A stretch of 64,000 nucleotides of DNA from Candidatus Binatia bacterium. GTDB lineage: Bacteria > Desulfobacterota > Binatia > UBA9968 > JAJDTQ01. Location of the stretch: NCBI GenBank assembly GCA_963666515.2, contig OY762897.2, forward strand, positions 4,352,001 to 4,416,000, in the 5' to 3' direction. Positions 1 through 64,000 of the stretch are shown piece after piece. How positions within the stretch are numbered: position 1 is the first letter of the stretch; every line of letters starts with the position of its first letter. The notes below the pieces were generated by a model. The model did not search any database and was not told where the DNA came from. It worked only from the letters and a program-made list of their open reading frames with translations. The position numbers and the translations under genes are program-made.

Positions 1-1102
1 AGGCGTTGGACACCACGTAGCCGTTGAGCAGGGTCCAGATGAAGATGGGGTTGTCCAGGATCAACTGCGGACCGGGCGAGACCCCGTGCATGATGAAGAT
101 GCTCAGCAGCAGCGCCATGGCCAGGCTGCCGGGGATGCCGAAGCTCAGGGTCGTCAAGAGCGCGCCGCCGTCCTTGGAGTCGTTGGCGGCCTCGCTGGCG
201 ATGACGCCCTCGGGATTGCCCGTGCCGAAAGTGTCGGGGCTTCTGGACGACTGTACGGCCACGGTGTAGGCGATGAGGTTGGCGGTCTCGCCGCCCACCC
301 CGGGGATGATCCCCACCAGCGTGCCGATGGACGAGCTGCGCAGCAGGCAGACGGCGTAGCGGAAGTTCTCCATCACCCCCTGCCACGCGCCCCGGATGCT
401 GGCCTGGATGTTGTCCCGCGCGATGGTGCCGCCCTGGGCGGAGTAGTTGATCAGCTCGCCGATGGCGAACAGCCCCACGAAGAACGGGATCAGCGGAATC
501 CCGTCCCACAGGTACTCGCTGCCCATGGTGTAGCGGATGAGGCCGGTGGGCTCGTTGAGGCCCACCAGCGACAGCAGGATGCCGACCCCGCCGGCGATGA
601 GCCCGTTCAGCAGCGAGCCCTGGCTGACGGTGGCGGTGGTGACCAGCCCGAACACCACCAGCCAGAAGATCTCCGGGTGGCCGAAGGCGATCACCAGCGG
701 GCGCATCACCTGGATCAGCAGCGCCAGGATCACGAGCCCGAACAGGGCTCCCAGCAGGCACGCTCCGGCCGACAGCCCCAGCGCCCGCGCGGCCTCGCCG
801 CGTTTGGCCATGGGGTAGCCGTCGAAGCAGGTGGCGGCGTTCACCGGCGTGCCCGGGGTGTTGAGCAGAATGGCGCTGATGGAGCCGCCGAAGGAGCTGG
901 CTCCCATGATGCCCGAGAACAGGTAGACCGCGGTGATGGCGTCCCAGGTGAAGGTGAACGGCAGCAGCATCGACATGGCGAGGATGCCGCCGAGTCCCGG
1001 CACCGCGCCGAAGATCAGTCCGATGACGCTGCCGAAGAACAGCGTCAGCAGGACGTGCGGCTCGGCGATGGTGGCCAGCGCGCCGCCGAATCCCTCAAAC
1101 AT
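1..1102 (-). CDS. tctA: Tripartite tricarboxylate transporter large permease (TctA family), runs off the left edge
   Basis: Manual minus-strand translation from ATG at 1102: MFEGFGGALATIAEPHVLLTLFFGSVIGLIFGAVPGLGG...AILLNTPGTPVNAATCFDGYPMAKRGEAARALG, which contains the TctA signature. Absent from the ORF track because it has no stop in the window. Confidence 0.9.
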   Translation of the reverse strand, partial: MFEGFGGALATIAEPHVLLTLFFGSVIGLIFGAVPGLGGILAMSMLLPFTFTWDAITAVYLFSGIMGASSFGGSISAILLNTPGTPVNAATCFDGYPMAKRGEAARALGLSAGACLLGALFGLVILALLIQVMRPLVIAFGHPEIFWLVVFGLVTTATVSQGSLLNGLIAGGVGILLSLVGLNEPTGLIRYTMGSEYLWDGIPLIPFFVGLFAIGELINYSAQGGTIARDNIQASIRGAWQGVMENFRYAVCLLRSSSIGTLVGIIPGVGGETANLIAYTVAVQSSRSPDTFGTGNPEGVIASEAANDSKDGGALLTTLSFGIPGSLAMALLLSIFIMHGVSPGPQLILDNPIFIWTLLNGYVVSNA

Positions 1103-1148
1103 GAATACGGGTGTCCCAGGTCACGACGGCGCCACGCCACGGCGAGAT

Positions 1149-1173
1149 GTAGGGGCGGGTTTCAAACCCGCCC
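1149..1173. repeat. GTAG-type REP-like palindrome
   Basis: GTAGGGGCGGGTTTCAAACCCGCCC (GGGCGGGTTT/AAACCCGCCC stem) in the tctC-tctA intergenic space. Confidence 0.65.
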
Positions 1174-1236
1174 GCGCCAATCTCATGCGACACGGTCCCG
1201 GCCCGGCGGGGACCGTGTCGCAAGCAGGCACCCGAA

Positions 1237-2229
1237 TCACTTGATGTACTTCTTGAGCAACGCGGAGTTCTTCTGCACCAGGGCGAGCATGTCGCCGACG
1301 AGCTTGGTGGTGTCCTTCTTGCTCAGGGGCGCGACGATGTTGCCGTTGGCCTCGATCTTCTCCTTCAGCGCCGCGTCGTTGTTGGCTTTCACCAGGGCCG
1401 CCTCGATGACCGAAGCGATCTCGGCAGGAGTCTTGGGCGGCAGCGCGTAGAGGTTCTGTCCCACCAGCGAGGACGACCCCAGCTCCGGGAAGCCCTGCTC
1501 TACGCCCGTGGGGATGTTCGGGAACTTGGGATGCCGTTTCGGCAGGTAGACGACGATGGCCCTGGCCTCTTTCGACTCCACCGCGGTGGTCCAGCGCTTC
1601 ACCAGCGGCAGGTTGGTGATGGAGAAGTCGCCGCGGATGATGCCGGTGATCAGCTCGGGGCCCTTGAAGCCGGCGATGAACTCCACCGGGAAGCCCACCA
1701 GGTTGGCGGTGATGACCGAGATCGGGAACGTGTTCCCGCCGGTGCCGGTGATGCCCGCCTTGATGGGCTTCTTGGCCGTCTTCATCTGCTTGAGCGATGT
1801 CCACTGGTCCTTGCCCGCCTTGGTGGTGGCCTGCATGAAGTACGGGTTGGACACTTGGCGTCCGATCCAGGTGAAGGTCCTCAGGTCGGGGTCCATACCC
1901 CGCGCCGCCTGGTTGACGGCCTGCCCGGGCAGGTTGATGGCGGCCATGGTATGGCCGTCGGGCTTGGACCGGTTCAGGATGGTCACGGAGTTCCGGCCCC
2001 CCGCGCCCGGCACGTTGCGGATCACCACGGGTACGCCCAGAGCCTTCGACATCACCTCGGCCTGGAGCCGCGCCGCGGTGTCCATGGCGCCCCCCACCGA
2101 GAATCCCACCAGGATGGTGATGGGCTTGCTCGGCTTCCACGCGGCGGTCGCCGGCGCCGCCGCCAGCGCCAGTGACATGGCTACGAGCACCACGAGAAAG
2201 GCTTTGAACAACGATTTCGGAATTCGCAT
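1237..2229 (-). CDS. tctC: TTT substrate-binding protein (TctC/Bug family)
   Basis: Signal peptide, WKPSKPITILVGFSVGGAMDTAAR, NVPGAGG and PDGHT motifs; AAGGAG RBS before the ATG at 2229. Confidence 0.9.
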   Translation of the reverse strand: MRIPKSLFKAFLVVLVAMSLALAAAPATAAWKPSKPITILVGFSVGGAMDTAARLQAEVMSKALGVPVVIRNVPGAGGRNSVTILNRSKPDGHTMAAINLPGQAVNQAARGMDPDLRTFTWIGRQVSNPYFMQATTKAGKDQWTSLKQMKTAKKPIKAGITGTGGNTFPISVITANLVGFPVEFIAGFKGPELITGIIRGDFSITNLPLVKRWTTAVESKEARAIVVYLPKRHPKFPNIPTGVEQGFPELGSSSLVGQNLYALPPKTPAEIASVIEAALVKANNDAALKEKIEANGNIVAPLSKKDTTKLVGDMLALVQKNSALLKKYIK

Positions 2230-2447
2230 CACGGGCTCCTTTCGGTTTGACAAGGATCTTTTTCAGGAAAACACTTTCCAGACGATGGCCATTGTGAAAG
2301 CGAGGTTGAGGCCGATCATCCATTTCAGCAGTAGCAGGTCCCTTTCGAGGCGCTGAGTGTCGGCTTTGGTCGCCAATTGCAATTTCGCGGTGTCCGGCAC
2401 GTGGAAAGTCTCGCACTCCTTCGATTTCCGGTCAAGGGAGCAGAAAT

Positions 2448-3860
2448 CTATCGCAGCAGCGAGCAGTCGAAGGGCTCCAGCAGCCCTTCGATCCGCACGT
2501 CCCGCACGGCGGCTTGCGGCGGCCGAGCCCGCTGCGGATACTGCACCGGCGGCGCCGGCTTGGTGGCGTCCATTATCATGACCGCGCCCATGACCGGCTC
2601 GTGGGCGCCGTCCGGGGTGTAGGTCCAGTTGGACGGCAGCAGGTCGCCGGGGCCGTTCCAGTCCGGGATCGTCAGCACGTCCTTGTCCGGGCGCATGCGG
2701 GTTCCCACCGCCCAGGTCACCTCCGGCTCGTTGAACACGTTGATGTCGTCGTCCACCACCACCACGCAGCGGAGGTTCTCCGGCTCCGTGGCGATGGCGG
2801 CCAGCGCCGCCCGCTTGACCTCGGAGTCCCGGGTCTTGCGGATGGAGATGTAGCAGTGGGTGCGCGCGTGGGCCGGCACGTTGACGTTGACCACGCCGGG
2901 GACCGCCTCACGGACCCTGCGGTAGATGGTGCCCATGCGCGGCAGGCTGCCCAGCACCAGGTGCTCCTGGCCCGCGGGGAAGACGTCGTAGTAGATGGGG
3001 TTCCGGCGCATGGTCATGGCCGACACGTGCATCACCGGCTGCGCGCCCACGCTCACGTAGTAGCCGGTCCACTCGCCGAAGGGGCCTTCGAGCCGGGTCT
3101 CGTCCGGCAGGAGCCGGCCCTCGATGACGATCTCGGCGTGGGCCGGCACCATGAGGTCCACGGTCTCGGCCTTCACCAGCTCGATGGGCTCCTGCAGGAG
3201 CGCCCCGGCCTCGGCGAACTCGCCGCCGATGCCCGGCAGCCGCGACACCGCCCCGAGCATGAAGGTGGGGTAGTGCCCGATGACCAGGGCGAACTCGGTG
3301 GGTTCGCCCCGCTCCGAGTTGCGCCGGTAGATGTAGCCGCCGTGGTGGCTGCCCTGGATGTAGACACCGAGGGTGCGGGGGTCGTGGACTTGGTGGCGGT
3401 AGAGCCCGGCGTTCTGGGCGCCGCTGTCGGGGTCCCTGAGGATCATGACGCCGCCCGTAATGTAGGGACCGGAGTCCAGCTCGTTGTGGAACGGGATGGG
3501 CAGGGCCGACAGGTCCACCGCGTCTCCCTTGAGCACCACCTCCTTCACCGGACCGTCGCTGACGGTTTCGGCCTGGATGGGGTTGGCCTGCCGCTCGCCG
3601 TAGACCCGCGCCATGTCCGGGACGCTCGTGCCCAGCGCCAGCGCCAGCCGCTCGTAGGTGGCCGTCAGGTTGATGACCAGCGGCATGGATGACCCCTCCA
3701 CGTCGGTGAAGAACAGCGCCGGGAACCTGCCGTCCTCCCCCAGCCGCTCGGCAATGGAGGTGATGTCGAACCTGCGGTCCACCCGCCGCGTAACCATGTG
3801 GATCTGGTCCGGCGACGCCGCGGCGAGTTGTTGGATGAACGTGCGCAGGTCCTTCGCCAT
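2448..3860 (-). CDS. UbiD-family (prFMN-dependent) decarboxylase
   Basis: Starts MAKDLRTFI; DSGPYITGG, NAGLYR, EIVIEG, EGPFGEW and VVVVDDDINV motifs. Confidence 0.9.
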   Translation of the reverse strand: MAKDLRTFIQQLAAASPDQIHMVTRRVDRRFDITSIAERLGEDGRFPALFFTDVEGSSMPLVINLTATYERLALALGTSVPDMARVYGERQANPIQAETVSDGPVKEVVLKGDAVDLSALPIPFHNELDSGPYITGGVMILRDPDSGAQNAGLYRHQVHDPRTLGVYIQGSHHGGYIYRRNSERGEPTEFALVIGHYPTFMLGAVSRLPGIGGEFAEAGALLQEPIELVKAETVDLMVPAHAEIVIEGRLLPDETRLEGPFGEWTGYYVSVGAQPVMHVSAMTMRRNPIYYDVFPAGQEHLVLGSLPRMGTIYRRVREAVPGVVNVNVPAHARTHCYISIRKTRDSEVKRAALAAIATEPENLRCVVVVDDDINVFNEPEVTWAVGTRMRPDKDVLTIPDWNGPGDLLPSNWTYTPDGAHEPVMGAVMIMDATKPAPPVQYPQRARPPQAAVRDVRIEGLLEPFDCSLLR

Positions 3861-3938
3861 GGATGTGTCCTTTCGTTGTCCTTGGAAGGGCCGTTGGCCC
3901 CATCCATAACACATTCCCGTGCGTTCGCCCCTCCCCCC

Positions 3939-3966
3939 CTGGATTCCGGCTTCCGCCGGAATGACG
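3939..3966. repeat. CGTC-type REP-like palindrome
   Basis: Minus strand CGTCATTCCGGCGGAAGCCGGAATCCAG, intergenic. Confidence 0.65.
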
Positions 3967-4046
3967 AAGAGGGAGGCTGTAACCGTGACGGTCCTTGAAA
4001 TCGCGTGGCCTATGTCATAGACGGTAAAGTTTTCGAGAGACCTGCC

Positions 4047-5048
4047 ATGGGAACCTATCTGCTTCGCCGCCTGATCGGCACCATTCCGGTCATGGTGCTG
4101 ATCAGCATGCTCGTCTTCCTGTTGATCCAGTTGGCGCCGGGCGACCCGACGCTGATGCTGCTGGGCGAGGACAGCACCCAGGAGGACATCGACCAGGCCA
4201 CGAAACGGTGGGGCCTCGACCAGCCCATCTACGTCCAGTACGTCAAGTTTTTCATGTCCGCGGTCCAGGGGGACTTCGGCCGCTCCTTCAAGTACGACGA
4301 GCCGGTGCTGGACGTGATCGTCAACCGGATCCCGGCGACCCTGGAGCTGGCCACCGCCTCGGTCATCATCGCGGTCATCTTTGCCATACCCTTGGGGGTG
4401 TGGGCCGCGGCCAAGCCCAACTCCTGGGTGGACAATACCGGCACCACCTTCGGCCTGTTCGGCATCAGCATGCCCAGCTTCTGGTTCGGCATCATGCTGA
4501 TCCTGCTGTTCGCCGGCATACTCAATATTCTCCCGTCCGCGGGACGGGACACCTACGGCATCTCCGGGGAGCCCATCACCGGCTTCTACATTCTCGACAG
4601 CGCGCTGCAGGGGAACTGGGCCGGGGTGCGCGACGGCGCGGAGCACGTGTTCCTGCCGGCCCTGGCGCTGGGCTCCAACATGCTGGGGATCCTCATGCGC
4701 GTGACCCGGTCGTCGGTGCTGGAGGTCATGCACGAGGAGTACGTGACCACGGCCCGGGCCAAGGGACTGGTGGAACGCAAGGTGCTGTGGCGCCACGTGG
4801 TGAGCAACGCGCTGATCCCGGTCATCACCGTGGTGGGGCTGGAGTTGGGCACGCTGCTGAGCGGCTCGATCATCGTGGAGACGGTCTTCTCGTGGCCCGG
4901 CAGCGGCAGCCTGCTGGTCACCGCCCTCAACGCCCGGGACCATCCGCTGGTGACCGGCCTGGTGCTGGTGTACACGGCGGCCTTCGTCGCCATCAATTTC
5001 CTGATCGACGTGCTCTATGCAATCATCGACCCCAGAATCCGGTATTAG
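4047..5048 (+). CDS. Peptide/nickel ABC transporter permease (DppB/OppB-like)
   Basis: YLLRRL, APGDP, GDFGRS, YVTTARAKGL loop, DPRIRY end. Confidence 0.9.
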   Translation: MGTYLLRRLIGTIPVMVLISMLVFLLIQLAPGDPTLMLLGEDSTQEDIDQATKRWGLDQPIYVQYVKFFMSAVQGDFGRSFKYDEPVLDVIVNRIPATLELATASVIIAVIFAIPLGVWAAAKPNSWVDNTGTTFGLFGISMPSFWFGIMLILLFAGILNILPSAGRDTYGISGEPITGFYILDSALQGNWAGVRDGAEHVFLPALALGSNMLGILMRVTRSSVLEVMHEEYVTTARAKGLVERKVLWRHVVSNALIPVITVVGLELGTLLSGSIIVETVFSWPGSGSLLVTALNARDHPLVTGLVLVYTAAFVAINFLIDVLYAIIDPRIRY

Positions 5049-5058
5049 TATCGGCGAC

Positions 5059-5943
5059 ATGGGCCAGCCGGAGTCCGGGACCACACGGCGCGGCGGCCAG
5101 TGGTGGCGCCGGTGGATGCGGACCAAGGTCTACATCGGCGGCTCCATCGTCCTGATGTTCATCATCGTGGGCGCCCTCGGGCCGCTGGTGGCGCCCTATG
5201 ATCCCAACCACCAGAGCCTCGAGACCATGCTGTGGGCGCCCCAGTGGTTCTGGGGGCCCCATTTCCTAGGCACTGACAACCTCGGCCGGGACATCCTGAG
5301 CCGCATCATCTTCGGCGCCCGGGTCTCCCTGCTGATCGCCTTCGCCGTGGTCTTCATCTCCGGTTTCGTGGGCGTGATCCTGGGAGCCACCTCCGGGTAT
5401 TTCGGCGGCAACATCGACTTCACCATCCAGAAGTTCGTGGAGGTGGTGTGGGCGTTTCCGCCGCTCCTGTTGGCGCTCAGCATCATGGCGTTCCTGGGAC
5501 AGGGGCTGGGCAACCTCATCCTGGCGCTGGTGGCGCAGCGCTGGATCCAGTACTGCCGGGTGACCCGGGGGCAGAGCCTGTCCCTCAAGGCCCGGGAGTT
5601 CGTCATCTCGGCCAAGTCGCTGGGCGCCAGCGACACCCAGATCATCGCACGCCACATCATCCCGAACCTCATCCAGGTGTCCCTGGTCATCGGCACCTTC
5701 GCCATGGCCTCGTCCATCATCTCCGAGGCGAGCCTGAGCTTCCTGGGGCTGGGCGTGCCCCCGGAGATCCCCACCTGGGGCACCATGCTCGCCGACGGCC
5801 GCATCTACATCAGCACCGCGTGGTGGCTGGCGCTGTTCCCGGGCCTGTCCATCTTCGTCACGGTGCTGGGGATCAACCTCCTGGGCGACGCCCTCCGTGA
5901 CGTCCTGGACCCGAGGCTCAAGCGGGCGGGAACCGGCATTTGA
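5059..5943 (+). CDS. Peptide/nickel ABC transporter permease (DppC/OppC-like)
   Basis: HFLGTDNLGRDILSR, EASLSFLGLG, NLLGDALRDVLDPR. Confidence 0.9.
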   Translation: MGQPESGTTRRGGQWWRRWMRTKVYIGGSIVLMFIIVGALGPLVAPYDPNHQSLETMLWAPQWFWGPHFLGTDNLGRDILSRIIFGARVSLLIAFAVVFISGFVGVILGATSGYFGGNIDFTIQKFVEVVWAFPPLLLALSIMAFLGQGLGNLILALVAQRWIQYCRVTRGQSLSLKAREFVISAKSLGASDTQIIARHIIPNLIQVSLVIGTFAMASSIISEASLSFLGLGVPPEIPTWGTMLADGRIYISTAWWLALFPGLSIFVTVLGINLLGDALRDVLDPRLKRAGTGI

Positions 5944-6944
5944 CATCGTCCACGCCACGGCTCGGCATGGTGCTGTACCACGGCATCGACAGCGGCGACG
6001 AGTTGCGGAACTACGCCCGCCTCGCCGAGGAGGCCGGCTTCGATTCCCTGTGGGTGACCGAGCGCTACTTCCACGAGGAGACCTTCTCGCTGCTGGGATT
6101 CCTCGCCGCGGCCACCACGCGCATACGGCTCGGCCTGGGCGTCACCAACCCATACACGCGGAACCCGGCGCTGCTGGGCATGAGCGCGGCGACCCTGGAC
6201 CGGATCTCCGGGGGCCGCTTCCTGCTGGGCCTGGGCCGGAGCGACAAGTGGGTGATCGAGGGCCGCATGGGCATGCCCTACCAGCGGCCGCTGGAGCACA
6301 TGAGGGAAACGGTGGCGCAGCTCAGGCAGCTCCTGGCCGGCGAGCGCGTCAGCGGCGCAGGCGCGTATTGGGACCTGAAGTCCGTGCGCTTGGCGGTCAA
6401 CCCCGCGCAGGAGAACCTGCCCATCTACCTGGCCGCCATCGGCCCCAAGGCGCTGCGGCTGGCGGGTGCAGTGGCCGACGGCGTCCTGCTCAACGCCTAC
6501 GTCCCCGCGAGCTACGTGCGCTACGCGGTCCAGGAGATCGCCGCCGCGGCCCGTGAGGCCGGCCGCGATCCGGCGTCCATCGACATCGCCTGCATGTTGA
6601 TCGTGCGTCTCACCGACGATCCCGCGCGCATGATGCCGGCCCTCAAGGAGCGGATGGTGCGGCTCGTGGCCGAGCCCTTTGTGGGAGAGGTGCTGCTGGA
6701 GCGGGGCGGCTTCGATCCCGGCATCCTGCCGTCGTTGCGCGCCACCGCCGAGAATCAAGGCGAGAAGGCCGCCGTGGGCCTGATCACCGACGCCATGGTG
6801 GAGGCGTTCTACCTGCTGGGTGACGCCTCGGAGTGCCGCCGCCGGATTGCCGAATACCGTGAAGCCGGGGTGGACCATCCGCTGCTGCTGCCCCGGCTGG
6901 AGGACTACGAGCGCGCCGTCGAGGCCCTCGGGCCGCGCCTGTAA
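5940..6944 (+). CDS. LLM-class flavin/F420-dependent oxidoreductase
   Basis: AEEAGFDSLW, ATTRIRLG, ATLDRISGGRFLLGLG, ALRLAGAVADG. Confidence 0.85.
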   Translation: MTSSTPRLGMVLYHGIDSGDELRNYARLAEEAGFDSLWVTERYFHEETFSLLGFLAAATTRIRLGLGVTNPYTRNPALLGMSAATLDRISGGRFLLGLGRSDKWVIEGRMGMPYQRPLEHMRETVAQLRQLLAGERVSGAGAYWDLKSVRLAVNPAQENLPIYLAAIGPKALRLAGAVADGVLLNAYVPASYVRYAVQEIAAAAREAGRDPASIDIACMLIVRLTDDPARMMPALKERMVRLVAEPFVGEVLLERGGFDPGILPSLRATAENQGEKAAVGLITDAMVEAFYLLGDASECRRRIAEYREAGVDHPLLLPRLEDYERAVEALGPRL

Positions 6945-7019
6945 GGGACGGGCCGCCCCGTGCATGGCCCGACAGCGACACAAAACCACCTGTCCAGATG
7001 ATAAGACTTTAACATTCAT

Positions 7020-8330
7020 ATGATAAACACCGACCCTCACGCGCCGCACCCGCGGCCCCGCAACCCGCTCAACGTCCGGTTCTTCTACGGCTGGGTCGTG
7101 GTGGCGACGACCTTCACGGCGTCGCTTCTGGCCGCGGGCATCCGCGCCGCGCCCCAGACCTTCGTGCGCCCGCTGGAAGCGGAGTTCGGCTGGGGGCGCG
7201 GAGCGATAAACGCCGCCGTAAGCATCAACCTGGTGCTCTACGGCGCCATCGGCCCATTCGCCGGGCGCGTCCAGGATCGCCGGGGGCCGCGGGTGGTGAT
7301 GCTCGTGGCGCTGGCGCTGCTGGCGTTGGGGGCGGGGGCCACCGCGTCCATCAACCGCCTGTGGGAGTTCTTGCTGGTGTGGGGGTTGATCGTCGGCACC
7401 GGCGCGGGCGGCATCTCGTCGGTGCTGGCCGCCAGCGTGGCCCATCGCTGGTTCGTGCGCCATCGCGGCGTGGTGCTGGGCCTGTTGAACAGCGCCGGCT
7501 CCACCGGGCAGCTCATCTTCATCCCGGTAGTGCTGGGCATGGTCGTGGCCTGGGGCTGGCGCGTCGCCGCCATGACCCTTTCGAGCCTGGGGGTGGTGGC
7601 CTTCGTGCTGGTGTGGTGGCTCATGCGCAACGATCCGGCCGAGGTCGGGGACGAGGCGCTGGGCGAATCGGAGGCCAATGCCTCCGCGGCGGCGCAGCCG
7701 GGCGGCGTCCCGCCGGTCACCGCCACCACGGTGCGGGACGCGGTCCGGACGCGGACGTTCTGGCTCCTGGCCGGCGGCTACGCCATCTGCGGCGGGACGT
7801 CCAACGGCCTCATCGGCGCCAACATGATCCCGCACGCCCTGGACATCGGCATCAGCCACCAGGTGGCCAGCGTGACCGTGGGGATCATGGCCGGCCTGAA
7901 CTTCGTCGGCACCATGGGGGCCGGGTGGCTCTGCGACCGCATGGACCCGCGCAAGGTGCTGGCCTGGATCTACGCTCTGCGGGCGGTGTCGCTGTTCATC
8001 CTGCCGTCGGTCACCGGCCCCGCCGGCATGTTCGTCTTCGCGGTGATCTACGGTCTGGACTGGTTCGCCACGGTGCCGCCGGTGGTGGCCATCGCCGGCA
8101 ACACCTTCGGCAAGAACTCGGTGGGCAGCATCTACGGCCTGATCTTCCTGGCGCACCAACTGGGCGGCGCCGCCATGGCCCAGGGCAGCGGCATCGCCTA
8201 CGACGTGTTCGGCGACTACGTTCCGTCGTTCCTCACCGGCGCGGTGCTGGCCGTGCTGGCCGCGGGCATGTCGATGGCCATCGCCAAGGACCCGCCACGG
8301 CCGACGTTGTCCGCGCCTCAGCCGGCGTGA
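7020..8330 (+). CDS. MFS transporter
   Basis: About 12 hydrophobic segments; GRVQDRRGPR motif A; YGLDWFATVPP. Confidence 0.9.
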   Translation: MINTDPHAPHPRPRNPLNVRFFYGWVVVATTFTASLLAAGIRAAPQTFVRPLEAEFGWGRGAINAAVSINLVLYGAIGPFAGRVQDRRGPRVVMLVALALLALGAGATASINRLWEFLLVWGLIVGTGAGGISSVLAASVAHRWFVRHRGVVLGLLNSAGSTGQLIFIPVVLGMVVAWGWRVAAMTLSSLGVVAFVLVWWLMRNDPAEVGDEALGESEANASAAAQPGGVPPVTATTVRDAVRTRTFWLLAGGYAICGGTSNGLIGANMIPHALDIGISHQVASVTVGIMAGLNFVGTMGAGWLCDRMDPRKVLAWIYALRAVSLFILPSVTGPAGMFVFAVIYGLDWFATVPPVVAIAGNTFGKNSVGSIYGLIFLAHQLGGAAMAQGSGIAYDVFGDYVPSFLTGAVLAVLAAGMSMAIAKDPPRPTLSAPQPA

Positions 8331-8341
8331 TGGAGAACCCC

Positions 8342-9514
8342 ATGTCTTGTGATCCCGACTACCTCAGCTTTTCCGGTGCCGAGTACCAGCGCCGCAACGC
8401 GGCCGTGCAGGCGCGCATGGACCGCATGGGCCTTGACGCCGTGGTGTTCTACGGCAGCCGCACGGCGCCGGACATCCACTACCTGTGCAACTGGCTCACC
8501 ACCAGCGAGGCGTATTTCATCTACCCGCGCCGGGGAGAGCCCACGCTCTTCGTGCAGCTTTCCAACCACCTGCCCAACGCCAAGCGCATGGCCGTCATCG
8601 ACGACGTGCGCTTCGGCGGCTCCAGCCCCACGGGCTCGGTGGACTCGGTGCCGCGGGTGCTGGAAAACCTGAAGGACCGGGGCCTGGAGAAGGGCTCGGT
8701 GGGCCTGTGCGGCAGCGTTCCCTACCGGCACTACCTGCGGCTCGTGGAGGCGTTGCCCGGGGTGGAGTGGAAGGACTTCAGCGCCCAGATGCGCGATCAG
8801 AGGCAGGTCAAGAGCGCCGAGGAGATCGAGCGCCTGCGCGCGGCCGCGGCCATGAGCGACGACTCGGTGGCGGCTCTGAGGGAGCGGGCGCGCCCCGGCA
8901 TCCCCGAGCACGAGCTGGCCCGGATCGTCGAGGACGTCTACCTGGGCAAGGGCGGCATAAACGGCATCCACTTCATGATCACCACCTCCATGCACGACCC
9001 CAGGGGCGGCGTGCCGCAACAGCACCTGTCCAACCGCGTCCTCCAGAAGGGCGACGTGCTGGTCACCGAGATCAGCACCAACTACGCCGGCTACACCGGG
9101 CAGGTCCTGCGCACCTTCACCATCGGCGAGGAGCCCACCCCCGAATACAAGCGCCTCCACGACGCGGCCATGGAGGCCTTCGACCGCATCGCCGGCGTCA
9201 TCAGGGCGGGCGCCGGAACCGCGGAGGTGCTGGAGGCCGCGGACGTGGTCCACGAACGGGGCTTCACGGTCTACGACGACGTGGTCCACGGCGCCAGCCA
9301 GTTGCCCCCCATCCTGCGGACGTCCAGGACCAGCCGCGGGGCGCCGCCCGACTTCCGCTTCGAGACCGACATGTGCCTGGTGATCCAACCGAACGTGGTC
9401 ACGGAAGACGGCCTGCGCGGCGTCCAGTTCGGCGAGATGATGCGGGTGACCGGCGCCGGGCTGGAGAAGATGCACGACTGCCCGCGAGAGCTTATCGTGT
9501 GCCGCAACGGCTGA
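8342..9514 (+). CDS. M24/creatinase-family (pita-bread fold) hydrolase
   Basis: Creatinase-like N-domain, RQVKSAEEIERLR, ARPGIPEHEL, VLRTFTIG; GGAGA RBS. Alternative start at 8330. Confidence 0.8.
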   Translation: MSCDPDYLSFSGAEYQRRNAAVQARMDRMGLDAVVFYGSRTAPDIHYLCNWLTTSEAYFIYPRRGEPTLFVQLSNHLPNAKRMAVIDDVRFGGSSPTGSVDSVPRVLENLKDRGLEKGSVGLCGSVPYRHYLRLVEALPGVEWKDFSAQMRDQRQVKSAEEIERLRAAAAMSDDSVAALRERARPGIPEHELARIVEDVYLGKGGINGIHFMITTSMHDPRGGVPQQHLSNRVLQKGDVLVTEISTNYAGYTGQVLRTFTIGEEPTPEYKRLHDAAMEAFDRIAGVIRAGAGTAEVLEAADVVHERGFTVYDDVVHGASQLPPILRTSRTSRGAPPDFRFETDMCLVIQPNVVTEDGLRGVQFGEMMRVTGAGLEKMHDCPRELIVCRNG

Positions 9515-9522
9515 CCGTTCGC
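9461..9522 (+). repeat. 62-bp direct repeat, copy 1 (3' end of the M24 gene)
   Basis: 61/62 identical to 10761-10822. Confidence 0.95.
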
Positions 9523-10077
9523 TTAGTGAAACGCTCTCAATGCTTCTGCTTTATCGTCTGCAGCTTGCTTCAAATCACTCAACCAGCGAATCAACCGCTG
9601 GAAACTACCGTCGATCAGATCAATCAAGAGAAAAATCGGATAAAGAACCGTAAATGCCCAAAAAAGCGGCGATCGCACTAGCATATGACGCAATTGGACC
9701 TGGATTGCCTGGGCGTAGATAGCTTGTAGTTGTGTCCTGAGTCCCTCATTGTCGATCTCGTTGATTTCATCGCCAAGGGTCCTTGTCTTCGGCACAGCAC
9801 CCCCATTGGCGATCAACATAGCGATCATGTCACCGAAAAGATTGACGTGTGCCCACCGTATTCGGTTGTTCAACCATTCCCGCAACGCTCGGTAGAGTGG
9901 ATCATCAAAGCTGATATGACCATTCACGGCGAGCATAAACAGCCGGTTTCTGAGTTCAAAATGCCGGTGTCTGGCAACGTCCATACAGAATGTCTGCCAG
10001 GGATGGGCAAAGAACCAGATAAGCACCGCCACGACAAGCAAGAACTCAACGGCATAATAGAATTCGTCAGGTGCCAT
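9523..10077 (-). CDS. Hypothetical membrane protein (lower-GC cassette)
   Basis: 184-aa ORF with N- and C-terminal hydrophobic segments; 2 nt from the upstream ORF. Confidence 0.7.
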   Translation of the reverse strand: MAPDEFYYAVEFLLVVAVLIWFFAHPWQTFCMDVARHRHFELRNRLFMLAVNGHISFDDPLYRALREWLNNRIRWAHVNLFGDMIAMLIANGGAVPKTRTLGDEINEIDNEGLRTQLQAIYAQAIQVQLRHMLVRSPLFWAFTVLYPIFLLIDLIDGSFQRLIRWLSDLKQAADDKAEALRAFH

Positions 10078-10079
10078 AG

Positions 10080-10472
10080 CTATAGGTCCTTTGGGTTAGT
10101 CTGCCCGGTCGGCAATAGGCCGCTTGAGGTACGCTCAGGGTCTATAGACTTCTCCAGCTCTTTTGTATGGCCTTGCATGCTGCTCATATTCTTTCGGCGT
10201 AATATCCGCTCACCGATAGCCCATATCAAGAAGATTACAGTCGTAACCCATGGTAAGCCACGAGCCGACTTCACAAACGAAAGCGATGCCCATATACCTG
10301 TTTCTCTTCCCGCAAGGGCGTCGATCGACAGAAAGGCGCAATACGCAATGGCGACCCACATCACTGCCGAGATGAAGCGGTTGATAGTCCTGAATACCAG
10401 ACTCCAGATGTAAACCTTGTTGGGCTCCAGAGAAGTATCGCCCGCATCGCCTTCGCCGTCATGTTGTGGCAT
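10080..10472 (-). CDS. Hypothetical two-TM membrane protein (lower-GC cassette)
   Basis: 130-aa ORF, two hydrophobic helices, polar tail ...IDPERTSSGLLPTGQTNPKDL. Confidence 0.65.
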   Translation of the reverse strand: MPQHDGEGDAGDTSLEPNKVYIWSLVFRTINRFISAVMWVAIAYCAFLSIDALAGRETGIWASLSFVKSARGLPWVTTVIFLIWAIGERILRRKNMSSMQGHTKELEKSIDPERTSSGLLPTGQTNPKDL

Positions 10473-10705
10473 TGGCTACAACCTTGCGCTTCCAGCGGGT
10501 TCGGCGGGTCGGTGCTTCATGGCGTGTTTCCCTCCCCGTAAGCTTAGCAGGTAGCGCGATAAATTCCCGATTGTCAAGGCTCTGACATTTTTCAAACTGA
10601 GCCACTACCGGGCGAGACGAAAACCCCGCTCCTATATCTATAAATCGGCGGGATAACTCAATCCTAAAGCCCTGCCCTGAATTAAGTCAATGCCCGTAGA
10701 GCCGT

Positions 10706-10822
10706 CTCGGTGGCGGCGCTGAGGGAACGGGCGCGTCCCGGCAGCATCTGTCCAACCGATCTGGAGAAGATGCACGACTGCCCGCGAGAGCTTATCGTGT
10801 GCCGCAACGGTTGACCGTTCGC
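10706..10822 (+). pseudogene. Fragmented remnant of the M24 gene 3' half
   Basis: Three adjacent fragments matching 8863-8900 (35/38), 9020-9036 (16/17) and 9461-9522 (61/62). Confidence 0.85.
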
Positions 10823-10883
10823 AAGCTGTCTGGCCCGCGGTCCAGGCGTTGTCCCGCGCCGGTGGGGTTGCTATGATCGAAGC

Positions 10884-11168
10884 ATGGCCGAGGCTATCGC
10901 TTTCGACAGTCATCGCTTCGTCAAGCGCCTGACCGAGAGCGGCTTCACCGAGAAGCAGGCTGAGACCCTCGCCGAAGAGCACGTCGCCCTCCTCAACGCC
11001 AACCTCGCCACCAAGGCCGACATAGCCAGGGTCGAAGCCGGTATGGAAGCCCTGCGGCACGAAACCACCGCAGCCATCGAGGCAGTGAAGGCCGAGCTTG
11101 TGAAATGGCTGTTCGGTGCGTTGATCGCCCAGGGCGGCCTGATCGTCGCCCTCGTCAAATTTCTCTAG
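10884..11168 (+). CDS. DUF1640/CCDC90-like coiled-coil protein with C-terminal TM
   Basis: FDSHRFVKRLTESGFTEKQAE, LATKADI, C-terminal LVKWLFGALIAQGGLIVALVKFL. Confidence 0.8.
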   Translation: MAEAIAFDSHRFVKRLTESGFTEKQAETLAEEHVALLNANLATKADIARVEAGMEALRHETTAAIEAVKAELVKWLFGALIAQGGLIVALVKFL

Positions 11169-11204
11169 GCTCGCGCTTATGGCGCCAGCCGACCGTATCC
11201 CCCA

Positions 11205-11254
11205 CCGTTCGTCCTGAGCGTAGCTCCGTGCCAGCGGAGCGAAGTCGAAGGACG
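11205..11254. repeat. REP-like stem-loop
   Basis: CGTCCT...AGGACG outer stem with inner GCTCCG/CGGAGC stem. Confidence 0.5.
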
Positions 11255-11469
11255 CCATTTCATACCTGACCGGCCCAAGAAGTGTTTCAAAGTGAGAATC
11301 GCGTCTCGAAATGAGAAATTATTTCCTGTTACTGCAATTATTTTCCATAACTATTGAGAATATATGAAATAGATCGAGAATTTCTCCATATGGCAGATGC
11401 CGTCCTGTCGCGTTTTGCGACATATGGGGCGAATACGCTCGATTCAGGTCATCAGAAAAAGTCCATTAA

Positions 11470-11482
11470 TATTAAGAGGTTA
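11470..11482 (+). promoter_or_regulatory. Putative IHF site
   Basis: TATTAAGAGGTTA vs consensus WATCAANNNNTTR (1 mismatch), in an AT-rich tract just upstream of a sigma54 box. Confidence 0.45.
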
Positions 11483-11499
11483 TATGATTTGACGCTTGT

Positions 11500-11515
11500 T
11501 GGCACGGTGAGTGCT
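11500..11515 (+). promoter_or_regulatory. Putative sigma54 (-24/-12) promoter of the giant adhesin
   Basis: TGGCACGGTGAGTGCT vs TGGCACG-N4-TTGCW; correct GG-to-GC spacing, 1 mismatch. Confidence 0.65.
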
Positions 11516-11580
11516 CCATAGAAAGCGACGTTGCGTGGCGCTGACCCGCTACGCCGAGTCTGCTGAGAGAGGGCAAGCAC

Positions 11581-14500
11581 ATGACCGATTCCATCCAAGC
11601 GTTGACGACCGTTGCAAGCCGGAAGCGAGCATCCGCTTGCTGCTGCGACCCCGCAACCGCAACCCGGGGGAGCGCCCGCCTCCCGCGATGGGTGCTCGGG
11701 ATGCGTTTCCCGCGCATCGCCGTGGCCCTGTTCGCCGCTCTCGTGGCGATCGGTCTGACGGCAGTCCCTGCTGCGGCGCAGATCACCGTCAACCTGTCCA
11801 CGAGCGTGACGAGTTGGAACGAAGGGGCAGGGGCGACCCAGGTGACGGTGACGGTCAGTTCCGACTACAGCTTTATTGTGCCCATGGTGACGACGGTGTA
11901 CGTGGGCTACAACACCGACGGTGCTACGGAGGGCACCGACTATAACACGGTCAACAGCTTCGCGATCACGATCCCGGCAGACAATAATACCAAGAGCGCC
12001 ACGGGCACGTTCACGCTGACGCCGAAGCAGGACGCTCTGTTCGAGGGGGACGAGACGATCAAGGTCGGTGGCGTGACCAACCAGAGCGACATAAGCGTGA
12101 ACAGCACAAACATCACGCTGACCGACGATGATGTTCGGTTGACGGCGAGCGTGGCGAGCATGAACGAGGGGGACGCCGCGCGTACGGTAACGGTGACGGC
12201 CACTGCGGGCACTGCAACTTCGGCGAAACGGGGGATTGGAATCTACATCGGCGGCAACAACGACAGCGCCACCGAGGGAACCGACTACGCCACCGTAGCC
12301 GAACACACCATCAACATCGAGGCCAACCAGACCACCGGCTCGACGAGCTTCACCCTGACCCCGACCCAGGACAACTCGGCGGAAGGCGACGAGTCGCTCT
12401 CCATCACCGGATGGTTTGCGGGCGGCGGCTCGACGGTTGGAACCTCTATCGCCATCTACGACGACGACTACAGCCTGTCGGTGAACCCGTCGAGTCTGGA
12501 CGAGGATGCGGGGACGCGGCAGGTGACGGTGACGGCCTGCTGTGGTACGGCCGCGGGGGCGCGGAGCGTGCGGGTCAAGGTGGGCCAGAGCGGCGACTCC
12601 TTCAAGGAGGGCACGGACTACGAGACGGTTCGCGACTTCGACATCACGATTGCCGCCAATGCCACAAACGGCACGGGCACTTTCAACCTCGCGCTGCAGG
12701 ACGACGGCGTTTACGAGTTCACAAAAACGATCACGATCGCCGGCACCAGCTCGCACGGATCGGTCACGGGCACGAGCATATCCATCCACGATGACGACGC
12801 CGACCCCGCCGTCAGTCTGGAGTTGGCTGTGACGAGCGCGAGTGAGGCTGGCGGAGCGAAGACGGTGAAGGTGACCGCGTACAACCGCCTGGACACCTAC
12901 GACAGCTCGTGGGAAGTGGACGTGGAAGTGGGCAAGACCGGGGACAGCGCCACCGAGGGCACCGACTACGCGACGGTGGCCGACTTCACCATCAGATCCG
13001 CCAAACCCGGCGATACGTGGGCTTCAACGTCATTCACCCTGACCCCGACCAATGACACCGCAATCGAGGGAACCGAGAGAATCTCGGTGACAGGCACAAC
13101 GCTTATTGGAAACGCCAAAGTTGGAACCGCGTTCCTCAGCCTGACCGACGACGACGCGACTTCCATTGCCCTGTCGGCGAACAAGTCGAGCGTGAGCGAG
13201 GGCGCCTCGGCCACCACCGTGACCGTGACCGCGACCGCGGCCAAGAACCTGTCGGCGGCGGCGGCGGTGACGGTGTACGTGGGCGATTCCGGCACGGCCG
13301 ACTACGGCATCGACTACGCCAAGGTGTCGGACTTCACCATCAATATCGCCAGCGGCAGCAAGACCGGCACCGGCACCTTCACCCTGACGCCAACCGACGA
13401 TTCGGCGGTCGAAGGGAACGAGACCATCGGCATCGGGGGCTCCGTCACCGGCCACTCCCTGACCGGGACCAGCCTGACCCTGAGCGACAACGACACCCAT
13501 GCGATTACGCTGTCGGCGAGCCCGACCAGCGTGGCCGAGGACGCCTCCGCCACCTCGGTGACGGTGACGGCCACGGCGGCTTCGGCGATTTCGTCGGCGC
13601 GCACGGTGGCGGTGGCGGTGGGCGGCAGCGGCACGGCCACGTCGGGCACGGACTACGCCGCGGTGTCCAACTTCGACATCACCATCGCGGCCAACGCCAC
13701 CAGCGGCACGGGCACCTTCACCCTAACCCCGACCGACGACTCGTCGGTGGAAGGGGACGAGACCATCGGGATTGCGGGCAGCGGCACGAGCCTGACGGTG
13801 ACCGGCACCAGCCTGACCCTGAGCGAGGACGACACCTACGCGATTACGCTGTCGGCGAGCCCGACCAGCGTGGCCGAGAACGCTTCGGGCACCTCGGTGA
13901 CGGTGACGGCCACGGCGGGTTCGGCGATCTCGTCGGCGCGCACGGTGACGGTGGCGGTGGGCGGCAGCGGCGACGGCGCCACCGAGGGCACGGACTACGC
14001 CACGGTGAACGACTTCACCGTCACCATCGCGGCCAACGCCACGAGCGGCACCGGCACCTTCACCCTGACGCCGACCCAGGACACCTCGGCGGAGGGGGAC
14101 GAGACCGTCGGGATCACGGGCAGCGGCACGTTGATGACCGTGACCGGCACCAGCCTCGCGATCACCGACGACGACGTGCGGACCATCTCGCTCTCGTCCA
14201 ACAAGTCGACCGTGGCCGAAGGCGCCGGGGCGACGACGGTGACCGTGACCGCGACCGCCAACTCGGCAGTGACCGAGTCGACCACGGTGACGGTGTCCGT
14301 GGGCGACAGCGAAGACGGCGCCACCTCGGGCACGGACTACACGGCGGTCGACGACTTCACCGTCACCATCGCCAAGGACGCCACGACCGGCACCGGCACC
14401 TTCACGCTGACCCCCACCGACGACTCCACCTACGAGGCCGAGGAGTCGGTCTCGGTGAGCGGCAGCAGTTCGCCACACACGGTGACCGGCACGAGTCTCG

Positions 14501-17500
14501 CCATCGGCAACAACGACGGCATCGGCATCACGTTGTCGTTGAGTCCCACCAGCGTGGTCGAAGGCGCGGGATCGACCTCGGTGACGGTGACCGCTACCGC
14601 CACGAAGACGGCATTGGCGGCGATCACGCTGGACGTGCAGGTGGGCAAGACCACCGACAGCGCCACGGAGGGCACGGACTACCCGACGGTGAACGACTTC
14701 ACACTGACCATCGCCAAGGGCAGCAAGACCGGCACCGCCACCTTCAAGATCATCCCGAACGCCGACAAGAAGACCTCGGAAAGCAACGAGACGATCTCGG
14801 TGGACGGCACGGGCTCGCCGCACACGGTCACCGGCGCCAGCCTGACGCTGACCAACGCGACGGCCAGCAACCCGATCACCCTGTCGGTGAGTCCGTCGAG
14901 CTTGGGCGAAGCGGCCGGCGAGACCACGGTGACGGTGACCGCGCGCATGCAGACCTCCTTCAAAGGCGCCGGCGACGTGACCGTGACGGTGGGCGGTAGC
15001 GGCAGCGCGAAGTCGGGAACCGACTACGCCGCGGTGTCGGATATCGAGTTGAGCTTCTCCGCCGACAGCCCCACGACGGCGACCGGCACGTTCAAGCTGA
15101 CGCCGACCAACGACTCGCTGGTGGAGAGCAACGAAACGGTGTGGGTGGACGGCTCCTCCGACTACGGGCAGGTGGTGGGCGCCAGCGTGACGATCAACGA
15201 CAACGACGGGGCGGCGGTCACCCTGTCGGCGAACAAGACCAGCGTCAGCGAGGGGGCTTCCGCAACGTCCGTGACGGTGACGGCGACCGCCAGCGCGGCA
15301 AGTTCGAATGCGCGGACGGTGACGGTGGCGGTGGGCCAGAACGGCGACGGCGCCATCGAGGGAACGGACTACTCGGAGGTGTCGAATTTCGCCATCACGA
15401 TCGCGGCCAACAAGACGAGCGGCACGGGCACCTTCACCCTGACGCCCACGCAGGACGACGTGGTCGAAGGCAGCGAGAGCCTGACGATTTCCGGCAGCGG
15501 CTCGCAACTGAACGTCAGCAGCACCAGCATCTCCCTGACCGACGACGACACCGCGCCCGCCGTGAACCTGAGCGTGAGTCCGGCCAGCGTGACCGAAGGG
15601 GCCAGCGATCCCCTGAACCTGGAGGGCGGCGGCAAGACCGTGACGGTGACGGCGGCGTTCTCCCCCGCCAAGACCTACGCCTACGACCGGACCGTGGCGG
15701 TTTCGGTGGGCGGCAGCGGCAGCGCCACCTCGGGCACGGACTACGACGCGGTGTCGAACTTCAACGTCAAGATCAGCGCCGGCCAGAAGAGCGGTACGGC
15801 CACGTTCGACCTGAAGTCGACGGACGACAGCGACTACGAGGGCGACGAGACCATCGGCGTGGCCGGCACGTCCACCGGCCTGACGGTCAATTCGGTCAAC
15901 CTGACGCTGGCCGACAACGACAGCGCCGCGGTGACCGTGAACGACGCCAGCGCGGAAGAAGGCAGCAGCATGACCTTCACGGTAACGTTGGACAAAGCGG
16001 TGCAGGGCGGGCTGAAGGTGACGCCGAGCTATACCAACGTGACCGCTGCGGACGCCGATTACACGGCGAACACGACCGCGCTGACCTTCAGCGGCACGGC
16101 CAACGAGACCCATACCTTCACGGTATCGACCGTTGACGACGAAGTGGTTGAAGACACCGAGACCTTCACGGTGGGGTTGAGCGTTTCCGACGCGCCCTCC
16201 GGCGTGACGTCCACCGACACGGGCACGGGCACGATCAACCGGGTCGCCGGGAGCGGCGGCGACACCGCGGCCGTGACCATCAACGACGCCAGCGCGGAAG
16301 AAGGCAGCAGCATGACCTTCACGGTAACGTTGGACAAAGCGGTGCAGGGCGGGCTGAAGGTGACGCCGAGCTATACCAACGTGACCGCTGCGGACGGCGA
16401 CTACACGGCGAACACGGCCGCGCTGACGTTCACGGGCACGGCCAACGAGACCCGGACCTTCACGGTCTCGACCGTTGACGACGACGTGGTTGAAGACACC
16501 GAGACCTTCACGGTGGGGTTGAGCGTTTCCGACGCTCCCTCGGGCGTGACGTCCACCGACACGGGCACGGGCACGATCAACCGGGTCGCCGGGGGCGGCG
16601 GCGACAGCGCGACCGTGACCATCAACGACGCCAGCGCCGACGAGGGCAGCAGCATGACCTTCACGGTGACGCTGGACAAAGCTGTGCAGGGCGGCCTGAA
16701 GGTGACGCCGAGCTATACCAACGTGACCGCTGCGGACGGCGACTATACGGCGAACACGGCCGCGCTGACTTTCAGCGGCACGGCCAACGAGACCCGGACC
16801 TTCACGGTCTCGACCGTTGACGACGACGTGGTTGAAGACTCCGAGACCTTCACCGTGGGGTTGAGCGTTTCCGACGCTCCCTCGGGCGTGACGTCCACCG
16901 ACACGGGCACGGGCACGATCAACCGGGTCGCCGGGGGCGGCGGCGACAGCGCGACCGTGACCATCAACGACGCCAGCGCCGACGAGGGCAGCAGCATGAC
17001 CTTCACGGTAACGCTGGACAAAGCGGTGCAGGGCGGGCTGAAGGTGACGCCGAGCTATACCAACGTGACCGCTGCGGACGGCGACTATACGGCGAACACG
17101 ACCGCGCTGACCTTCAGCGGCACGGCCAACGAGACCCATACCTTCACGGTATCGACCGTTGACGACGAAGTGGTTGAAGACACCGAGACCTTCACGGTGG
17201 GGTTGAGCGTTTCCGACGCGCCCTCCGGCGTGACGTCCACCGACACGGGCACGGGCACGATCAACCGGGTCGCCGGGAGCGGCGGCGACACCGCGGCCGT
17301 GACCATCAACGACGCCAGCGCGGAAGAAGGCAGCAGCATGACCTTCACGGTAACGTTGGACAAAGCGGTGCAGGGCGGGCTGAAGGTGACGCCGAGCTAT
17401 ACCAACGTGACCGCTGCGGACGGCGACTACACGGCGAACACGGCCGCGCTGACGTTCACGGGCACGGCCAACGAGACCCGGACCTTCACGGTCTCGACCG

Positions 17501-20500
17501 TTGACGACGACGTGGTTGAAGACACCGAGACCTTCACGGTGGGGTTGAGCGTTTCCGACGCTCCCTCGGGCGTGACGTCCACCGACACGGGCACGGGCAC
17601 GATCAACCGGGTCGCCGGGGGCGGCGGCGACAGCGCGACCGTGACCATCAACGACGCCAGCGCCGACGAGGGCAGCAGCATGACCTTCACGGTGACGCTG
17701 GACAAAGCTGTGCAGGGCGGCCTGAAGGTGACGCCGAGCTATACCAACGTGACCGCTGCGGACGGCGACTATACGGCGAACACGGCCGCGCTGACTTTCA
17801 GCGGCACGGCCAACGAGACCCGGACCTTCACGGTCTCGACCGTTGACGACGACATGGTTGAAGACTCCGAGACCTTCACGGTGGGGTTGAGCGTTTCCGA
17901 CGCTCCCTCGGGCGTGACGTCCACCGACACGGGCACGGGCACGATCAACCGGGTCGCCGGGGGCGGCGGCGACAGCGCGACCGTGACCATCAACGACGCC
18001 AGCGCCGACGAGGGCAGCAGCATGACCTTCACGGTGACGCTGGACAAAGCTGTGCAGGGCGGCCTGACGGTGACGCCGAGCTTCACGGACGTGACGACGG
18101 ACAAGAGCACGGACTACACGGAGAACACGGCGGCGCTGACCTTCACCGGCACGGCCAACGAGACTCGGACCTTCACGGTCTCGACCATCGAAGACACGGC
18201 ACTGGAGGGCAACGAGACCTTCACGGTGGGGTTGAGCGTCTCGGGCGCGCCCTCCGGCGTGACGTCCGCCGACACGGGCACGGGGACGATCAACAACGAC
18301 GACGGCACGACGGTGACGCTGAGCGACGCGAACGCGGGCGAAGGCGAGTCCATGACCTTCACGGTGACGCTGTCCAAGGCTGTGCAGGGGGGTCTGACGG
18401 TGACGCCGTCGTACACGGACGTGACGGCGGTGGAGGGCACGGATTACGGCGCGAACACGACGGCGTTGACCTTCACGGGGACGGCGAACGAGAGCAGGAC
18501 GTTCACGGTCTCGACCACGGAGGACACAGTGGTGGAGGGGGACGAGACCTTCACGGTGGGGTTGAGCGTCTCGGGCGCGCCCTCCGGCGTGACGTCCACC
18601 GACACGGGCACGGGGACGATCAAGGACGACGACAGCACGGAGATCACCCTGACCGTGAATCCAGCGAGCGTGGATGAGAACGCCGGGGCGACGGCGGTGA
18701 CGGTGAAGGCTGCCACCGACGGGGACACGTTCAAGACCGCCCGCACGGTGACGGTGAGCGTGGGCGACAGCGCCGACAGCGCGGATTCGGGCACGGACTA
18801 CGCGGCAGTGAGCGATTTCACCATCACGATCACCGCCGGTCAGACCGGCGGGACGGGGACGTTCACGCTGACGCCGACGGACGACACGGAGATCGAGGGT
18901 GACGAGGCGATCACGGTAGCGGGCGCGTCCACCGGCCTGACGGTCAACGGGACCAGCGTGACTCTGGCGGACGACGATTTCGACATTTCGTCGGCGGCGA
19001 CCTTTGCGGACGCCGAGGCGGTGGAGGGGGAGCCCCTGACGTTCACGGTGACGCTGAACAACGGGGTGAAGAACGGGTTCGAGGTGACGCCGGTGATCAC
19101 CGGGGGGACGGCGACGTCGGGGCAGGACTACAAGACGGAGTTGAGTCCGTCGCTGCTGGTGTTCGCGGGCACGGCTGGGGAGCAGCAGACGTTCACGGTC
19201 ACGACCATCGACGACCGGGTGGTGGAGCACGAGGAGACGGTGACGGTGAGCTTCACGGTATCGGACACACGTGTGAGCGGGGTGCCGGATTCGGCGCTGG
19301 GATTGATCGTGGACAACGACGTGGCGAGGCTGAAGATAAGCAACGCTCGTGCGGAGGAGGGGGATTCACTGACGTTCACGATGACGTTGAGCAACACGGT
19401 ATCGGGAGGATTCAAGGCGCGGCCGGTTTTCATGGACGGGACCGCGGTTGAAGGATCGGACTACCAGGGGAACCGACCGACGCTGGAGTTTTCGGGGACG
19501 TCCGGAGAGAGCCGGTCGGTGACGGTTCCGAGCCTTGAGGACGGTGTTGTGGAGCCCGAGGAGTGGTTCAACATAGGGCTTTCGATATCGGGGGCGCCGG
19601 GGGGTTTGCGTGTAGGAGCTGGGGTTGGAGTGATCGAGGACGACGACGAGGCGGTTCTGACGGTATCGGATGCGCGTGGGGAGGAGGGAGAAGGGCTGGT
19701 ATTCACGGTGACGCTGGACAACGAGGTCCAGTCGGGCTTCACGGTGCGGCCGGTTTTCACGGACGGAAGCGCGGAGGAAGGGTCGGACTACCGGGAGAAC
19801 CGTCCGGCGTTGGAGTTTTCGGGGACGGCGGGAGAGAGCCATACGTTCGAGGTGTCGAGCCTTGAGGACGGTGTGGTGGAGTACGACGAGGACTTCACGG
19901 TGGGTCTGGATACGACGGAGGTTCCTGCCGGGGTCAAGGTTGTGAGCGGGGTAGGAGTGATCGAGGACGACGACGAGGCGGTGTTGACGGTTTCGGACGC
20001 GAGCGCGAAGGAGGGGGAAGCGCTGGTATTCACGGTGACGCTGGACAGTGCGGTTCAGTCGGGCTTCACGGTGCGGCCGGTGTTCACGGACGGGAGTGCG
20101 GAGGAAGGGGTGGACTACACGGAGAACCGTCCGGCGCTGGAGTTTTCGGGCGTGGCGGGAGAGAGCCGTACGTTCGAGGTCATGAGCCTTGAGGACGCGG
20201 TGGTGGAGTACAATGAGGAGTTCACGGTGAGTCTGGACCTGACGGAGGGGCCGGGGGGGTTGCAGACGGGGGCGGCGGGGACGGGGACGATCGAGGATGG
20301 GACGGAGACGGTGGTGAGGGTGTCGGACGCACGGGCGGAGGAGGGGGAGGACCTGGTTTTCACGGTGACGCTGGAGAATGCGGTGGTGGGGGGTGTGACG
20401 GTGACGCCGAGCTACGCGGACGGGACGGCGTTGGAGGGGACGGATTACACGGAGAACGTGGCGGCGCTGACGTTTGCGGGGACGGCGGGTGAGAGCCACG

Positions 20501-22458
20501 CGATAACGGTGTCGAGCTTAGAGGACGGGTTGGTGGAAGGGGACGAGACGTTCACGTTGAGGGTGGGCGTGACGGAGGCGCCGGCGGGGGTGAAGGGTTC
20601 GGAGGGGACGGGCACGGTGGCGGACGACGACCGCGCGGGAGCGGGAGTGGAAGTCACGGTGACGGACGTGACGGTGGAGGAGGGCTCACCGCTGGTCTTC
20701 ACGGTGAGCCTGGCGCAGGCGGTGCCGGACAACATCGTGACGCTACGATACGCGACGCATGACGGCACGGCCCATGCAGGACAGGACTACACCGCGGTTT
20801 CGGGCACGTTCACGTTTGCGGCAGGGGAGACGAAGAAGACGGTGGAGGTTGCGACGTTGGACGACGAGTTCGATGAGGGCTCGGAGACGATGGAGTTGCG
20901 GCTGAGCGATGCAGTGAACGGGAAGCTGGAAGACCCGGTAGGGGTGGGGACGATCGAGAACGACGATCCGTTGCCGTCGGCGTGGCTGGCGCGGTTCGGG
21001 CGGACGGTGGGAGAGCACGTGATGGGGGCGATCGACGCCCGGCTGCACGGGGACTCGACGGGCTCACACCTGACGGTGGGGGGAGTGACGGCGCAGAAGC
21101 CCGAGGAGGGCGAGGGCCGGCGGCCGGTGGGACCGTCCGGGCCGTCGGGGGCCGGAGAGTGGGAGGGCCTGGCGAGGGGCGAAGGGAAGGGAGCCGGCTG
21201 GCCAGGGCCTCTGGGGGACGGAGCGTTCGGGTCCGGTACGGCCGGGTTCGGTGCAGCCGGGTCCGGAGCGAAGGTGATGACGACACGGGAGTTGTTGGCG
21301 AGCAGCGCGTTCCGCTGGCGGCTGGGCGGGTCTGAGGAGGGCTCGGTTTCGGGCATGCGGTGGACGAGTTGGGGGAGTGGCGCGGCGACGCGCTTCGACG
21401 GACGGGAGCGTTCGGTGTCGCTGGACGGCGAGGTGGTTGGGATGACGCTGGGTGTGGACGCGGAGTGGGGCCCCTGGACTGCGGGGATGGCGGCTGCGTA
21501 CAACGACGGCCGCGGCTCGTATGACGACGCCAAGAGCGGAAATAGCGGCAAGACCTGGAGCACGCTGACGAGTGTACACCCGTACGTTCGCTGGCAGAAG
21601 GAGGGTCTGTCGGTGTGGGGTTTGTTGGGTCACGGCCAGGGAGAGTACGCAGTGGCTCCGGGGGAGGGGGATGAGACGGTTCGGACGGACATGGGGATGA
21701 ACATGGCGGGAGTGGGTGCTCGTCGGACGCTGGCGCCGGTGTCAGGGGGAGTGGAGTTGGCGTTGCGCGCGGACGGGATGTTCGTGTGGATGAACTCGGA
21801 CGCGGTAGCGGGGCGGTTGCAGGAGACGCGGACGGAGACGCGCCACCTTCGGCTGCTGCTGGAGGGGAGCCGGAGTTTCGGGGTGGGGAATGGAGGAGTG
21901 CTGACGCCGACGCTGGAGGCGGGGGTTCGCCACGACGCGGGGGACGCGGAGAGGGGATTCGGGTTGGAGGTGAACGCTCGGGTGCGCTACGAGGACGTGG
22001 CGCGGGGGCTGACGGTGGAGGCCCGGGGCCGCGGCATGTTTGCGCACGAGGTGAAGGGTTACGAGGTTTGGGGAGCGAGCGGGTCCGTGGTCCTGGATCC
22101 TGGGTCCGACCGTCTGGGGCTGTCGTTGCGGGTGCAGCCGTCGTGGGGAGAGCCGGAGAGCGGTGTGGAGAGCCTGTGGGACCAGGGAGCCTCGGAAGAC
22201 GGGAGTCCGGCCGGAATCGGGACGGGAGTGCGTCTGGACACGGAGTTGGGCTACGGCCTGCCGGTGCTGGAGGGACGCGGGGTGTTCACGCTCCAGACCG
22301 GGTTCGGTATGGACGACGGCGGCGCGCACAGGTTGCGCGTGGGCGGTGTGCTGGACACCGACAACGGGTTCGAGCTGAGCCTGTCGGGCGAACAGACGGT
22401 GCCGCACGAGGGTGAGCCGGACTACGAGGTCGTGCTGAGCGCCCGCTTCGCCTTGTAG
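11581..22458 (+). CDS. Giant Calx-beta/Ig-like repeat surface protein with C-terminal autotransporter-like beta-barrel
   Basis: Signal peptide ...AVPAAAQ; many ~110-aa T/S/D-rich repeats (ATEGTDY, DDxxxEGDET, GTGTIxDDD); AWLARFGRTV linker helix followed by amphipathic beta strands. Alternative start at 11701. Confidence 0.85.
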   Translation: MTDSIQALTTVASRKRASACCCDPATATRGSARLPRWVLGMRFPRIAVALFAALVAIGLTAVPAAAQITVNLSTSVTSWNEGAGATQVTVTVSSDYSFIVPMVTTVYVGYNTDGATEGTDYNTVNSFAITIPADNNTKSATGTFTLTPKQDALFEGDETIKVGGVTNQSDISVNSTNITLTDDDVRLTASVASMNEGDAARTVTVTATAGTATSAKRGIGIYIGGNNDSATEGTDYATVAEHTINIEANQTTGSTSFTLTPTQDNSAEGDESLSITGWFAGGGSTVGTSIAIYDDDYSLSVNPSSLDEDAGTRQVTVTACCGTAAGARSVRVKVGQSGDSFKEGTDYETVRDFDITIAANATNGTGTFNLALQDDGVYEFTKTITIAGTSSHGSVTGTSISIHDDDADPAVSLELAVTSASEAGGAKTVKVTAYNRLDTYDSSWEVDVEVGKTGDSATEGTDYATVADFTIRSAKPGDTWASTSFTLTPTNDTAIEGTERISVTGTTLIGNAKVGTAFLSLTDDDATSIALSANKSSVSEGASATTVTVTATAAKNLSAAAAVTVYVGDSGTADYGIDYAKVSDFTINIASGSKTGTGTFTLTPTDDSAVEGNETIGIGGSVTGHSLTGTSLTLSDNDTHAITLSASPTSVAEDASATSVTVTATAASAISSARTVAVAVGGSGTATSGTDYAAVSNFDITIAANATSGTGTFTLTPTDDSSVEGDETIGIAGSGTSLTVTGTSLTLSEDDTYAITLSASPTSVAENASGTSVTVTATAGSAISSARTVTVAVGGSGDGATEGTDYATVNDFTVTIAANATSGTGTFTLTPTQDTSAEGDETVGITGSGTLMTVTGTSLAITDDDVRTISLSSNKSTVAEGAGATTVTVTATANSAVTESTTVTVSVGDSEDGATSGTDYTAVDDFTVTIAKDATTGTGTFTLTPTDDSTYEAEESVSVSGSSSPHTVTGTSLAIGNNDGIGITLSLSPTSVVEGAGSTSVTVTATATKTALAAITLDVQVGKTTDSATEGTDYPTVNDFTLTIAKGSKTGTATFKIIPNADKKTSESNETISVDGTGSPHTVTGASLTLTNATASNPITLSVSPSSLGEAAGETTVTVTARMQTSFKGAGDVTVTVGGSGSAKSGTDYAAVSDIELSFSADSPTTATGTFKLTPTNDSLVESNETVWVDGSSDYGQVVGASVTINDNDGAAVTLSANKTSVSEGASATSVTVTATASAASSNARTVTVAVGQNGDGAIEGTDYSEVSNFAITIAANKTSGTGTFTLTPTQDDVVEGSESLTISGSGSQLNVSSTSISLTDDDTAPAVNLSVSPASVTEGASDPLNLEGGGKTVTVTAAFSPAKTYAYDRTVAVSVGGSGSATSGTDYDAVSNFNVKISAGQKSGTATFDLKSTDDSDYEGDETIGVAGTSTGLTVNSVNLTLADNDSAAVTVNDASAEEGSSMTFTVTLDKAVQGGLKVTPSYTNVTAADADYTANTTALTFSGTANETHTFTVSTVDDEVVEDTETFTVGLSVSDAPSGVTSTDTGTGTINRVAGSGGDTAAVTINDASAEEGSSMTFTVTLDKAVQGGLKVTPSYTNVTAADGDYTANTAALTFTGTANETRTFTVSTVDDDVVEDTETFTVGLSVSDAPSGVTSTDTGTGTINRVAGGGGDSATVTINDASADEGSSMTFTVTLDKAVQGGLKVTPSYTNVTAADGDYTANTAALTFSGTANETRTFTVSTVDDDVVEDSETFTVGLSVSDAPSGVTSTDTGTGTINRVAGGGGDSATVTINDASADEGSSMTFTVTLDKAVQGGLKVTPSYTNVTAADGDYTANTTALTFSGTANETHTFTVSTVDDEVVEDTETFTVGLSVSDAPSGVTSTDTGTGTINRVAGSGGDTAAVTINDASAEEGSSMTFTVTLDKAVQGGLKVTPSYTNVTAADGDYTANTAALTFTGTANETRTFTVSTVDDDVVEDTETFTVGLSVSDAPSGVTSTDTGTGTINRVAGGGGDSATVTINDASADEGSSMTFTVTLDKAVQGGLKVTPSYTNVTAADGDYTANTAALTFSGTANETRTFTVSTVDDDMVEDSETFTVGLSVSDAPSGVTSTDTGTGTINRVAGGGGDSATVTINDASADEGSSMTFTVTLDKAVQGGLTVTPSFTDVTTDKSTDYTENTAALTFTGTANETRTFTVSTIEDTALEGNETFTVGLSVSGAPSGVTSADTGTGTINNDDGTTVTLSDANAGEGESMTFTVTLSKAVQGGLTVTPSYTDVTAVEGTDYGANTTALTFTGTANESRTFTVSTTEDTVVEGDETFTVGLSVSGAPSGVTSTDTGTGTIKDDDSTEITLTVNPASVDENAGATAVTVKAATDGDTFKTARTVTVSVGDSADSADSGTDYAAVSDFTITITAGQTGGTGTFTLTPTDDTEIEGDEAITVAGASTGLTVNGTSVTLADDDFDISSAATFADAEAVEGEPLTFTVTLNNGVKNGFEVTPVITGGTATSGQDYKTELSPSLLVFAGTAGEQQTFTVTTIDDRVVEHEETVTVSFTVSDTRVSGVPDSALGLIVDNDVARLKISNARAEEGDSLTFTMTLSNTVSGGFKARPVFMDGTAVEGSDYQGNRPTLEFSGTSGESRSVTVPSLEDGVVEPEEWFNIGLSISGAPGGLRVGAGVGVIEDDDEAVLTVSDARGEEGEGLVFTVTLDNEVQSGFTVRPVFTDGSAEEGSDYRENRPALEFSGTAGESHTFEVSSLEDGVVEYDEDFTVGLDTTEVPAGVKVVSGVGVIEDDDEAVLTVSDASAKEGEALVFTVTLDSAVQSGFTVRPVFTDGSAEEGVDYTENRPALEFSGVAGESRTFEVMSLEDAVVEYNEEFTVSLDLTEGPGGLQTGAAGTGTIEDGTETVVRVSDARAEEGEDLVFTVTLENAVVGGVTVTPSYADGTALEGTDYTENVAALTFAGTAGESHAITVSSLEDGLVEGDETFTLRVGVTEAPAGVKGSEGTGTVADDDRAGAGVEVTVTDVTVEEGSPLVFTVSLAQAVPDNIVTLRYATHDGTAHAGQDYTAVSGTFTFAAGETKKTVEVATLDDEFDEGSETMELRLSDAVNGKLEDPVGVGTIENDDPLPSAWLARFGRTVGEHVMGAIDARLHGDSTGSHLTVGGVTAQKPEEGEGRRPVGPSGPSGAGEWEGLARGEGKGAGWPGPLGDGAFGSGTAGFGAAGSGAKVMTTRELLASSAFRWRLGGSEEGSVSGMRWTSWGSGAATRFDGRERSVSLDGEVVGMTLGVDAEWGPWTAGMAAAYNDGRGSYDDAKSGNSGKTWSTLTSVHPYVRWQKEGLSVWGLLGHGQGEYAVAPGEGDETVRTDMGMNMAGVGARRTLAPVSGGVELALRADGMFVWMNSDAVAGRLQETRTETRHLRLLLEGSRSFGVGNGGVLTPTLEAGVRHDAGDAERGFGLEVNARVRYEDVARGLTVEARGRGMFAHEVKGYEVWGASGSVVLDPGSDRLGLSLRVQPSWGEPESGVESLWDQGASEDGSPAGIGTGVRLDTELGYGLPVLEGRGVFTLQTGFGMDDGGAHRLRVGGVLDTDNGFELSLSGEQTVPHEGEPDYEVVLSARFAL
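15931..17982 (+). repeat. Six near-identical 342-bp tandem repeats (plus a partial seventh)
   Basis: Units start at 15931, 16273, 16615, 16957, 17299, 17641 and 17983; 114 aa each. Confidence 0.95.
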
Positions 22459-22535
22459 AGAACAGCCTGAATCCTGGCGTCCTCCGCGCCCTCCGAAAGC
22501 ACTGGCGCCGAACTCTCAACCGGTGATACCATGCT

Positions 22536-23441
22536 ATGTTGGTGAGACACAACGTTCGACGCAACAAGGGATACGTGGCCGCCAGCTTGGCGCTCACGCT
22601 ATGGGCGGTGGTAGCACTTTCCCCAGCCGCCGCGGCGGACGACCCGGTAGCGCGGGGCAAGTACCTTGTCCGGGCCGGTCTGTGCGTCGCCTGCCACACC
22701 GATTTCAAGAACAAGGGCGCCGAGCTTGCCGGCGGTTACGCCATCGAGGTGCCCTTCGGCACCATCTACAGCACCAACATCACGCCGGACCCGGAAACCG
22801 GCATCGGCGATTGGAGCGACGAGGAATTTCTCCGGGCCATGCGCGAGGGCGTCGGCCGCCGTGGCCAGCACCTCTTCCCCGCCTTTCCCTACACCTCCTT
22901 CACTCGCATGACCGACGAGGACATCCTGGCCATCAAGGCCTCCCTGTCCACGGTCAAGCCCGTGCACAGGGAGAACCGGGAGCCTGAGCTGACCGTGCCT
23001 TTCAACTGGCGTTTCCTGCTGGCGGGCTGGAAGTGGCGCTATTTCGAGGAAGGCCCGTGGACGCCAGACCCCGGCAAGCCGGCGCAGTGGAACCGGGGCG
23101 CCTATCTCGTCCAGGCGGTCACGCACTGCGCCGAGTGCCACACTCCGCGCGATTGGGCCGGAGGACTGGACCGGGAGCTTCTGATGGCGGGTGCCGCCGA
23201 CGGACCCGAGGGCGAGACCGCCCCCAACATCACCGCGCACCCGAGGACCGGCCTAAGCGACTGGTCCGTGGAGGACATGGTGGAGCTGCTGAAGAGCAGC
23301 TACAAGCCGGACGGCGACAACGTCCAGGGCCTGATGGAGCGCGTCATCATCCACGGCTACGAGCACATGACCGACGAGGACCTCACCGCCATCGCCGTCT
23401 ACCTGCGCTCGCTGCCGCCCATCGACAACCGGATCGATTGA
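22536..23441 (+). CDS. Diheme cytochrome c (dehydrogenase cytochrome-subunit-like)
   Basis: Signal peptide; CVACH and CAECH; NITPDPETGIG, RGAYLV. Confidence 0.9.
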   Translation: MLVRHNVRRNKGYVAASLALTLWAVVALSPAAAADDPVARGKYLVRAGLCVACHTDFKNKGAELAGGYAIEVPFGTIYSTNITPDPETGIGDWSDEEFLRAMREGVGRRGQHLFPAFPYTSFTRMTDEDILAIKASLSTVKPVHRENREPELTVPFNWRFLLAGWKWRYFEEGPWTPDPGKPAQWNRGAYLVQAVTHCAECHTPRDWAGGLDRELLMAGAADGPEGETAPNITAHPRTGLSDWSVEDMVELLKSSYKPDGDNVQGLMERVIIHGYEHMTDEDLTAIAVYLRSLPPIDNRID

Positions 23442-23832
23442 ACGGAGACCTTGCCCGCGGCGAGCGGTTCGTCAGGGTCCCGTGGGTTTCCCTGCCTGCG
23501 CTGTTCATCTTCCCACTGCAACGCGGCGTCCCGTGTCGTGCGCAGGCCCACTTGCAGGATGTGCCCTTTTTCCCAACCGTCTTTCTGCCTGTGCTCGGCT
23601 TCTCGACGATCGATGCCGTCGCTGATGTTCGGATTGTCAGAAAGTGCCACTCAAATGCGACCTCCCTCCGCCAACAGACAGCGATCGTAATATATCGTAT
23701 GATCCAATAAACTGCAACCGCAGAGCCTTGGACTCGCCTCCTCGCACACCTACCCTCGGCCTCGACGGAAGCGGCGTTCCCAGGTGCCACTCCGAACCCA
23801 GGAACACATAGGCAAGCAAACCGCTTAGGCTC

Positions 23833-24834
23833 CTAGTGCCCCGGGTCGTTACCCAAGCCCAGGAGCCGTGCTGCGTTTCCCCCGCAAACCGCGTCGGAGC
23901 CGCCCAGCCCGGCCTGCTCCAGCAGGTCCAGCGGGTCGCTTTCACCCATGTCGTAGGGATAATCGGTGCCCAGCAGGAGCCGTTCTTCGCCGGCGAGGTC
24001 TCGCAGGAAGGCGAGCATGCGGGGGTCGTGCAGGATGGTGTCGAAGTAGAAGCGGCGGAAGTACGTCTCCGGGTCGCCGGGGACCGCGCGGGCCGCCGCC
24101 ACCGCGCCGTGGCCGTGGACCACGCGGCCAAGAAGGTAGGGGAGGGCGCCGCCTCCGTGCACCAGGCAGATGTTGAGGGAGGGGTGGCGCTCCAGCACGC
24201 CGCCGAGGATCAGCGATGCGGCGGCGATGGCGGTGTCCATGGGATTGCCCACCAGGTTGTTCATGTAATACCGGCTGAGCCGCTCCGGGGCCGCGACCCG
24301 GTGCGGATGCAGTTGCACCAGCACGCCCATGTCGGCGGCGCATTCAAAGAAGGGTTGGAACGCCTCGTCGTCCAGGTTGACCCCGTTGATGTGGGTGCCG
24401 ATCTCCACCATGCGGATGCCCAGGACATCCACGGCGTAGCGGAGTTCCTCCACCGCGGCGCGGGCCGACTGCATGGGAATCGTGGCCACGGGGATCAATC
24501 CCGGCTCGCCTCGCGCGGCTTCGGCATTGGTTTCGTTGAAGAGCCGAGACACCGCCTGCCCGTGAACGCCCTCCAACTGATACGTCACGATGGTCATGGG
24601 CGGCGACAGCACCTGCCGGTCCAGCCCACGCTCCCGCATGGCGTCGAGGCGTGCCGGCAGGTCGGATAGAAACGGCTGCAACGACGCCGGACGGCCTTCC
24701 CCCACCCGCAGCGTCAACCCGCCGGAGCCGTCCTCCTCGATATGACAGCCGTGCCGGGCGCCGTCCCGGCGCATCCCCTGTATCCACTCGGGCGGGGTGA
24801 AGTGGGCATGGATGTCGATGACTGGCATGGGCAT
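23833..24834 (-). CDS. Amidohydrolase_2 family protein (ACMSD-like)
   Basis: IDIHAH, LHPH, HGGGALP, LLGTDYPYDM. Confidence 0.9.
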   Translation of the reverse strand: MPMPVIDIHAHFTPPEWIQGMRRDGARHGCHIEEDGSGGLTLRVGEGRPASLQPFLSDLPARLDAMRERGLDRQVLSPPMTIVTYQLEGVHGQAVSRLFNETNAEAARGEPGLIPVATIPMQSARAAVEELRYAVDVLGIRMVEIGTHINGVNLDDEAFQPFFECAADMGVLVQLHPHRVAAPERLSRYYMNNLVGNPMDTAIAAASLILGGVLERHPSLNICLVHGGGALPYLLGRVVHGHGAVAAARAVPGDPETYFRRFYFDTILHDPRMLAFLRDLAGEERLLLGTDYPYDMGESDPLDLLEQAGLGGSDAVCGGNAARLLGLGNDPGH

Positions 24835-24855
24835 CTTCGCTCTCCCAAGGGCGAT

Positions 24856-25431
24856 TTATTCCTTCTTGGCCATCACGTCGGCAGCGGCCAGGTTCTCGCC
24901 GACCCGGTGGAACGGACGGCCCGAGTCGCTGATGGCGAGGACGACCACGATCTCGTCAGCACGCGGGGCGTCGGGTACGGAGACCTGCATCGAGTCAAAG
25001 TGGCTGAACTTCCAGACGTCGTCCTTGTGGTGCAGCGGGCAATCGATGGCCGTCCCCGGACCCCCGATCTTCGTGGTGGAGGGCATGACCGAACTGGCCG
25101 GCCCGACGATCTCGCGCACCGGCCGGCCAAGCCGCGGATGCATCACCGCGGCGGCGTGCTCCCGCTCTCCCTTCTCGCCGACGATGGCCGCCTTGCCGTA
25201 GCTGTGGACGGCCGCGCCGTCGATGCCCAGCGCGTCGATGGCGCGTTGGGCCAGAAGGCCGCCGAGTTCCGCGCCCGCCTTCTGCAGCTCTTCCAGCTCC
25301 TCGTCGTAGACCCCGGCATAAGGGTTGGCGATGACGGCGATGGCCGCGGCCTGACGCGACGCGGGCTCCACCGGCCGGTCGATTTCGCGCCGGGTCTCCT
25401 CGACTATTGTGACGAGCTTGCGGATCTCCAT
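24856..25431 (-). CDS. Amino acid synthesis family protein (DUF1185-like)
   Basis: NPYAG, SYGKAAIVGEKGEREHAAA, SHFD, DAPRADEI. Confidence 0.8.
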   Translation of the reverse strand: MEIRKLVTIVEETRREIDRPVEPASRQAAAIAVIANPYAGVYDEELEELQKAGAELGGLLAQRAIDALGIDGAAVHSYGKAAIVGEKGEREHAAAVMHPRLGRPVREIVGPASSVMPSTTKIGGPGTAIDCPLHHKDDVWKFSHFDSMQVSVPDAPRADEIVVVLAISDSGRPFHRVGENLAAADVMAKKE

Positions 25432-25608
25432 GCGGCTCCCTCCTGGTCGTGACACGGGTTTACGTCACTATGCCATCATCGGTTCCCGTTGCAACGTCTC
25501 GCGCGACGACCTCTCAAGTTCCCGGTTTGACAAGGACCCCCCGATGTTGTTTCTTAGGGAACCCCGAAAAATCGGGCAGATACGGCATTTACGCACAGGA
25601 GGACGGTT

Positions 25609-26586
25609 ATGAGAAAGTGGGTTGCCATCCTGGTGTTGCTGACCCTGGTGGCGTTTGCGCAAGCGGCCACCGTCGCGGCCGCGGACTTTCCCAAGAAGAA
25701 CATCACCATCATCGTCGCGGGGTCTCCCGGCGGTGGTTTCGACCGGCTGGCCCGGGGCATCGGCAGGACCATGCGGAAGTACCTGCCCAAGGGCGTCCAT
25801 CTCGTGGTCAAGAACATCACGGGCGGCGGACTGGTCATCGGCACGGTGGCCATGTACAAGGCCAAGCCCGACGGCTACACGTTGGGCCACCTGTTCACCG
25901 ACGGCATGCTCGGCAAGCAGTTGATCAGCGGCGTGGCCAAGACCGGCTACGACGTCACCAAGTTCACCTACATCGCACGGGTCGGAGCCGAACCCTACAG
26001 CCTCATCGTGGGCAAGAACTCCAAGTTCCATTCCCTTGAAGACCTCCAGAAGGCCAAGCGGGTGAAATGGGGCGTGGAGGGCATCGGCGTGTCGCGCTGG
26101 ATACCGACCTTCGTGACCGCCAAGGAGCTCGGCATCCAGATGGACGTGGTGTCGGGCTACCGCGGCACCAGCGAGGGCATACCGGCCATGATCCGGAACG
26201 ACTTCGACGTCTACCTGCAGCCCATCGACCACCCCACCACCGCCACCTACATCGCGTCGGGCGACGTGAGGCCGATCCTTCACCTGCACAGCGAGAGGCC
26301 GGTGAACGCTCCGAAGACGCCGACGGCCGTGGAGAAGGGGGTCGACCTCCGCCTCTACGTGGGCCGCAGCATCGTGGCGCCTCCGGGCCTGCCCGATGAC
26401 CGGAAGAAGATCCTGGAAGACCTGTTCATGAAGGCCATGACCGATCCGGAGTACAAGGAGTTCCTGGCCAAGTCCAAGAGCCCCATCGTCCCCGGCGACT
26501 CCAAGGTGGCGCAGGCCGACCTGGAAAACTACGTAAAGAGCTACAGCAAGTACACCCAGGCCATGCGCGACGCGTTGCCGAAGTGA
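25609..26586 (+). CDS. TTT substrate-binding protein (TctC/Bug family)
   Basis: FPKKNITIIVAGSPGGGFDRLAR, KPDGYTL; GGAGG RBS. Confidence 0.9.
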   Translation: MRKWVAILVLLTLVAFAQAATVAAADFPKKNITIIVAGSPGGGFDRLARGIGRTMRKYLPKGVHLVVKNITGGGLVIGTVAMYKAKPDGYTLGHLFTDGMLGKQLISGVAKTGYDVTKFTYIARVGAEPYSLIVGKNSKFHSLEDLQKAKRVKWGVEGIGVSRWIPTFVTAKELGIQMDVVSGYRGTSEGIPAMIRNDFDVYLQPIDHPTTATYIASGDVRPILHLHSERPVNAPKTPTAVEKGVDLRLYVGRSIVAPPGLPDDRKKILEDLFMKAMTDPEYKEFLAKSKSPIVPGDSKVAQADLENYVKSYSKYTQAMRDALPK

Positions 26587-26607
26587 CGGCGTTCTAGCCG
26601 CAATCGC

Positions 26608-26643
26608 GGAACGGGGATCCGTCTTCGGAGGGATCCCCGTTCC
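26608..26643 (+). terminator. Strong hairpin after tctC (terminator or mRNA stabiliser)
   Basis: Perfect 13-bp stem GGAACGGGGATCC/GGATCCCCGTTCC with inner C(TTCG)G loop; weak U-tail. Confidence 0.6.
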
Positions 26644-26669
26644 TTAGCTCCCACGGAAAGCGAGATCGG

Positions 26670-28004
26670 ATGGATCATCCCGTGAGCCCGCAGGCGCAGT
26701 CGCGTCCGCCCATACCGTTGCCGTTCCACTATGCCTGGCTCATCGTCGCGGTGACCTTCTTCGCCAGCTTCAACGGCGCCGGCATACGGGTGGTTCCTAC
26801 GGTGCTGATCCATCCGCTCGAGGCAGACTTCGGGTGGGCTCGCTCGGCCATCACCTTCGGGATTTCCCTCAACCTTCTGCTCTACGGCGCGGTCGCTCCG
26901 GTGGCGGGCTGGTTTCTGGACAAGGTCGGGCCGCGCAGGGTCATGCTCACCTCGCTGACGATGCTTTGCACCGGCCTCGTGGCGACGACTTTCGTGACCG
27001 AGTTGTGGCAGTTCTGGTTGACGTGGGGTGTCCTGGTGGGGCTGGGGGCGGGCGGCATGTCCGGTGTCCTGTCCGCTTCGGTGGCGCATCGCTGGTTCAA
27101 CGCCCGGCGCGGGCTGGCGGTGGGCATACTCAGCAGCGGCAGCTCCACGGGACAGATCGTCTTCATCCCGTTCATGCTGTTCATCGTTGCCTACGTCGGC
27201 TGGCGTATGGGTTCCTACGTGCTCGTTGCCTGCACGGCCACCGCGGTGGTGCTGGTCTGGCTGCTCATGCGGGACAAGCCCGAGGACATCGGTCTGGAGG
27301 CATACAACGAGGGACCCGGAGCGCAGACGGCGCCCGTGGCTGGCAAGCCGGCAGCCGAGCCGGGGGAAGCCAAGCCCGCGACGCCGGTCATGGGCATCAA
27401 GGACGCCGTCAAGACGCCCACCTTCTGGCTCCTGTGCGGCGTGTTCTCCATCTGCGGCGGCACGGCCAACGGGCTCATCGGAACGCATCTGTTACCCCAC
27501 GCCCTGGAGAACGGGTTCGACAATGTAACCGTGGCCTTCGCGATCGGACTCATGGGGACCATGAACATCCTCGGAACCCTGTTCTCCGGTTGGCTGGCTG
27601 ACCGTGTCGATCCCCGGAAGCTGATCGCCGTGGTGTTCACGTTCCGGGGGTTGTCGCTCTTCTATCTGTTGTGGGTGGACACCACCCTTGGACTCCTCGC
27701 CTTCACCGTCGTGTACGGCCTCGACTGGTTCGCCACCGTTCCGCCGGTGGTGATGATCGCGGGCCAGACCTTCGGCAAGCAGTCCATCGGCCGCATCTAC
27801 GGCTGGATCTTCCTGTCGCACCAGATCGGCGGGTTCGCCATGGCCAACGCCGGCGGCCTGCTGTACGACTACGTTGGCAACTACGAGATGGCGTTCTTCG
27901 CCGGCGGCTGGATGGGGCTGATGGCCGCGGCGTTCGGGCTCAGCATAAGGCCCAAGAAGACAATGCCGCCGCTCGCGCCGACGCCCGCGGGCGCGGCCGC
28001 CTGA
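26670..28004 (+). CDS. MFS transporter, paralog of 7020-8330
   Basis: Shared motifs PLEADFGW, SVAHRWF, ICGGT.NGLIG, YGLDWFATVPP. Confidence 0.9.
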   Translation: MDHPVSPQAQSRPPIPLPFHYAWLIVAVTFFASFNGAGIRVVPTVLIHPLEADFGWARSAITFGISLNLLLYGAVAPVAGWFLDKVGPRRVMLTSLTMLCTGLVATTFVTELWQFWLTWGVLVGLGAGGMSGVLSASVAHRWFNARRGLAVGILSSGSSTGQIVFIPFMLFIVAYVGWRMGSYVLVACTATAVVLVWLLMRDKPEDIGLEAYNEGPGAQTAPVAGKPAAEPGEAKPATPVMGIKDAVKTPTFWLLCGVFSICGGTANGLIGTHLLPHALENGFDNVTVAFAIGLMGTMNILGTLFSGWLADRVDPRKLIAVVFTFRGLSLFYLLWVDTTLGLLAFTVVYGLDWFATVPPVVMIAGQTFGKQSIGRIYGWIFLSHQIGGFAMANAGGLLYDYVGNYEMAFFAGGWMGLMAAAFGLSIRPKKTMPPLAPTPAGAAA

Positions 28005-28026
28005 GCGAGCGCTGACGGCGCCGGCG

Positions 28027-28488
28027 TTACGACCGTTTGTCTTTTCCGCCGGCGGACTCGTAGTCGTACACGTACTGCCAGGGCACCGAGCAGTGGGCCC
28101 AGACGAGGGGCTCGAACTTCTCCCACCATTGCAGATCCCGGCCCTCCATGCTCAGGACCCGCACCATGCGCACCATGTCCTGGATCTGGTACTTCTCCAG
28201 GGCGGGCTCGAACGCGGGCATGATGCCCTTGCCCTTCTTGATGACTTGGCGGATCTCGAAGATGTCGCGGTTTTCCACGGTGTGGCGGAAATCAGGCACC
28301 TTGGCGGAAAGCGCCTTGGCGATGGGCCCGTCGCCGCGCCCGCCGGGGCCGTGGCAGCTCGCGCAACGCTGGGCGTAGACGAGCCGCATCTCCTCTTCCC
28401 GGATGCAGCCCGATAGGACCACCACGCCCAGCAATACCAGCCATGCGGCGAGGACCGGCGTGCGCCGGCGGGAGTTCGTCAGCATCAC
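28027..28488 (-). CDS. Monoheme cytochrome c lipoprotein
   Basis: Lipobox LSGC; CASCHG; distal MPAF. Confidence 0.8.
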   Translation of the reverse strand: MMLTNSRRRTPVLAAWLVLLGVVVLSGCIREEEMRLVYAQRCASCHGPGGRGDGPIAKALSAKVPDFRHTVENRDIFEIRQVIKKGKGIMPAFEPALEKYQIQDMVRMVRVLSMEGRDLQWWEKFEPLVWAHCSVPWQYVYDYESAGGKDKRS

Positions 28489-28624
28489 CTTTCCCTCCTA
28501 CCATCTTCGATGCGCGAACAAAACAGAACGGTTTCGGGAGGTTGAGCCCGCGCAACGGTTGGCTTCTTTCCCGGAACCCTATACGCTTGTCCGCAACCAT
28601 CCGGCATGAAAAAGTTTCCTTGAG

Positions 28625-29236
28625 ATGGCCATCAGGATAACGCGCGTGTACACCCGGACGGGCGACGACGGCACCACCGGCCTTGTGGGCGGGAAGCGGG
28701 CGCCCAAGGACTCCGCCCGGGTCGAGGCCTACGGCGCCATCGACGAGTTGAACGCGGTGGTGGGTCTGGTGCGCGCCTGGAACGAGCAGGGGAAGGGCGA
28801 ACGCGAGCTGCACCTCAAGCTCGACGCCATGCTCCAGGAGATCCAGCAGGAGCTGTTCGACCTGGGCAGCGAGTTGGCGACCCCCGAGGACTTCGGCTAC
28901 GACGGCATGCACAGGATGAGCGGGGACGAGGTGGCCCGCATCGAGCGGGTCATCGACGAGTGCCAGAAGGAGCTGCAGCCGCTCAAGTCGTTTACGCTGC
29001 CGGGAGGCGGCCCCATCAGCGCGCAGCTCCACCAGTGCCGCACGGTGTGCCGGCGGGCGGAGCGGGAGATCCTTAGGCTGTCGCGGATCGAGAGAGTCGG
29101 CGAGTGGCCGCTCAAGTACGTCAACCGCTTGAGCGACCTGTTCTACGTCCTGGGGCGATGGGTGGGCAAGAATCTCGGCGAGACCGAGTACCTCTGGCAA
29201 AGGGGACTGGCGAAGGGTTCGAAGCAGGACGCGTGA
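28625..29236 (+). CDS. PduO-type ATP:cob(I)alamin adenosyltransferase
   Basis: VYTRTGDDGTT, AYGAIDELN, RTVCRRAER, YVNRLSDLF. Confidence 0.92.
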   Translation: MAIRITRVYTRTGDDGTTGLVGGKRAPKDSARVEAYGAIDELNAVVGLVRAWNEQGKGERELHLKLDAMLQEIQQELFDLGSELATPEDFGYDGMHRMSGDEVARIERVIDECQKELQPLKSFTLPGGGPISAQLHQCRTVCRRAEREILRLSRIERVGEWPLKYVNRLSDLFYVLGRWVGKNLGETEYLWQRGLAKGSKQDA

Positions 29237-29285
29237 TGCGTCCCCGCGGGTTTCGCCGCCGGGAAGTCGTTGACGGGAGTCGGAG

Positions 29286-30059
29286 ATGTCGGGAATCCTT
29301 GAAGGCAAGAAGGCGCTGATCTTCGGCGTGGCCAATGACCGCAGCATCGCCTGGGCGGTGGCGCAGGAACTGCACGCCCAGGGGGCGGAGTTGGCCTTCA
29401 CCTACGCCGGGGAAGTGCTGGAGAAGCGCGTCCGGCCCCTGGCCGAGGGCATCGGCTCGAGCATCGTGCTGCCGTGCGACGTCACCCGGGACGAGGAGAT
29501 CGAGGCGGTCTTCGAGGCCGTCGGGCGTCAGTGGGACGGCCTCGACATCCTGATCCACGCCATTGCCTACGCCAAGAAGGAAGACCTGTCCCAGCCCTAC
29601 GTCGAGACCGGCCGCGAGGGGTTTCACACGGCGCTGGACATCAGCAGCTATTCGCTGGTGGCGCTCACGCGCCACGCCGCCCGGCTCATGAAGGGACGCG
29701 GCGGCGCGGTGGTGACGCTGACCTACATGGGGTCCGAGAAGGTGGTGCCCAACTACAACGTCATGGGCGTGGCCAAGGCGGCCCTGGAAGCCAGCGTCCG
29801 CTACCTCGCCCACGACCTCGGCCCGGAGGGGATACGGGTCAACGCCATCTCGGCCGGCCCGGTGAAGACCCTGGCGGCCGCCGGCATCGCCGGCTTCCGG
29901 GACATGCTCCGCTACGCGAGCGAGCGAGCGCCGCTCAAGCGCAACGTCGAACCCGCGGAGATCGGCCGGACGGCGGTGTATCTCGCGAGCGACCTGGGCA
30001 GCGGCGTGACCGGAGAGACGCTCCACGTCGATGCCGGCTACAACGTGATGGGCATGTGA
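29286..30059 (+). CDS. fabI: Enoyl-ACP reductase
   Basis: GVANDRSIAW, YNVMGVAKAALE, RVNAISAGPVKTLAA. Confidence 0.95.
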   Translation: MSGILEGKKALIFGVANDRSIAWAVAQELHAQGAELAFTYAGEVLEKRVRPLAEGIGSSIVLPCDVTRDEEIEAVFEAVGRQWDGLDILIHAIAYAKKEDLSQPYVETGREGFHTALDISSYSLVALTRHAARLMKGRGGAVVTLTYMGSEKVVPNYNVMGVAKAALEASVRYLAHDLGPEGIRVNAISAGPVKTLAAAGIAGFRDMLRYASERAPLKRNVEPAEIGRTAVYLASDLGSGVTGETLHVDAGYNVMGM

Positions 30060-30138
30060 GAACGCCGAATTCTCGAATCCGTCTGAAACCGGGCCCCGGT
30101 TCCGGCTTGGCCATGAAGAAACTGTAGGGAGAGAGACC

Positions 30139-30573
30139 GTGAAGGAGATTTCGCCGCAGGAAGCCTACGATACCATGCAGCAGGACGCCGAGGCCGTCTA
30201 CATCGACGTGCGCACGGTGGAGGAGTTCGCCGCCGGCCATCCCGAGGGCGCGGTCAACGTCCCCATCGCGTTCCTCGACCCGGCCCAGGGCATGGTGTTC
30301 AACCCGGACTTCGTCGAGGTGGTGGAGAAGCATTTCGCCAAGGACCGGAAGCTGCTGCTGGGCTGCAAGGCGGGTCCCCGGTCCAACAATGCCGCGAACG
30401 TCCTGGAGCAGCAGGGCTACCGGGACGTGGCCAGCGTGCGCGGCGGCTTCGGCGGCATGATCGACCCCTACGGGCAGGTGCTGGCCGAAGGCTGGGAAAG
30501 CCTGGGCCTGCCGGTGAGCCGGGACAACGGCGCGGGCACGAGCTACGAATCGCTGGCGGCTGAAAAAGGGTAA
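30139..30573 (+). CDS. Rhodanese-like domain protein
   Basis: IDVRTVEEFAAGHPEGAVNVP, active-site CKAGPRS. Confidence 0.85.
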   Translation: MKEISPQEAYDTMQQDAEAVYIDVRTVEEFAAGHPEGAVNVPIAFLDPAQGMVFNPDFVEVVEKHFAKDRKLLLGCKAGPRSNNAANVLEQQGYRDVASVRGGFGGMIDPYGQVLAEGWESLGLPVSRDNGAGTSYESLAAEKG

Positions 30574-30576
30574 CTC

Positions 30577-32658
30577 ATGGACACCTTCCACTCGTTCTAC
30601 ATCGGACTGGCCAACATCCTGCCGTTCTCCGCCGCGGGGCAGGACCCGTTCCTGTTCATGCTCATCGGCATCGCCATCGGGTTCGTCGTGGGCATCCTGC
30701 CGGGGCTCGGCGGCGCCACCACCCTGGCGCTCATGCTGCCGTTCATCTACAAGATGGACCCCACCACCGCGTTCGCGTTCCTGCTGGGCTCCAACGCGGT
30801 GACCGCCACCACCGGGGACATCACCTCGATTCTCTTCGGCGTGCCGGGGGAGGGCATCACCGCGGCCACCATCGTCGACGGCCATCCCATGGCGAAGAAG
30901 GGAGAGGCCGGCCGCGCCCTGGGGGCCGCGCTCATGAGCTCGCTGGTGGGGGCGGTCTTCGGCGCCTTCGCCCTGGCCCTGGCGATTCCCATCGTGCAGC
31001 CGCTGGTGCTGTCCATCGGCTCCTCCGAGTTCTTCATGCTCGCCCTCCTGGGGATCACCTTCGTGGCCTCCCTGAGCGGCGGCAACATCCTCAAGGGGCT
31101 GTGCACCGGCGCCTTCGGGCTGGTCCTTGCCACCATCGGCCTGGATCCCATCGAGAGCGTCCCGCGCTTCACCCTCGACCCGCTGATCGGCGAGGACGCG
31201 GCGCTCTTCCTGTGGGACGGCCTGTCGCTGGTGTCGGTCACCGTGGGCCTGTTCGCCATTCCCGAGATCATCGACCTGTCGGTCCAGGGCTCCAGCATCG
31301 CGCGCCAGAGCACCGGCAAGCTGGGCGGCGTCATGCAGGGCATCATCGACACCTTCCGCCACTGGAAGCTGGTGCTGGCTTGCAGCGCCATCGGCTCCTA
31401 CATCGGCCTCATACCGGGACTTGGCGGCGGACCGGCCCAGTGGGTGGCCTACGCCCACGCGGTGCAGAGCTCGCCGGGGGACAAGGACCGCTTCGGCAAG
31501 GGCGCCATCGAGGGCGTGCTCGGACCCGGCGCGGCCAACAACTCCAAGGAGGGCGGCTCGCTGGTCCCGACCATCGCGTTCGGGGTGCCTGGCAGCGTCT
31601 CCATGGCCATCCTGCTGGGCGCCTTCATCATCCAGGGCATCGTTCCCGGGCCCGACCTGCTCGACCCGGCCAAGCACCTGGACCTCACGTTCTCGTTCGT
31701 CTGGATCATCGTCGTCTCCAACATCATCACCGTGGCCGTGTGCCTGCTGTTCCTGAACCAGCTCGCCAAGATCACGTTCGTCAAGGGGACCTTGCTGATC
31801 CCGTTCCTGCTGCTGCTGATCTACCTGGGCGGCTTCGCCGTCAACAACGCCTTCGGCGACATCGTGATGGTGCTGATCTTCGGCGCGGTGGGATGGCTGA
31901 TGGTGCGCTTCGACTGGCAGCGGCCGCCGCTGCTGCTGGGACTGGTGCTTGGCGGCATCGCCGAGAACAACCTCTTCATCGCCACCAAGGTCTACGGCGC
32001 CGGATTCGTGCTGCGGCCGGGCGTGCTGTTCATCGCGCTGCTGATCGTCGCCGGACTGTGCTACCCCCTGTTCCAGGCCTGGCGGGAGAAGAAACGGGCC
32101 GAGCGGCACGAGGCGAGGTTCGAGGTGCCCGGCGTCACCAAGACCATGGAAGCCGTCTCGCGCAACGAGCGCGTGGCCAGCGGCGTCTTCGCCCTGTGCT
32201 TCGTCGCGCTGTTCGCCTACGTGCTGCGCGAGTGCTTCTGGGGCTTCGGCGCCGACGAGGAGCGCGCCGCGCTGTTCCCGGTGATCATCGGCCTGCCGGC
32301 CTTCGCCATCAGCATCGCGGTCTTCGTGAAGGAGATCGCCACCACCTCGAAGGTCGTGGTGCACGGCGAGGAGGGCGTGGAGGACGCCGAGGAGATCTCC
32401 CCCGAGGAGACCCGCCGGCGGACCCTGGCCATCAGCGCCTGGGTGGTGGGATTCTTCCTCTCCATCTGGTTGATCGGGTTCGTGTGGTCGTCGCTGGTGG
32501 CGACCTTCCTCTACCTCAGGTTCGGCGCCCGCGAAGGCTGGCTCATCACCGTCATCCTGACGGCGGCGGCCTACGTTTTCTTCGCCGGCATCTTCGACTG
32601 GCTCCTGGTCCTGCCGTTCCCGCCCGGCGACCTTTTCGTCTGGCTGGGGCTGGATTGA
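30577..32658 (+). CDS. TctA permease with fused TctB-like C-terminal domain
   Basis: GILPGLG, DGHPMAKKGEAGRALG, AANNSKEGG; extra ~170 aa with several TMs ending LPFPPG. Confidence 0.85.
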   Translation: MDTFHSFYIGLANILPFSAAGQDPFLFMLIGIAIGFVVGILPGLGGATTLALMLPFIYKMDPTTAFAFLLGSNAVTATTGDITSILFGVPGEGITAATIVDGHPMAKKGEAGRALGAALMSSLVGAVFGAFALALAIPIVQPLVLSIGSSEFFMLALLGITFVASLSGGNILKGLCTGAFGLVLATIGLDPIESVPRFTLDPLIGEDAALFLWDGLSLVSVTVGLFAIPEIIDLSVQGSSIARQSTGKLGGVMQGIIDTFRHWKLVLACSAIGSYIGLIPGLGGGPAQWVAYAHAVQSSPGDKDRFGKGAIEGVLGPGAANNSKEGGSLVPTIAFGVPGSVSMAILLGAFIIQGIVPGPDLLDPAKHLDLTFSFVWIIVVSNIITVAVCLLFLNQLAKITFVKGTLLIPFLLLLIYLGGFAVNNAFGDIVMVLIFGAVGWLMVRFDWQRPPLLLGLVLGGIAENNLFIATKVYGAGFVLRPGVLFIALLIVAGLCYPLFQAWREKKRAERHEARFEVPGVTKTMEAVSRNERVASGVFALCFVALFAYVLRECFWGFGADEERAALFPVIIGLPAFAISIAVFVKEIATTSKVVVHGEEGVEDAEEISPEETRRRTLAISAWVVGFFLSIWLIGFVWSSLVATFLYLRFGAREGWLITVILTAAAYVFFAGIFDWLLVLPFPPGDLFVWLGLD

Positions 32659-32711
32659 GGGCGGTGGGGCGTGCATTGACCCCGTCCGGGGCGTCGGATA
32701 GGATTTGAGAT

Positions 32712-34082
32712 ATGCGGAAGGCCCTTCACTGCCTGGCCGTGCTCCTGCTGGCATGCTACGCTGGCGCGCTTCTCGGCGTACCTTCCGCCTACGCCCTTTC
32801 CCAGGACGAGGAGATCCGCATCAGCCGCCAGTTCCGGCGTGAGGCCCGCCAGCGCCTCAAGTTCATCGAGGATCCCGAGGTCGAGCTGTACGTCGCCCGG
32901 ATCGGCCGCCGCATCCTCGACGCGGTGGGCAACACCCGGTATCCGTACCGCTTTTTCGTCATCGAGGACTCATCGATGAACGCGTTCGCCGTGCCCGGGG
33001 GCAGCATCTTCGTCCACTCGGGACTCATCAAGAGGGTGGAGACCTCGGACGAGCTGGCCTCGGTGGTCGCCCACGAGATCGTCCACGTGAACGCGCGGCA
33101 CTTCGCCACCCTGTCTTCCGCGAGCGACACGACCATGCTGCTCGGAATGCTCGGCGTGTTCCTGGCCCCGGTCCTGGGGCCCGCGGCCCTTGCCGGCCCC
33201 GCCGTCGCCATGACCCAGCAGCTCGAGTTCAGCCGGCAGATGGAGGAGCAGGCGGACAACCTGGGCGTGGGCTACCTGGCGCGCGCGGGCTACGACCCCG
33301 ACGCCGCGGTGAGCTTCATGAAGCGGATGTATCGCGAGCGGATTCTCAACCCCGTGGGAAGACCCTCCTACCTGCTGACGCACCCCCTGACCCGGAAACG
33401 CATCGCCAACCTGACGGCATCCATCCGGGCTCTCGGTCTCACGCGCCCCCGTTTCAAGGACGCCGACAGGATCGAGCGGGTCAAGCTGTTGATCGAGCTG
33501 CGGAACGAGCCGGAACGGGTGGTCGAGCGGTTGAGGAAGGCCCATGAGCGCCGTCCGGAAGCGCCCGGCCCGGCGCATTCGCTGGGCCTCGCCTACGTCG
33601 CCACCGGGCGATGGATTCGGGCGCGGGACATGCTGGAACGCGCCGCCCGGTCGAAGGCGGCCCTCCCGGACCTGGATCGGGACCTGGGACGGGTGTACCT
33701 CCACACCGAAGAGTTCGCCAAGGCTCATGCCTCCTTTGATCGAGCGCTGGACCGGGAGCCGGACGATCCCATCACCCACCTCTACCGGGGACGTCTCCTC
33801 GAAAAGGAGTCCCGCTTCCGGCAGGCGGCGCGTTCGTACCTGAGGGTGCGTCAGCTCGCGCCGTTCTGGCCCGAGGCCGCCCGGCGGCTGGGCTACGCCT
33901 ACCGCAAGCTGAACCAGCCCGGGAAAGCACATTACTATCTGGCGCAGTCGTACCTGCTTCGGGACGAGACCGGCAAGGCCGTGGATTCTCTCGAGCGCGC
34001 AGCCCAGCAATACGAGCCGGACTCGCCCAGACGGCGGGTGATCAAGGACGAGATCGCCGCCATACGGGCCGGAAGCCTGTAG
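32712..34082 (+). CDS. M48 metalloprotease with TPRs (BepA/YfgC-like)
   Basis: NAFAVPGG, HEIVH zinc motif, YLLTHP, C-terminal TPR-like helices. Confidence 0.88.
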   Translation: MRKALHCLAVLLLACYAGALLGVPSAYALSQDEEIRISRQFRREARQRLKFIEDPEVELYVARIGRRILDAVGNTRYPYRFFVIEDSSMNAFAVPGGSIFVHSGLIKRVETSDELASVVAHEIVHVNARHFATLSSASDTTMLLGMLGVFLAPVLGPAALAGPAVAMTQQLEFSRQMEEQADNLGVGYLARAGYDPDAAVSFMKRMYRERILNPVGRPSYLLTHPLTRKRIANLTASIRALGLTRPRFKDADRIERVKLLIELRNEPERVVERLRKAHERRPEAPGPAHSLGLAYVATGRWIRARDMLERAARSKAALPDLDRDLGRVYLHTEEFAKAHASFDRALDREPDDPITHLYRGRLLEKESRFRQAARSYLRVRQLAPFWPEAARRLGYAYRKLNQPGKAHYYLAQSYLLRDETGKAVDSLERAAQQYEPDSPRRRVIKDEIAAIRAGSL

Positions 34083-34085
34083 GCT

Positions 34086-34838
34086 TCAGTCGTCGAGGAC
34101 CTTGCGCAGGCGCTTGCGCGCCTGCACGTAGATCTGGCAGATCCTCCCTTCCGTCAGTCCCAACCGCTCTCCGATCTCCCTGAACTTGAGGTCCTGGTAG
34201 TGACGCAGGGTGACCACGACCCGTTGACGTTCCGGGAGCCCCGCCACCGCCCGTTTCAGCTTCTCCACCAAGTCCCGGCGCTCCACGCATACGGTGGGGT
34301 CCTCCTGGTAGAGTCTCCGCGCCGCCTCGACCCCTTCCAGGATCGCGTCCGGCCCGCCCCAGGACGGGTCGTCGAGGCTCAGCGACCCGTGTTCCCGGAT
34401 CCGGTAGTTGATCTTGTGATAGGTCGCCAGCGGCAGCCCCAGCTCCTTCGCCATCTCCTCGGAAGTGGCCTCGCGGCAGAGGTGGTCGCAGAGCTGCCTT
34501 CGGGTGGCGGCGACCCGGCGTCCCCAGGCCCGGATCGAACGGCTCACCCAGTCGAGGGAGCGCAGGCACTGGATCATCTCCCCGTAGATGCGGTGCCTGG
34601 CGTAGACGTGGAACGAGACCTCTCGCTCGGGATCGTACCGCTCCAGGGCCTCCAGCAGGCCCACCACGCCGGAGTTGACCAGCGCCACGGGGTCGTGGCC
34701 GGCCGGCAACCGGCGATGGAGCTGATGGGCCAGGCGTTCGACGAGCGGCAGGAACTTGGCGACGACGTCTTCCGGAGAGTCGTCCCGCTCCACCACCGGC
34801 CAGGTTGCCGGTCCGGCCCCGGATGGCGGCTCCTTCAT
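34086..34838 (-). CDS. FliA/WhiG-family sigma-70 factor
   Basis: GVVGLLEALERYDP, RIYGEM..LRSLDWVSRS, region 4 IGERLGLTEGRICQI; start uncertain. Confidence 0.85.
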   Translation of the reverse strand: MKEPPSGAGPATWPVVERDDSPEDVVAKFLPLVERLAHQLHRRLPAGHDPVALVNSGVVGLLEALERYDPEREVSFHVYARHRIYGEMIQCLRSLDWVSRSIRAWGRRVAATRRQLCDHLCREATSEEMAKELGLPLATYHKINYRIREHGSLSLDDPSWGGPDAILEGVEAARRLYQEDPTVCVERRDLVEKLKRAVAGLPERQRVVVTLRHYQDLKFREIGERLGLTEGRICQIYVQARKRLRKVLDD

Positions 34839-35003
34839 GAACGGACATGAAGGCAACAGCCATGCCAGCGGCGGGAAGGGGTCGAGAACCGAGAGACCAC
34901 CGGCACTTAGCGCGGGCCGGAGGAAGGGACCCGCCGCCGGCGGGTGTCAACAGGCGGGAACGGCCGTCAACCCGCCGCCGGTCGCCGGTCGGCGGTGCGC
35001 CCG

Positions 35004-37409
35004 TCAGCGGTAAAGCTCCATCAGCTCCACCAGGCCGAGGGTGCGCATCTCGCTGAAGAGATAGCGCTTGATCTGATCGACCCGGTCCATCCCCAGGGCC
35101 GTCCGTCCGATGGCGCGCGCCCTCTCGTAGCTCACGGAGCGCACCAGCTTTCGGACCACCGGAATGGACAGGGACTCCATGCTGAACTCCTCGAGGCCCA
35201 TGCCCATCAGCAGGAGGGTGGAAAGCGGGTCTCCGGCCATCTCCCCGCACATGGCGACGCGTTTGCCCTTGTCCTTGGCCGCCCGGATGACCTGGTTGAG
35301 CGCCGCCAGCACCGCCGGGTGGAAGGGCTCGTAGAGCGACGCCACCTTGCGGTTCCCGCGGTCGACGGCCAGCAGGTACTGGATCAGGTCGTTGGTGCCG
35401 ATGCTGACGAAGTCCACTTCCTCCATCAGCCGGTGCGCGGTCTGGACCGCGGAGGGCACCTCGACCATGATGCCCAGCTCCATGTCGCCGTCGAAGGGTA
35501 TGCGGTTCCGGGCGAGGTCGGCCTCGACTTCCCGGAGGATGGCCTTGACCCGGAGGATCTCCTCCAGACTCGACACCATGGGGATCAGGAGGCGCACCGG
35601 CCCCAATGCCCCGGCGCGCAGGATCGCCCGGAGCTGCATCTCGAAAGTCTCGGACGCCTCCAGGGAGACGCGGATGGAACGCCAACCGAGGAACGGGTTG
35701 GGCTCGGAGCGGGCGATGCTCACGTAAGGGGGATACTTGTCCGCGCCGATGTCGAGGGTGCGGATGGTGACCGGCTTGCCGTCCATGCCCTCCACCACCT
35801 TCTGGTAGAGGGCGAACTGCTGCGCCTCGGTGGGGAAGTCGTGATAGGCCAGAAACGGGATCTCGGTGCGGTAGAGGCCGATGCCTTCCGCGCCGTGGGT
35901 CTGCGCGAACCGGATGTCCGTCAGCAGCCCCATGTTGGCGAACAGGCGGACCCGGTGGCCGTCGGTGGTCTCGGCCGGCAGATCGCGCATTTCGTCCAGC
36001 TCGCGGTTGACCGCGAGGTAGTGGCGCTCCATGCGGTCGTACTCGCCGATGATGTCCTGGTTGGGGTTGACGAACACGACCCCGGAGTTGCCGTCGACGA
36101 TCAGCGAATCCTCTTTCCGCACGCTTTCCAGCAGCCCCTCCGCGGCCACCACGGTGGGAATCTCGAAGGACTTGGCCAGGAGCGACGCATGGGAGGTGAC
36201 GCCGCCGGTGGCGAGCACGATGCCCTGGAAGCGGTCGCCTTCGATGAGCGCCAGGTCCGCGGGCCAGAGGTCTTCGGCGACCAGGATGGCCCCTCCCTCC
36301 GGCGCCACGAGCCGCTTTTCCTCGGCGCCCGAGAGGTTGTCCAGCAGCCGCTGGGCGACGTCGCGGATGTCCGCGGTGCGCTCCTTCAGGTACCGGTCGC
36401 CGACTTCGCTGACGGTCCGCATGTGTCTGCGGAAGGTGCTGCTGACGGCGTAGTACGCGGTCAGGTGTTCCTTGAGGATGCGGCTTTCGATCTCGTTCTG
36501 CAGCACCGGGTCGTCCAGCACCATCCGGTGCACGTCGAAGATGGCCCCGGCCTCGTCGGAGATGAGGACGCTCATGCGCGTCTTGATCTCTTCCACCTGG
36601 GTCACGGCCAGCCGCACCGCGGAACGGAAACGATCGAGCTCGCCCCGGGGATCGCCGGTGTGGGCCTTGCGGACGGCGTCCAGGTCCATGCGCCGGTGCA
36701 TGAGGTGGGCCTTGCCGTAGGCGAAGCCGGGGCAGGCCGCGAGCCCGGTCAGGCGGCTGCGGAACTTTCGCTGGGGCTCGCTGGTGCGTTCCTTTCCCCT
36801 GCCCTCGTAAGAGCGCAGCCGCCGCAGCGCGGTGACCATGCGCTGCCGCGACTGCTTGCGCTCGCGCTCCTTGTCCTTGAGAGAGTCCACCAGCCGGGCG
36901 TGCACGATGATGGTGGCGACCTGGGCGGAGATGGCCTTAAGGAGACGGGCCTCCTCGGGCGTGAACTCGCGCGGACGGGAGGTCTGCACCACCAGGACGC
37001 CGATGGGGGTCTTGCGGGTGCTGACCGGGACCCCGAAGAAGGAGTGGTAGCGTTCTTCGCCGGTCTCCGGGAAGTACAGGAAGCGCGGATCCGACGGAGC
37101 GTCCACGACCATCACCGGCTCGCCGGTCTCCACCACGAACCCCGCCAGGCCCTCGCCCACCGGTATCGAGACGCGCCCCACGGCCGCCGGTTCCAGGCCC
37201 CGGGTGGCGCTGAGCGTCAACCTGCCGCCGTCGGCGTCGAGGAGATAGACCGAGCAGACCTCGGTCTGCATCCGTTTGGCCACGATGCCGGCAATGCTGT
37301 TGAGGCATCCCTGCAGGTCGCCGGCTTCGTCGACGAAGCGGCTGATCTCTTCCAGGGTGACGAGGTGGGAGGCGTCGTCGTCGGCCGCGATGTCGGGTAC
37401 GTGGAGCAT
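35004..37409 (-). CDS. ptsP: GAF-containing PEP-protein phosphotransferase (EI-Ntr)
   Basis: N-terminal GAF ([18 protein letters not shown]), GGVTSHASL phospho-His, [27 protein letters not shown]. Confidence 0.93.
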
Positions 37410-37513
37410 GGTTTCATTCCAGCACACTATCGGTTTGGGGGTCAATCGCAGCGCCGCGGCGGCGTTGCGGAGGCCGATTTGACCCGCTTTGGGGCAGATG
37501 TTACGTTGCCCCG

Positions 37514-38113
37514 ATGTCCGTTCAAAGCCTTGCCGAGAGCGCCGGGAGACCGGCGGATTCCCTGGAAGCGCACGTGAGAGCCATCCTGGCGGCGGTCGGG
37601 GAAGACCCCGACAGGGAGGGCCTGGAGAAGACGCCGGCGCGGGTGGCGGCGGCCTGGAGATATCTGACCAGCGGCTATGAGGAGGACCCGGCCGACATCA
37701 TCAACGGCGCCCTTTTCACCGAAGACTACCAGGAGATGATCGTCGAGAAGGACATCGACTTCTATTCCCTCTGCGAGCATCACATGCTGCCTTTCCACGG
37801 CAAGGCCCACGTGGCCTACATCCCGCGCCGGCAGATCGTCGGCGTTTCCAAGCTCGCACGCCTGGTGGACGCCTACGCGCGCCGCCTGCAGGTCCAGGAG
37901 CGGCTCACCAACCAGATCGCCAATACCGTCATGGAGCGCATCAACCCCCTGGGAGCCGCGGTGGTGATGGAGGCCGAGCACATGTGCATGCGCATGCGCG
38001 GCGTCCAGAAACAGAACTCCACCATCGTGACCAGCTCGCTGCTGGGAGCCTTCCGCACACAGGAGAAGACTCGCGCCGAGTTCATGAACCTCATTCGCGG
38101 CAACCGCTTCTGA
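37514..38113 (+). CDS. folE: GTP cyclohydrolase I
   Basis: [29 protein letters not shown]. Confidence 0.95.
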
Positions 38114-38122
38114 GCCACGTTC

Positions 38123-39601
38123 ATGGAAATCAAGCTGAGAGAGATCGCCCCCTCGCGGGTCCGCACGGCCCTGCTGGCGGTGCCGGTGACGGACAAGGTT
38201 CTGGGAGAGGGTCTGGCGCGGCGTCTCGACCGCCAGCTCAAGGGCCGGCTGGACGCGCTGGTGAAGCGGAGCGGCTTCGTCGCCAGGCGCGGGACGTCGC
38301 TGCTGGCGGCGACCCACGGCGCGATGCCGGCGGGCCACGTGCTGCTGGTGGGACTGGGCAAGCACGGCGAGGAGGGGCCCCATGCCTGGCGCTTGGCCGG
38401 CGCCGTCGCCGCCAGGGAGGCCGGGCGGATCTGGGCCGACGAGGCGACCTTCATGCTGCCCCCGGACCAGCAGACGGAGTCCGTCGCGGGCGCGGTCGCC
38501 GAGGGCGCCCTGCTGAACGCCTACCGCTTCACCAAGTACCGCTCCAACGGCAACCAGGCGGGACGGCTGCGCGCGCTGGTCCTCGGGCGCACGGCGTCGG
38601 GGAGGAGCGCCGCGTTGAACCGGGCGGTGAAGCGCGCCCGGCTCTCGGCGTCGGCGGTCTGTCTCGCCCGGGACTTGGTGAACGAACCGCCGTCCACCGC
38701 CACCGCCAGCTACCTGTCGGAGCAGGCCGCGGCTCACTGCCGCGGCGAGGGGCTCAAGGTGGAGGTGTGGGGCAAGCGGAAGATCGAGCGGATGAAGCTG
38801 GCCGGCCTGCTGGCGGTCAACCAGGGCAGTCTGGAGGAGCCGCGTTTCATCCACATGCGCTACCGGCCCGGGGGCCGCCCGCAAAGGAAGGTCGCCCTCA
38901 TCGGCAAGGGGATCACCTTCGATTCCGGCGGCCTTTCCCTCAAGCCGGCGCGGTCCATGGAGACCATGAAGCTGGACATGGCGGGGGCGGCCGCGGTCAT
39001 CGGCGTGATGAGCGCGCTGCCCGAGCTGGCGCCCGACGCCGAGGTGCTCGGCTTGGTGCCGGCCACGGACAACCTGCCGGACGGCGGCGCGCAGAAACCC
39101 GGCGACGTCATCCGGTACCCCAACGGCAAGACCGTCGAGGTCATGAACACCGATGCCGAGGGGAGGCTCATCCTGGCGGACGCCCTGACCCTGGCGGCCC
39201 GCGAGAAGCCCGACTGCATGATCAACCTGGCGACCCTGACCGGCGCCTGCGTCGTCGCCCTGGGCAACGAGCTGGCGGGGCTCTTCAGCAACGACGGCGA
39301 TCTCGCGGAGAAGCTCATCGAATGCGGGCGCGGCGCCGGCGAGACCCTTTGGCGGCTGCCGCTGGCGGCCGAGTACCGCGAGGACATCAAGAGTCACGTG
39401 GCCGACATCAAGAACGTCGGAGGGAACGGCGCCGGGGCCATCACCGCGGCGTTGTTCCTGCAGGAGTTCGTCGACGAGGTTCCTTGGGCGCACCTGGACA
39501 TCGCCGGCCCCGCGTTTGCGGCCAAGGACCACGTCACCTGCCCGAAAGGGGGGACGGGGTTCGGGGTGCGGACCCTGTTGAACCTTCTCTCCGAAGGCTA
39601 G
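38123..39601 (+). CDS. pepA: Leucyl aminopeptidase (M17)
   Basis: GKGITFDSGG, MKLDMAG, NTDAEGRL, ATLTGA. Confidence 0.93.
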   Translation: MEIKLREIAPSRVRTALLAVPVTDKVLGEGLARRLDRQLKGRLDALVKRSGFVARRGTSLLAATHGAMPAGHVLLVGLGKHGEEGPHAWRLAGAVAAREAGRIWADEATFMLPPDQQTESVAGAVAEGALLNAYRFTKYRSNGNQAGRLRALVLGRTASGRSAALNRAVKRARLSASAVCLARDLVNEPPSTATASYLSEQAAAHCRGEGLKVEVWGKRKIERMKLAGLLAVNQGSLEEPRFIHMRYRPGGRPQRKVALIGKGITFDSGGLSLKPARSMETMKLDMAGAAAVIGVMSALPELAPDAEVLGLVPATDNLPDGGAQKPGDVIRYPNGKTVEVMNTDAEGRLILADALTLAAREKPDCMINLATLTGACVVALGNELAGLFSNDGDLAEKLIECGRGAGETLWRLPLAAEYREDIKSHVADIKNVGGNGAGAITAALFLQEFVDEVPWAHLDIAGPAFAAKDHVTCPKGGTGFGVRTLLNLLSEG

Positions 39602-39628
39602 CCGGATCGGAAAGGGAGGCACGTCTCG

Positions 39629-39952
39629 ATGGAAATATCCCATGTAGCGGACAGCGAGTTCGAAGCCGAGGTCATTGGCGCGTCCACACCCGTGCTGGTG
39701 GACTTCTGGGCCCCCTGGTGCGGCCCCTGCAAGTCCATCGCGCCGGTGCTGGAAGAGCTGGCGCGGGAATACGACGGCAGGCTCAAGGTGGTGAAGATCA
39801 ACGTGGACGAGAACCCGGAAACGCCCAGCCGCTACGGCGTGCGGGGCATCCCGAACCTGATGATCTTCAAGGAGGGGGGCCTTTCGGGCCAGATCGTGGG
39901 CGCGGCCCCCAAGGCCAGGCTTGTGAGCGAGATCGACAAGGCCCTGGGCTAG
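39629..39952 (+). CDS. trxA: Thioredoxin
   Basis: VDFWAPWCGPCK. Confidence 0.95.
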   Translation: MEISHVADSEFEAEVIGASTPVLVDFWAPWCGPCKSIAPVLEELAREYDGRLKVVKINVDENPETPSRYGVRGIPNLMIFKEGGLSGQIVGAAPKARLVSEIDKALG

Positions 39953-39978
39953 GGCGACCGCGGGCCGCCTCAGGGCCC

Positions 39979-41076
39979 CTATCGCGTGTCGCGTCTCATG
40001 CTGATGCTGATCAGCAGGCCCACGGCCACGAGCGTGGTGACCAGGGACGACCCGCCGTAGCTGATGAGCGGCAACGGGATTCCCACCACGGGCAGGAGGC
40101 CGGTCACCATGGCGATGTTGATGGTGAACTGCCAGAACAGGATGGCGGTCATGCCCGTGGCCAGCAGCACTCCGAAACGGTCCTGAGCGCGCCCCACCAC
40201 CCGGAGCGCGAGCAGGATCAGCAACGCGTACCCCGCCAGCAACGCCACGCAACCCGAGAACCCCCACTCTTCGGCGAATACGGAGAAGATGAAGTCCGTG
40301 TGCTGCTCGGGGAGAAATTCGAGCCGGTTCTGGCTGCCCTGAAGATATCCCTTGCCCCAGAGACGGCCCGAGCCGATGGCGATCTTGGACTGGCCCACGT
40401 GATAGCCGGCGCCGAGGGGGTCCGACTCCGGGTTCATGAAGGTCCAGATGCGCGTTTTCTGGTACGGCTTCAGGAACTGCCACCCGGCCGGCAGCGCGGC
40501 GATGGCGGCGAGGGTGAAGTACGCCAGGGAGCGCACGCGCAGCCCGGACATCACCACGACGCCCATGGCGATGAGGAAGATCAGCACGGCCGTCCCCAAG
40601 TCCGGTTGCAGCAGCACCAGCGCAAGCACCGGCGCGCACAGCATCAGGGGCACGCCCAGGGCCGTAAGCGAATATCCGGGCTCGTAGTAGCACAGCGTCT
40701 TGGCCAGCACGATCACGATCACGAGCTTGGCCAGCTCCGAGGGCTGAAACGAGAAGAAGTGAAGGTCCAGCCATCGCTGGGAGCCCCCGCTGATGACGCC
40801 GATGACCAGCACCAGGGCGAGCAGGATGACCACCGCGGCGTAGATGGGGTAAGCCCAGCGGTTCAGGCGCTGGTAGTCCACCGAAAAGGTCGCGACCATC
40901 AGCGCGAAGCCGATGGCGAGCCAGTAGGACTGCCGGGTGGCCAGGTAGCGCGAGCACTCTTCGTCGGCGCTGCAAGTGGCGCTGTAGATGGTCATGATGC
41001 CCAGCAGGGCCAGCCCGATGGACGCCAGGAACAGGGGCCAGTCGAAGCTGGTCACGAGCCGGCGGTCAATTTGCAT
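39979..41076 (-). CDS. rodA: Rod shape-determining protein RodA
   Basis: FQPSELAK, LQPDLGT, PEQHTDFIF, LPLISYGGSS; in the mre operon. Confidence 0.95.
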   Translation of the reverse strand: MQIDRRLVTSFDWPLFLASIGLALLGIMTIYSATCSADEECSRYLATRQSYWLAIGFALMVATFSVDYQRLNRWAYPIYAAVVILLALVLVIGVISGGSQRWLDLHFFSFQPSELAKLVIVIVLAKTLCYYEPGYSLTALGVPLMLCAPVLALVLLQPDLGTAVLIFLIAMGVVVMSGLRVRSLAYFTLAAIAALPAGWQFLKPYQKTRIWTFMNPESDPLGAGYHVGQSKIAIGSGRLWGKGYLQGSQNRLEFLPEQHTDFIFSVFAEEWGFSGCVALLAGYALLILLALRVVGRAQDRFGVLLATGMTAILFWQFTINIAMVTGLLPVVGIPLPLISYGGSSLVTTLVAVGLLISISMRRDTR

Positions 41077-42952
41077 GGTCCACCCGCGCGCGCCTCCAGT
41101 CGATGGGCGCCGCCGGCGACTCGTGGTCCCCGGTGTCGGCGCCTTTGGCGTGAAAGTAGGCCTCGATGACCTTCCTGGTGATGGGCGCCGCGGTGGCGCC
41201 GCCGTGTCCGCCGTGCTCCACCAGGGTCGCGACCGCGACCTCCGGCTCCCGGGCCGGAGCGTAGGCCACGAACCACGAGTGGTCTCTGTCCCGGTAAGGC
41301 AGGTCTTCGCTCTTGACGGTTTCGCCGCGCATTTCCACCACCTGGGCGGTTCCGGTCTTCCCGGCGATGGCGACGACCTCCGAGCGCGCCCGCTTGCCCG
41401 TGCCCCGCTCGCCGTGGACCACGTCGAAGAGTGCCCGGCGTACGACGGCCAGGTTCTCCCGTCTCAGGTCCACGGCGCCGGACCGGACCGGGCCGTATTC
41501 CTCCATGACCGCGCCTTCGGGCGACAGCAGCCGTTTCACGAACCACGGGCGGTACACCGTGCCGCCGTTGGCCACGGTGGCGACCATGCTGGCCATCTGC
41601 AGCGGCGTCACTCCGAGGTAACCCTGTCCGATGGCCACCATGGGGGTTTCGCCGCGGTACCAGGGATTGCCGAGGCGCCGTCTCTTCCACGCCCGGTCGG
41701 GAACCAGGCCTGGGCTTTCGCCGTCCAGCCCGATGCCCGTGGGCGCGCCGAGTCCGAAGCGCCGCGCGTGCCTGGCGATCCTGTCGACGCCCAGCCGGAG
41801 CGCCAACTGGTAGAAGTAGACGTCGCATGACTGCACCAGGGCCTGGTGCATGTCGACGTGGCCGTGTCCGTGCTTTTTCCAATCCCGGAGCTCGCGGTCG
41901 CCCACCTTGTACGTGCCGCCGCAGAACAGCTTCTCGCCGGGGGAGATGACGCCTTCCTGCAACGCGGCCAGCGCGGTGACGATCTTGAACGTCGAGCCCG
42001 GCGGGAAGTGACCCTGCAACGCCCTGTTGTGCAGCGGGGTTTCGTCGTCGGTGGTCAGCCGGCGCCACTCCTCCGGCGTCATGCCGCGCGCGAACGAGTT
42101 GGGGTCGAACGCGGGAGTGCTCACCAGCGCCAGCACGGCGCCGGTGTTGACGTCGAGGACGACGATGGCGCCCTCCTTGTCCTGGAGGGCGTCGTAGGCC
42201 ACCTGCTGGACGTCCATGTCGAGGGTCAGCACGACGTTGTGGCCCGGGGTCGCATCGCGTCGATCGATGGTGCGGACCTTGCGGCCGGTGGCGTCGACCT
42301 CGACCCTTTCTCCTCCGCTCCGGCCGGCCAGGCGCCCCTCCCACCTCTTCTCCAGTCCGGTCTGCCCGATCTCGTCCCCGCGCCGGTAGCCCTTTCGGTG
42401 GAGGCGCCGCAACTGCTCGGCGTTGATCTGCCCCAGGTAACCGAGCAGGTGGGCCGTCATCCCCTCGGTCAGATAGCTGCGCCGCGCCTTGACGCTGACG
42501 TAAACCCCGGGGAGGTCCAGCCGATGGGTCTCCACCGCCACCACGGACGGCCAATCCACGTCGCGGACGAGCGTGACGCCTTTCGATCCCTTGCCGTGCC
42601 GGACGGCGTCCAGGAACCGTTCGCCGTCGCCGTCGACCATGGCCGCGAGGCGTTGCAGGGTGACTTCCCGGTCACGGGAGTCGCCGGGCAGGTAGCGCAG
42701 GTCGAAGGACGGCCGGCTGTTGATCAGAAGCCGGTGTTTCCGGTCGAACACCATGCCGCGGACCGCGGGGATGCGCTCCAGGCGGATGCGGTTGTCTTCG
42801 GACATGACGGTGTAGCGGTGGCCCTGCAGGATCTGCAGGGTCCAGAGGCGGTACGTCAGGAAGGCGAAAACCAGCAGGACCAGCAGCGCGAAGAAGCGCG
42901 TTCGCCCGCGGAACTCCGTCAGGGTTCGGGAGTTGGACCTACGAGGGTGCAT
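41066..42952 (-). CDS. mrdA: Penicillin-binding protein 2
   Basis: PPGSTFK (SxxK), SCD, AGKTGTAQ. Confidence 0.95.
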   Translation of the reverse strand: MHPRRSNSRTLTEFRGRTRFFALLVLLVFAFLTYRLWTLQILQGHRYTVMSEDNRIRLERIPAVRGMVFDRKHRLLINSRPSFDLRYLPGDSRDREVTLQRLAAMVDGDGERFLDAVRHGKGSKGVTLVRDVDWPSVVAVETHRLDLPGVYVSVKARRSYLTEGMTAHLLGYLGQINAEQLRRLHRKGYRRGDEIGQTGLEKRWEGRLAGRSGGERVEVDATGRKVRTIDRRDATPGHNVVLTLDMDVQQVAYDALQDKEGAIVVLDVNTGAVLALVSTPAFDPNSFARGMTPEEWRRLTTDDETPLHNRALQGHFPPGSTFKIVTALAALQEGVISPGEKLFCGGTYKVGDRELRDWKKHGHGHVDMHQALVQSCDVYFYQLALRLGVDRIARHARRFGLGAPTGIGLDGESPGLVPDRAWKRRRLGNPWYRGETPMVAIGQGYLGVTPLQMASMVATVANGGTVYRPWFVKRLLSPEGAVMEEYGPVRSGAVDLRRENLAVVRRALFDVVHGERGTGKRARSEVVAIAGKTGTAQVVEMRGETVKSEDLPYRDRDHSWFVAYAPAREPEVAVATLVEHGGHGGATAAPITRKVIEAYFHAKGADTGDHESPAAPIDWRRARVDHAN

Positions 42953-43463
42953 TGACGAGGGAAGACGGCTTTCTCACGGTTTCCATGCGCGTCTGTATGG
43001 AGCGGAGCACCAGGAACAGCAAGGGCGCGATGCACGCGGAGAACAGGGCTTCCCGGAGTATGGCGTCGGCAACCACGACCCAACTGCCTGCGGACAACTC
43101 GAACAGCGGGGAAATGACGATCAACGTGGCCACTTTCAGCCACACGGCGACGAACACGGTCAGGGCGCTGACCAGGGGCCCGCTGGCCCATATGTAGCGG
43201 AAGACCACGTATACCGCCAGGAAGACCGCGGAGAAGGCGAGGGCGTTCACACCCGGTTGGGGGCTCGAAAGGATGTCGATGGCGTATCCCAGCAGGAACG
43301 TCGCCCAGACGGCTTCCGCCCGAGGGTGGTTGAGCGCCCAGTAGACGCACAGGATCAGGGTCAGGTCGGGGATGATGGGCGTCCAGCTTGCCAGGTGCAG
43401 GACCGTGGACTGCAGGACGACGAAGACCAGGCCGATGCCGAAGAATACCAGCGACACGTTCAT
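42939..43463 (-). CDS. mreD: Rod shape-determining protein MreD
   Basis: Hydrophobic, PDL motif, lies between mreC and mrdA. Confidence 0.85.
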   Translation of the reverse strand: MNVSLVFFGIGLVFVVLQSTVLHLASWTPIIPDLTLILCVYWALNHPRAEAVWATFLLGYAIDILSSPQPGVNALAFSAVFLAVYVVFRYIWASGPLVSALTVFVAVWLKVATLIVISPLFELSAGSWVVVADAILREALFSACIAPLLFLVLRSIQTRMETVRKPSSLVNAPS

Positions 43464-44323
43464 GGCGTGGGCGTTTTCTCCAGGCTCTCCCTCCGCACGG
43501 ACGAAACCGCGGGTCGCGGTCTGTCGGAGATGAAGAGCACCTCTTCCATCACCAGCGGGTCTACGGCCAGTGAGACGCGAACCCGCTGGAAAAGCCCGGG
43601 ACCGTCATCCGCGACGTCCACGACGGTGCCCACCAGAAGCCCCTTGGGAAACGTGCCGTCCAGTCCCGAGGTGATGAGCCGGTCGCCGGGACGGACGTCC
43701 TCGTTGCGGCCCATGTACTTCACGATGGGCTCTCCGTCCACCGACCCGGAGACGATGCCGCGCACCCGGGTCCGTTGCGTGATGATGTCGAGCCCGCTCT
43801 TGTGATCCGTCAACAGCATCACCTTGGCGGTGTCGTCGTCCACCGAGACGACCTTGCCGACGACGCCTCTCGGCGTGATGACCGCCATGCCCTGGTGGAT
43901 GCCGGCGGCCGTGCCCTTGTCCACGGTGATGGTGCGGAACCAACTGCTGGCGCTGTTGCTGATCACCGTGGCCGCCACGGACTCCCTCAGTATCCGCGTT
44001 CGGATCTCCAGAAGCTCGGTCAGGCGGTCGTTGGCGAGCTTGGCTTCGAAGAGGCGGTTTCTCTCCGCCTCGAGGACGGCGACCTGCTCCTTCAGGGCCT
44101 GGTTCTCGTTCCAGAGATCCTGGAAGGCGACGTAGTGGAGCTGCAGGTTGCGTATGGCCGCGCCCAGGGCGTGGAGCGATATCTGAAGCGGTCTGACGGA
44201 TTGAGACAGGAGCCTGGTAACCGCGTCGCCCTTGTCGGGAGAGGTGGACGAGACGGTGACGACGTAGAACGCCAGGCCCAGAGCGCACAGGCAGTGGACC
44301 GGGATCCGGTACCGCCGCAGCAT
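43460..44323 (-). CDS. mreC: Rod shape-determining protein MreC
   Basis: Coiled coil, TITVDKG, GVVGKV, GDRLITSGLDGTFPKG. Confidence 0.92.
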   Translation of the reverse strand: MLRRYRIPVHCLCALGLAFYVVTVSSTSPDKGDAVTRLLSQSVRPLQISLHALGAAIRNLQLHYVAFQDLWNENQALKEQVAVLEAERNRLFEAKLANDRLTELLEIRTRILRESVAATVISNSASSWFRTITVDKGTAAGIHQGMAVITPRGVVGKVVSVDDDTAKVMLLTDHKSGLDIITQRTRVRGIVSGSVDGEPIVKYMGRNEDVRPGDRLITSGLDGTFPKGLLVGTVVDVADDGPGLFQRVRVSLAVDPLVMEEVLFISDRPRPAVSSVRRESLEKTPTP

Positions 44324-44453
44324 CGTGGCGGCCACGAACCGGACTTTGCTCGACCGGGTGTCCGGCGGGTTGGACTTGGAGAGTTGCTGCGTCGACCGTC
44401 GCGAGTCCGCAGTTCTCCCTGTTCTGGCTGCGGGCACGTGTAACTTGTCCCTT

Positions 44454-45533
<1,080 letters not shown>

Positions 45534-45700
45534 TCAGAAGTCGAATGATGGTACAACAAACCGGAGATGACGCGCCGCCCCTGTTCGGCGGGGTCGCCGC
45601 CCTTCACTTAATCACGACGGGTACCTATAATGGTGTCCGGTTCGCAACCGTGCGCGGGCATGGTTGCGAACGAGAGCCGTGCATCGAGGAGCGTTCGAAC

Positions 45701-47599
45701 ATGCTTGACGTGCTGCGAAAGAGAAAACGGTCGTGGATCGTGCTGCTGTTGCTTGGGATCGGCGTGCTGGCCTTCGTCATGGTCGGGGTGGGCCCCCAGG
45801 GAGGACAGGAGCGGGTGGTGACCATCGCCGAGGTCAACGGGGAGAAGATCACCTACACCGAGCTGGAGCGGCAATACTACCGGATGCTTCAGACCTACCG
45901 GCAACTGGCCGGGGGGCGGCTCTCGCCCGCCGACCTGGAGGCGCTCAACCTCAGGGGCCAGTTGCTGGAGGAGTTGATCCAGCAGCGGCTGTTGTTGCAG
46001 GCGGCCCAGGAACTGGGGCTCCACGTCACCGATGACGAGCTGGCGCAGGGGATCGCGCGCAACCCCGCGTTCCAGTCCGGAGGCCGGTTCGACAGGAACG
46101 TCTACGAGTATGCGCTCCGGGGACAGGGACTGACGCCCGGGGAGTTCGAGGCCCGGCAGCGCGAGGCCCTGACCATCCAGAAGCTCCAGGACCTGATCCA
46201 GCACTCCATCCCGGTTACGGCCGCGGAGATCGAAGATCGCTACCGCGTGGACAACGAGGAGATCGCGCTGGATTTCGTCAGGCTCAAGACCGATGACTTC
46301 GTCGAGGGCGTCGAGGTCGGCGACGAAGAGATCCAGGCCTACTACGACGGCAACGGCGCGCTCCTGCGGGAACCGCTCAAGGTAAAGGCGCGGTACGTGG
46401 CGTACCGCGTGGAAGATTTTTCCGCCGGCGTCGAGGTTTCCGACGAGGACGTCCAGGCCTACTACGACGTCTACCGCGACCGCCGGTTCCGCCGGCGGGA
46501 GGCGGTGAGGTTCAGCCAGATCCATCTCCCCGCGCCGGAAGGGACCGCGCCGGAGGACAGGGAGGCGGCGCACAGGCAACTGGAAGACGTGCTGGAGCAG
46601 GCCCGGTCGGGCGCCGACTTCGCCGAGCTGGCCAAACGGCACTCCAGGGACGAGAGCGCGGCGCAAGGCGGCGACATGGGATTCGTCACCCGCGGTCAAC
46701 TGGTGCCGTCGCTGGACGCGGCGCTCTTCGCGCTGAAGGAGGGCGAGGTGAGCGACGTCGTCGAGAGCGCGCTCGGGCTGCACCTCTTGAAGGCGGTGGA
46801 GAAGCAGGAGGACGAGGTCATGGACCTCGAGGAGGTGAAGGAGCAGATCGTCGAGGCTCTCAGGCGTGAACGCGGCTCCGCCAGGGCGGCGCGGGCGGCG
46901 GAGGAAGACCGCGAGAGTGTCCTGGACGGCGCGCCGCTGACGGAGGTCGCGTCGAAACGGGGGATCGGGTTGTCGGAGACGGACCTGTTCAGCGCCGGGG
47001 AGACGCTCGACGAGATCGGCGACGTGGAGGACTTCTACCGCGCGGCCCTGTCCCTCAAGCCGGGCCAGGCAGGTCCCATCATCGCGACCCCCGACGCGCT
47101 GTACCTCATGGACGTCGTCCGGCGGATCGAACCCGCGGTGCCGCCCCTGGAGGACGTGAAGGACGGTATCCGGGAGACCCTGGTCCGCCGCAAGGCGCGG
47201 GAGCGCGCGCAAGAGAAGGGAGACGAGCTTCTGGCGGAGCTCAAGGCGGCGCCGGACCTCGCAAAGGTGGCGGCGGCTCACGGGCTCAAGGTGGAGGACA
47301 CCGGACTGTTTCCGCGCGGCCAAGCCGGGATTCCCGAGATCGGGCTTCTCCCCCTGCCCCTGGGACGGCTCACCGTGTCCGAGGAGAAGCCGGTGGTGGA
47401 GACCGCCTACCTCCAGGACGACGCGGTCTACGTCATGGTGCTGAGGAAGACCGTCGAGGCCGACCCGGCCCACTTGGCCGGGGAGAAGGAAGATTTGGCG
47501 CGGCAACTGCGCAACGAGAAGGGGCAACGGGCTTTGAGACGGTTGATCGAGAACCTGAAGGCCGACGCCGAGATCGAGATCCATCCGGAATTCATCTGA
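45701..47599 (+). CDS. PpiD-like periplasmic chaperone (SurA N-terminal plus parvulin)
   Basis: N-terminal TM, IAEVNGEKI, GADFAELAKRHS, GGDMG, SDVVESALGLHL. Confidence 0.85.
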   Translation: MLDVLRKRKRSWIVLLLLGIGVLAFVMVGVGPQGGQERVVTIAEVNGEKITYTELERQYYRMLQTYRQLAGGRLSPADLEALNLRGQLLEELIQQRLLLQAAQELGLHVTDDELAQGIARNPAFQSGGRFDRNVYEYALRGQGLTPGEFEARQREALTIQKLQDLIQHSIPVTAAEIEDRYRVDNEEIALDFVRLKTDDFVEGVEVGDEEIQAYYDGNGALLREPLKVKARYVAYRVEDFSAGVEVSDEDVQAYYDVYRDRRFRRREAVRFSQIHLPAPEGTAPEDREAAHRQLEDVLEQARSGADFAELAKRHSRDESAAQGGDMGFVTRGQLVPSLDAALFALKEGEVSDVVESALGLHLLKAVEKQEDEVMDLEEVKEQIVEALRRERGSARAARAAEEDRESVLDGAPLTEVASKRGIGLSETDLFSAGETLDEIGDVEDFYRAALSLKPGQAGPIIATPDALYLMDVVRRIEPAVPPLEDVKDGIRETLVRRKARERAQEKGDELLAELKAAPDLAKVAAAHGLKVEDTGLFPRGQAGIPEIGLLPLPLGRLTVSEEKPVVETAYLQDDAVYVMVLRKTVEADPAHLAGEKEDLARQLRNEKGQRALRRLIENLKADAEIEIHPEFI

Positions 47600-47607
47600 C
47601 GCGCCAC

Positions 47608-48228
47608 ATGCAGATCTTCCTGCTACGTCACGGCGAGACCCGCTGGAACCGGGAGGGCCGATGCCAGGGGAGCTCGGACATCGAGTTGAACGAGGCCGGC
47701 CGCCGGCAGGCCGGCGAAGTCGCCGCGCACCTGAGCCGCGGCCGCATCGATGCGGTCTACTCCAGCCACCTTCGGCGCGCCCATGAGACCGCGGAGATCG
47801 TGGGCGAGCCCCACGAGGTCGCGGTGAACGTCGAGCCCGACCTGCGCGAGCTGGACCACGGCGAGATGGAAGGCATGACCTTCGTCGAGGTGCGGGAGAG
47901 GTTCGCGGGGCTGATCGAACTGTGGCGCTCGCAGCCGTTGGCGGTGGTGCTCCCGGGAGGGGAGCGCCTGATCGACGTGGACCGGCGGGCCTGGTCCGCG
48001 CTCAACCGCATTGTCGAGAACCACGACGAGGGGGACCGCGTCGTCGTGGTCAGTCACACCTTCCCCATCGTTTCCATATTGTGCAGGATCAGCCGGACCT
48101 CGCTGAACCATTACCGCACCTTTCACCTGAAACCCTGCGACTTCAGCCACGTGAGCTTCACGCGGGCGGGGGGCTGGGAGATCCGGGAGGCGGTGGCCAC
48201 ACCCTCGCAGGTTCGCGAGTCGGCGTGA
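47608..48228 (+). CDS. Histidine phosphatase family protein
   Basis: LLRHGET, SSHLRRA, VVVSH. Confidence 0.9.
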   Translation: MQIFLLRHGETRWNREGRCQGSSDIELNEAGRRQAGEVAAHLSRGRIDAVYSSHLRRAHETAEIVGEPHEVAVNVEPDLRELDHGEMEGMTFVEVRERFAGLIELWRSQPLAVVLPGGERLIDVDRRAWSALNRIVENHDEGDRVVVVSHTFPIVSILCRISRTSLNHYRTFHLKPCDFSHVSFTRAGGWEIREAVATPSQVRESA

Positions 48229-48242
48229 GAAAGGAGGATTCC

Positions 48243-48629
48243 ATGAGAATCGTTCACACCATGATTCGGGTCAAGCACCTCGACGAGAGCCTCAAGTTCT
48301 ATTGCGACGGATTGGGGATGAAGGTCCTGAAGCAGAAGGACTACGAGTCCGGGCGCTTCACCAACACGTTCGTGGGTTACGGCTCCGAGGAGGACAGCGC
48401 GGTCATCGAGCTGACCTACAACTGGGACACCCACGAGTACGACCTGGGCGACGGCTTCGGCCACATCGCCATCGGCGTGCCCGACGTGCACGCCACCTGT
48501 GACGACCTGCGGCAGAAGGGGGTCAAGATCACGCGCGACGCGGGTCCCATGAAGCACGGCGGCGGGGTCATCGCCTTCATCGAGGATCCCAACGGCTACA
48601 AGATCGAGCTGACGACGCGGAAGGAGTAG
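48243..48629 (+). CDS. gloA: Lactoylglutathione lyase
   Basis: HTMIRV, IELTYNW, FGHIAI, FIEDPNGYKIEL. Confidence 0.93.
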   Translation: MRIVHTMIRVKHLDESLKFYCDGLGMKVLKQKDYESGRFTNTFVGYGSEEDSAVIELTYNWDTHEYDLGDGFGHIAIGVPDVHATCDDLRQKGVKITRDAGPMKHGGGVIAFIEDPNGYKIELTTRKE

Positions 48630-48649
48630 GGGGTTTGAGGCCTCTTCGG

Positions 48650-48677
48650 GTAGGGGCGACCGGCCGGCCGCCCCTAC
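48650..48677. repeat. GTAG-type REP-like palindrome between convergent genes
   Basis: GTAGGGGCG-ACCGGCCGGC-CGCCCCTAC; first 9 nt identical to 1149-1157. Confidence 0.6.
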
Positions 48678-48701
48678 GTGCGTCTACCGCGGCTTGAAAT
48701 T

Positions 48702-49631
48702 CTATATCCGAAGCAGCTTGCGCGAGGTCCGCTCCTGGGCGGAGCGGACCTCCGCCGCGTTCTCCTGCTCGTCCACCACCGCCAGCGCCCTCTTGAGAGG
48801 GCCGAGTCCGCCGCAGTAGTCCGAGCCGAAGACCACGCCGCCGGAGCCCATCACGTCGGTGAGAAAGGGCAGGGCCTTGGGCCTGACGCTGGCGGTGTCG
48901 ATGAGGAAGTGATCGAGGAAGATGTCGGAGTAGCGCTTGTCGCCGTCCGGTCCCCTGTGCTTCCAGGACATCCTCTGCACCAGCAGGGGGATGCCGCCGC
49001 CGCCGCTGCGTATCACTACGTGAAGGTTCGGATGGCGGTCGAAGACGCCGCCGGCGATCATGCGCATCACGCACTCGTTCACGCTCGCGTCCGACAGCAC
49101 GGCGTAGGACACCCCGGCGCCGCCGTCCTCCAGCCGCTGGAGGGTCGGGTCCTTGGCGTTGCCGCTGCCGTGCAGGAACAGCGGCAGGCCGAGTTCCGAC
49201 ACCTTGGCGAAGATCGGGTCCAGCTCCGGCAGGTCCACCTTCATCTCGCCGTCCACCCGAGGGTAGATGAGCACGGCCTTGAAGCCGCGGGCGGCCATGC
49301 GCTCGATCTCCTCCACCGAGTCTTCCACGTTCTTGAGCGATAGCGCGGTGATGCCGCCGAACCGGTCCGTGTGGCCGCCGATGCGCTCCGCCAGCACGTC
49401 GTTGGACAGGCGCGCCATCTCCATGGCGTCCGCGGCCTCGAGCTGGTCGGCGTCCTCGCTGGCGCCCTGGCAGACGAGTTGGTAGTCGATGCCCGCCTCG
49501 TCCAGCTCGGTGAGCCGCTTGTCGAAGTTGGCCGAATCGTAGTCGTCGACCTTCGGCGCCTTCCCGGCCTTCTGTCGAAACGCGTTCACCAACTCCGGAG
49601 CGGTGTGGTGTGAGTGCCAGTCGATGAGCAT
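48702..49631 (-). CDS. Amidohydrolase_2 family protein
   Basis: IDWHSH, LFLHG, FDRHPNL, VFGSDY. Confidence 0.85.
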   Translation of the reverse strand: MLIDWHSHHTAPELVNAFRQKAGKAPKVDDYDSANFDKRLTELDEAGIDYQLVCQGASEDADQLEAADAMEMARLSNDVLAERIGGHTDRFGGITALSLKNVEDSVEEIERMAARGFKAVLIYPRVDGEMKVDLPELDPIFAKVSELGLPLFLHGSGNAKDPTLQRLEDGGAGVSYAVLSDASVNECVMRMIAGGVFDRHPNLHVVIRSGGGGIPLLVQRMSWKHRGPDGDKRYSDIFLDHFLIDTASVRPKALPFLTDVMGSGGVVFGSDYCGGLGPLKRALAVVDEQENAAEVRSAQERTSRKLLRI

Positions 49632-49869
49632 GGGTTCCTCCGTGGCGCCGGCCCAGTGGTCCGGCGATGTCCAGGCGGGGATTATAGGCCCCGATAGCGG
49701 AGCCGGTCAATGATCGTAGTGCGGAATGGCCACCCACCTGCCGGCGAGTGGCGCCAACGCGGGTCGATTTGACTGGTTTTCGCCGTTGGGCTAATCGTGG
49801 AGCAACATCACGCAAGCCCGGTAAACGCACGGTGTGTGCGCGCCGACGGGCTGTCCGGGAGGAACTTTC

Positions 49870-50718
49870 ATGCCCACCGCTTCCATCGACGGTATCGAGA
49901 TATACTACGAGACCTATGGCTCCGGGACGCCGCTCCTGATGCTCGCGCCGGGAGGGTTCGACTCCACCATCGAGAAGTGGCGCGTGGCCAGCGCCTGGAC
50001 CGGCATTGACGCCCTGGCCAGACTCGGTACGGAGCATCAGGTCATCGCCTACGACCGGCGCGAGGCGGGGCAATCAGGCGGGCGGGTGGAGCGCTTGACC
50101 TGGACCGCGTACGCCCGCGAAGGCAAGCAGCTCCTGGACCATCTCGGCATCGACTCGGCCTTCGTCATGGGGGGATGCATGGGCTGTTCGGTGGCCCTTT
50201 CCTTCGGCGTCAACTATCCGCAGGCGACCCGCGGCATGATCCTCCACTGGCCTGTGGGCGGGTACCGCTGGAAGACGGCGAGCCAGGCGCGCTTCGCCGC
50301 GCACCTGGACTTCGTGCGCGAGAACGGCATGCAGGGCGTGGTGGACCGGGCCTCCAAGGGGACCACCTTTTGGACCGACCCCGAGTCCGGCCCCTGGGCC
50401 TCGGTCATCGCCCGGGACGGCGCCTTCGCCGAGCGGTTCGCGGCCGAAGACCCCGAGCGCTACATGGGCATCATCGCCACCAGCGGCCCCGACCTGTTCG
50501 ATCGCGACACCGCCACCGGCGCCACGCCCGAAGAGGTCATGGGCATCAAGGCGCCGGCCGTCATCATGCCCGGCGACGACCCGTCCCACGCCACCTCGGG
50601 CGCCCACTACCTGCGCGAGTGCCTGCCCAACGGCGAGTTCTGGAACGTCATGCCGCCGGAGCAGACCACCGAGAACGTCTGCGACCGGGCGCTGGAGTTC
50701 ACCCGGGCGCACGGGTGA
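49870..50718 (+). CDS. Alpha/beta hydrolase
   Basis: IYYETYGSG, YDRREAGQS, nucleophile elbow GGCMG (Cys at the usual Ser position). Confidence 0.8.
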   Translation: MPTASIDGIEIYYETYGSGTPLLMLAPGGFDSTIEKWRVASAWTGIDALARLGTEHQVIAYDRREAGQSGGRVERLTWTAYAREGKQLLDHLGIDSAFVMGGCMGCSVALSFGVNYPQATRGMILHWPVGGYRWKTASQARFAAHLDFVRENGMQGVVDRASKGTTFWTDPESGPWASVIARDGAFAERFAAEDPERYMGIIATSGPDLFDRDTATGATPEEVMGIKAPAVIMPGDDPSHATSGAHYLRECLPNGEFWNVMPPEQTTENVCDRALEFTRAHG

Positions 50719-50786
50719 CGCTCGGTGCCCGGTCCCCCGGATACGTTGACGCGTTGATGGGACCGGACGCCAGGGGGCCGCAACTC

Positions 50787-51830
50787 ATGGCGTTGTTCAT
50801 CAAGGCCGAAGATCTCCAGGGCCTCATCTCCATCACCGAGGCCGTCGAAGCCGTGGAGAAGGGCTTCGCCTCACAGGCGGACCATCCCATCTTCAGCCTT
50901 CCGCGTCAGCGGATGCTGGCGGACAACCGCCGCATCACGGTTCATTCCGGGGGATGCGTGCCCCTGGCCGTGGCCGGGACCTTCGTGCACTACGAGCGCC
51001 ACAACTACACCGCCGATGACCAGAGCTACGGCGCGGTGGGGAAGCGGGTCTACGTCGCCTACGACAGCGAGACCGGCGCGCTGCTGGCCATCATCGCCGG
51101 CTGCCCGCCGTTCTACCGGCGCCATGCCGCGGAGGACGAGTTCGCCACCGAGACCGCCATCACCAGCGCGGTCGGCACCCGGCGCATGGCCCGGGAGGAC
51201 GCCCGGGTGCTGGGTCTCTACGGCACCGGCCGTCAGGCCCGGCGTCACGTGGAGGCCATGTGCGCCGTCCGGCCCATCACCGAGGTCAAGGTCTACAGCC
51301 GCAGCGCCGACAACCGGCGCGCCTTCTGCGAGACCATGCAACCCTTCGTGGACGCGGAGATCAGGCCGGTGGAGCGGCCCGAGGACGCGGCCGGGAACGT
51401 GGACCTCATCGTCTGCGCCACCGGCAGCAACTTCCCGGTGGTGTTCGGGCAGTGGCTGGAGGAGGGGGTCCACGTGACCTCCATCGTGGGCAGCAACAAG
51501 GAGTTGCTGATGGAGGGGCTGGTGAGCCGCCCGCGGCGCGAGCTGGACGACGAGGTGCTGGCCCGGGCCGACGTCATCGTGGCGACCCTGGTGCAGCAGG
51601 GCATCCAGGACGAGCAGGGCGACCTGCTGGAGCCCGTCCGCAACGGTGTGATCGCCTGGGACGACGTCAAGGACCTGAGCGCGCTGGTGACCGGGAAGGT
51701 CCGGGGACGCCGGAGCGACCGCGACATCACCCTGTTCAAGCAGAACAGCGACCAGGGCGTGGGATACATGGCTTTGGCGCGGCTGGCCCACGACAAGGCC
51801 CGGGCGGCCGGCATCGGGATGGAGTTCTGA
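50787..51830 (+). CDS. Ornithine cyclodeaminase/mu-crystallin family protein
   Basis: YDSETGALLAI, GTGRQA, VYSRS, RELDDE, ITLFK. Confidence 0.85.
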   Translation: MALFIKAEDLQGLISITEAVEAVEKGFASQADHPIFSLPRQRMLADNRRITVHSGGCVPLAVAGTFVHYERHNYTADDQSYGAVGKRVYVAYDSETGALLAIIAGCPPFYRRHAAEDEFATETAITSAVGTRRMAREDARVLGLYGTGRQARRHVEAMCAVRPITEVKVYSRSADNRRAFCETMQPFVDAEIRPVERPEDAAGNVDLIVCATGSNFPVVFGQWLEEGVHVTSIVGSNKELLMEGLVSRPRRELDDEVLARADVIVATLVQQGIQDEQGDLLEPVRNGVIAWDDVKDLSALVTGKVRGRRSDRDITLFKQNSDQGVGYMALARLAHDKARAAGIGMEF

Positions 51831-51962
51831 TGTGGCCTGGTCCGCCCTCCGCACCGTCTCCACGCATCTCTTGAGCGCCGTCGTTTTCTATCGCCGCCCA
51901 GCATGTTATCCTTGAGCGGTCCGTTCGCGGCTTGCCGCTCATCAAGGGAAGCGAGGCGCTCG

Positions 51963-52637
51963 ATGCAAAGATTCCTGGTATCACTCGCCGTTCTGATCCT
52001 GTTCACCACGCTGTCCGTCGTCCCGTCGGGCGCGGCGGACCGGGAGAAACTCGCGCAAAGAGTGACCAAGGCCCAGTTCGCGTTCCGGGACTTCCAGAAG
52101 GATCCCCGGATGACCTGGTTCCACGAGAACGTGCGTTACGCCAAGGGGCTCCTGATCATGCCGACGTGGGTCCGGGGAGGGTTCTTCGTAGGCGGGTACG
52201 GCGGCAACGGCGTGCTGCTGGCGCAGGACAGGGACGGAAGCTGGAGCCATCCGGCGTTCTATGACGTCCTCGCCGGCTCCTTCGGCCTCCAGTTCGGCAT
52301 CGCCGGCGGTCAGGTCATTCTCATGATCATGACGGACACGGGCTTGAGACGGTTCCTGGGCCACAAGTTCCACCTCGGCGCCGACGCGAGCATCGGCGTG
52401 GGCCCGGAGGGCATCGGCGCCAAGGTCGAGCTTTTCGACATCTTCTCGTTCGCCCGCGTCAAGGGGTTGTACGGCGGCCTCACCCTGGAGGGCGGGGGCG
52501 TGATCGTCAACAAGGAGAACAACCAAGCATACTACGGCGACACCAAGGTCACGCCCACGGACATCCTGATCCGGAGAAAGGTCCGCAACAAGCAGGCGGA
52601 CGACCTCATACGGACCCTCACCGAGGCGTCGCGGTAG
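51963..52637 (+). CDS. SYLF/Ysc84-domain lipid-binding protein
   Basis: Signal peptide, GGFFVGGYGGNGVL, WSHPAF, SFGLQFG, KGLYGGLTLEG. Confidence 0.85.
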   Translation: MQRFLVSLAVLILFTTLSVVPSGAADREKLAQRVTKAQFAFRDFQKDPRMTWFHENVRYAKGLLIMPTWVRGGFFVGGYGGNGVLLAQDRDGSWSHPAFYDVLAGSFGLQFGIAGGQVILMIMTDTGLRRFLGHKFHLGADASIGVGPEGIGAKVELFDIFSFARVKGLYGGLTLEGGGVIVNKENNQAYYGDTKVTPTDILIRRKVRNKQADDLIRTLTEASR

Positions 52638-52664
52638 TTTCCCTCGAACACGTGCCGCGACGGG

Positions 52665-53075
52665 CTATCCCGCGGGCGCGAACTTGTAGAGCGTCACCTC
52701 GTCGGTGACGTCCTCGAACACCACCTCCACCGGCTGGTCGCATTCGAGCCTGTCCGGCGACTCGTTCACTACGTTGCTCACCATCCGCGGCCCTTCATCC
52801 AGTTGGATGACCGCGAACACGTAGGGGATCTCCCCTTCGAAGCCCGGGTGGTACACGCGGTGGTAGACGCCGAACGAGTGGATCCTGCCGCGGCCCGAGG
52901 CCTTCTTCCAGTCCCACTCCGTGCTCCAGCAGTGCGGGCAGGTGGAGCCCGGAGGGAACCAGTAGCCGCCGCATTGGCGGCACTGCGGCAACAGCAGCTC
53001 GTGGCGCTTGCAGCCCTCCCAGAAGGGCTCGGACTCCACCGTGGGATACGGCAGGGGCTTGGCGTACTCGCTCAT
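52665..53075 (-). CDS. Zn-ribbon/OB-fold protein (DUF35)
   Basis: PFWEG, CRQC..CPHC, QLDEGPRM; overlaps the thiolase stop. Confidence 0.9.
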   Translation of the reverse strand: MSEYAKPLPYPTVESEPFWEGCKRHELLLPQCRQCGGYWFPPGSTCPHCWSTEWDWKKASGRGRIHSFGVYHRVYHPGFEGEIPYVFAVIQLDEGPRMVSNVVNESPDRLECDQPVEVVFEDVTDEVTLYKFAPAG

Positions 53076-54244
53076 GACGCCTCCCTTGCGAGGACCATGG
53101 CGGACTGGCAGGCGGTGTTGCCGCCGTGGCCACTCACCAAGGCGATCTCGCAGTCCTGCACCTGCCGGTCCGGGCCGTGCTCGCGCCGGACCTGCCGGAC
53201 GCCCTCCACGATCTGGAGCATGCCTTCGGTATGCCCCTCGGAGAGCTGCCCGCCCGAGGTGTTGGTGGGCAGCCGGCCGCCCAGCCGGAGCGCTCCCGAG
53301 GCTGCGAAGGGGCCGCCCTCGCCCTTCTCGCAGAAGCCGTAGTCCTCGAGCTGGAGCAGCACCATCTGTGTGAAGCAGTCGTAGAGCTGGGCCGTGTCCA
53401 CGTCCCCGGGGCCGATGCCGGCCATGCTGTAGGCCGCCTCGCCTGCCTCTTTGGCCCCGGTGGTGAGCATGTTGCTTTCCTCGAACCATCCGCTCAGCCG
53501 ATTGCCGAAGCCGAAGCCCATGACGTAGGCCGGAGGGTTCTTCAGGTCCCTGGCGCGCTCCGCGGAGGTCACCACCACCGCGGCGGCGCCGTCGATGTAG
53601 ATGCTGCAATCGTAGAGGCACAGCGGATCGACGATCATCCGGGCGTTCAGGTACTCTTCGATGGTCAGCGGTTTCTGGAAGAAGGCGTTGGGGTTGCGGC
53701 TCGCGTGCTCCCGGAACGCCACCGCGATGTGGCCAAGCTGCTCCTTGGTGGTGCCGTAGAGCTTCATGTGGCGCCGGGCCGACACCGCGTAGTTGGACGG
53801 AGCGCCGAACCAGCCGAACTCCGGCCCGAACTCGCCCTGGTTCTGGATGCCGATGTTGACCCGTTTCCGCGCCGCCTCGGTGCGGTGCGTCCGCGACCAG
53901 GTGTCCCGCCCGAACCCCACCACCGCCGTGGTGCACAGCCCCGCGTCGATGGCCATGCAGGCCATGGCCACGCCCAGCACTTGGCTGGCGCCGCCGTTGT
54001 CCGTGGACGTGCTGTAGGTGACGTTCAGTCCCAGCGCCGCGCCCACCCGCTGGTGGTGGCAGTAGACGTCGTCCGGCCCCCGCGTGATGAGCCCGTCCAC
54101 GTCCGCCTTGGTCAGCCCGGCGTCCGCGATGGCGTTCCGCGCCGCCACCGCGAACATCCCGATGGGTCCCATCTCCGGCACCTTGCCGAGCCTGCTGTGC
54201 CCCACTCCCGCGATGGCGTACTTGCCCCGAAGGTTGTTGCTCAT
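53072..54244 (-). CDS. Thiolase-family protein (SCP-x/Ltp2-like)
   Basis: AIAGVG, DGAAAVVV, LYDCFT, PTNTSGGQLSEG. Confidence 0.88.
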   Translation of the reverse strand: MSNNLRGKYAIAGVGHSRLGKVPEMGPIGMFAVAARNAIADAGLTKADVDGLITRGPDDVYCHHQRVGAALGLNVTYSTSTDNGGASQVLGVAMACMAIDAGLCTTAVVGFGRDTWSRTHRTEAARKRVNIGIQNQGEFGPEFGWFGAPSNYAVSARRHMKLYGTTKEQLGHIAVAFREHASRNPNAFFQKPLTIEEYLNARMIVDPLCLYDCSIYIDGAAAVVVTSAERARDLKNPPAYVMGFGFGNRLSGWFEESNMLTTGAKEAGEAAYSMAGIGPGDVDTAQLYDCFTQMVLLQLEDYGFCEKGEGGPFAASGALRLGGRLPTNTSGGQLSEGHTEGMLQIVEGVRQVRREHGPDRQVQDCEIALVSGHGGNTACQSAMVLAREAS

Positions 54245-54403
54245 GGAATTCCTCCTGGTGGTCCTCGGACCGGTCCGTCGATCCGAGAGCCACGATACAC
54301 GAAACCGGAGGGTTCGGCGAGGGTCGCGTAGCCATTGCCCAACTGCGAGTGCTATGAAAGAAAATGCGGAAACCAAGCTGAGCAACCCAGCCATCCGTAC
54401 CCC

Positions 54404-57400
54404 ATGAAACTCGAAGACCTCCAGCCCAACACCGCGGTACGCGGCATCCTCACCGACGGCATCGTCACGGTGGTCAGCGTCCAGTGGTTCGGCTCGGCGG
54501 CGCTGGAGCTGACCTACAAGACGCCGACCGGCAAGGTCGCCAACGAGCTGCTCTACCGCGACGACGAGCCGCGGCTCGATGTGGTGGAAGTCGGGCGTCC
54601 TTGGAGCTTTGACGGCGACGGTGCGCTGTTCCGCCTTGTTTCCGAGGCGCAACGCATCCGCTTGGCGCACCTGTTCGATCCCGTGCTGGCGGTCCACACT
54701 TCGGTCGTGGAACCGCTTCCGCACCAGATCACCGCCGTCTACGAGGCGATGCTGTCGCGCCAGCCGCTGCGTTTCCTGCTGGCGGACGACCCGGGGGCCG
54801 GCAAGACCATCATGGCGGGCCTCCTCATCAAGGAGTTGATGGCGCGAGGCGACCTGGAGCGTTGCCTGGTGGTCTGTCCCGGTAGCCTGGCGGAGCAATG
54901 GCAGGACGAGCTGTACCGCCGGTTCCATCTCCCTTTCGATATCCTCACCAACGACAAGCTCGAAGCAGCGCGCACCGGCAACTGGTTCCTGGAGACGCCT
55001 CTCGTCATCGCTCGCCTGGACAAGTTGTCGCGCGACGAAGACGTGCAGGCCAAGCTCAGCGCCCCCGATTGCGGCTGGGACCTCGTGGTATGCGATGAGG
55101 CGCACAAGCTGTCAGCCACCTTCTTCGGGGGCGAGATCAAGTACACGAAACGCTACCGGCTGGGGCAGCTCCTGTCAGGTCTGACACGGCACTTCCTGCT
55201 GATGACGGCGACGCCGCACAACGGCAAGGAAGAAGACTTTCAGCTATTCATGGCTTTGCTCGACGGTGACCGCTTCGAGGGCCGATTCCGGGACGGCGTC
55301 CACGTCACTGACGTCTCCGACCTGATGCGCCGCATGGTCAAGGAGCGTCTTCTGAAGTTCGACGGCAAGCCGCTCTTTCCGCAGCGGATCGCTTACACCG
55401 TCCCTTACAGACTGTCGGATGCAGAGGCCCGTCTTTACACCGACGTCACGGACTACGTGCGCGAGGAGTTCAACCGCGCAGAGGCGCTGGCCAACGCCAA
55501 GCGGGCGGGCACGGTGGGCTTCGCCCTGACGATCCTCCAGCGACGGCTCGCCTCGTCGCCGGAAGCTATCTACCAGTCGTTGCGCCGGCGGCGCGAGCGG
55601 CTGGAGAGCCGCCTGCGCGAGTTGGAGGTGCTGCAGCGAGGCCGACAGGAAACCTTCGTTCCGGCGTTGGACGGGCCACAGTTCGATGCGGAAGACGTCG
55701 AGGATATCGACGATGCGCCGGAGCAGGAGGTCGCCGAGGCGGAGGCCCATATCCTGGATCAGGCGACGGCCGCCCGCTCCATTTCAGAGCTCAAGGCGGA
55801 GATCGACACGTTGAGAGGGCTGGAGTCGCAAGCGTTGAGCGTGCGCCGAAGCGGCGGAGACACGAAGTGGCGGGAGTTGGCGAGCCTGCTCGGAGAAATC
55901 TTCACCCCGGCCGGACTTGCCGACCGGGTCCAGGACGATGCGGCGCCGTACGGTGCGGGTCCGATCCCGCCGCCGGTGCCGTCCCCGCGACAGAAGCTCG
56001 TGCTCTTCACCGAGCATCGCGACACCCTCAGCTACCTCCGGAGCCGCATCACCACCCTGCTGGGGCGTGAGACCTCGGTCGTGGTGATCCACGGCGGCAT
56101 GGGCCGGGAGGACCGCCTCAAGGCGGAAGAAGCGTTCCGGCACGATCCCGAGGTTCAAGTGTTGCTGGCGACGGATGCGGCAGGAGAAGGCATCAACCTG
56201 CAGCGCGCCCACCTGATGGTGAACTACGACCTGCCCTGGAACCCCAATCGCCTGGAGCAGCGATTCGGCCGCATCCACCGGATCGGCCAGACGGAAGTGT
56301 GCCACCTGTGGAACCTGGTGGCGGACGAGACACGGGAGGGCGACGTCTACCGCAAGCTGCTCGACAAGCTGGAGCAGGCGCGAGAGGCGTTGGGTGGGCA
56401 GGTATTCGACGTGCTCGGCAAGTTGGAGTTCGAAGGACGGCCGCTGCGCGAACTCCTGCTCGAAGCCATTCGGTATGGGGAGCAACCGGAGGTTCGGGCG
56501 CGTCTGGACACCGCGGTGGATCAGGCGCTGGATCGTCGCATGCTTCAGGACCTGCTGGAAGAGCGACAGTTGGTCCACGACGGCATGGACGCGGGCCGGC
56601 TCCACCGGATTCGTGAAGAGATGGAGCGGGCCGAAGCGCGCCGCCTTCAGCCGCACTACATCGAGTCGTTCTTCCGGGAGGCGTTCGAGCGCCTGGGCGG
56701 CTCGGTGCGGCAACGCGAGCCTCGCCGTTACCAAGTGACCCACGTCCCGGCGTTGATCCGCAACCGCGACCGGTTGATTGGCGTTCGTGAGCCGGTGCTG
56801 CCTCGCTATGAGCGCATCGCTTTCGAGAAACATCTGGTGGCGCCCCCGGGCCAGCCCCAGGCCGCCTTCGTTTGCCCCGGACATCCGTTGCTGGATGCGG
56901 TCATCGACCTGACCCTGGAGCGCCACCGCGACCTCCTGAAGCGGAGCACGGTGCTGGTGGACGAGGGCGACGGCGGGACCACTCCCCGCATGCTCTTCTT
57001 CGTCGAACATGCCGTGCAGGACGCGAGCCTCACCCGCACCGGCGAGCGGCGGGTCGTGTCGAAGCGGGTGCTGTACGTCGAGCTTGATGCGGACGGAGCG
57101 ACGCGCCACGTACACTATGCGCCGTATCTGGACTACCGGCCGCTGGCGGACGATGAACCGGGGGTCGAGGCCATCCTCGACCGTGAGGAGAGCGCGTGGA
57201 TTCGCAGGGACATGGAACAGACGGCGCTGGCGCATGCCGTCGAGAACGTCGTTCCCGAGCACCTGAAGGAAGTCCGCGACGCCAAGCTGGGCCTGATCGC
57301 CAAGACCGAGGCCGCGGTCAAGGACCGCCTGACCAAGGAGATTACCTACTGGGACCACCGGGCCGAACAGCTCAAGCTCCAGGAGCAAGCCGGCAAGACC

Positions 57401-57982
57401 GGTGCACGGCTCAATTCGGGAGAGGCGCGGAAGCGGGCGGATACTCTCCAGGTGCGGTTGCAGAAACGGCTGGCAGAGTTGAAGCTGGAAGCGCAGATCT
57501 CGCCATTGCCCCCGGTGGTGCTGGGAGGATTGCTGGTCCTTCCCATCGGCTTGATCGAGGCTATGTCTGATGGCGTCCCGGCGGCTGTCAAGTCGTCGAA
57601 GGATACCCAGGCGTCCGCTGCGCGTGCTCGTGCCGTCGTCATGGATGTGGAACGGGGCTTGGGGTTCGAGCCGACGGATCGCGAGTTCGAGAAGCTGGGG
57701 TACGACATCGAGAGCCGGGTGCCGGAGACCGGCAAGCTGCGGTTCATCGAGGTCAAGGGCCGTGTCAGCGGGGCCGCCTCCATCACTGTCACGCTCAACG
57801 AGATCCTCTACTCCTTGAACAAGCCCGACGACTTTATCCTCGCCATCGTCGAGTTCCTGGAGGACGACGGACACCGGGTCCACTATGTGCGACAACCGTT
57901 CCAACGAGAGCCGGACTTCGGCGTCACCAGCGTCAACTATGACTTCGGGGAGTTACTGGCGCGGGCGGAGGAGCCGAAGTAG
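54404..57982 (+). CDS. SNF2-family helicase with C-terminal DUF3883 PD-(D/E)xK nuclease
   Basis: LLADDPGAGKT, DEAH, TATPH, GEGINLQ, QRFGRIHRIGQ; GYDIES...FIEVKG. Confidence 0.92.
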   Translation: MKLEDLQPNTAVRGILTDGIVTVVSVQWFGSAALELTYKTPTGKVANELLYRDDEPRLDVVEVGRPWSFDGDGALFRLVSEAQRIRLAHLFDPVLAVHTSVVEPLPHQITAVYEAMLSRQPLRFLLADDPGAGKTIMAGLLIKELMARGDLERCLVVCPGSLAEQWQDELYRRFHLPFDILTNDKLEAARTGNWFLETPLVIARLDKLSRDEDVQAKLSAPDCGWDLVVCDEAHKLSATFFGGEIKYTKRYRLGQLLSGLTRHFLLMTATPHNGKEEDFQLFMALLDGDRFEGRFRDGVHVTDVSDLMRRMVKERLLKFDGKPLFPQRIAYTVPYRLSDAEARLYTDVTDYVREEFNRAEALANAKRAGTVGFALTILQRRLASSPEAIYQSLRRRRERLESRLRELEVLQRGRQETFVPALDGPQFDAEDVEDIDDAPEQEVAEAEAHILDQATAARSISELKAEIDTLRGLESQALSVRRSGGDTKWRELASLLGEIFTPAGLADRVQDDAAPYGAGPIPPPVPSPRQKLVLFTEHRDTLSYLRSRITTLLGRETSVVVIHGGMGREDRLKAEEAFRHDPEVQVLLATDAAGEGINLQRAHLMVNYDLPWNPNRLEQRFGRIHRIGQTEVCHLWNLVADETREGDVYRKLLDKLEQAREALGGQVFDVLGKLEFEGRPLRELLLEAIRYGEQPEVRARLDTAVDQALDRRMLQDLLEERQLVHDGMDAGRLHRIREEMERAEARRLQPHYIESFFREAFERLGGSVRQREPRRYQVTHVPALIRNRDRLIGVREPVLPRYERIAFEKHLVAPPGQPQAAFVCPGHPLLDAVIDLTLERHRDLLKRSTVLVDEGDGGTTPRMLFFVEHAVQDASLTRTGERRVVSKRVLYVELDADGATRHVHYAPYLDYRPLADDEPGVEAILDREESAWIRRDMEQTALAHAVENVVPEHLKEVRDAKLGLIAKTEAAVKDRLTKEITYWDHRAEQLKLQEQAGKTGARLNSGEARKRADTLQVRLQKRLAELKLEAQISPLPPVVLGGLLVLPIGLIEAMSDGVPAAVKSSKDTQASAARARAVVMDVERGLGFEPTDREFEKLGYDIESRVPETGKLRFIEVKGRVSGAASITVTLNEILYSLNKPDDFILAIVEFLEDDGHRVHYVRQPFQREPDFGVTSVNYDFGELLARAEEPK

Positions 57983-57994
57983 AATGGATGACCG

Positions 57995-59704
57995 ATGGCC
58001 AAAGCCAACATCTTGAACACGCGGACGATCAACTACCTGGAGTTGATCGGCAACGGCAAGTCGTACCGGGTGCCTCCCTACCAGCGCGATTACTCGTGGT
58101 CGGAAGAGGAGTGGGAGGACCTTTGGAATGACATTGTCGAGTTGCAGCCCGACCCGGAGTCCGTCCATTACATGGGCGCCCTGGTGGTCGAGGGAAGCAA
58201 TGACCGCGAGTTCCTGATCATCGACGGCCAGCAGCGGCTTGCCACGCTCAGCCTGTTGGCCCTGGCCGTGATCGCCCGGTTGCAGGAAATGGCCGCGGCC
58301 GGCACGGACCCCGAGGCCAACGCCGCACGGGCTCAGGGCCTTCGCGACCGTTTCGTCGGCGAAAAGGATCCCGCATCGCTTACCGAGAGCAGCCGACTCT
58401 ACCTGAATGCCACGGACGACGCGTTTTATCAGGACTACCTGGTGCAACTACGGCAGCCATTGAACCCGCGCGGACTGCCGAAATCGAACCGACTCCTGTG
58501 GAAGTGTTTTGGATACTTCGCGGAGCGACTCGACGAGATGGAGGCGTTGAAAAACGATGGCCAGGCTCTGGCAAGCCTGTTGTCGGAAACAGTAGCCCGC
58601 CAACTAGCCTTCATCCTGATCACCGTCGACGATGAGCTTAACGCCTACACCGTGTTCGAGACTCTCAACGCACGCGGTCTGGAGCTGACCACGACGGATC
58701 TGCTGAAGAACTACCTCTTCTCCCGGGTCCGCGTGCCCACCGACCTGGATGCTCTCCAGCGTCGCTGGCAGCAGCTCATCGCCACCGTGGGACAGGAGCG
58801 TTTCCCAAGTTTTCTCCGTTACCATTTGCTGTGCGAACAGCCCAGGGTCCGAAGTCAGCGGCTCTTCAAGATGGTGCGCGACCAGACCAAGTCGGCCGCC
58901 GACGTGTTCGCCCTGCTGGACCAGTTGGAGAGCCGCGCAGAGCTCTTCGCCGCGGTCCTGGACCCAGGTCACGGCTACTGGATCGAATTACCCGCTGCGA
59001 GACAGTACATCCATGAGATTAACTTCTTCCGTGTGCAGCAGATGATGCCGCTGTTGTTTGCGGTTTGGGAGCGCTTTTCAAAGGCGAATTTCGTGCGGGT
59101 CTTGAAGCTCGTCAGCGTGATCTCGTTCCGGTACACGGTGGTCAGTGGGCTCAACACCAACCTGCTTGAGCCGGCCTATCACCGGGCCGCCAAGGCGGTG
59201 TTGGACGGCGAAGCGAGAACCCCTGCGGAGGTTTTCACGCTCCTCAAACCCATCTATCTTGACGACGCCAGGATGAAGCAGGACTTTGCTCTGTTGATCG
59301 TTGACACTGCGGGGCGGCGGGGCAAGCTCACCAAGTACATACTGGCCCGGCTTGAAGGCGACGCGTCCGGCCGCCTATGTGACCCCGACACCGATCCCGG
59401 CACCATCGAACATATCCTGCCCAGGAATCCCATAGACGCTTGGGGAGAGTCCTTCCCTCAAGGGTTGTGGGAAGAGTCCATCTACAGACTCGGCAACCTG
59501 ACCCTTCTGGAACCGGGCTCGAACCGCAACATCGGCAACGCTGTCTACGGCGAGAAGCTCGCGGCCTATGGCCGGAGCGGCTATACCTTGACCCGACGCA
59601 TTCCCGAGATCGCCCCAGAGCAGTGGACCCCGGCGTTGCTGGACCAGCGCCAACGGCAACTCGCGGAGCGTGCCGTGCATCTGTGGAGGGCGGATTTTGC
59701 GTGA
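57995..59704 (+). CDS. GmrSD-like modification-dependent restriction protein (DUF262 + DUF1524/HNH)
   Basis: VPPYQRDYSW, IIDGQQR, FETLNARG; EHILP...GNLTLL...N. Confidence 0.9.
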   Translation: MAKANILNTRTINYLELIGNGKSYRVPPYQRDYSWSEEEWEDLWNDIVELQPDPESVHYMGALVVEGSNDREFLIIDGQQRLATLSLLALAVIARLQEMAAAGTDPEANAARAQGLRDRFVGEKDPASLTESSRLYLNATDDAFYQDYLVQLRQPLNPRGLPKSNRLLWKCFGYFAERLDEMEALKNDGQALASLLSETVARQLAFILITVDDELNAYTVFETLNARGLELTTTDLLKNYLFSRVRVPTDLDALQRRWQQLIATVGQERFPSFLRYHLLCEQPRVRSQRLFKMVRDQTKSAADVFALLDQLESRAELFAAVLDPGHGYWIELPAARQYIHEINFFRVQQMMPLLFAVWERFSKANFVRVLKLVSVISFRYTVVSGLNTNLLEPAYHRAAKAVLDGEARTPAEVFTLLKPIYLDDARMKQDFALLIVDTAGRRGKLTKYILARLEGDASGRLCDPDTDPGTIEHILPRNPIDAWGESFPQGLWEESIYRLGNLTLLEPGSNRNIGNAVYGEKLAAYGRSGYTLTRRIPEIAPEQWTPALLDQRQRQLAERAVHLWRADFA

Positions 59705-59723
59705 TGGGCGTGGAATAGGCGTG

Positions 59724-61247
59724 TCAGATAGCCTCTCTTTCAAGTAGTTCCCGCCCGTTGGCCTCCGTTGAGAGCGGGTGTCTCAGAAAGTGGTTGTCAA
59801 GCGCAACACGGATAGCCTTCTCCTTGGCGTTTTTCGCGATTTGCGACACCGCTTGTCCGTCCTTCCAGTCGATGGTCGATTTCGTTCGCCGGTGCTTTTC
59901 ATCCCGGAGCTTTGCCAGAGCATCGCGCGTGAACGTGCCCGTTGTCCAGAGTTCAAACGAGTGCTGCGCCTCTCGAAACTGGTCGTGGTTCCTCAGGTAA
60001 TCACGAAACGTGGGAATACGGGCGAACCAATCCTCAACCTCGTCGAGTGTGACCTCACCACCAGGGCTCTTGGCCTTGCATTCGATGCAAATGCACTTTG
60101 CCTTCGACCGGACTTGCAGAACATCGATGTCGGCGGACTTCCCCGAACTGCGATCTCTCGCCGTGATCGCCATGTCCACGGAACGAGCGTCGAGTCTAGC
60201 GAGATACGCCACAATCAGTTCAAACAGGACACCACGGAGGTTCCCAGCCGCACCTTCTATCTCTGTCAGATCGTCCATCAATTCCGCCAGCTTGGCGGGG
60301 TTCGAAGCTGCGACTGCTGCTGCGTTTTTCAGGACCTGGATGAGAGACTGAAGAGCTCCCCCAACTCGACGGCCGAACAAGTTGGTTAGGGTGGCCATCA
60401 CCAGCCCCACCGTCTTGCCCGTCCGCAGGGCAGCGTTGGAGAACCCTTCCGCGATTAGAATGGGTAGGACGTGGACCGGGACCGAAGCCTTCAGAAGTTC
60501 AGCCTTGCGTATGAAGTAGCGAATATCGAACTCGTCCAGAACAGTGTCGACGAACACATCGGCAACTACAAACCCGGGCCTTCCTTCGCCACGTTTAAGG
60601 GGCAGGAGATAGCTGGGTGCGGTGAGGTCCCACTGAAATTGGCCGACAGTCCGCTTTTTCTTGTCTCCGCGAATCGCTACGGCGTTGTAGCTGACCATGC
60701 CGATCTTGCGCATCCACTCGCGCGCCCCATCCAGGACAATTCCCTCAGCAAGCTGCTTAGCGCGGAAGCCATCTCGGTCAGGTGCTCCAAGCGCCCAGAT
60801 GTCGGTAATGACAGAATCTCCGATGCCCAAGTGGTTGCCTCGCGTGACCATCCCGGCCTTGATCAAGGTGTCGAGCAGACGATCTGCAGCAATCTGGCCC
60901 TTCATTGCCAAGGGAGCGCCGCTGATAGTGGCGAATTCTTCAACGGGTATCACTCCACCACGGGCTACCAAAGCGTCAGTCGCGTGGCCGTATACCGAAT
61001 TCGTTTCCCGAAGTGCGCTTCGAAATGCTGTCCAGAATGATTCGGACGTGCGCTGCTCTTGGAGGTAGAGAAAGCCCTCTCCTTTCGGGAGAAGCTGGAT
61101 GGGAAATTTTCGAATGGGTGGTCTGGTTCTTGAAATTCTCTTGCGAGCAGCTTCGGGCGAGATACTCAACTCTGTTTGCAGCCATTCGGCTACCGCGCCT
61201 GACCGCATCGGGCCTTTGTTCTTGAGGAGACTGGCTATCGGATTCAT
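59724..61247 (-). CDS. Uncharacterised protein with C-terminal PD-(D/E)xK nuclease-like domain
   Basis: GVLFE...ADIDVL...IECK; HTH-like N-terminus; lower GC than flanks. Confidence 0.7.
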   Translation of the reverse strand: MNPIASLLKNKGPMRSGAVAEWLQTELSISPEAARKRISRTRPPIRKFPIQLLPKGEGFLYLQEQRTSESFWTAFRSALRETNSVYGHATDALVARGGVIPVEEFATISGAPLAMKGQIAADRLLDTLIKAGMVTRGNHLGIGDSVITDIWALGAPDRDGFRAKQLAEGIVLDGAREWMRKIGMVSYNAVAIRGDKKKRTVGQFQWDLTAPSYLLPLKRGEGRPGFVVADVFVDTVLDEFDIRYFIRKAELLKASVPVHVLPILIAEGFSNAALRTGKTVGLVMATLTNLFGRRVGGALQSLIQVLKNAAAVAASNPAKLAELMDDLTEIEGAAGNLRGVLFELIVAYLARLDARSVDMAITARDRSSGKSADIDVLQVRSKAKCICIECKAKSPGGEVTLDEVEDWFARIPTFRDYLRNHDQFREAQHSFELWTTGTFTRDALAKLRDEKHRRTKSTIDWKDGQAVSQIAKNAKEKAIRVALDNHFLRHPLSTEANGRELLEREAI

Positions 61248-61309
61248 GATGTCACGCTACTTAATTTATAATAGTACTACCATGTCGCCCCTCCCAGTTC
61301 GACAGGTGA

Positions 61310-64000: not shown

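Follow-up and report, generated by a model that had tools for sequence, protein, structure and literature searches.

How does a cassette of foreign DNA come to lie between the end of an intact gene and a shrunken copy of that same end, when the entry of accessory genes is usually ascribed to integrases, transposases, or double crossover in flanking core genes? The question is raised by a locus within the window, a 64,000-nt stretch of contig OY762897.2 from a sponge-associated Candidatus Binatia bacterium. The host gene (8330..9514, plus strand) encodes an M24-family peptidase of 394 aa whose product matches Pfam Peptidase_M24 (PF00557; E 1e-26, profile positions 1-207 of 208); a Creatinase_N domain (PF01321) precedes this full-length catalytic domain, the order on which the predicted assignment to peptidase M24 rests. 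Of 24 genomes of the same genus, at least 23 carry orthologues at 80-90% nucleotide identity. The end of the gene is represented twice. Tail A (8863..9522, plus strand; CCGTTCGC) comprises the last 660 nt, which take in the stop codon and the first 8 nt of native 3' flank, and is the stretch that the remnant would once have matched in full; similar 8 nt follow the stop codon at the M24 locus of the related genome G007. Tail B (10706..10822, plus strand) is its collapsed copy.

The original prediction described tail B as three fragments of the M24 gene arranged in order with the intervening sequence missing, and both a repeat finder and an alignment agree. Fragment 1 (10706-10743) corresponds by both methods to 8863-8900 (38 nt, three differences), fragment 2 (10742-10758) to 9020-9036 (17 nt, one difference, with a CA common to fragment 1), and fragment 3 (10761-10822) to 9461-9522 (62 nt, one difference), the stop codon and the next 8 nt included. 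The last pair forms a direct repeat with 61 of 62 positions identical (98%), of which 50 nt are exact, and both members contain the gene end. The M24 gene was the only match in a whole-genome search with the remnant (fragment 1, E 4e-8). For the 17 nt that separate fragments 1 and 3, the best match (14/17) lies within the skipped interval, a score equalled by 3 of 5000 shuffles. The fragment edges are soft: adding 5 nt to fragment 3, or extending fragment 1 leftwards, brings in mismatches that would be non-synonymous if counted. At the joint 10705|10706, no more than 5 of 8 positions resemble the DNA that precedes 8863. Two deletions separate the fragments, one of 121 nt at a CA microhomology and one of 422 nt at a CCG microhomology, after which AT stands in place of the GG of the gene. 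Together they removed 543 of the 660 nt, or 181 codons, so that erosion of the displaced copy by deletions, as had been proposed, is borne out, with joints at microhomologies of 2-3 nt.

All five differences between the tails are third-position changes and synonymous in the M24 frame (GCT/GCG, GAG/GAA, CGC/CGT, CAC/CAT, GGC/GGT), in agreement with the earlier reading. Five of five synonymous differences would be expected with P = 0.0009 under random changes, and with P = 0.009 to 0.037 for an in-situ duplicate with constraint on the working copy only. These values support the view that the remnant probably descends from a once-functional allele that diverged under purifying selection. A comparison with 14 orthologues gives no direction of change, since each of the five sites is variable within the genus.

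The DNA between the two copies is foreign and has the nature of a mobile element. Its 1.2 kb have a GC content of about 50% (0.48-0.55 in the cargo), against about 69% in the flanks. The cargo (9523..10609, minus strand) is a truncated passenger transposon of the IS1 family that retains one terminal repeat intact but lacks its other end and its transposase. Passenger gene 1 (9523..10077, minus strand) encodes 184 aa with two hydrophobic stretches, and its stop codon lies 8 nt from that of the M24 gene; passenger gene 2 (10080..10472, minus strand) encodes 130 aa with at least one hydrophobic stretch. They are followed by the start of the conserved small ORF of the transposon (10500..10520, minus strand), which matches over its first 6-7 codons and is then broken off, and by the terminal inverted repeat GGTAGTGGCTCAGTTTGA (10592..10609, minus strand), which places the outer edge of the transposon at 10609. 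Terminal repeat, TTGACA box and small-ORF start are common to the window, G013 and G003 copies (alignment A1); in full copies the small ORF has 88-89 aa. The 96-nt stretch from the transposon end to the remnant (10610..10705) carries one promoter-like site on the minus strand and was matched neither in the 27 other genomes of the genus nor elsewhere in its own.

Similarity of the cargo to other copies begins exactly at the terminal repeat motif, and the repeat, with some 110 nt of subterminal sequence, can be aligned to the ends of full copies in G013 and G003. The motif is present in 13 of 28 genus genomes and forms eight inverted pairs spaced by 0.03-6.9 kb; the reversed pattern, used as a control, gave 0 matches. 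Members of this family resemble IS1-family elements in their terminal inverted repeats starting from GGTAGTG, in the 8-bp target duplications of complete copies, and in a transposase of 272-297 aa at one end with a DDE_Tnp_IS1 match (25.6-27.9 bits, cut-off 24.1); these traits are characteristic of the IS1 family. Full copies in relatives have both terminal repeats, whereas the window copy has only one and, unlike IS1-family insertion sequences, no transposase. A search with the G013 protein as query found no DDE_Tnp_IS1 transposase in the window copy or in the whole genome. Both cargo junctions cut through functional units: since the element lacks its transposase and its second end, and the genome holds no such enzyme, transposition did not place the present form at this site. 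The original prediction, which saw no integrase or transposase nearby, was thus right about the genes but missed that the cargo is itself the remains of a transposon. An alternative reading of the 18-nt motif as a tRNA fragment was discarded, since ARAGORN found no tRNA in the window (1-30000), L016 or L017 and the motif is the transposon end.

The passengers of this transposon family vary among genomes (Fic, DUF3037, HTH plus M78 peptidase, a methylase). The 184-aa protein has only four homologous protein clusters among 5.8 billion, none with a functional name, and a weak DUF4400 match below the Pfam cut-off; NCBIfam and PADLOC searches with the cargo proteins gave no match, and the 130-aa protein matched no family in Pfam, NCBIfam or PADLOC. 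Homologues of the gene pair lie elsewhere in G003 and G013 (76-77% nucleotide identity), where they adjoin HipA and DUF4143 genes, carry no flanking repeats, and have no M24 fragments beside them above the level of shuffles.

A cytochrome c gene directly follows M24 in all 14 related loci, with a gap of 35-233 nt. In the window this conserved neighbour lies at 22536..23441 (plus strand), which implies that about 13 kb have been inserted. Beyond tail B, the rest of the lineage-specific insert (10823..22535, plus strand; 11.7 kb) contains a multi-copy DUF1640-like gene (10884-11168), a REP-like repeat (11205-11262) and a giant gene for a repeat protein of 3625 aa (11581-22458). In none of the 14 related loci does M24 adjoin the cargo or the DUF1640 gene, nor do M24 remnants or low-GC cargo lie within 0.9-5 kb of downstream flank. 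Serial insertion marked by a second M24 remnant before the cytochrome c gene was also considered and rejected, as the alignments at 22380-22540, 10823-10890 and 11169-11320 were reached by 136-260 of 300 shuffles. A scan of metagenome contigs for strains of the same species yielded loci of 90-91% protein identity at best, and no strain found, with metagenome loci at or below 91%, carried an empty site, an un-collapsed tail B or the M24 donor haplotype.

The architecture recurs in the genome. Of 106 non-overlapping direct-repeat pairs, 13 passed an automated screen, and by inspection five of these are tail-cargo-tail loci, namely M24 and four more genes. At the UbiD locus the tails (374 nt, 99.7% identity) differ by one synonymous change, and at a fifth gene (83 nt) by four synonymous and no non-synonymous changes. 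The ion-channel tails (599 nt, 94.5% identity) differ at 33 sites, 28 synonymous and 5 non-synonymous, and those of a UbiD paralogue (259 nt) show mixed differences, with non-synonymous changes and one indel. The further downstream 3'-end duplications that the original prediction had suggested scanning for are present, with synonymous-only differences at UbiD and the fifth gene but not at the ion channel and the UbiD paralogue. One further pair passing the screen (locus e, 1032278/1034308) was set aside because it looks like tandem paralogues, the copies differing by 35 synonymous and 26 non-synonymous changes and a Cache-domain ORF extending into the second of them. Two more loci duplicate 5' gene parts in ways that a simple single crossover does not predict. 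No shared motif was seen at the tail boundaries of the loci when their flanks were compared by eye.

Relatives carry the two parental haplotypes that are joined in the window genome at UbiD. In G043 the gene runs on into the cargo (94% identity over 1920 nt), in G024 and G012 the tail runs on into the downstream DNA, and the window genome has both arrangements; its cargo stops inside an ORF that is intact in G043. An IS3-family end fragment lies exactly at the tail-B boundary, which marks that boundary as an insertion or deletion edge and not an integration joint, so the original duplications may have been larger. At the ion-channel locus, G001 has an empty site, with a single tail to which both query copies match, and parts of the cargo adjoin the tail in G007 and G008. 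Over the 33 variable sites, matches to tail A and tail B number 17 and 13 in G007, 17 and 10 in G008, 17 and 12 in G043, and, in the cargo-free genomes, 15 and 16 in G017 and 16 and 17 in G001, a donor signal that is not decisive. A 161-nt interval at this locus in G007 gave no convincing alignment to a collapsed tail.

With moderate confidence, we interpret the M24 locus as the decayed trace of an additive event in which one-sided homology joined two haplotypes of closely related strains. The duplication, the allelic divergence under selection, the foreign and mobile origin of the cargo, its absence from related loci, the recurrence of the architecture and, at UbiD, the presence of both parental haplotypes in relatives are shown by the data; the joining mechanism, the order of events and the identity of the incoming tail are reconstructed from them. 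An incoming DNA fragment would have been homologous to the resident chromosome in the M24 region, on one side only. It may have circularised and entered by a single crossover, or a homologous crossover at one end may have been combined with an illegitimate joint at the other (homology-facilitated illegitimate recombination, HFIR). Either route would leave at least the last 660 nt of M24 present twice with non-homologous DNA between. One tail would complete the working gene, while the redundant one would shrink through the two microhomology deletions until only the 50-nt exact repeat was left and the arrangement was stabilised, with the stranded transposon fragment and the 96-nt stretch caught between the tails.

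Consistent with this, tail A keeps the native left flank, and tail B, preceded by non-M24 DNA, keeps its own right flank, which is the topology of a single-crossover product. The genome encodes Ku, which could circularise or join linear DNA. In its account of the event, the original prediction had incoming DNA carrying a homologous 3' half plus cargo replace the gene end. The foreign nature of the intervening DNA agrees with this; the choice of the upstream tail and the low-GC cargo as the incomers does not stand, because the mirror reading, in which the cargo was resident and was joined by an incoming tail B that brought the DUF1640 and giant genes, fits equally. Several observations count against the one-sided integration, among them the absence of an empty site or donor haplotype from the strains found, the sites without a direction of change, the insertion-sequence edge at UbiD and the two loci with duplicated 5' parts. 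Both cargo junctions look illegitimate, so at least one earlier rearrangement has to be assumed in the cargo-bearing haplotype; and tail B is followed by 11.7 kb of lineage-specific DNA, not by the cytochrome c gene, so at least two events took place at the site.

Comparable products are known from the laboratory. Conjugation in E. coli with one-sided homology gave 56 of 60 recombinants that had duplicated part of the homologous segment. In the 14 sequenced recombinants the duplications measured 109-950 bp, a range that the 83-660 nt here match, and were explained by single crossover after recircularisation of the molecule (PMC3240628). As in Campbell-type integration and HFIR, foreign DNA lies between two partial copies of a homologous segment and no dedicated recombinase is needed. 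HFIR is reportedly treated in papers of de Vries and Wackernagel and of Prudhomme et al. The laboratory crosses used plasmids or PCR products, whereas the loci described here arose in nature, their copies are allelic, and their decay has reached several stages. No relevant report emerged from a literature search for Campbell-type partial duplications occurring naturally at islands.

A different origin for the duplication would be a break near the M24 end, repaired in situ by end joining or through a transposon-associated rearrangement that trapped a foreign fragment; the working copy would later have been overwritten by the allele of another strain, giving the synonymous-only differences. The illegitimate cargo junctions favour such repair, as do Ku together with eight Rpn/YhgA-like nuclease genes in the genome, insertion-sequence ends at or near tail-B boundaries and the near-identity of the UbiD tails. 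The overwriting step agrees with the mosaic similarity of M24 to its relatives (identity to G008 and G009 of 0.873 in the 5' part and 0.920 in the tail) and with a strain of about 7% divergence that co-occurs in the same samples. This account nevertheless needs an extra step for each diverged locus, and the 33 differences in the ion-channel tails, 28 of them synonymous, tell against it. Nor does de novo trapping account for the cargo at UbiD, where the junction between gene and cargo occurs natively in another species (G043). We consider an in-situ duplication unlikely.

An integrative element of the type of e14 in E. coli icd, arriving with its own M24 tail by means of a tyrosine or serine recombinase and later losing its integrase and most of its body, or using an enzyme supplied in trans as for the microcin H47 island, would leave the same topology. 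The e14 element (and phage 21) leaves an icdC pseudogene, so that icd, e14 and icdC lie in order, with the intact gene's end in the inserted DNA, a displaced 3' fragment on the far side, and largely synonymous differences (PMC13626634; Hill et al. 1989, cited there). The 62-nt direct repeat containing the stop codon on either side of the cargo fits such an element, and an integrase-less small genomic island with extensive imperfect direct repeats, moved by host functions, is on record in E. coli for microcin H47 (PMC3191183). That island moves site-specifically and independently of homologous recombination, and its repeats are not gene-end copies under purifying selection (PMC3191183); e14, likewise, is a prophage that brings its own site-specific recombination system and uses a short core (PMC13626634). 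At M24, on the other side, no integrase was found, the cargo is 1.2 kb of broken transposon without an island backbone, and the displaced copy is internally collapsed. The two coding-looking cargo ORFs of at least 60 aa (184 and 130 aa) match no integrase or recombinase family in Pfam, NCBIfam or PADLOC, and the ORF list of 6000-14000 shows no other integrase candidate, the rest of the 13-kb insert having been read as an ORF list only. The duplicated stretch is also much longer, at least 660 nt here and 259-599 nt at three other loci. Usual attachment sites are far shorter than these stretches. None of the 14 related M24 loci carries anything at the site, and five genes would require five specificities, with no motif common to their boundaries. 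A decayed element of this kind thus appears decidedly improbable.

The presence of the arrangement in the sampled DNA is supported by short-read contigs. A 1310-nt contig (9481-10790) spanning both cargo junctions and both deletion joints was recovered with 0 differences in runs X16, X17 and X18, three samples of one study that may include the source sample and are therefore not independent of the assembly; run X19 matches as far as 10735. Depth is even across the contig in X16 (55.6, 50 and 48). The contigs break within the 50-nt exact repeat, so the integrated form and a circle plus an empty site are not separable, and Logan contigs, which do not resolve that repeat, contained no cargo-skipping joint among the matches listed. 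That the second copy is a chimeric join or mis-resolved repeat, as a metagenome-type assembly with co-occurring related strains and a k-mer graph ambiguous over the repeat might produce, is very improbable given the recovered contig, and a collapsed copy with its fragments in order is no typical assembler error.

Integration by one-sided homology need not be a distinct route of cargo acquisition, as was first proposed: the outcome is that of laboratory one-sided crosses (PMC3240628) and the topology that of e14 in icd (PMC13626634). Natural counterparts are the Rhs, CDI and T6SS effector-immunity loci, where C-terminal displacement and orphan arrays are described, HFIR has been proposed as the mechanism, and incoming modules likewise attach to the 3' part of a conserved gene while older 3' pieces are pushed downstream (PMC5361080). 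There the variable part is the gene's own toxin tip with its immunity gene, whereas here metabolic and channel genes are followed by unrelated cargo. C-terminal displacement with orphan arrays was reportedly described by Jackson et al. in 2009. To our knowledge, natural scars of one-sided-homology integration have rarely been documented outside toxin loci, though they are readily made in laboratory crosses.

A tentative extension, to which we assign a low probability, is that gene tails act as attachment sites that need no recombinase. A cassette between two tail copies would loop out through RecA as a circle of tail plus cargo, pass to a related strain, and integrate again there through one crossover with the resident gene, each time leaving an allelic displaced tail; deletions in the tail would lock the cargo in. 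If true, this would be a general integrase-free route for accessory genes among co-resident strains and would explain all five loci. The genome itself presents a small series of such scars at different stages of decay (374 nt at 99.7%, 599 nt at 94.5%, 259 nt, 83 nt, and 660 nt reduced to 117 nt), showing how deletions pare a merodiploid junction down to the selected genes and a short repeat. Displaced gene tails with synonymous-only differences may also offer a practical marker of recent strain-to-strain transfer in uncultured symbionts.

The window (C1:4352001–4416000) belongs to a genome of 4.67 Mb in two contigs, and the public runs in which this stretch occurs are labelled as sponge or marine metagenome. 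It carries an M24 peptidase gene at 8330–9514 on the plus strand, whose 394-aa product combines a Creatinase_N with a full-length Peptidase_M24 domain. Downstream, at 10706–10822, lies a remnant made of three pieces of this gene in gene order: 38 nt from 8863–8900 (3 differences), 17 nt from 9020–9036 (1 difference) and 62 nt from 9461–9522 (1 difference), the last reaching 8 nt past the stop codon. The first deletion removed 121 nt and has CA microhomology at its joint; the second removed 422 nt and has CCG microhomology followed by AT (GG in the gene). The total loss is 543 of 660 nt, and pieces 1 and 3 still share one frame. The similarity is not due to chance, because the remnant matched M24 alone in a whole-genome search, the score of the 17-nt middle piece was reached by 3 of 5000 shuffles, and all five differences are synonymous and lie at third codon positions (P = 0.0009 under random changes, and 0.009–0.037 if a second copy had drifted freely after duplication in situ). 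The remnant is therefore derived from an allele that had diverged under purifying selection. The original prediction, which described three ordered M24 fragments with synonymous-only differences and traced them to a once-functional allele, is thus borne out by the alignment and by these probabilities.

Related M24 loci were compared in 11 genus genomes and three metagenome contigs. In all 14, the cytochrome c gene, the conserved downstream neighbour of M24 (22536–23441 in the window), starts 35–233 nt past the M24 stop codon. None of the 14 carries low-GC DNA or an M24 remnant after M24. In the source genome, approximately 13 kb (9523–22535) separates the two genes: the low-GC cargo and the remnant come first, then a DUF1640-like gene, a REP-like repeat and a gene for a 3625-aa repeat protein; the right flank of the remnant is itself lineage-specific. 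Local alignment against the M24 gene found no second remnant ahead of cytochrome c, so that at least two events have taken place at the M24 stop codon. The repeat-protein gene (11581–22458) makes up most of the inserted DNA and has a low-GC leader (11200–11500; GC 0.38–0.45). The DUF1640/CCDC90-like unit (94-aa gene, 10849–11205) occurs in several copies per genus genome at 75–93% nucleotide identity, a second copy in the source genome lying just upstream of another giant repeat gene (C1:2811433–2811945), and between 10849 and 11205 the contigs contain a joint of the "opposite strands" kind. The REP-like short repeat (11205–11262) is common to many related loci, such as the MFS–M24 gap in G007, G008 and G009, and many contigs branch or end there.

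The cargo between the two tails (9523–10705) has a GC content of 0.48–0.55, against approximately 0.69 in the flanks on both sides, and contains two minus-strand genes whose small products, of 184 and 130 aa, are probably membrane-bound. Family searches gave no assignment for either protein, and only four clusters among 5.8 billion are related to the one of 184 aa. The gene pair is found elsewhere in two related genomes (G003 and G013) at 76–77% nucleotide identity, adjoining a HipA gene and a DUF4143 ATPase gene and with no flanking repeats. An 18-nt motif (10592–10609) is identical next to all three copies of the pair, and similarity among the copies starts exactly at this motif. It is present in 13 of 28 genus genomes (a reversed control gave 0 matches) and forms eight inverted pairs spaced 29 nt to 6.9 kb apart. 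Complete transposon copies measure 1.7–6.9 kb, with target duplications of 8 bp (7–8 bp in one) when the flanks are read by eye, a conserved ORF of 88–89 aa beside one end, and variable passengers (Fic, DUF3037, HTH plus M78 peptidase, DNA methylase). In three of them a 272–297 aa protein at the opposite end matches DDE_Tnp_IS1 with 25.6–27.9 bits, just over the Pfam cut-off of 24.1. The alignment of the window copy with the complete copies begins at the terminal repeat, passes a TTGACA box and takes in the first 6–7 codons of the small ORF, after which the window copy is broken off. The stretch 9523–10609 is therefore a fragment of an IS1-family passenger transposon that retains one end and lacks a transposase. 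A search of the source genome found no transposase of this type, which excludes transposition of the fragment as it now stands. The remaining 96 nt (10610–10705) have no other match among the 28 genus genomes, and both borders of the cargo with M24 sequence are illegitimate joints.

Across the genus, this IS1-like family was located at the loci L098 (811–3368), L099 (751–3206), L100 (769–4132), L101 (744–2457), L102 (742–7626), L103 (730–1384), L104 (694–1554) and L088 (1501–1547); it includes derivatives of 655 and 861 nt and, once, two ends placed back to back at a distance of 29 nt. Contig C2 of the source genome (L105, 5333 nt) has a terminal-repeat copy with one mismatch (4787–4804) and, over one stretch, shares 66% identity with part of the cargo at an ion-channel gene.

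Self-comparison of the genome yielded 127 direct-repeat pairs 150–20000 nt apart, 106 of them non-overlapping; in 13 of these the upstream copy ends at most 60 nt past the stop codon of a long high-GC3 ORF, and inspection identified five tail–cargo–tail loci. Further 3'-end duplications, which the original prediction had proposed to look for, thus exist at four genes besides M24 (660-nt tail collapsed to 117 nt, 5 synonymous differences). A UbiD-family gene (C1:3569214–3571539; L020 3214–5539) has a 374-nt tail, a 536-nt cargo and 1 synonymous difference, and an ion-channel gene (C1:4622958–4628114; L021) a 599-nt tail, a 3.7-kb cargo and 33 differences (28 synonymous, 5 non-synonymous). A UbiD paralogue has a 259-nt tail with 4 synonymous, 5 non-synonymous and 2 non-coding differences plus 1 indel, and a fifth gene an 83-nt tail with 4 synonymous, 0 non-synonymous and 1 non-coding difference plus 1 indel column. 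The ion-channel cargo contains a methylase, an HNH protein, an IS1595-type fragment, DUF4238-like ORFs and a putative toxin–antitoxin pair of small ORFs; cargos at the other tail loci include Rpn/YhgA-like genes and a DDE transposase. A sixth candidate probably represents tandem paralogues instead. Two further loci have 5' gene parts duplicated around cargo.

Several observations accompany this series. In the ion-channel tails, 17 of the 33 differences fall within the first ~110 nt. The 259-nt and 83-nt duplications (C1:1228513–1231480 and 1497978–1506153) have cargo with an Rpn/YhgA-like (Transposase_31) gene; the genome has eight Rpn/YhgA-like genes, and the one at 1330431–1331459 has on either side a copy of most of a glutaredoxin gene. 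A 5'-end counterpart lies at C1:1853646–1856117 (L023), where 311 nt from the 5' end of an AAA ATPase gene occur twice (97.7% identity) and bracket a gene encoding an AAA-ATPase_like plus PDDEXK_9 protein.

Relatives preserve both components of the UbiD locus. In G043, the UbiD gene continues directly into this cargo (94% identity across 1920 nt), whose second ORF is intact (162 aa), and in G024 and G012 the UbiD tail continues into the genes found after tail B in the source genome, which combines the two arrangements. Its cargo is cut inside the ORF that is intact in G043, and the cut is capped by a 36-nt insertion-sequence end fragment with two other copies in the genome (C1:1451459 and C1:2790125), one at the end of an rve-type transposase ORF. 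At the ion-channel locus, the single tail of G001 matches both query copies, representing an empty site, and parts of the cargo adjoin the tail in G007 and G008.

At M24, tail A (8863–9522) keeps its native left flank and tail B (the remnant) its own right flank, with non-homologous DNA in between; this matches the topology expected if the chromosome had undergone a single crossover with a circular molecule carrying a gene tail and foreign DNA. Homology-facilitated illegitimate recombination (HFIR), with a homologous crossover on one side and an illegitimate joint on the other, would give the same product: the crossover would lie upstream of 8863 and the free end be joined at 8863 or, in the mirror variant, the anchor would lie downstream and tail B would be the leading end of the incoming fragment. 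On balance, we consider an event of this single-crossover or HFIR family somewhat more likely than not to explain the locus. Relatives give no polarity at the five M24 difference sites and the ion-channel tails carry no clear donor signal, so that either tail, and either block (the transposon fragment, or the DUF1640 gene with the giant gene), may be the incomer. The genome encodes Ku, making end joining of linear DNA possible, and Ku-type joining may have acted here. In E. coli conjugation with one-sided homology, a report describes 56 of 60 recombinants as duplicating part of the homologous segment, with duplications of 109–950 bp in 14 sequenced clones, and its authors explain them by one crossover of the molecule after it had recircularised (PMC3240628). 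Transformation-triggered merodiploids are on record in pneumococcus (PMC3784515).

Alternatively, the tail may have been duplicated in situ around trapped DNA and the working copy later replaced by another allele. This would account for the illegitimate joints and for UbiD tails that are nearly identical, but it demands one more step wherever the tails have diverged and is at odds with the native gene–cargo joint in G043; we regard it as unlikely. Less probable still is a decayed element of the e14/icd type, or one moved in trans like the microcin H47 island, even though the topology is the same (PMC13626634, PMC3191183). Neither cargo protein matches an integrase or recombinase family, nothing recurs at M24 in the 14 related loci, and the tail boundaries of the five loci, read by eye, have no common motif. 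The usual attachment sites are far shorter than the duplication at M24.

Logan contigs (short-read contigs) of four public runs, from three samples of one study that may include the source sample, were compared over 7900–11500. A 1310-nt contig equal to 9481–10790, spanning both cargo junctions and both deletion joints, recurs with 0 differences in X16, X17 and X18, and in X19 as far as 10735; depth in X16 is even (55.6 in the gene, 50 in the cargo, 48 downstream). That an assembly error made the second tail copy is therefore highly improbable. The contigs break within a 50-nt exact repeat, so that the integrated form and a 1.3-kb circle plus empty site look alike in them. X17 and X19 also hold a second contig over 8810–9094, with 20 differences in 285 nt, which indicates a co-occurring related strain or species; its bases at 8875 and 8893 differ from both gene and remnant.

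The nearest known systems are single-crossover and HFIR products, e14 in icd (PMC13626634), C-terminal displacement in Rhs and T6SS loci, for which HFIR has been proposed (PMC5361080), and the integrase-less H47 island (PMC3191183). We found no description of a natural series of such tail duplications in the open-access literature. The present case differs from these systems in that one genome holds several natural tail duplications that are allelic, integrase-free, located at ordinary genes and in graded decay, including one tail collapsed by internal deletions and one locus with both parental haplotypes preserved in relatives.
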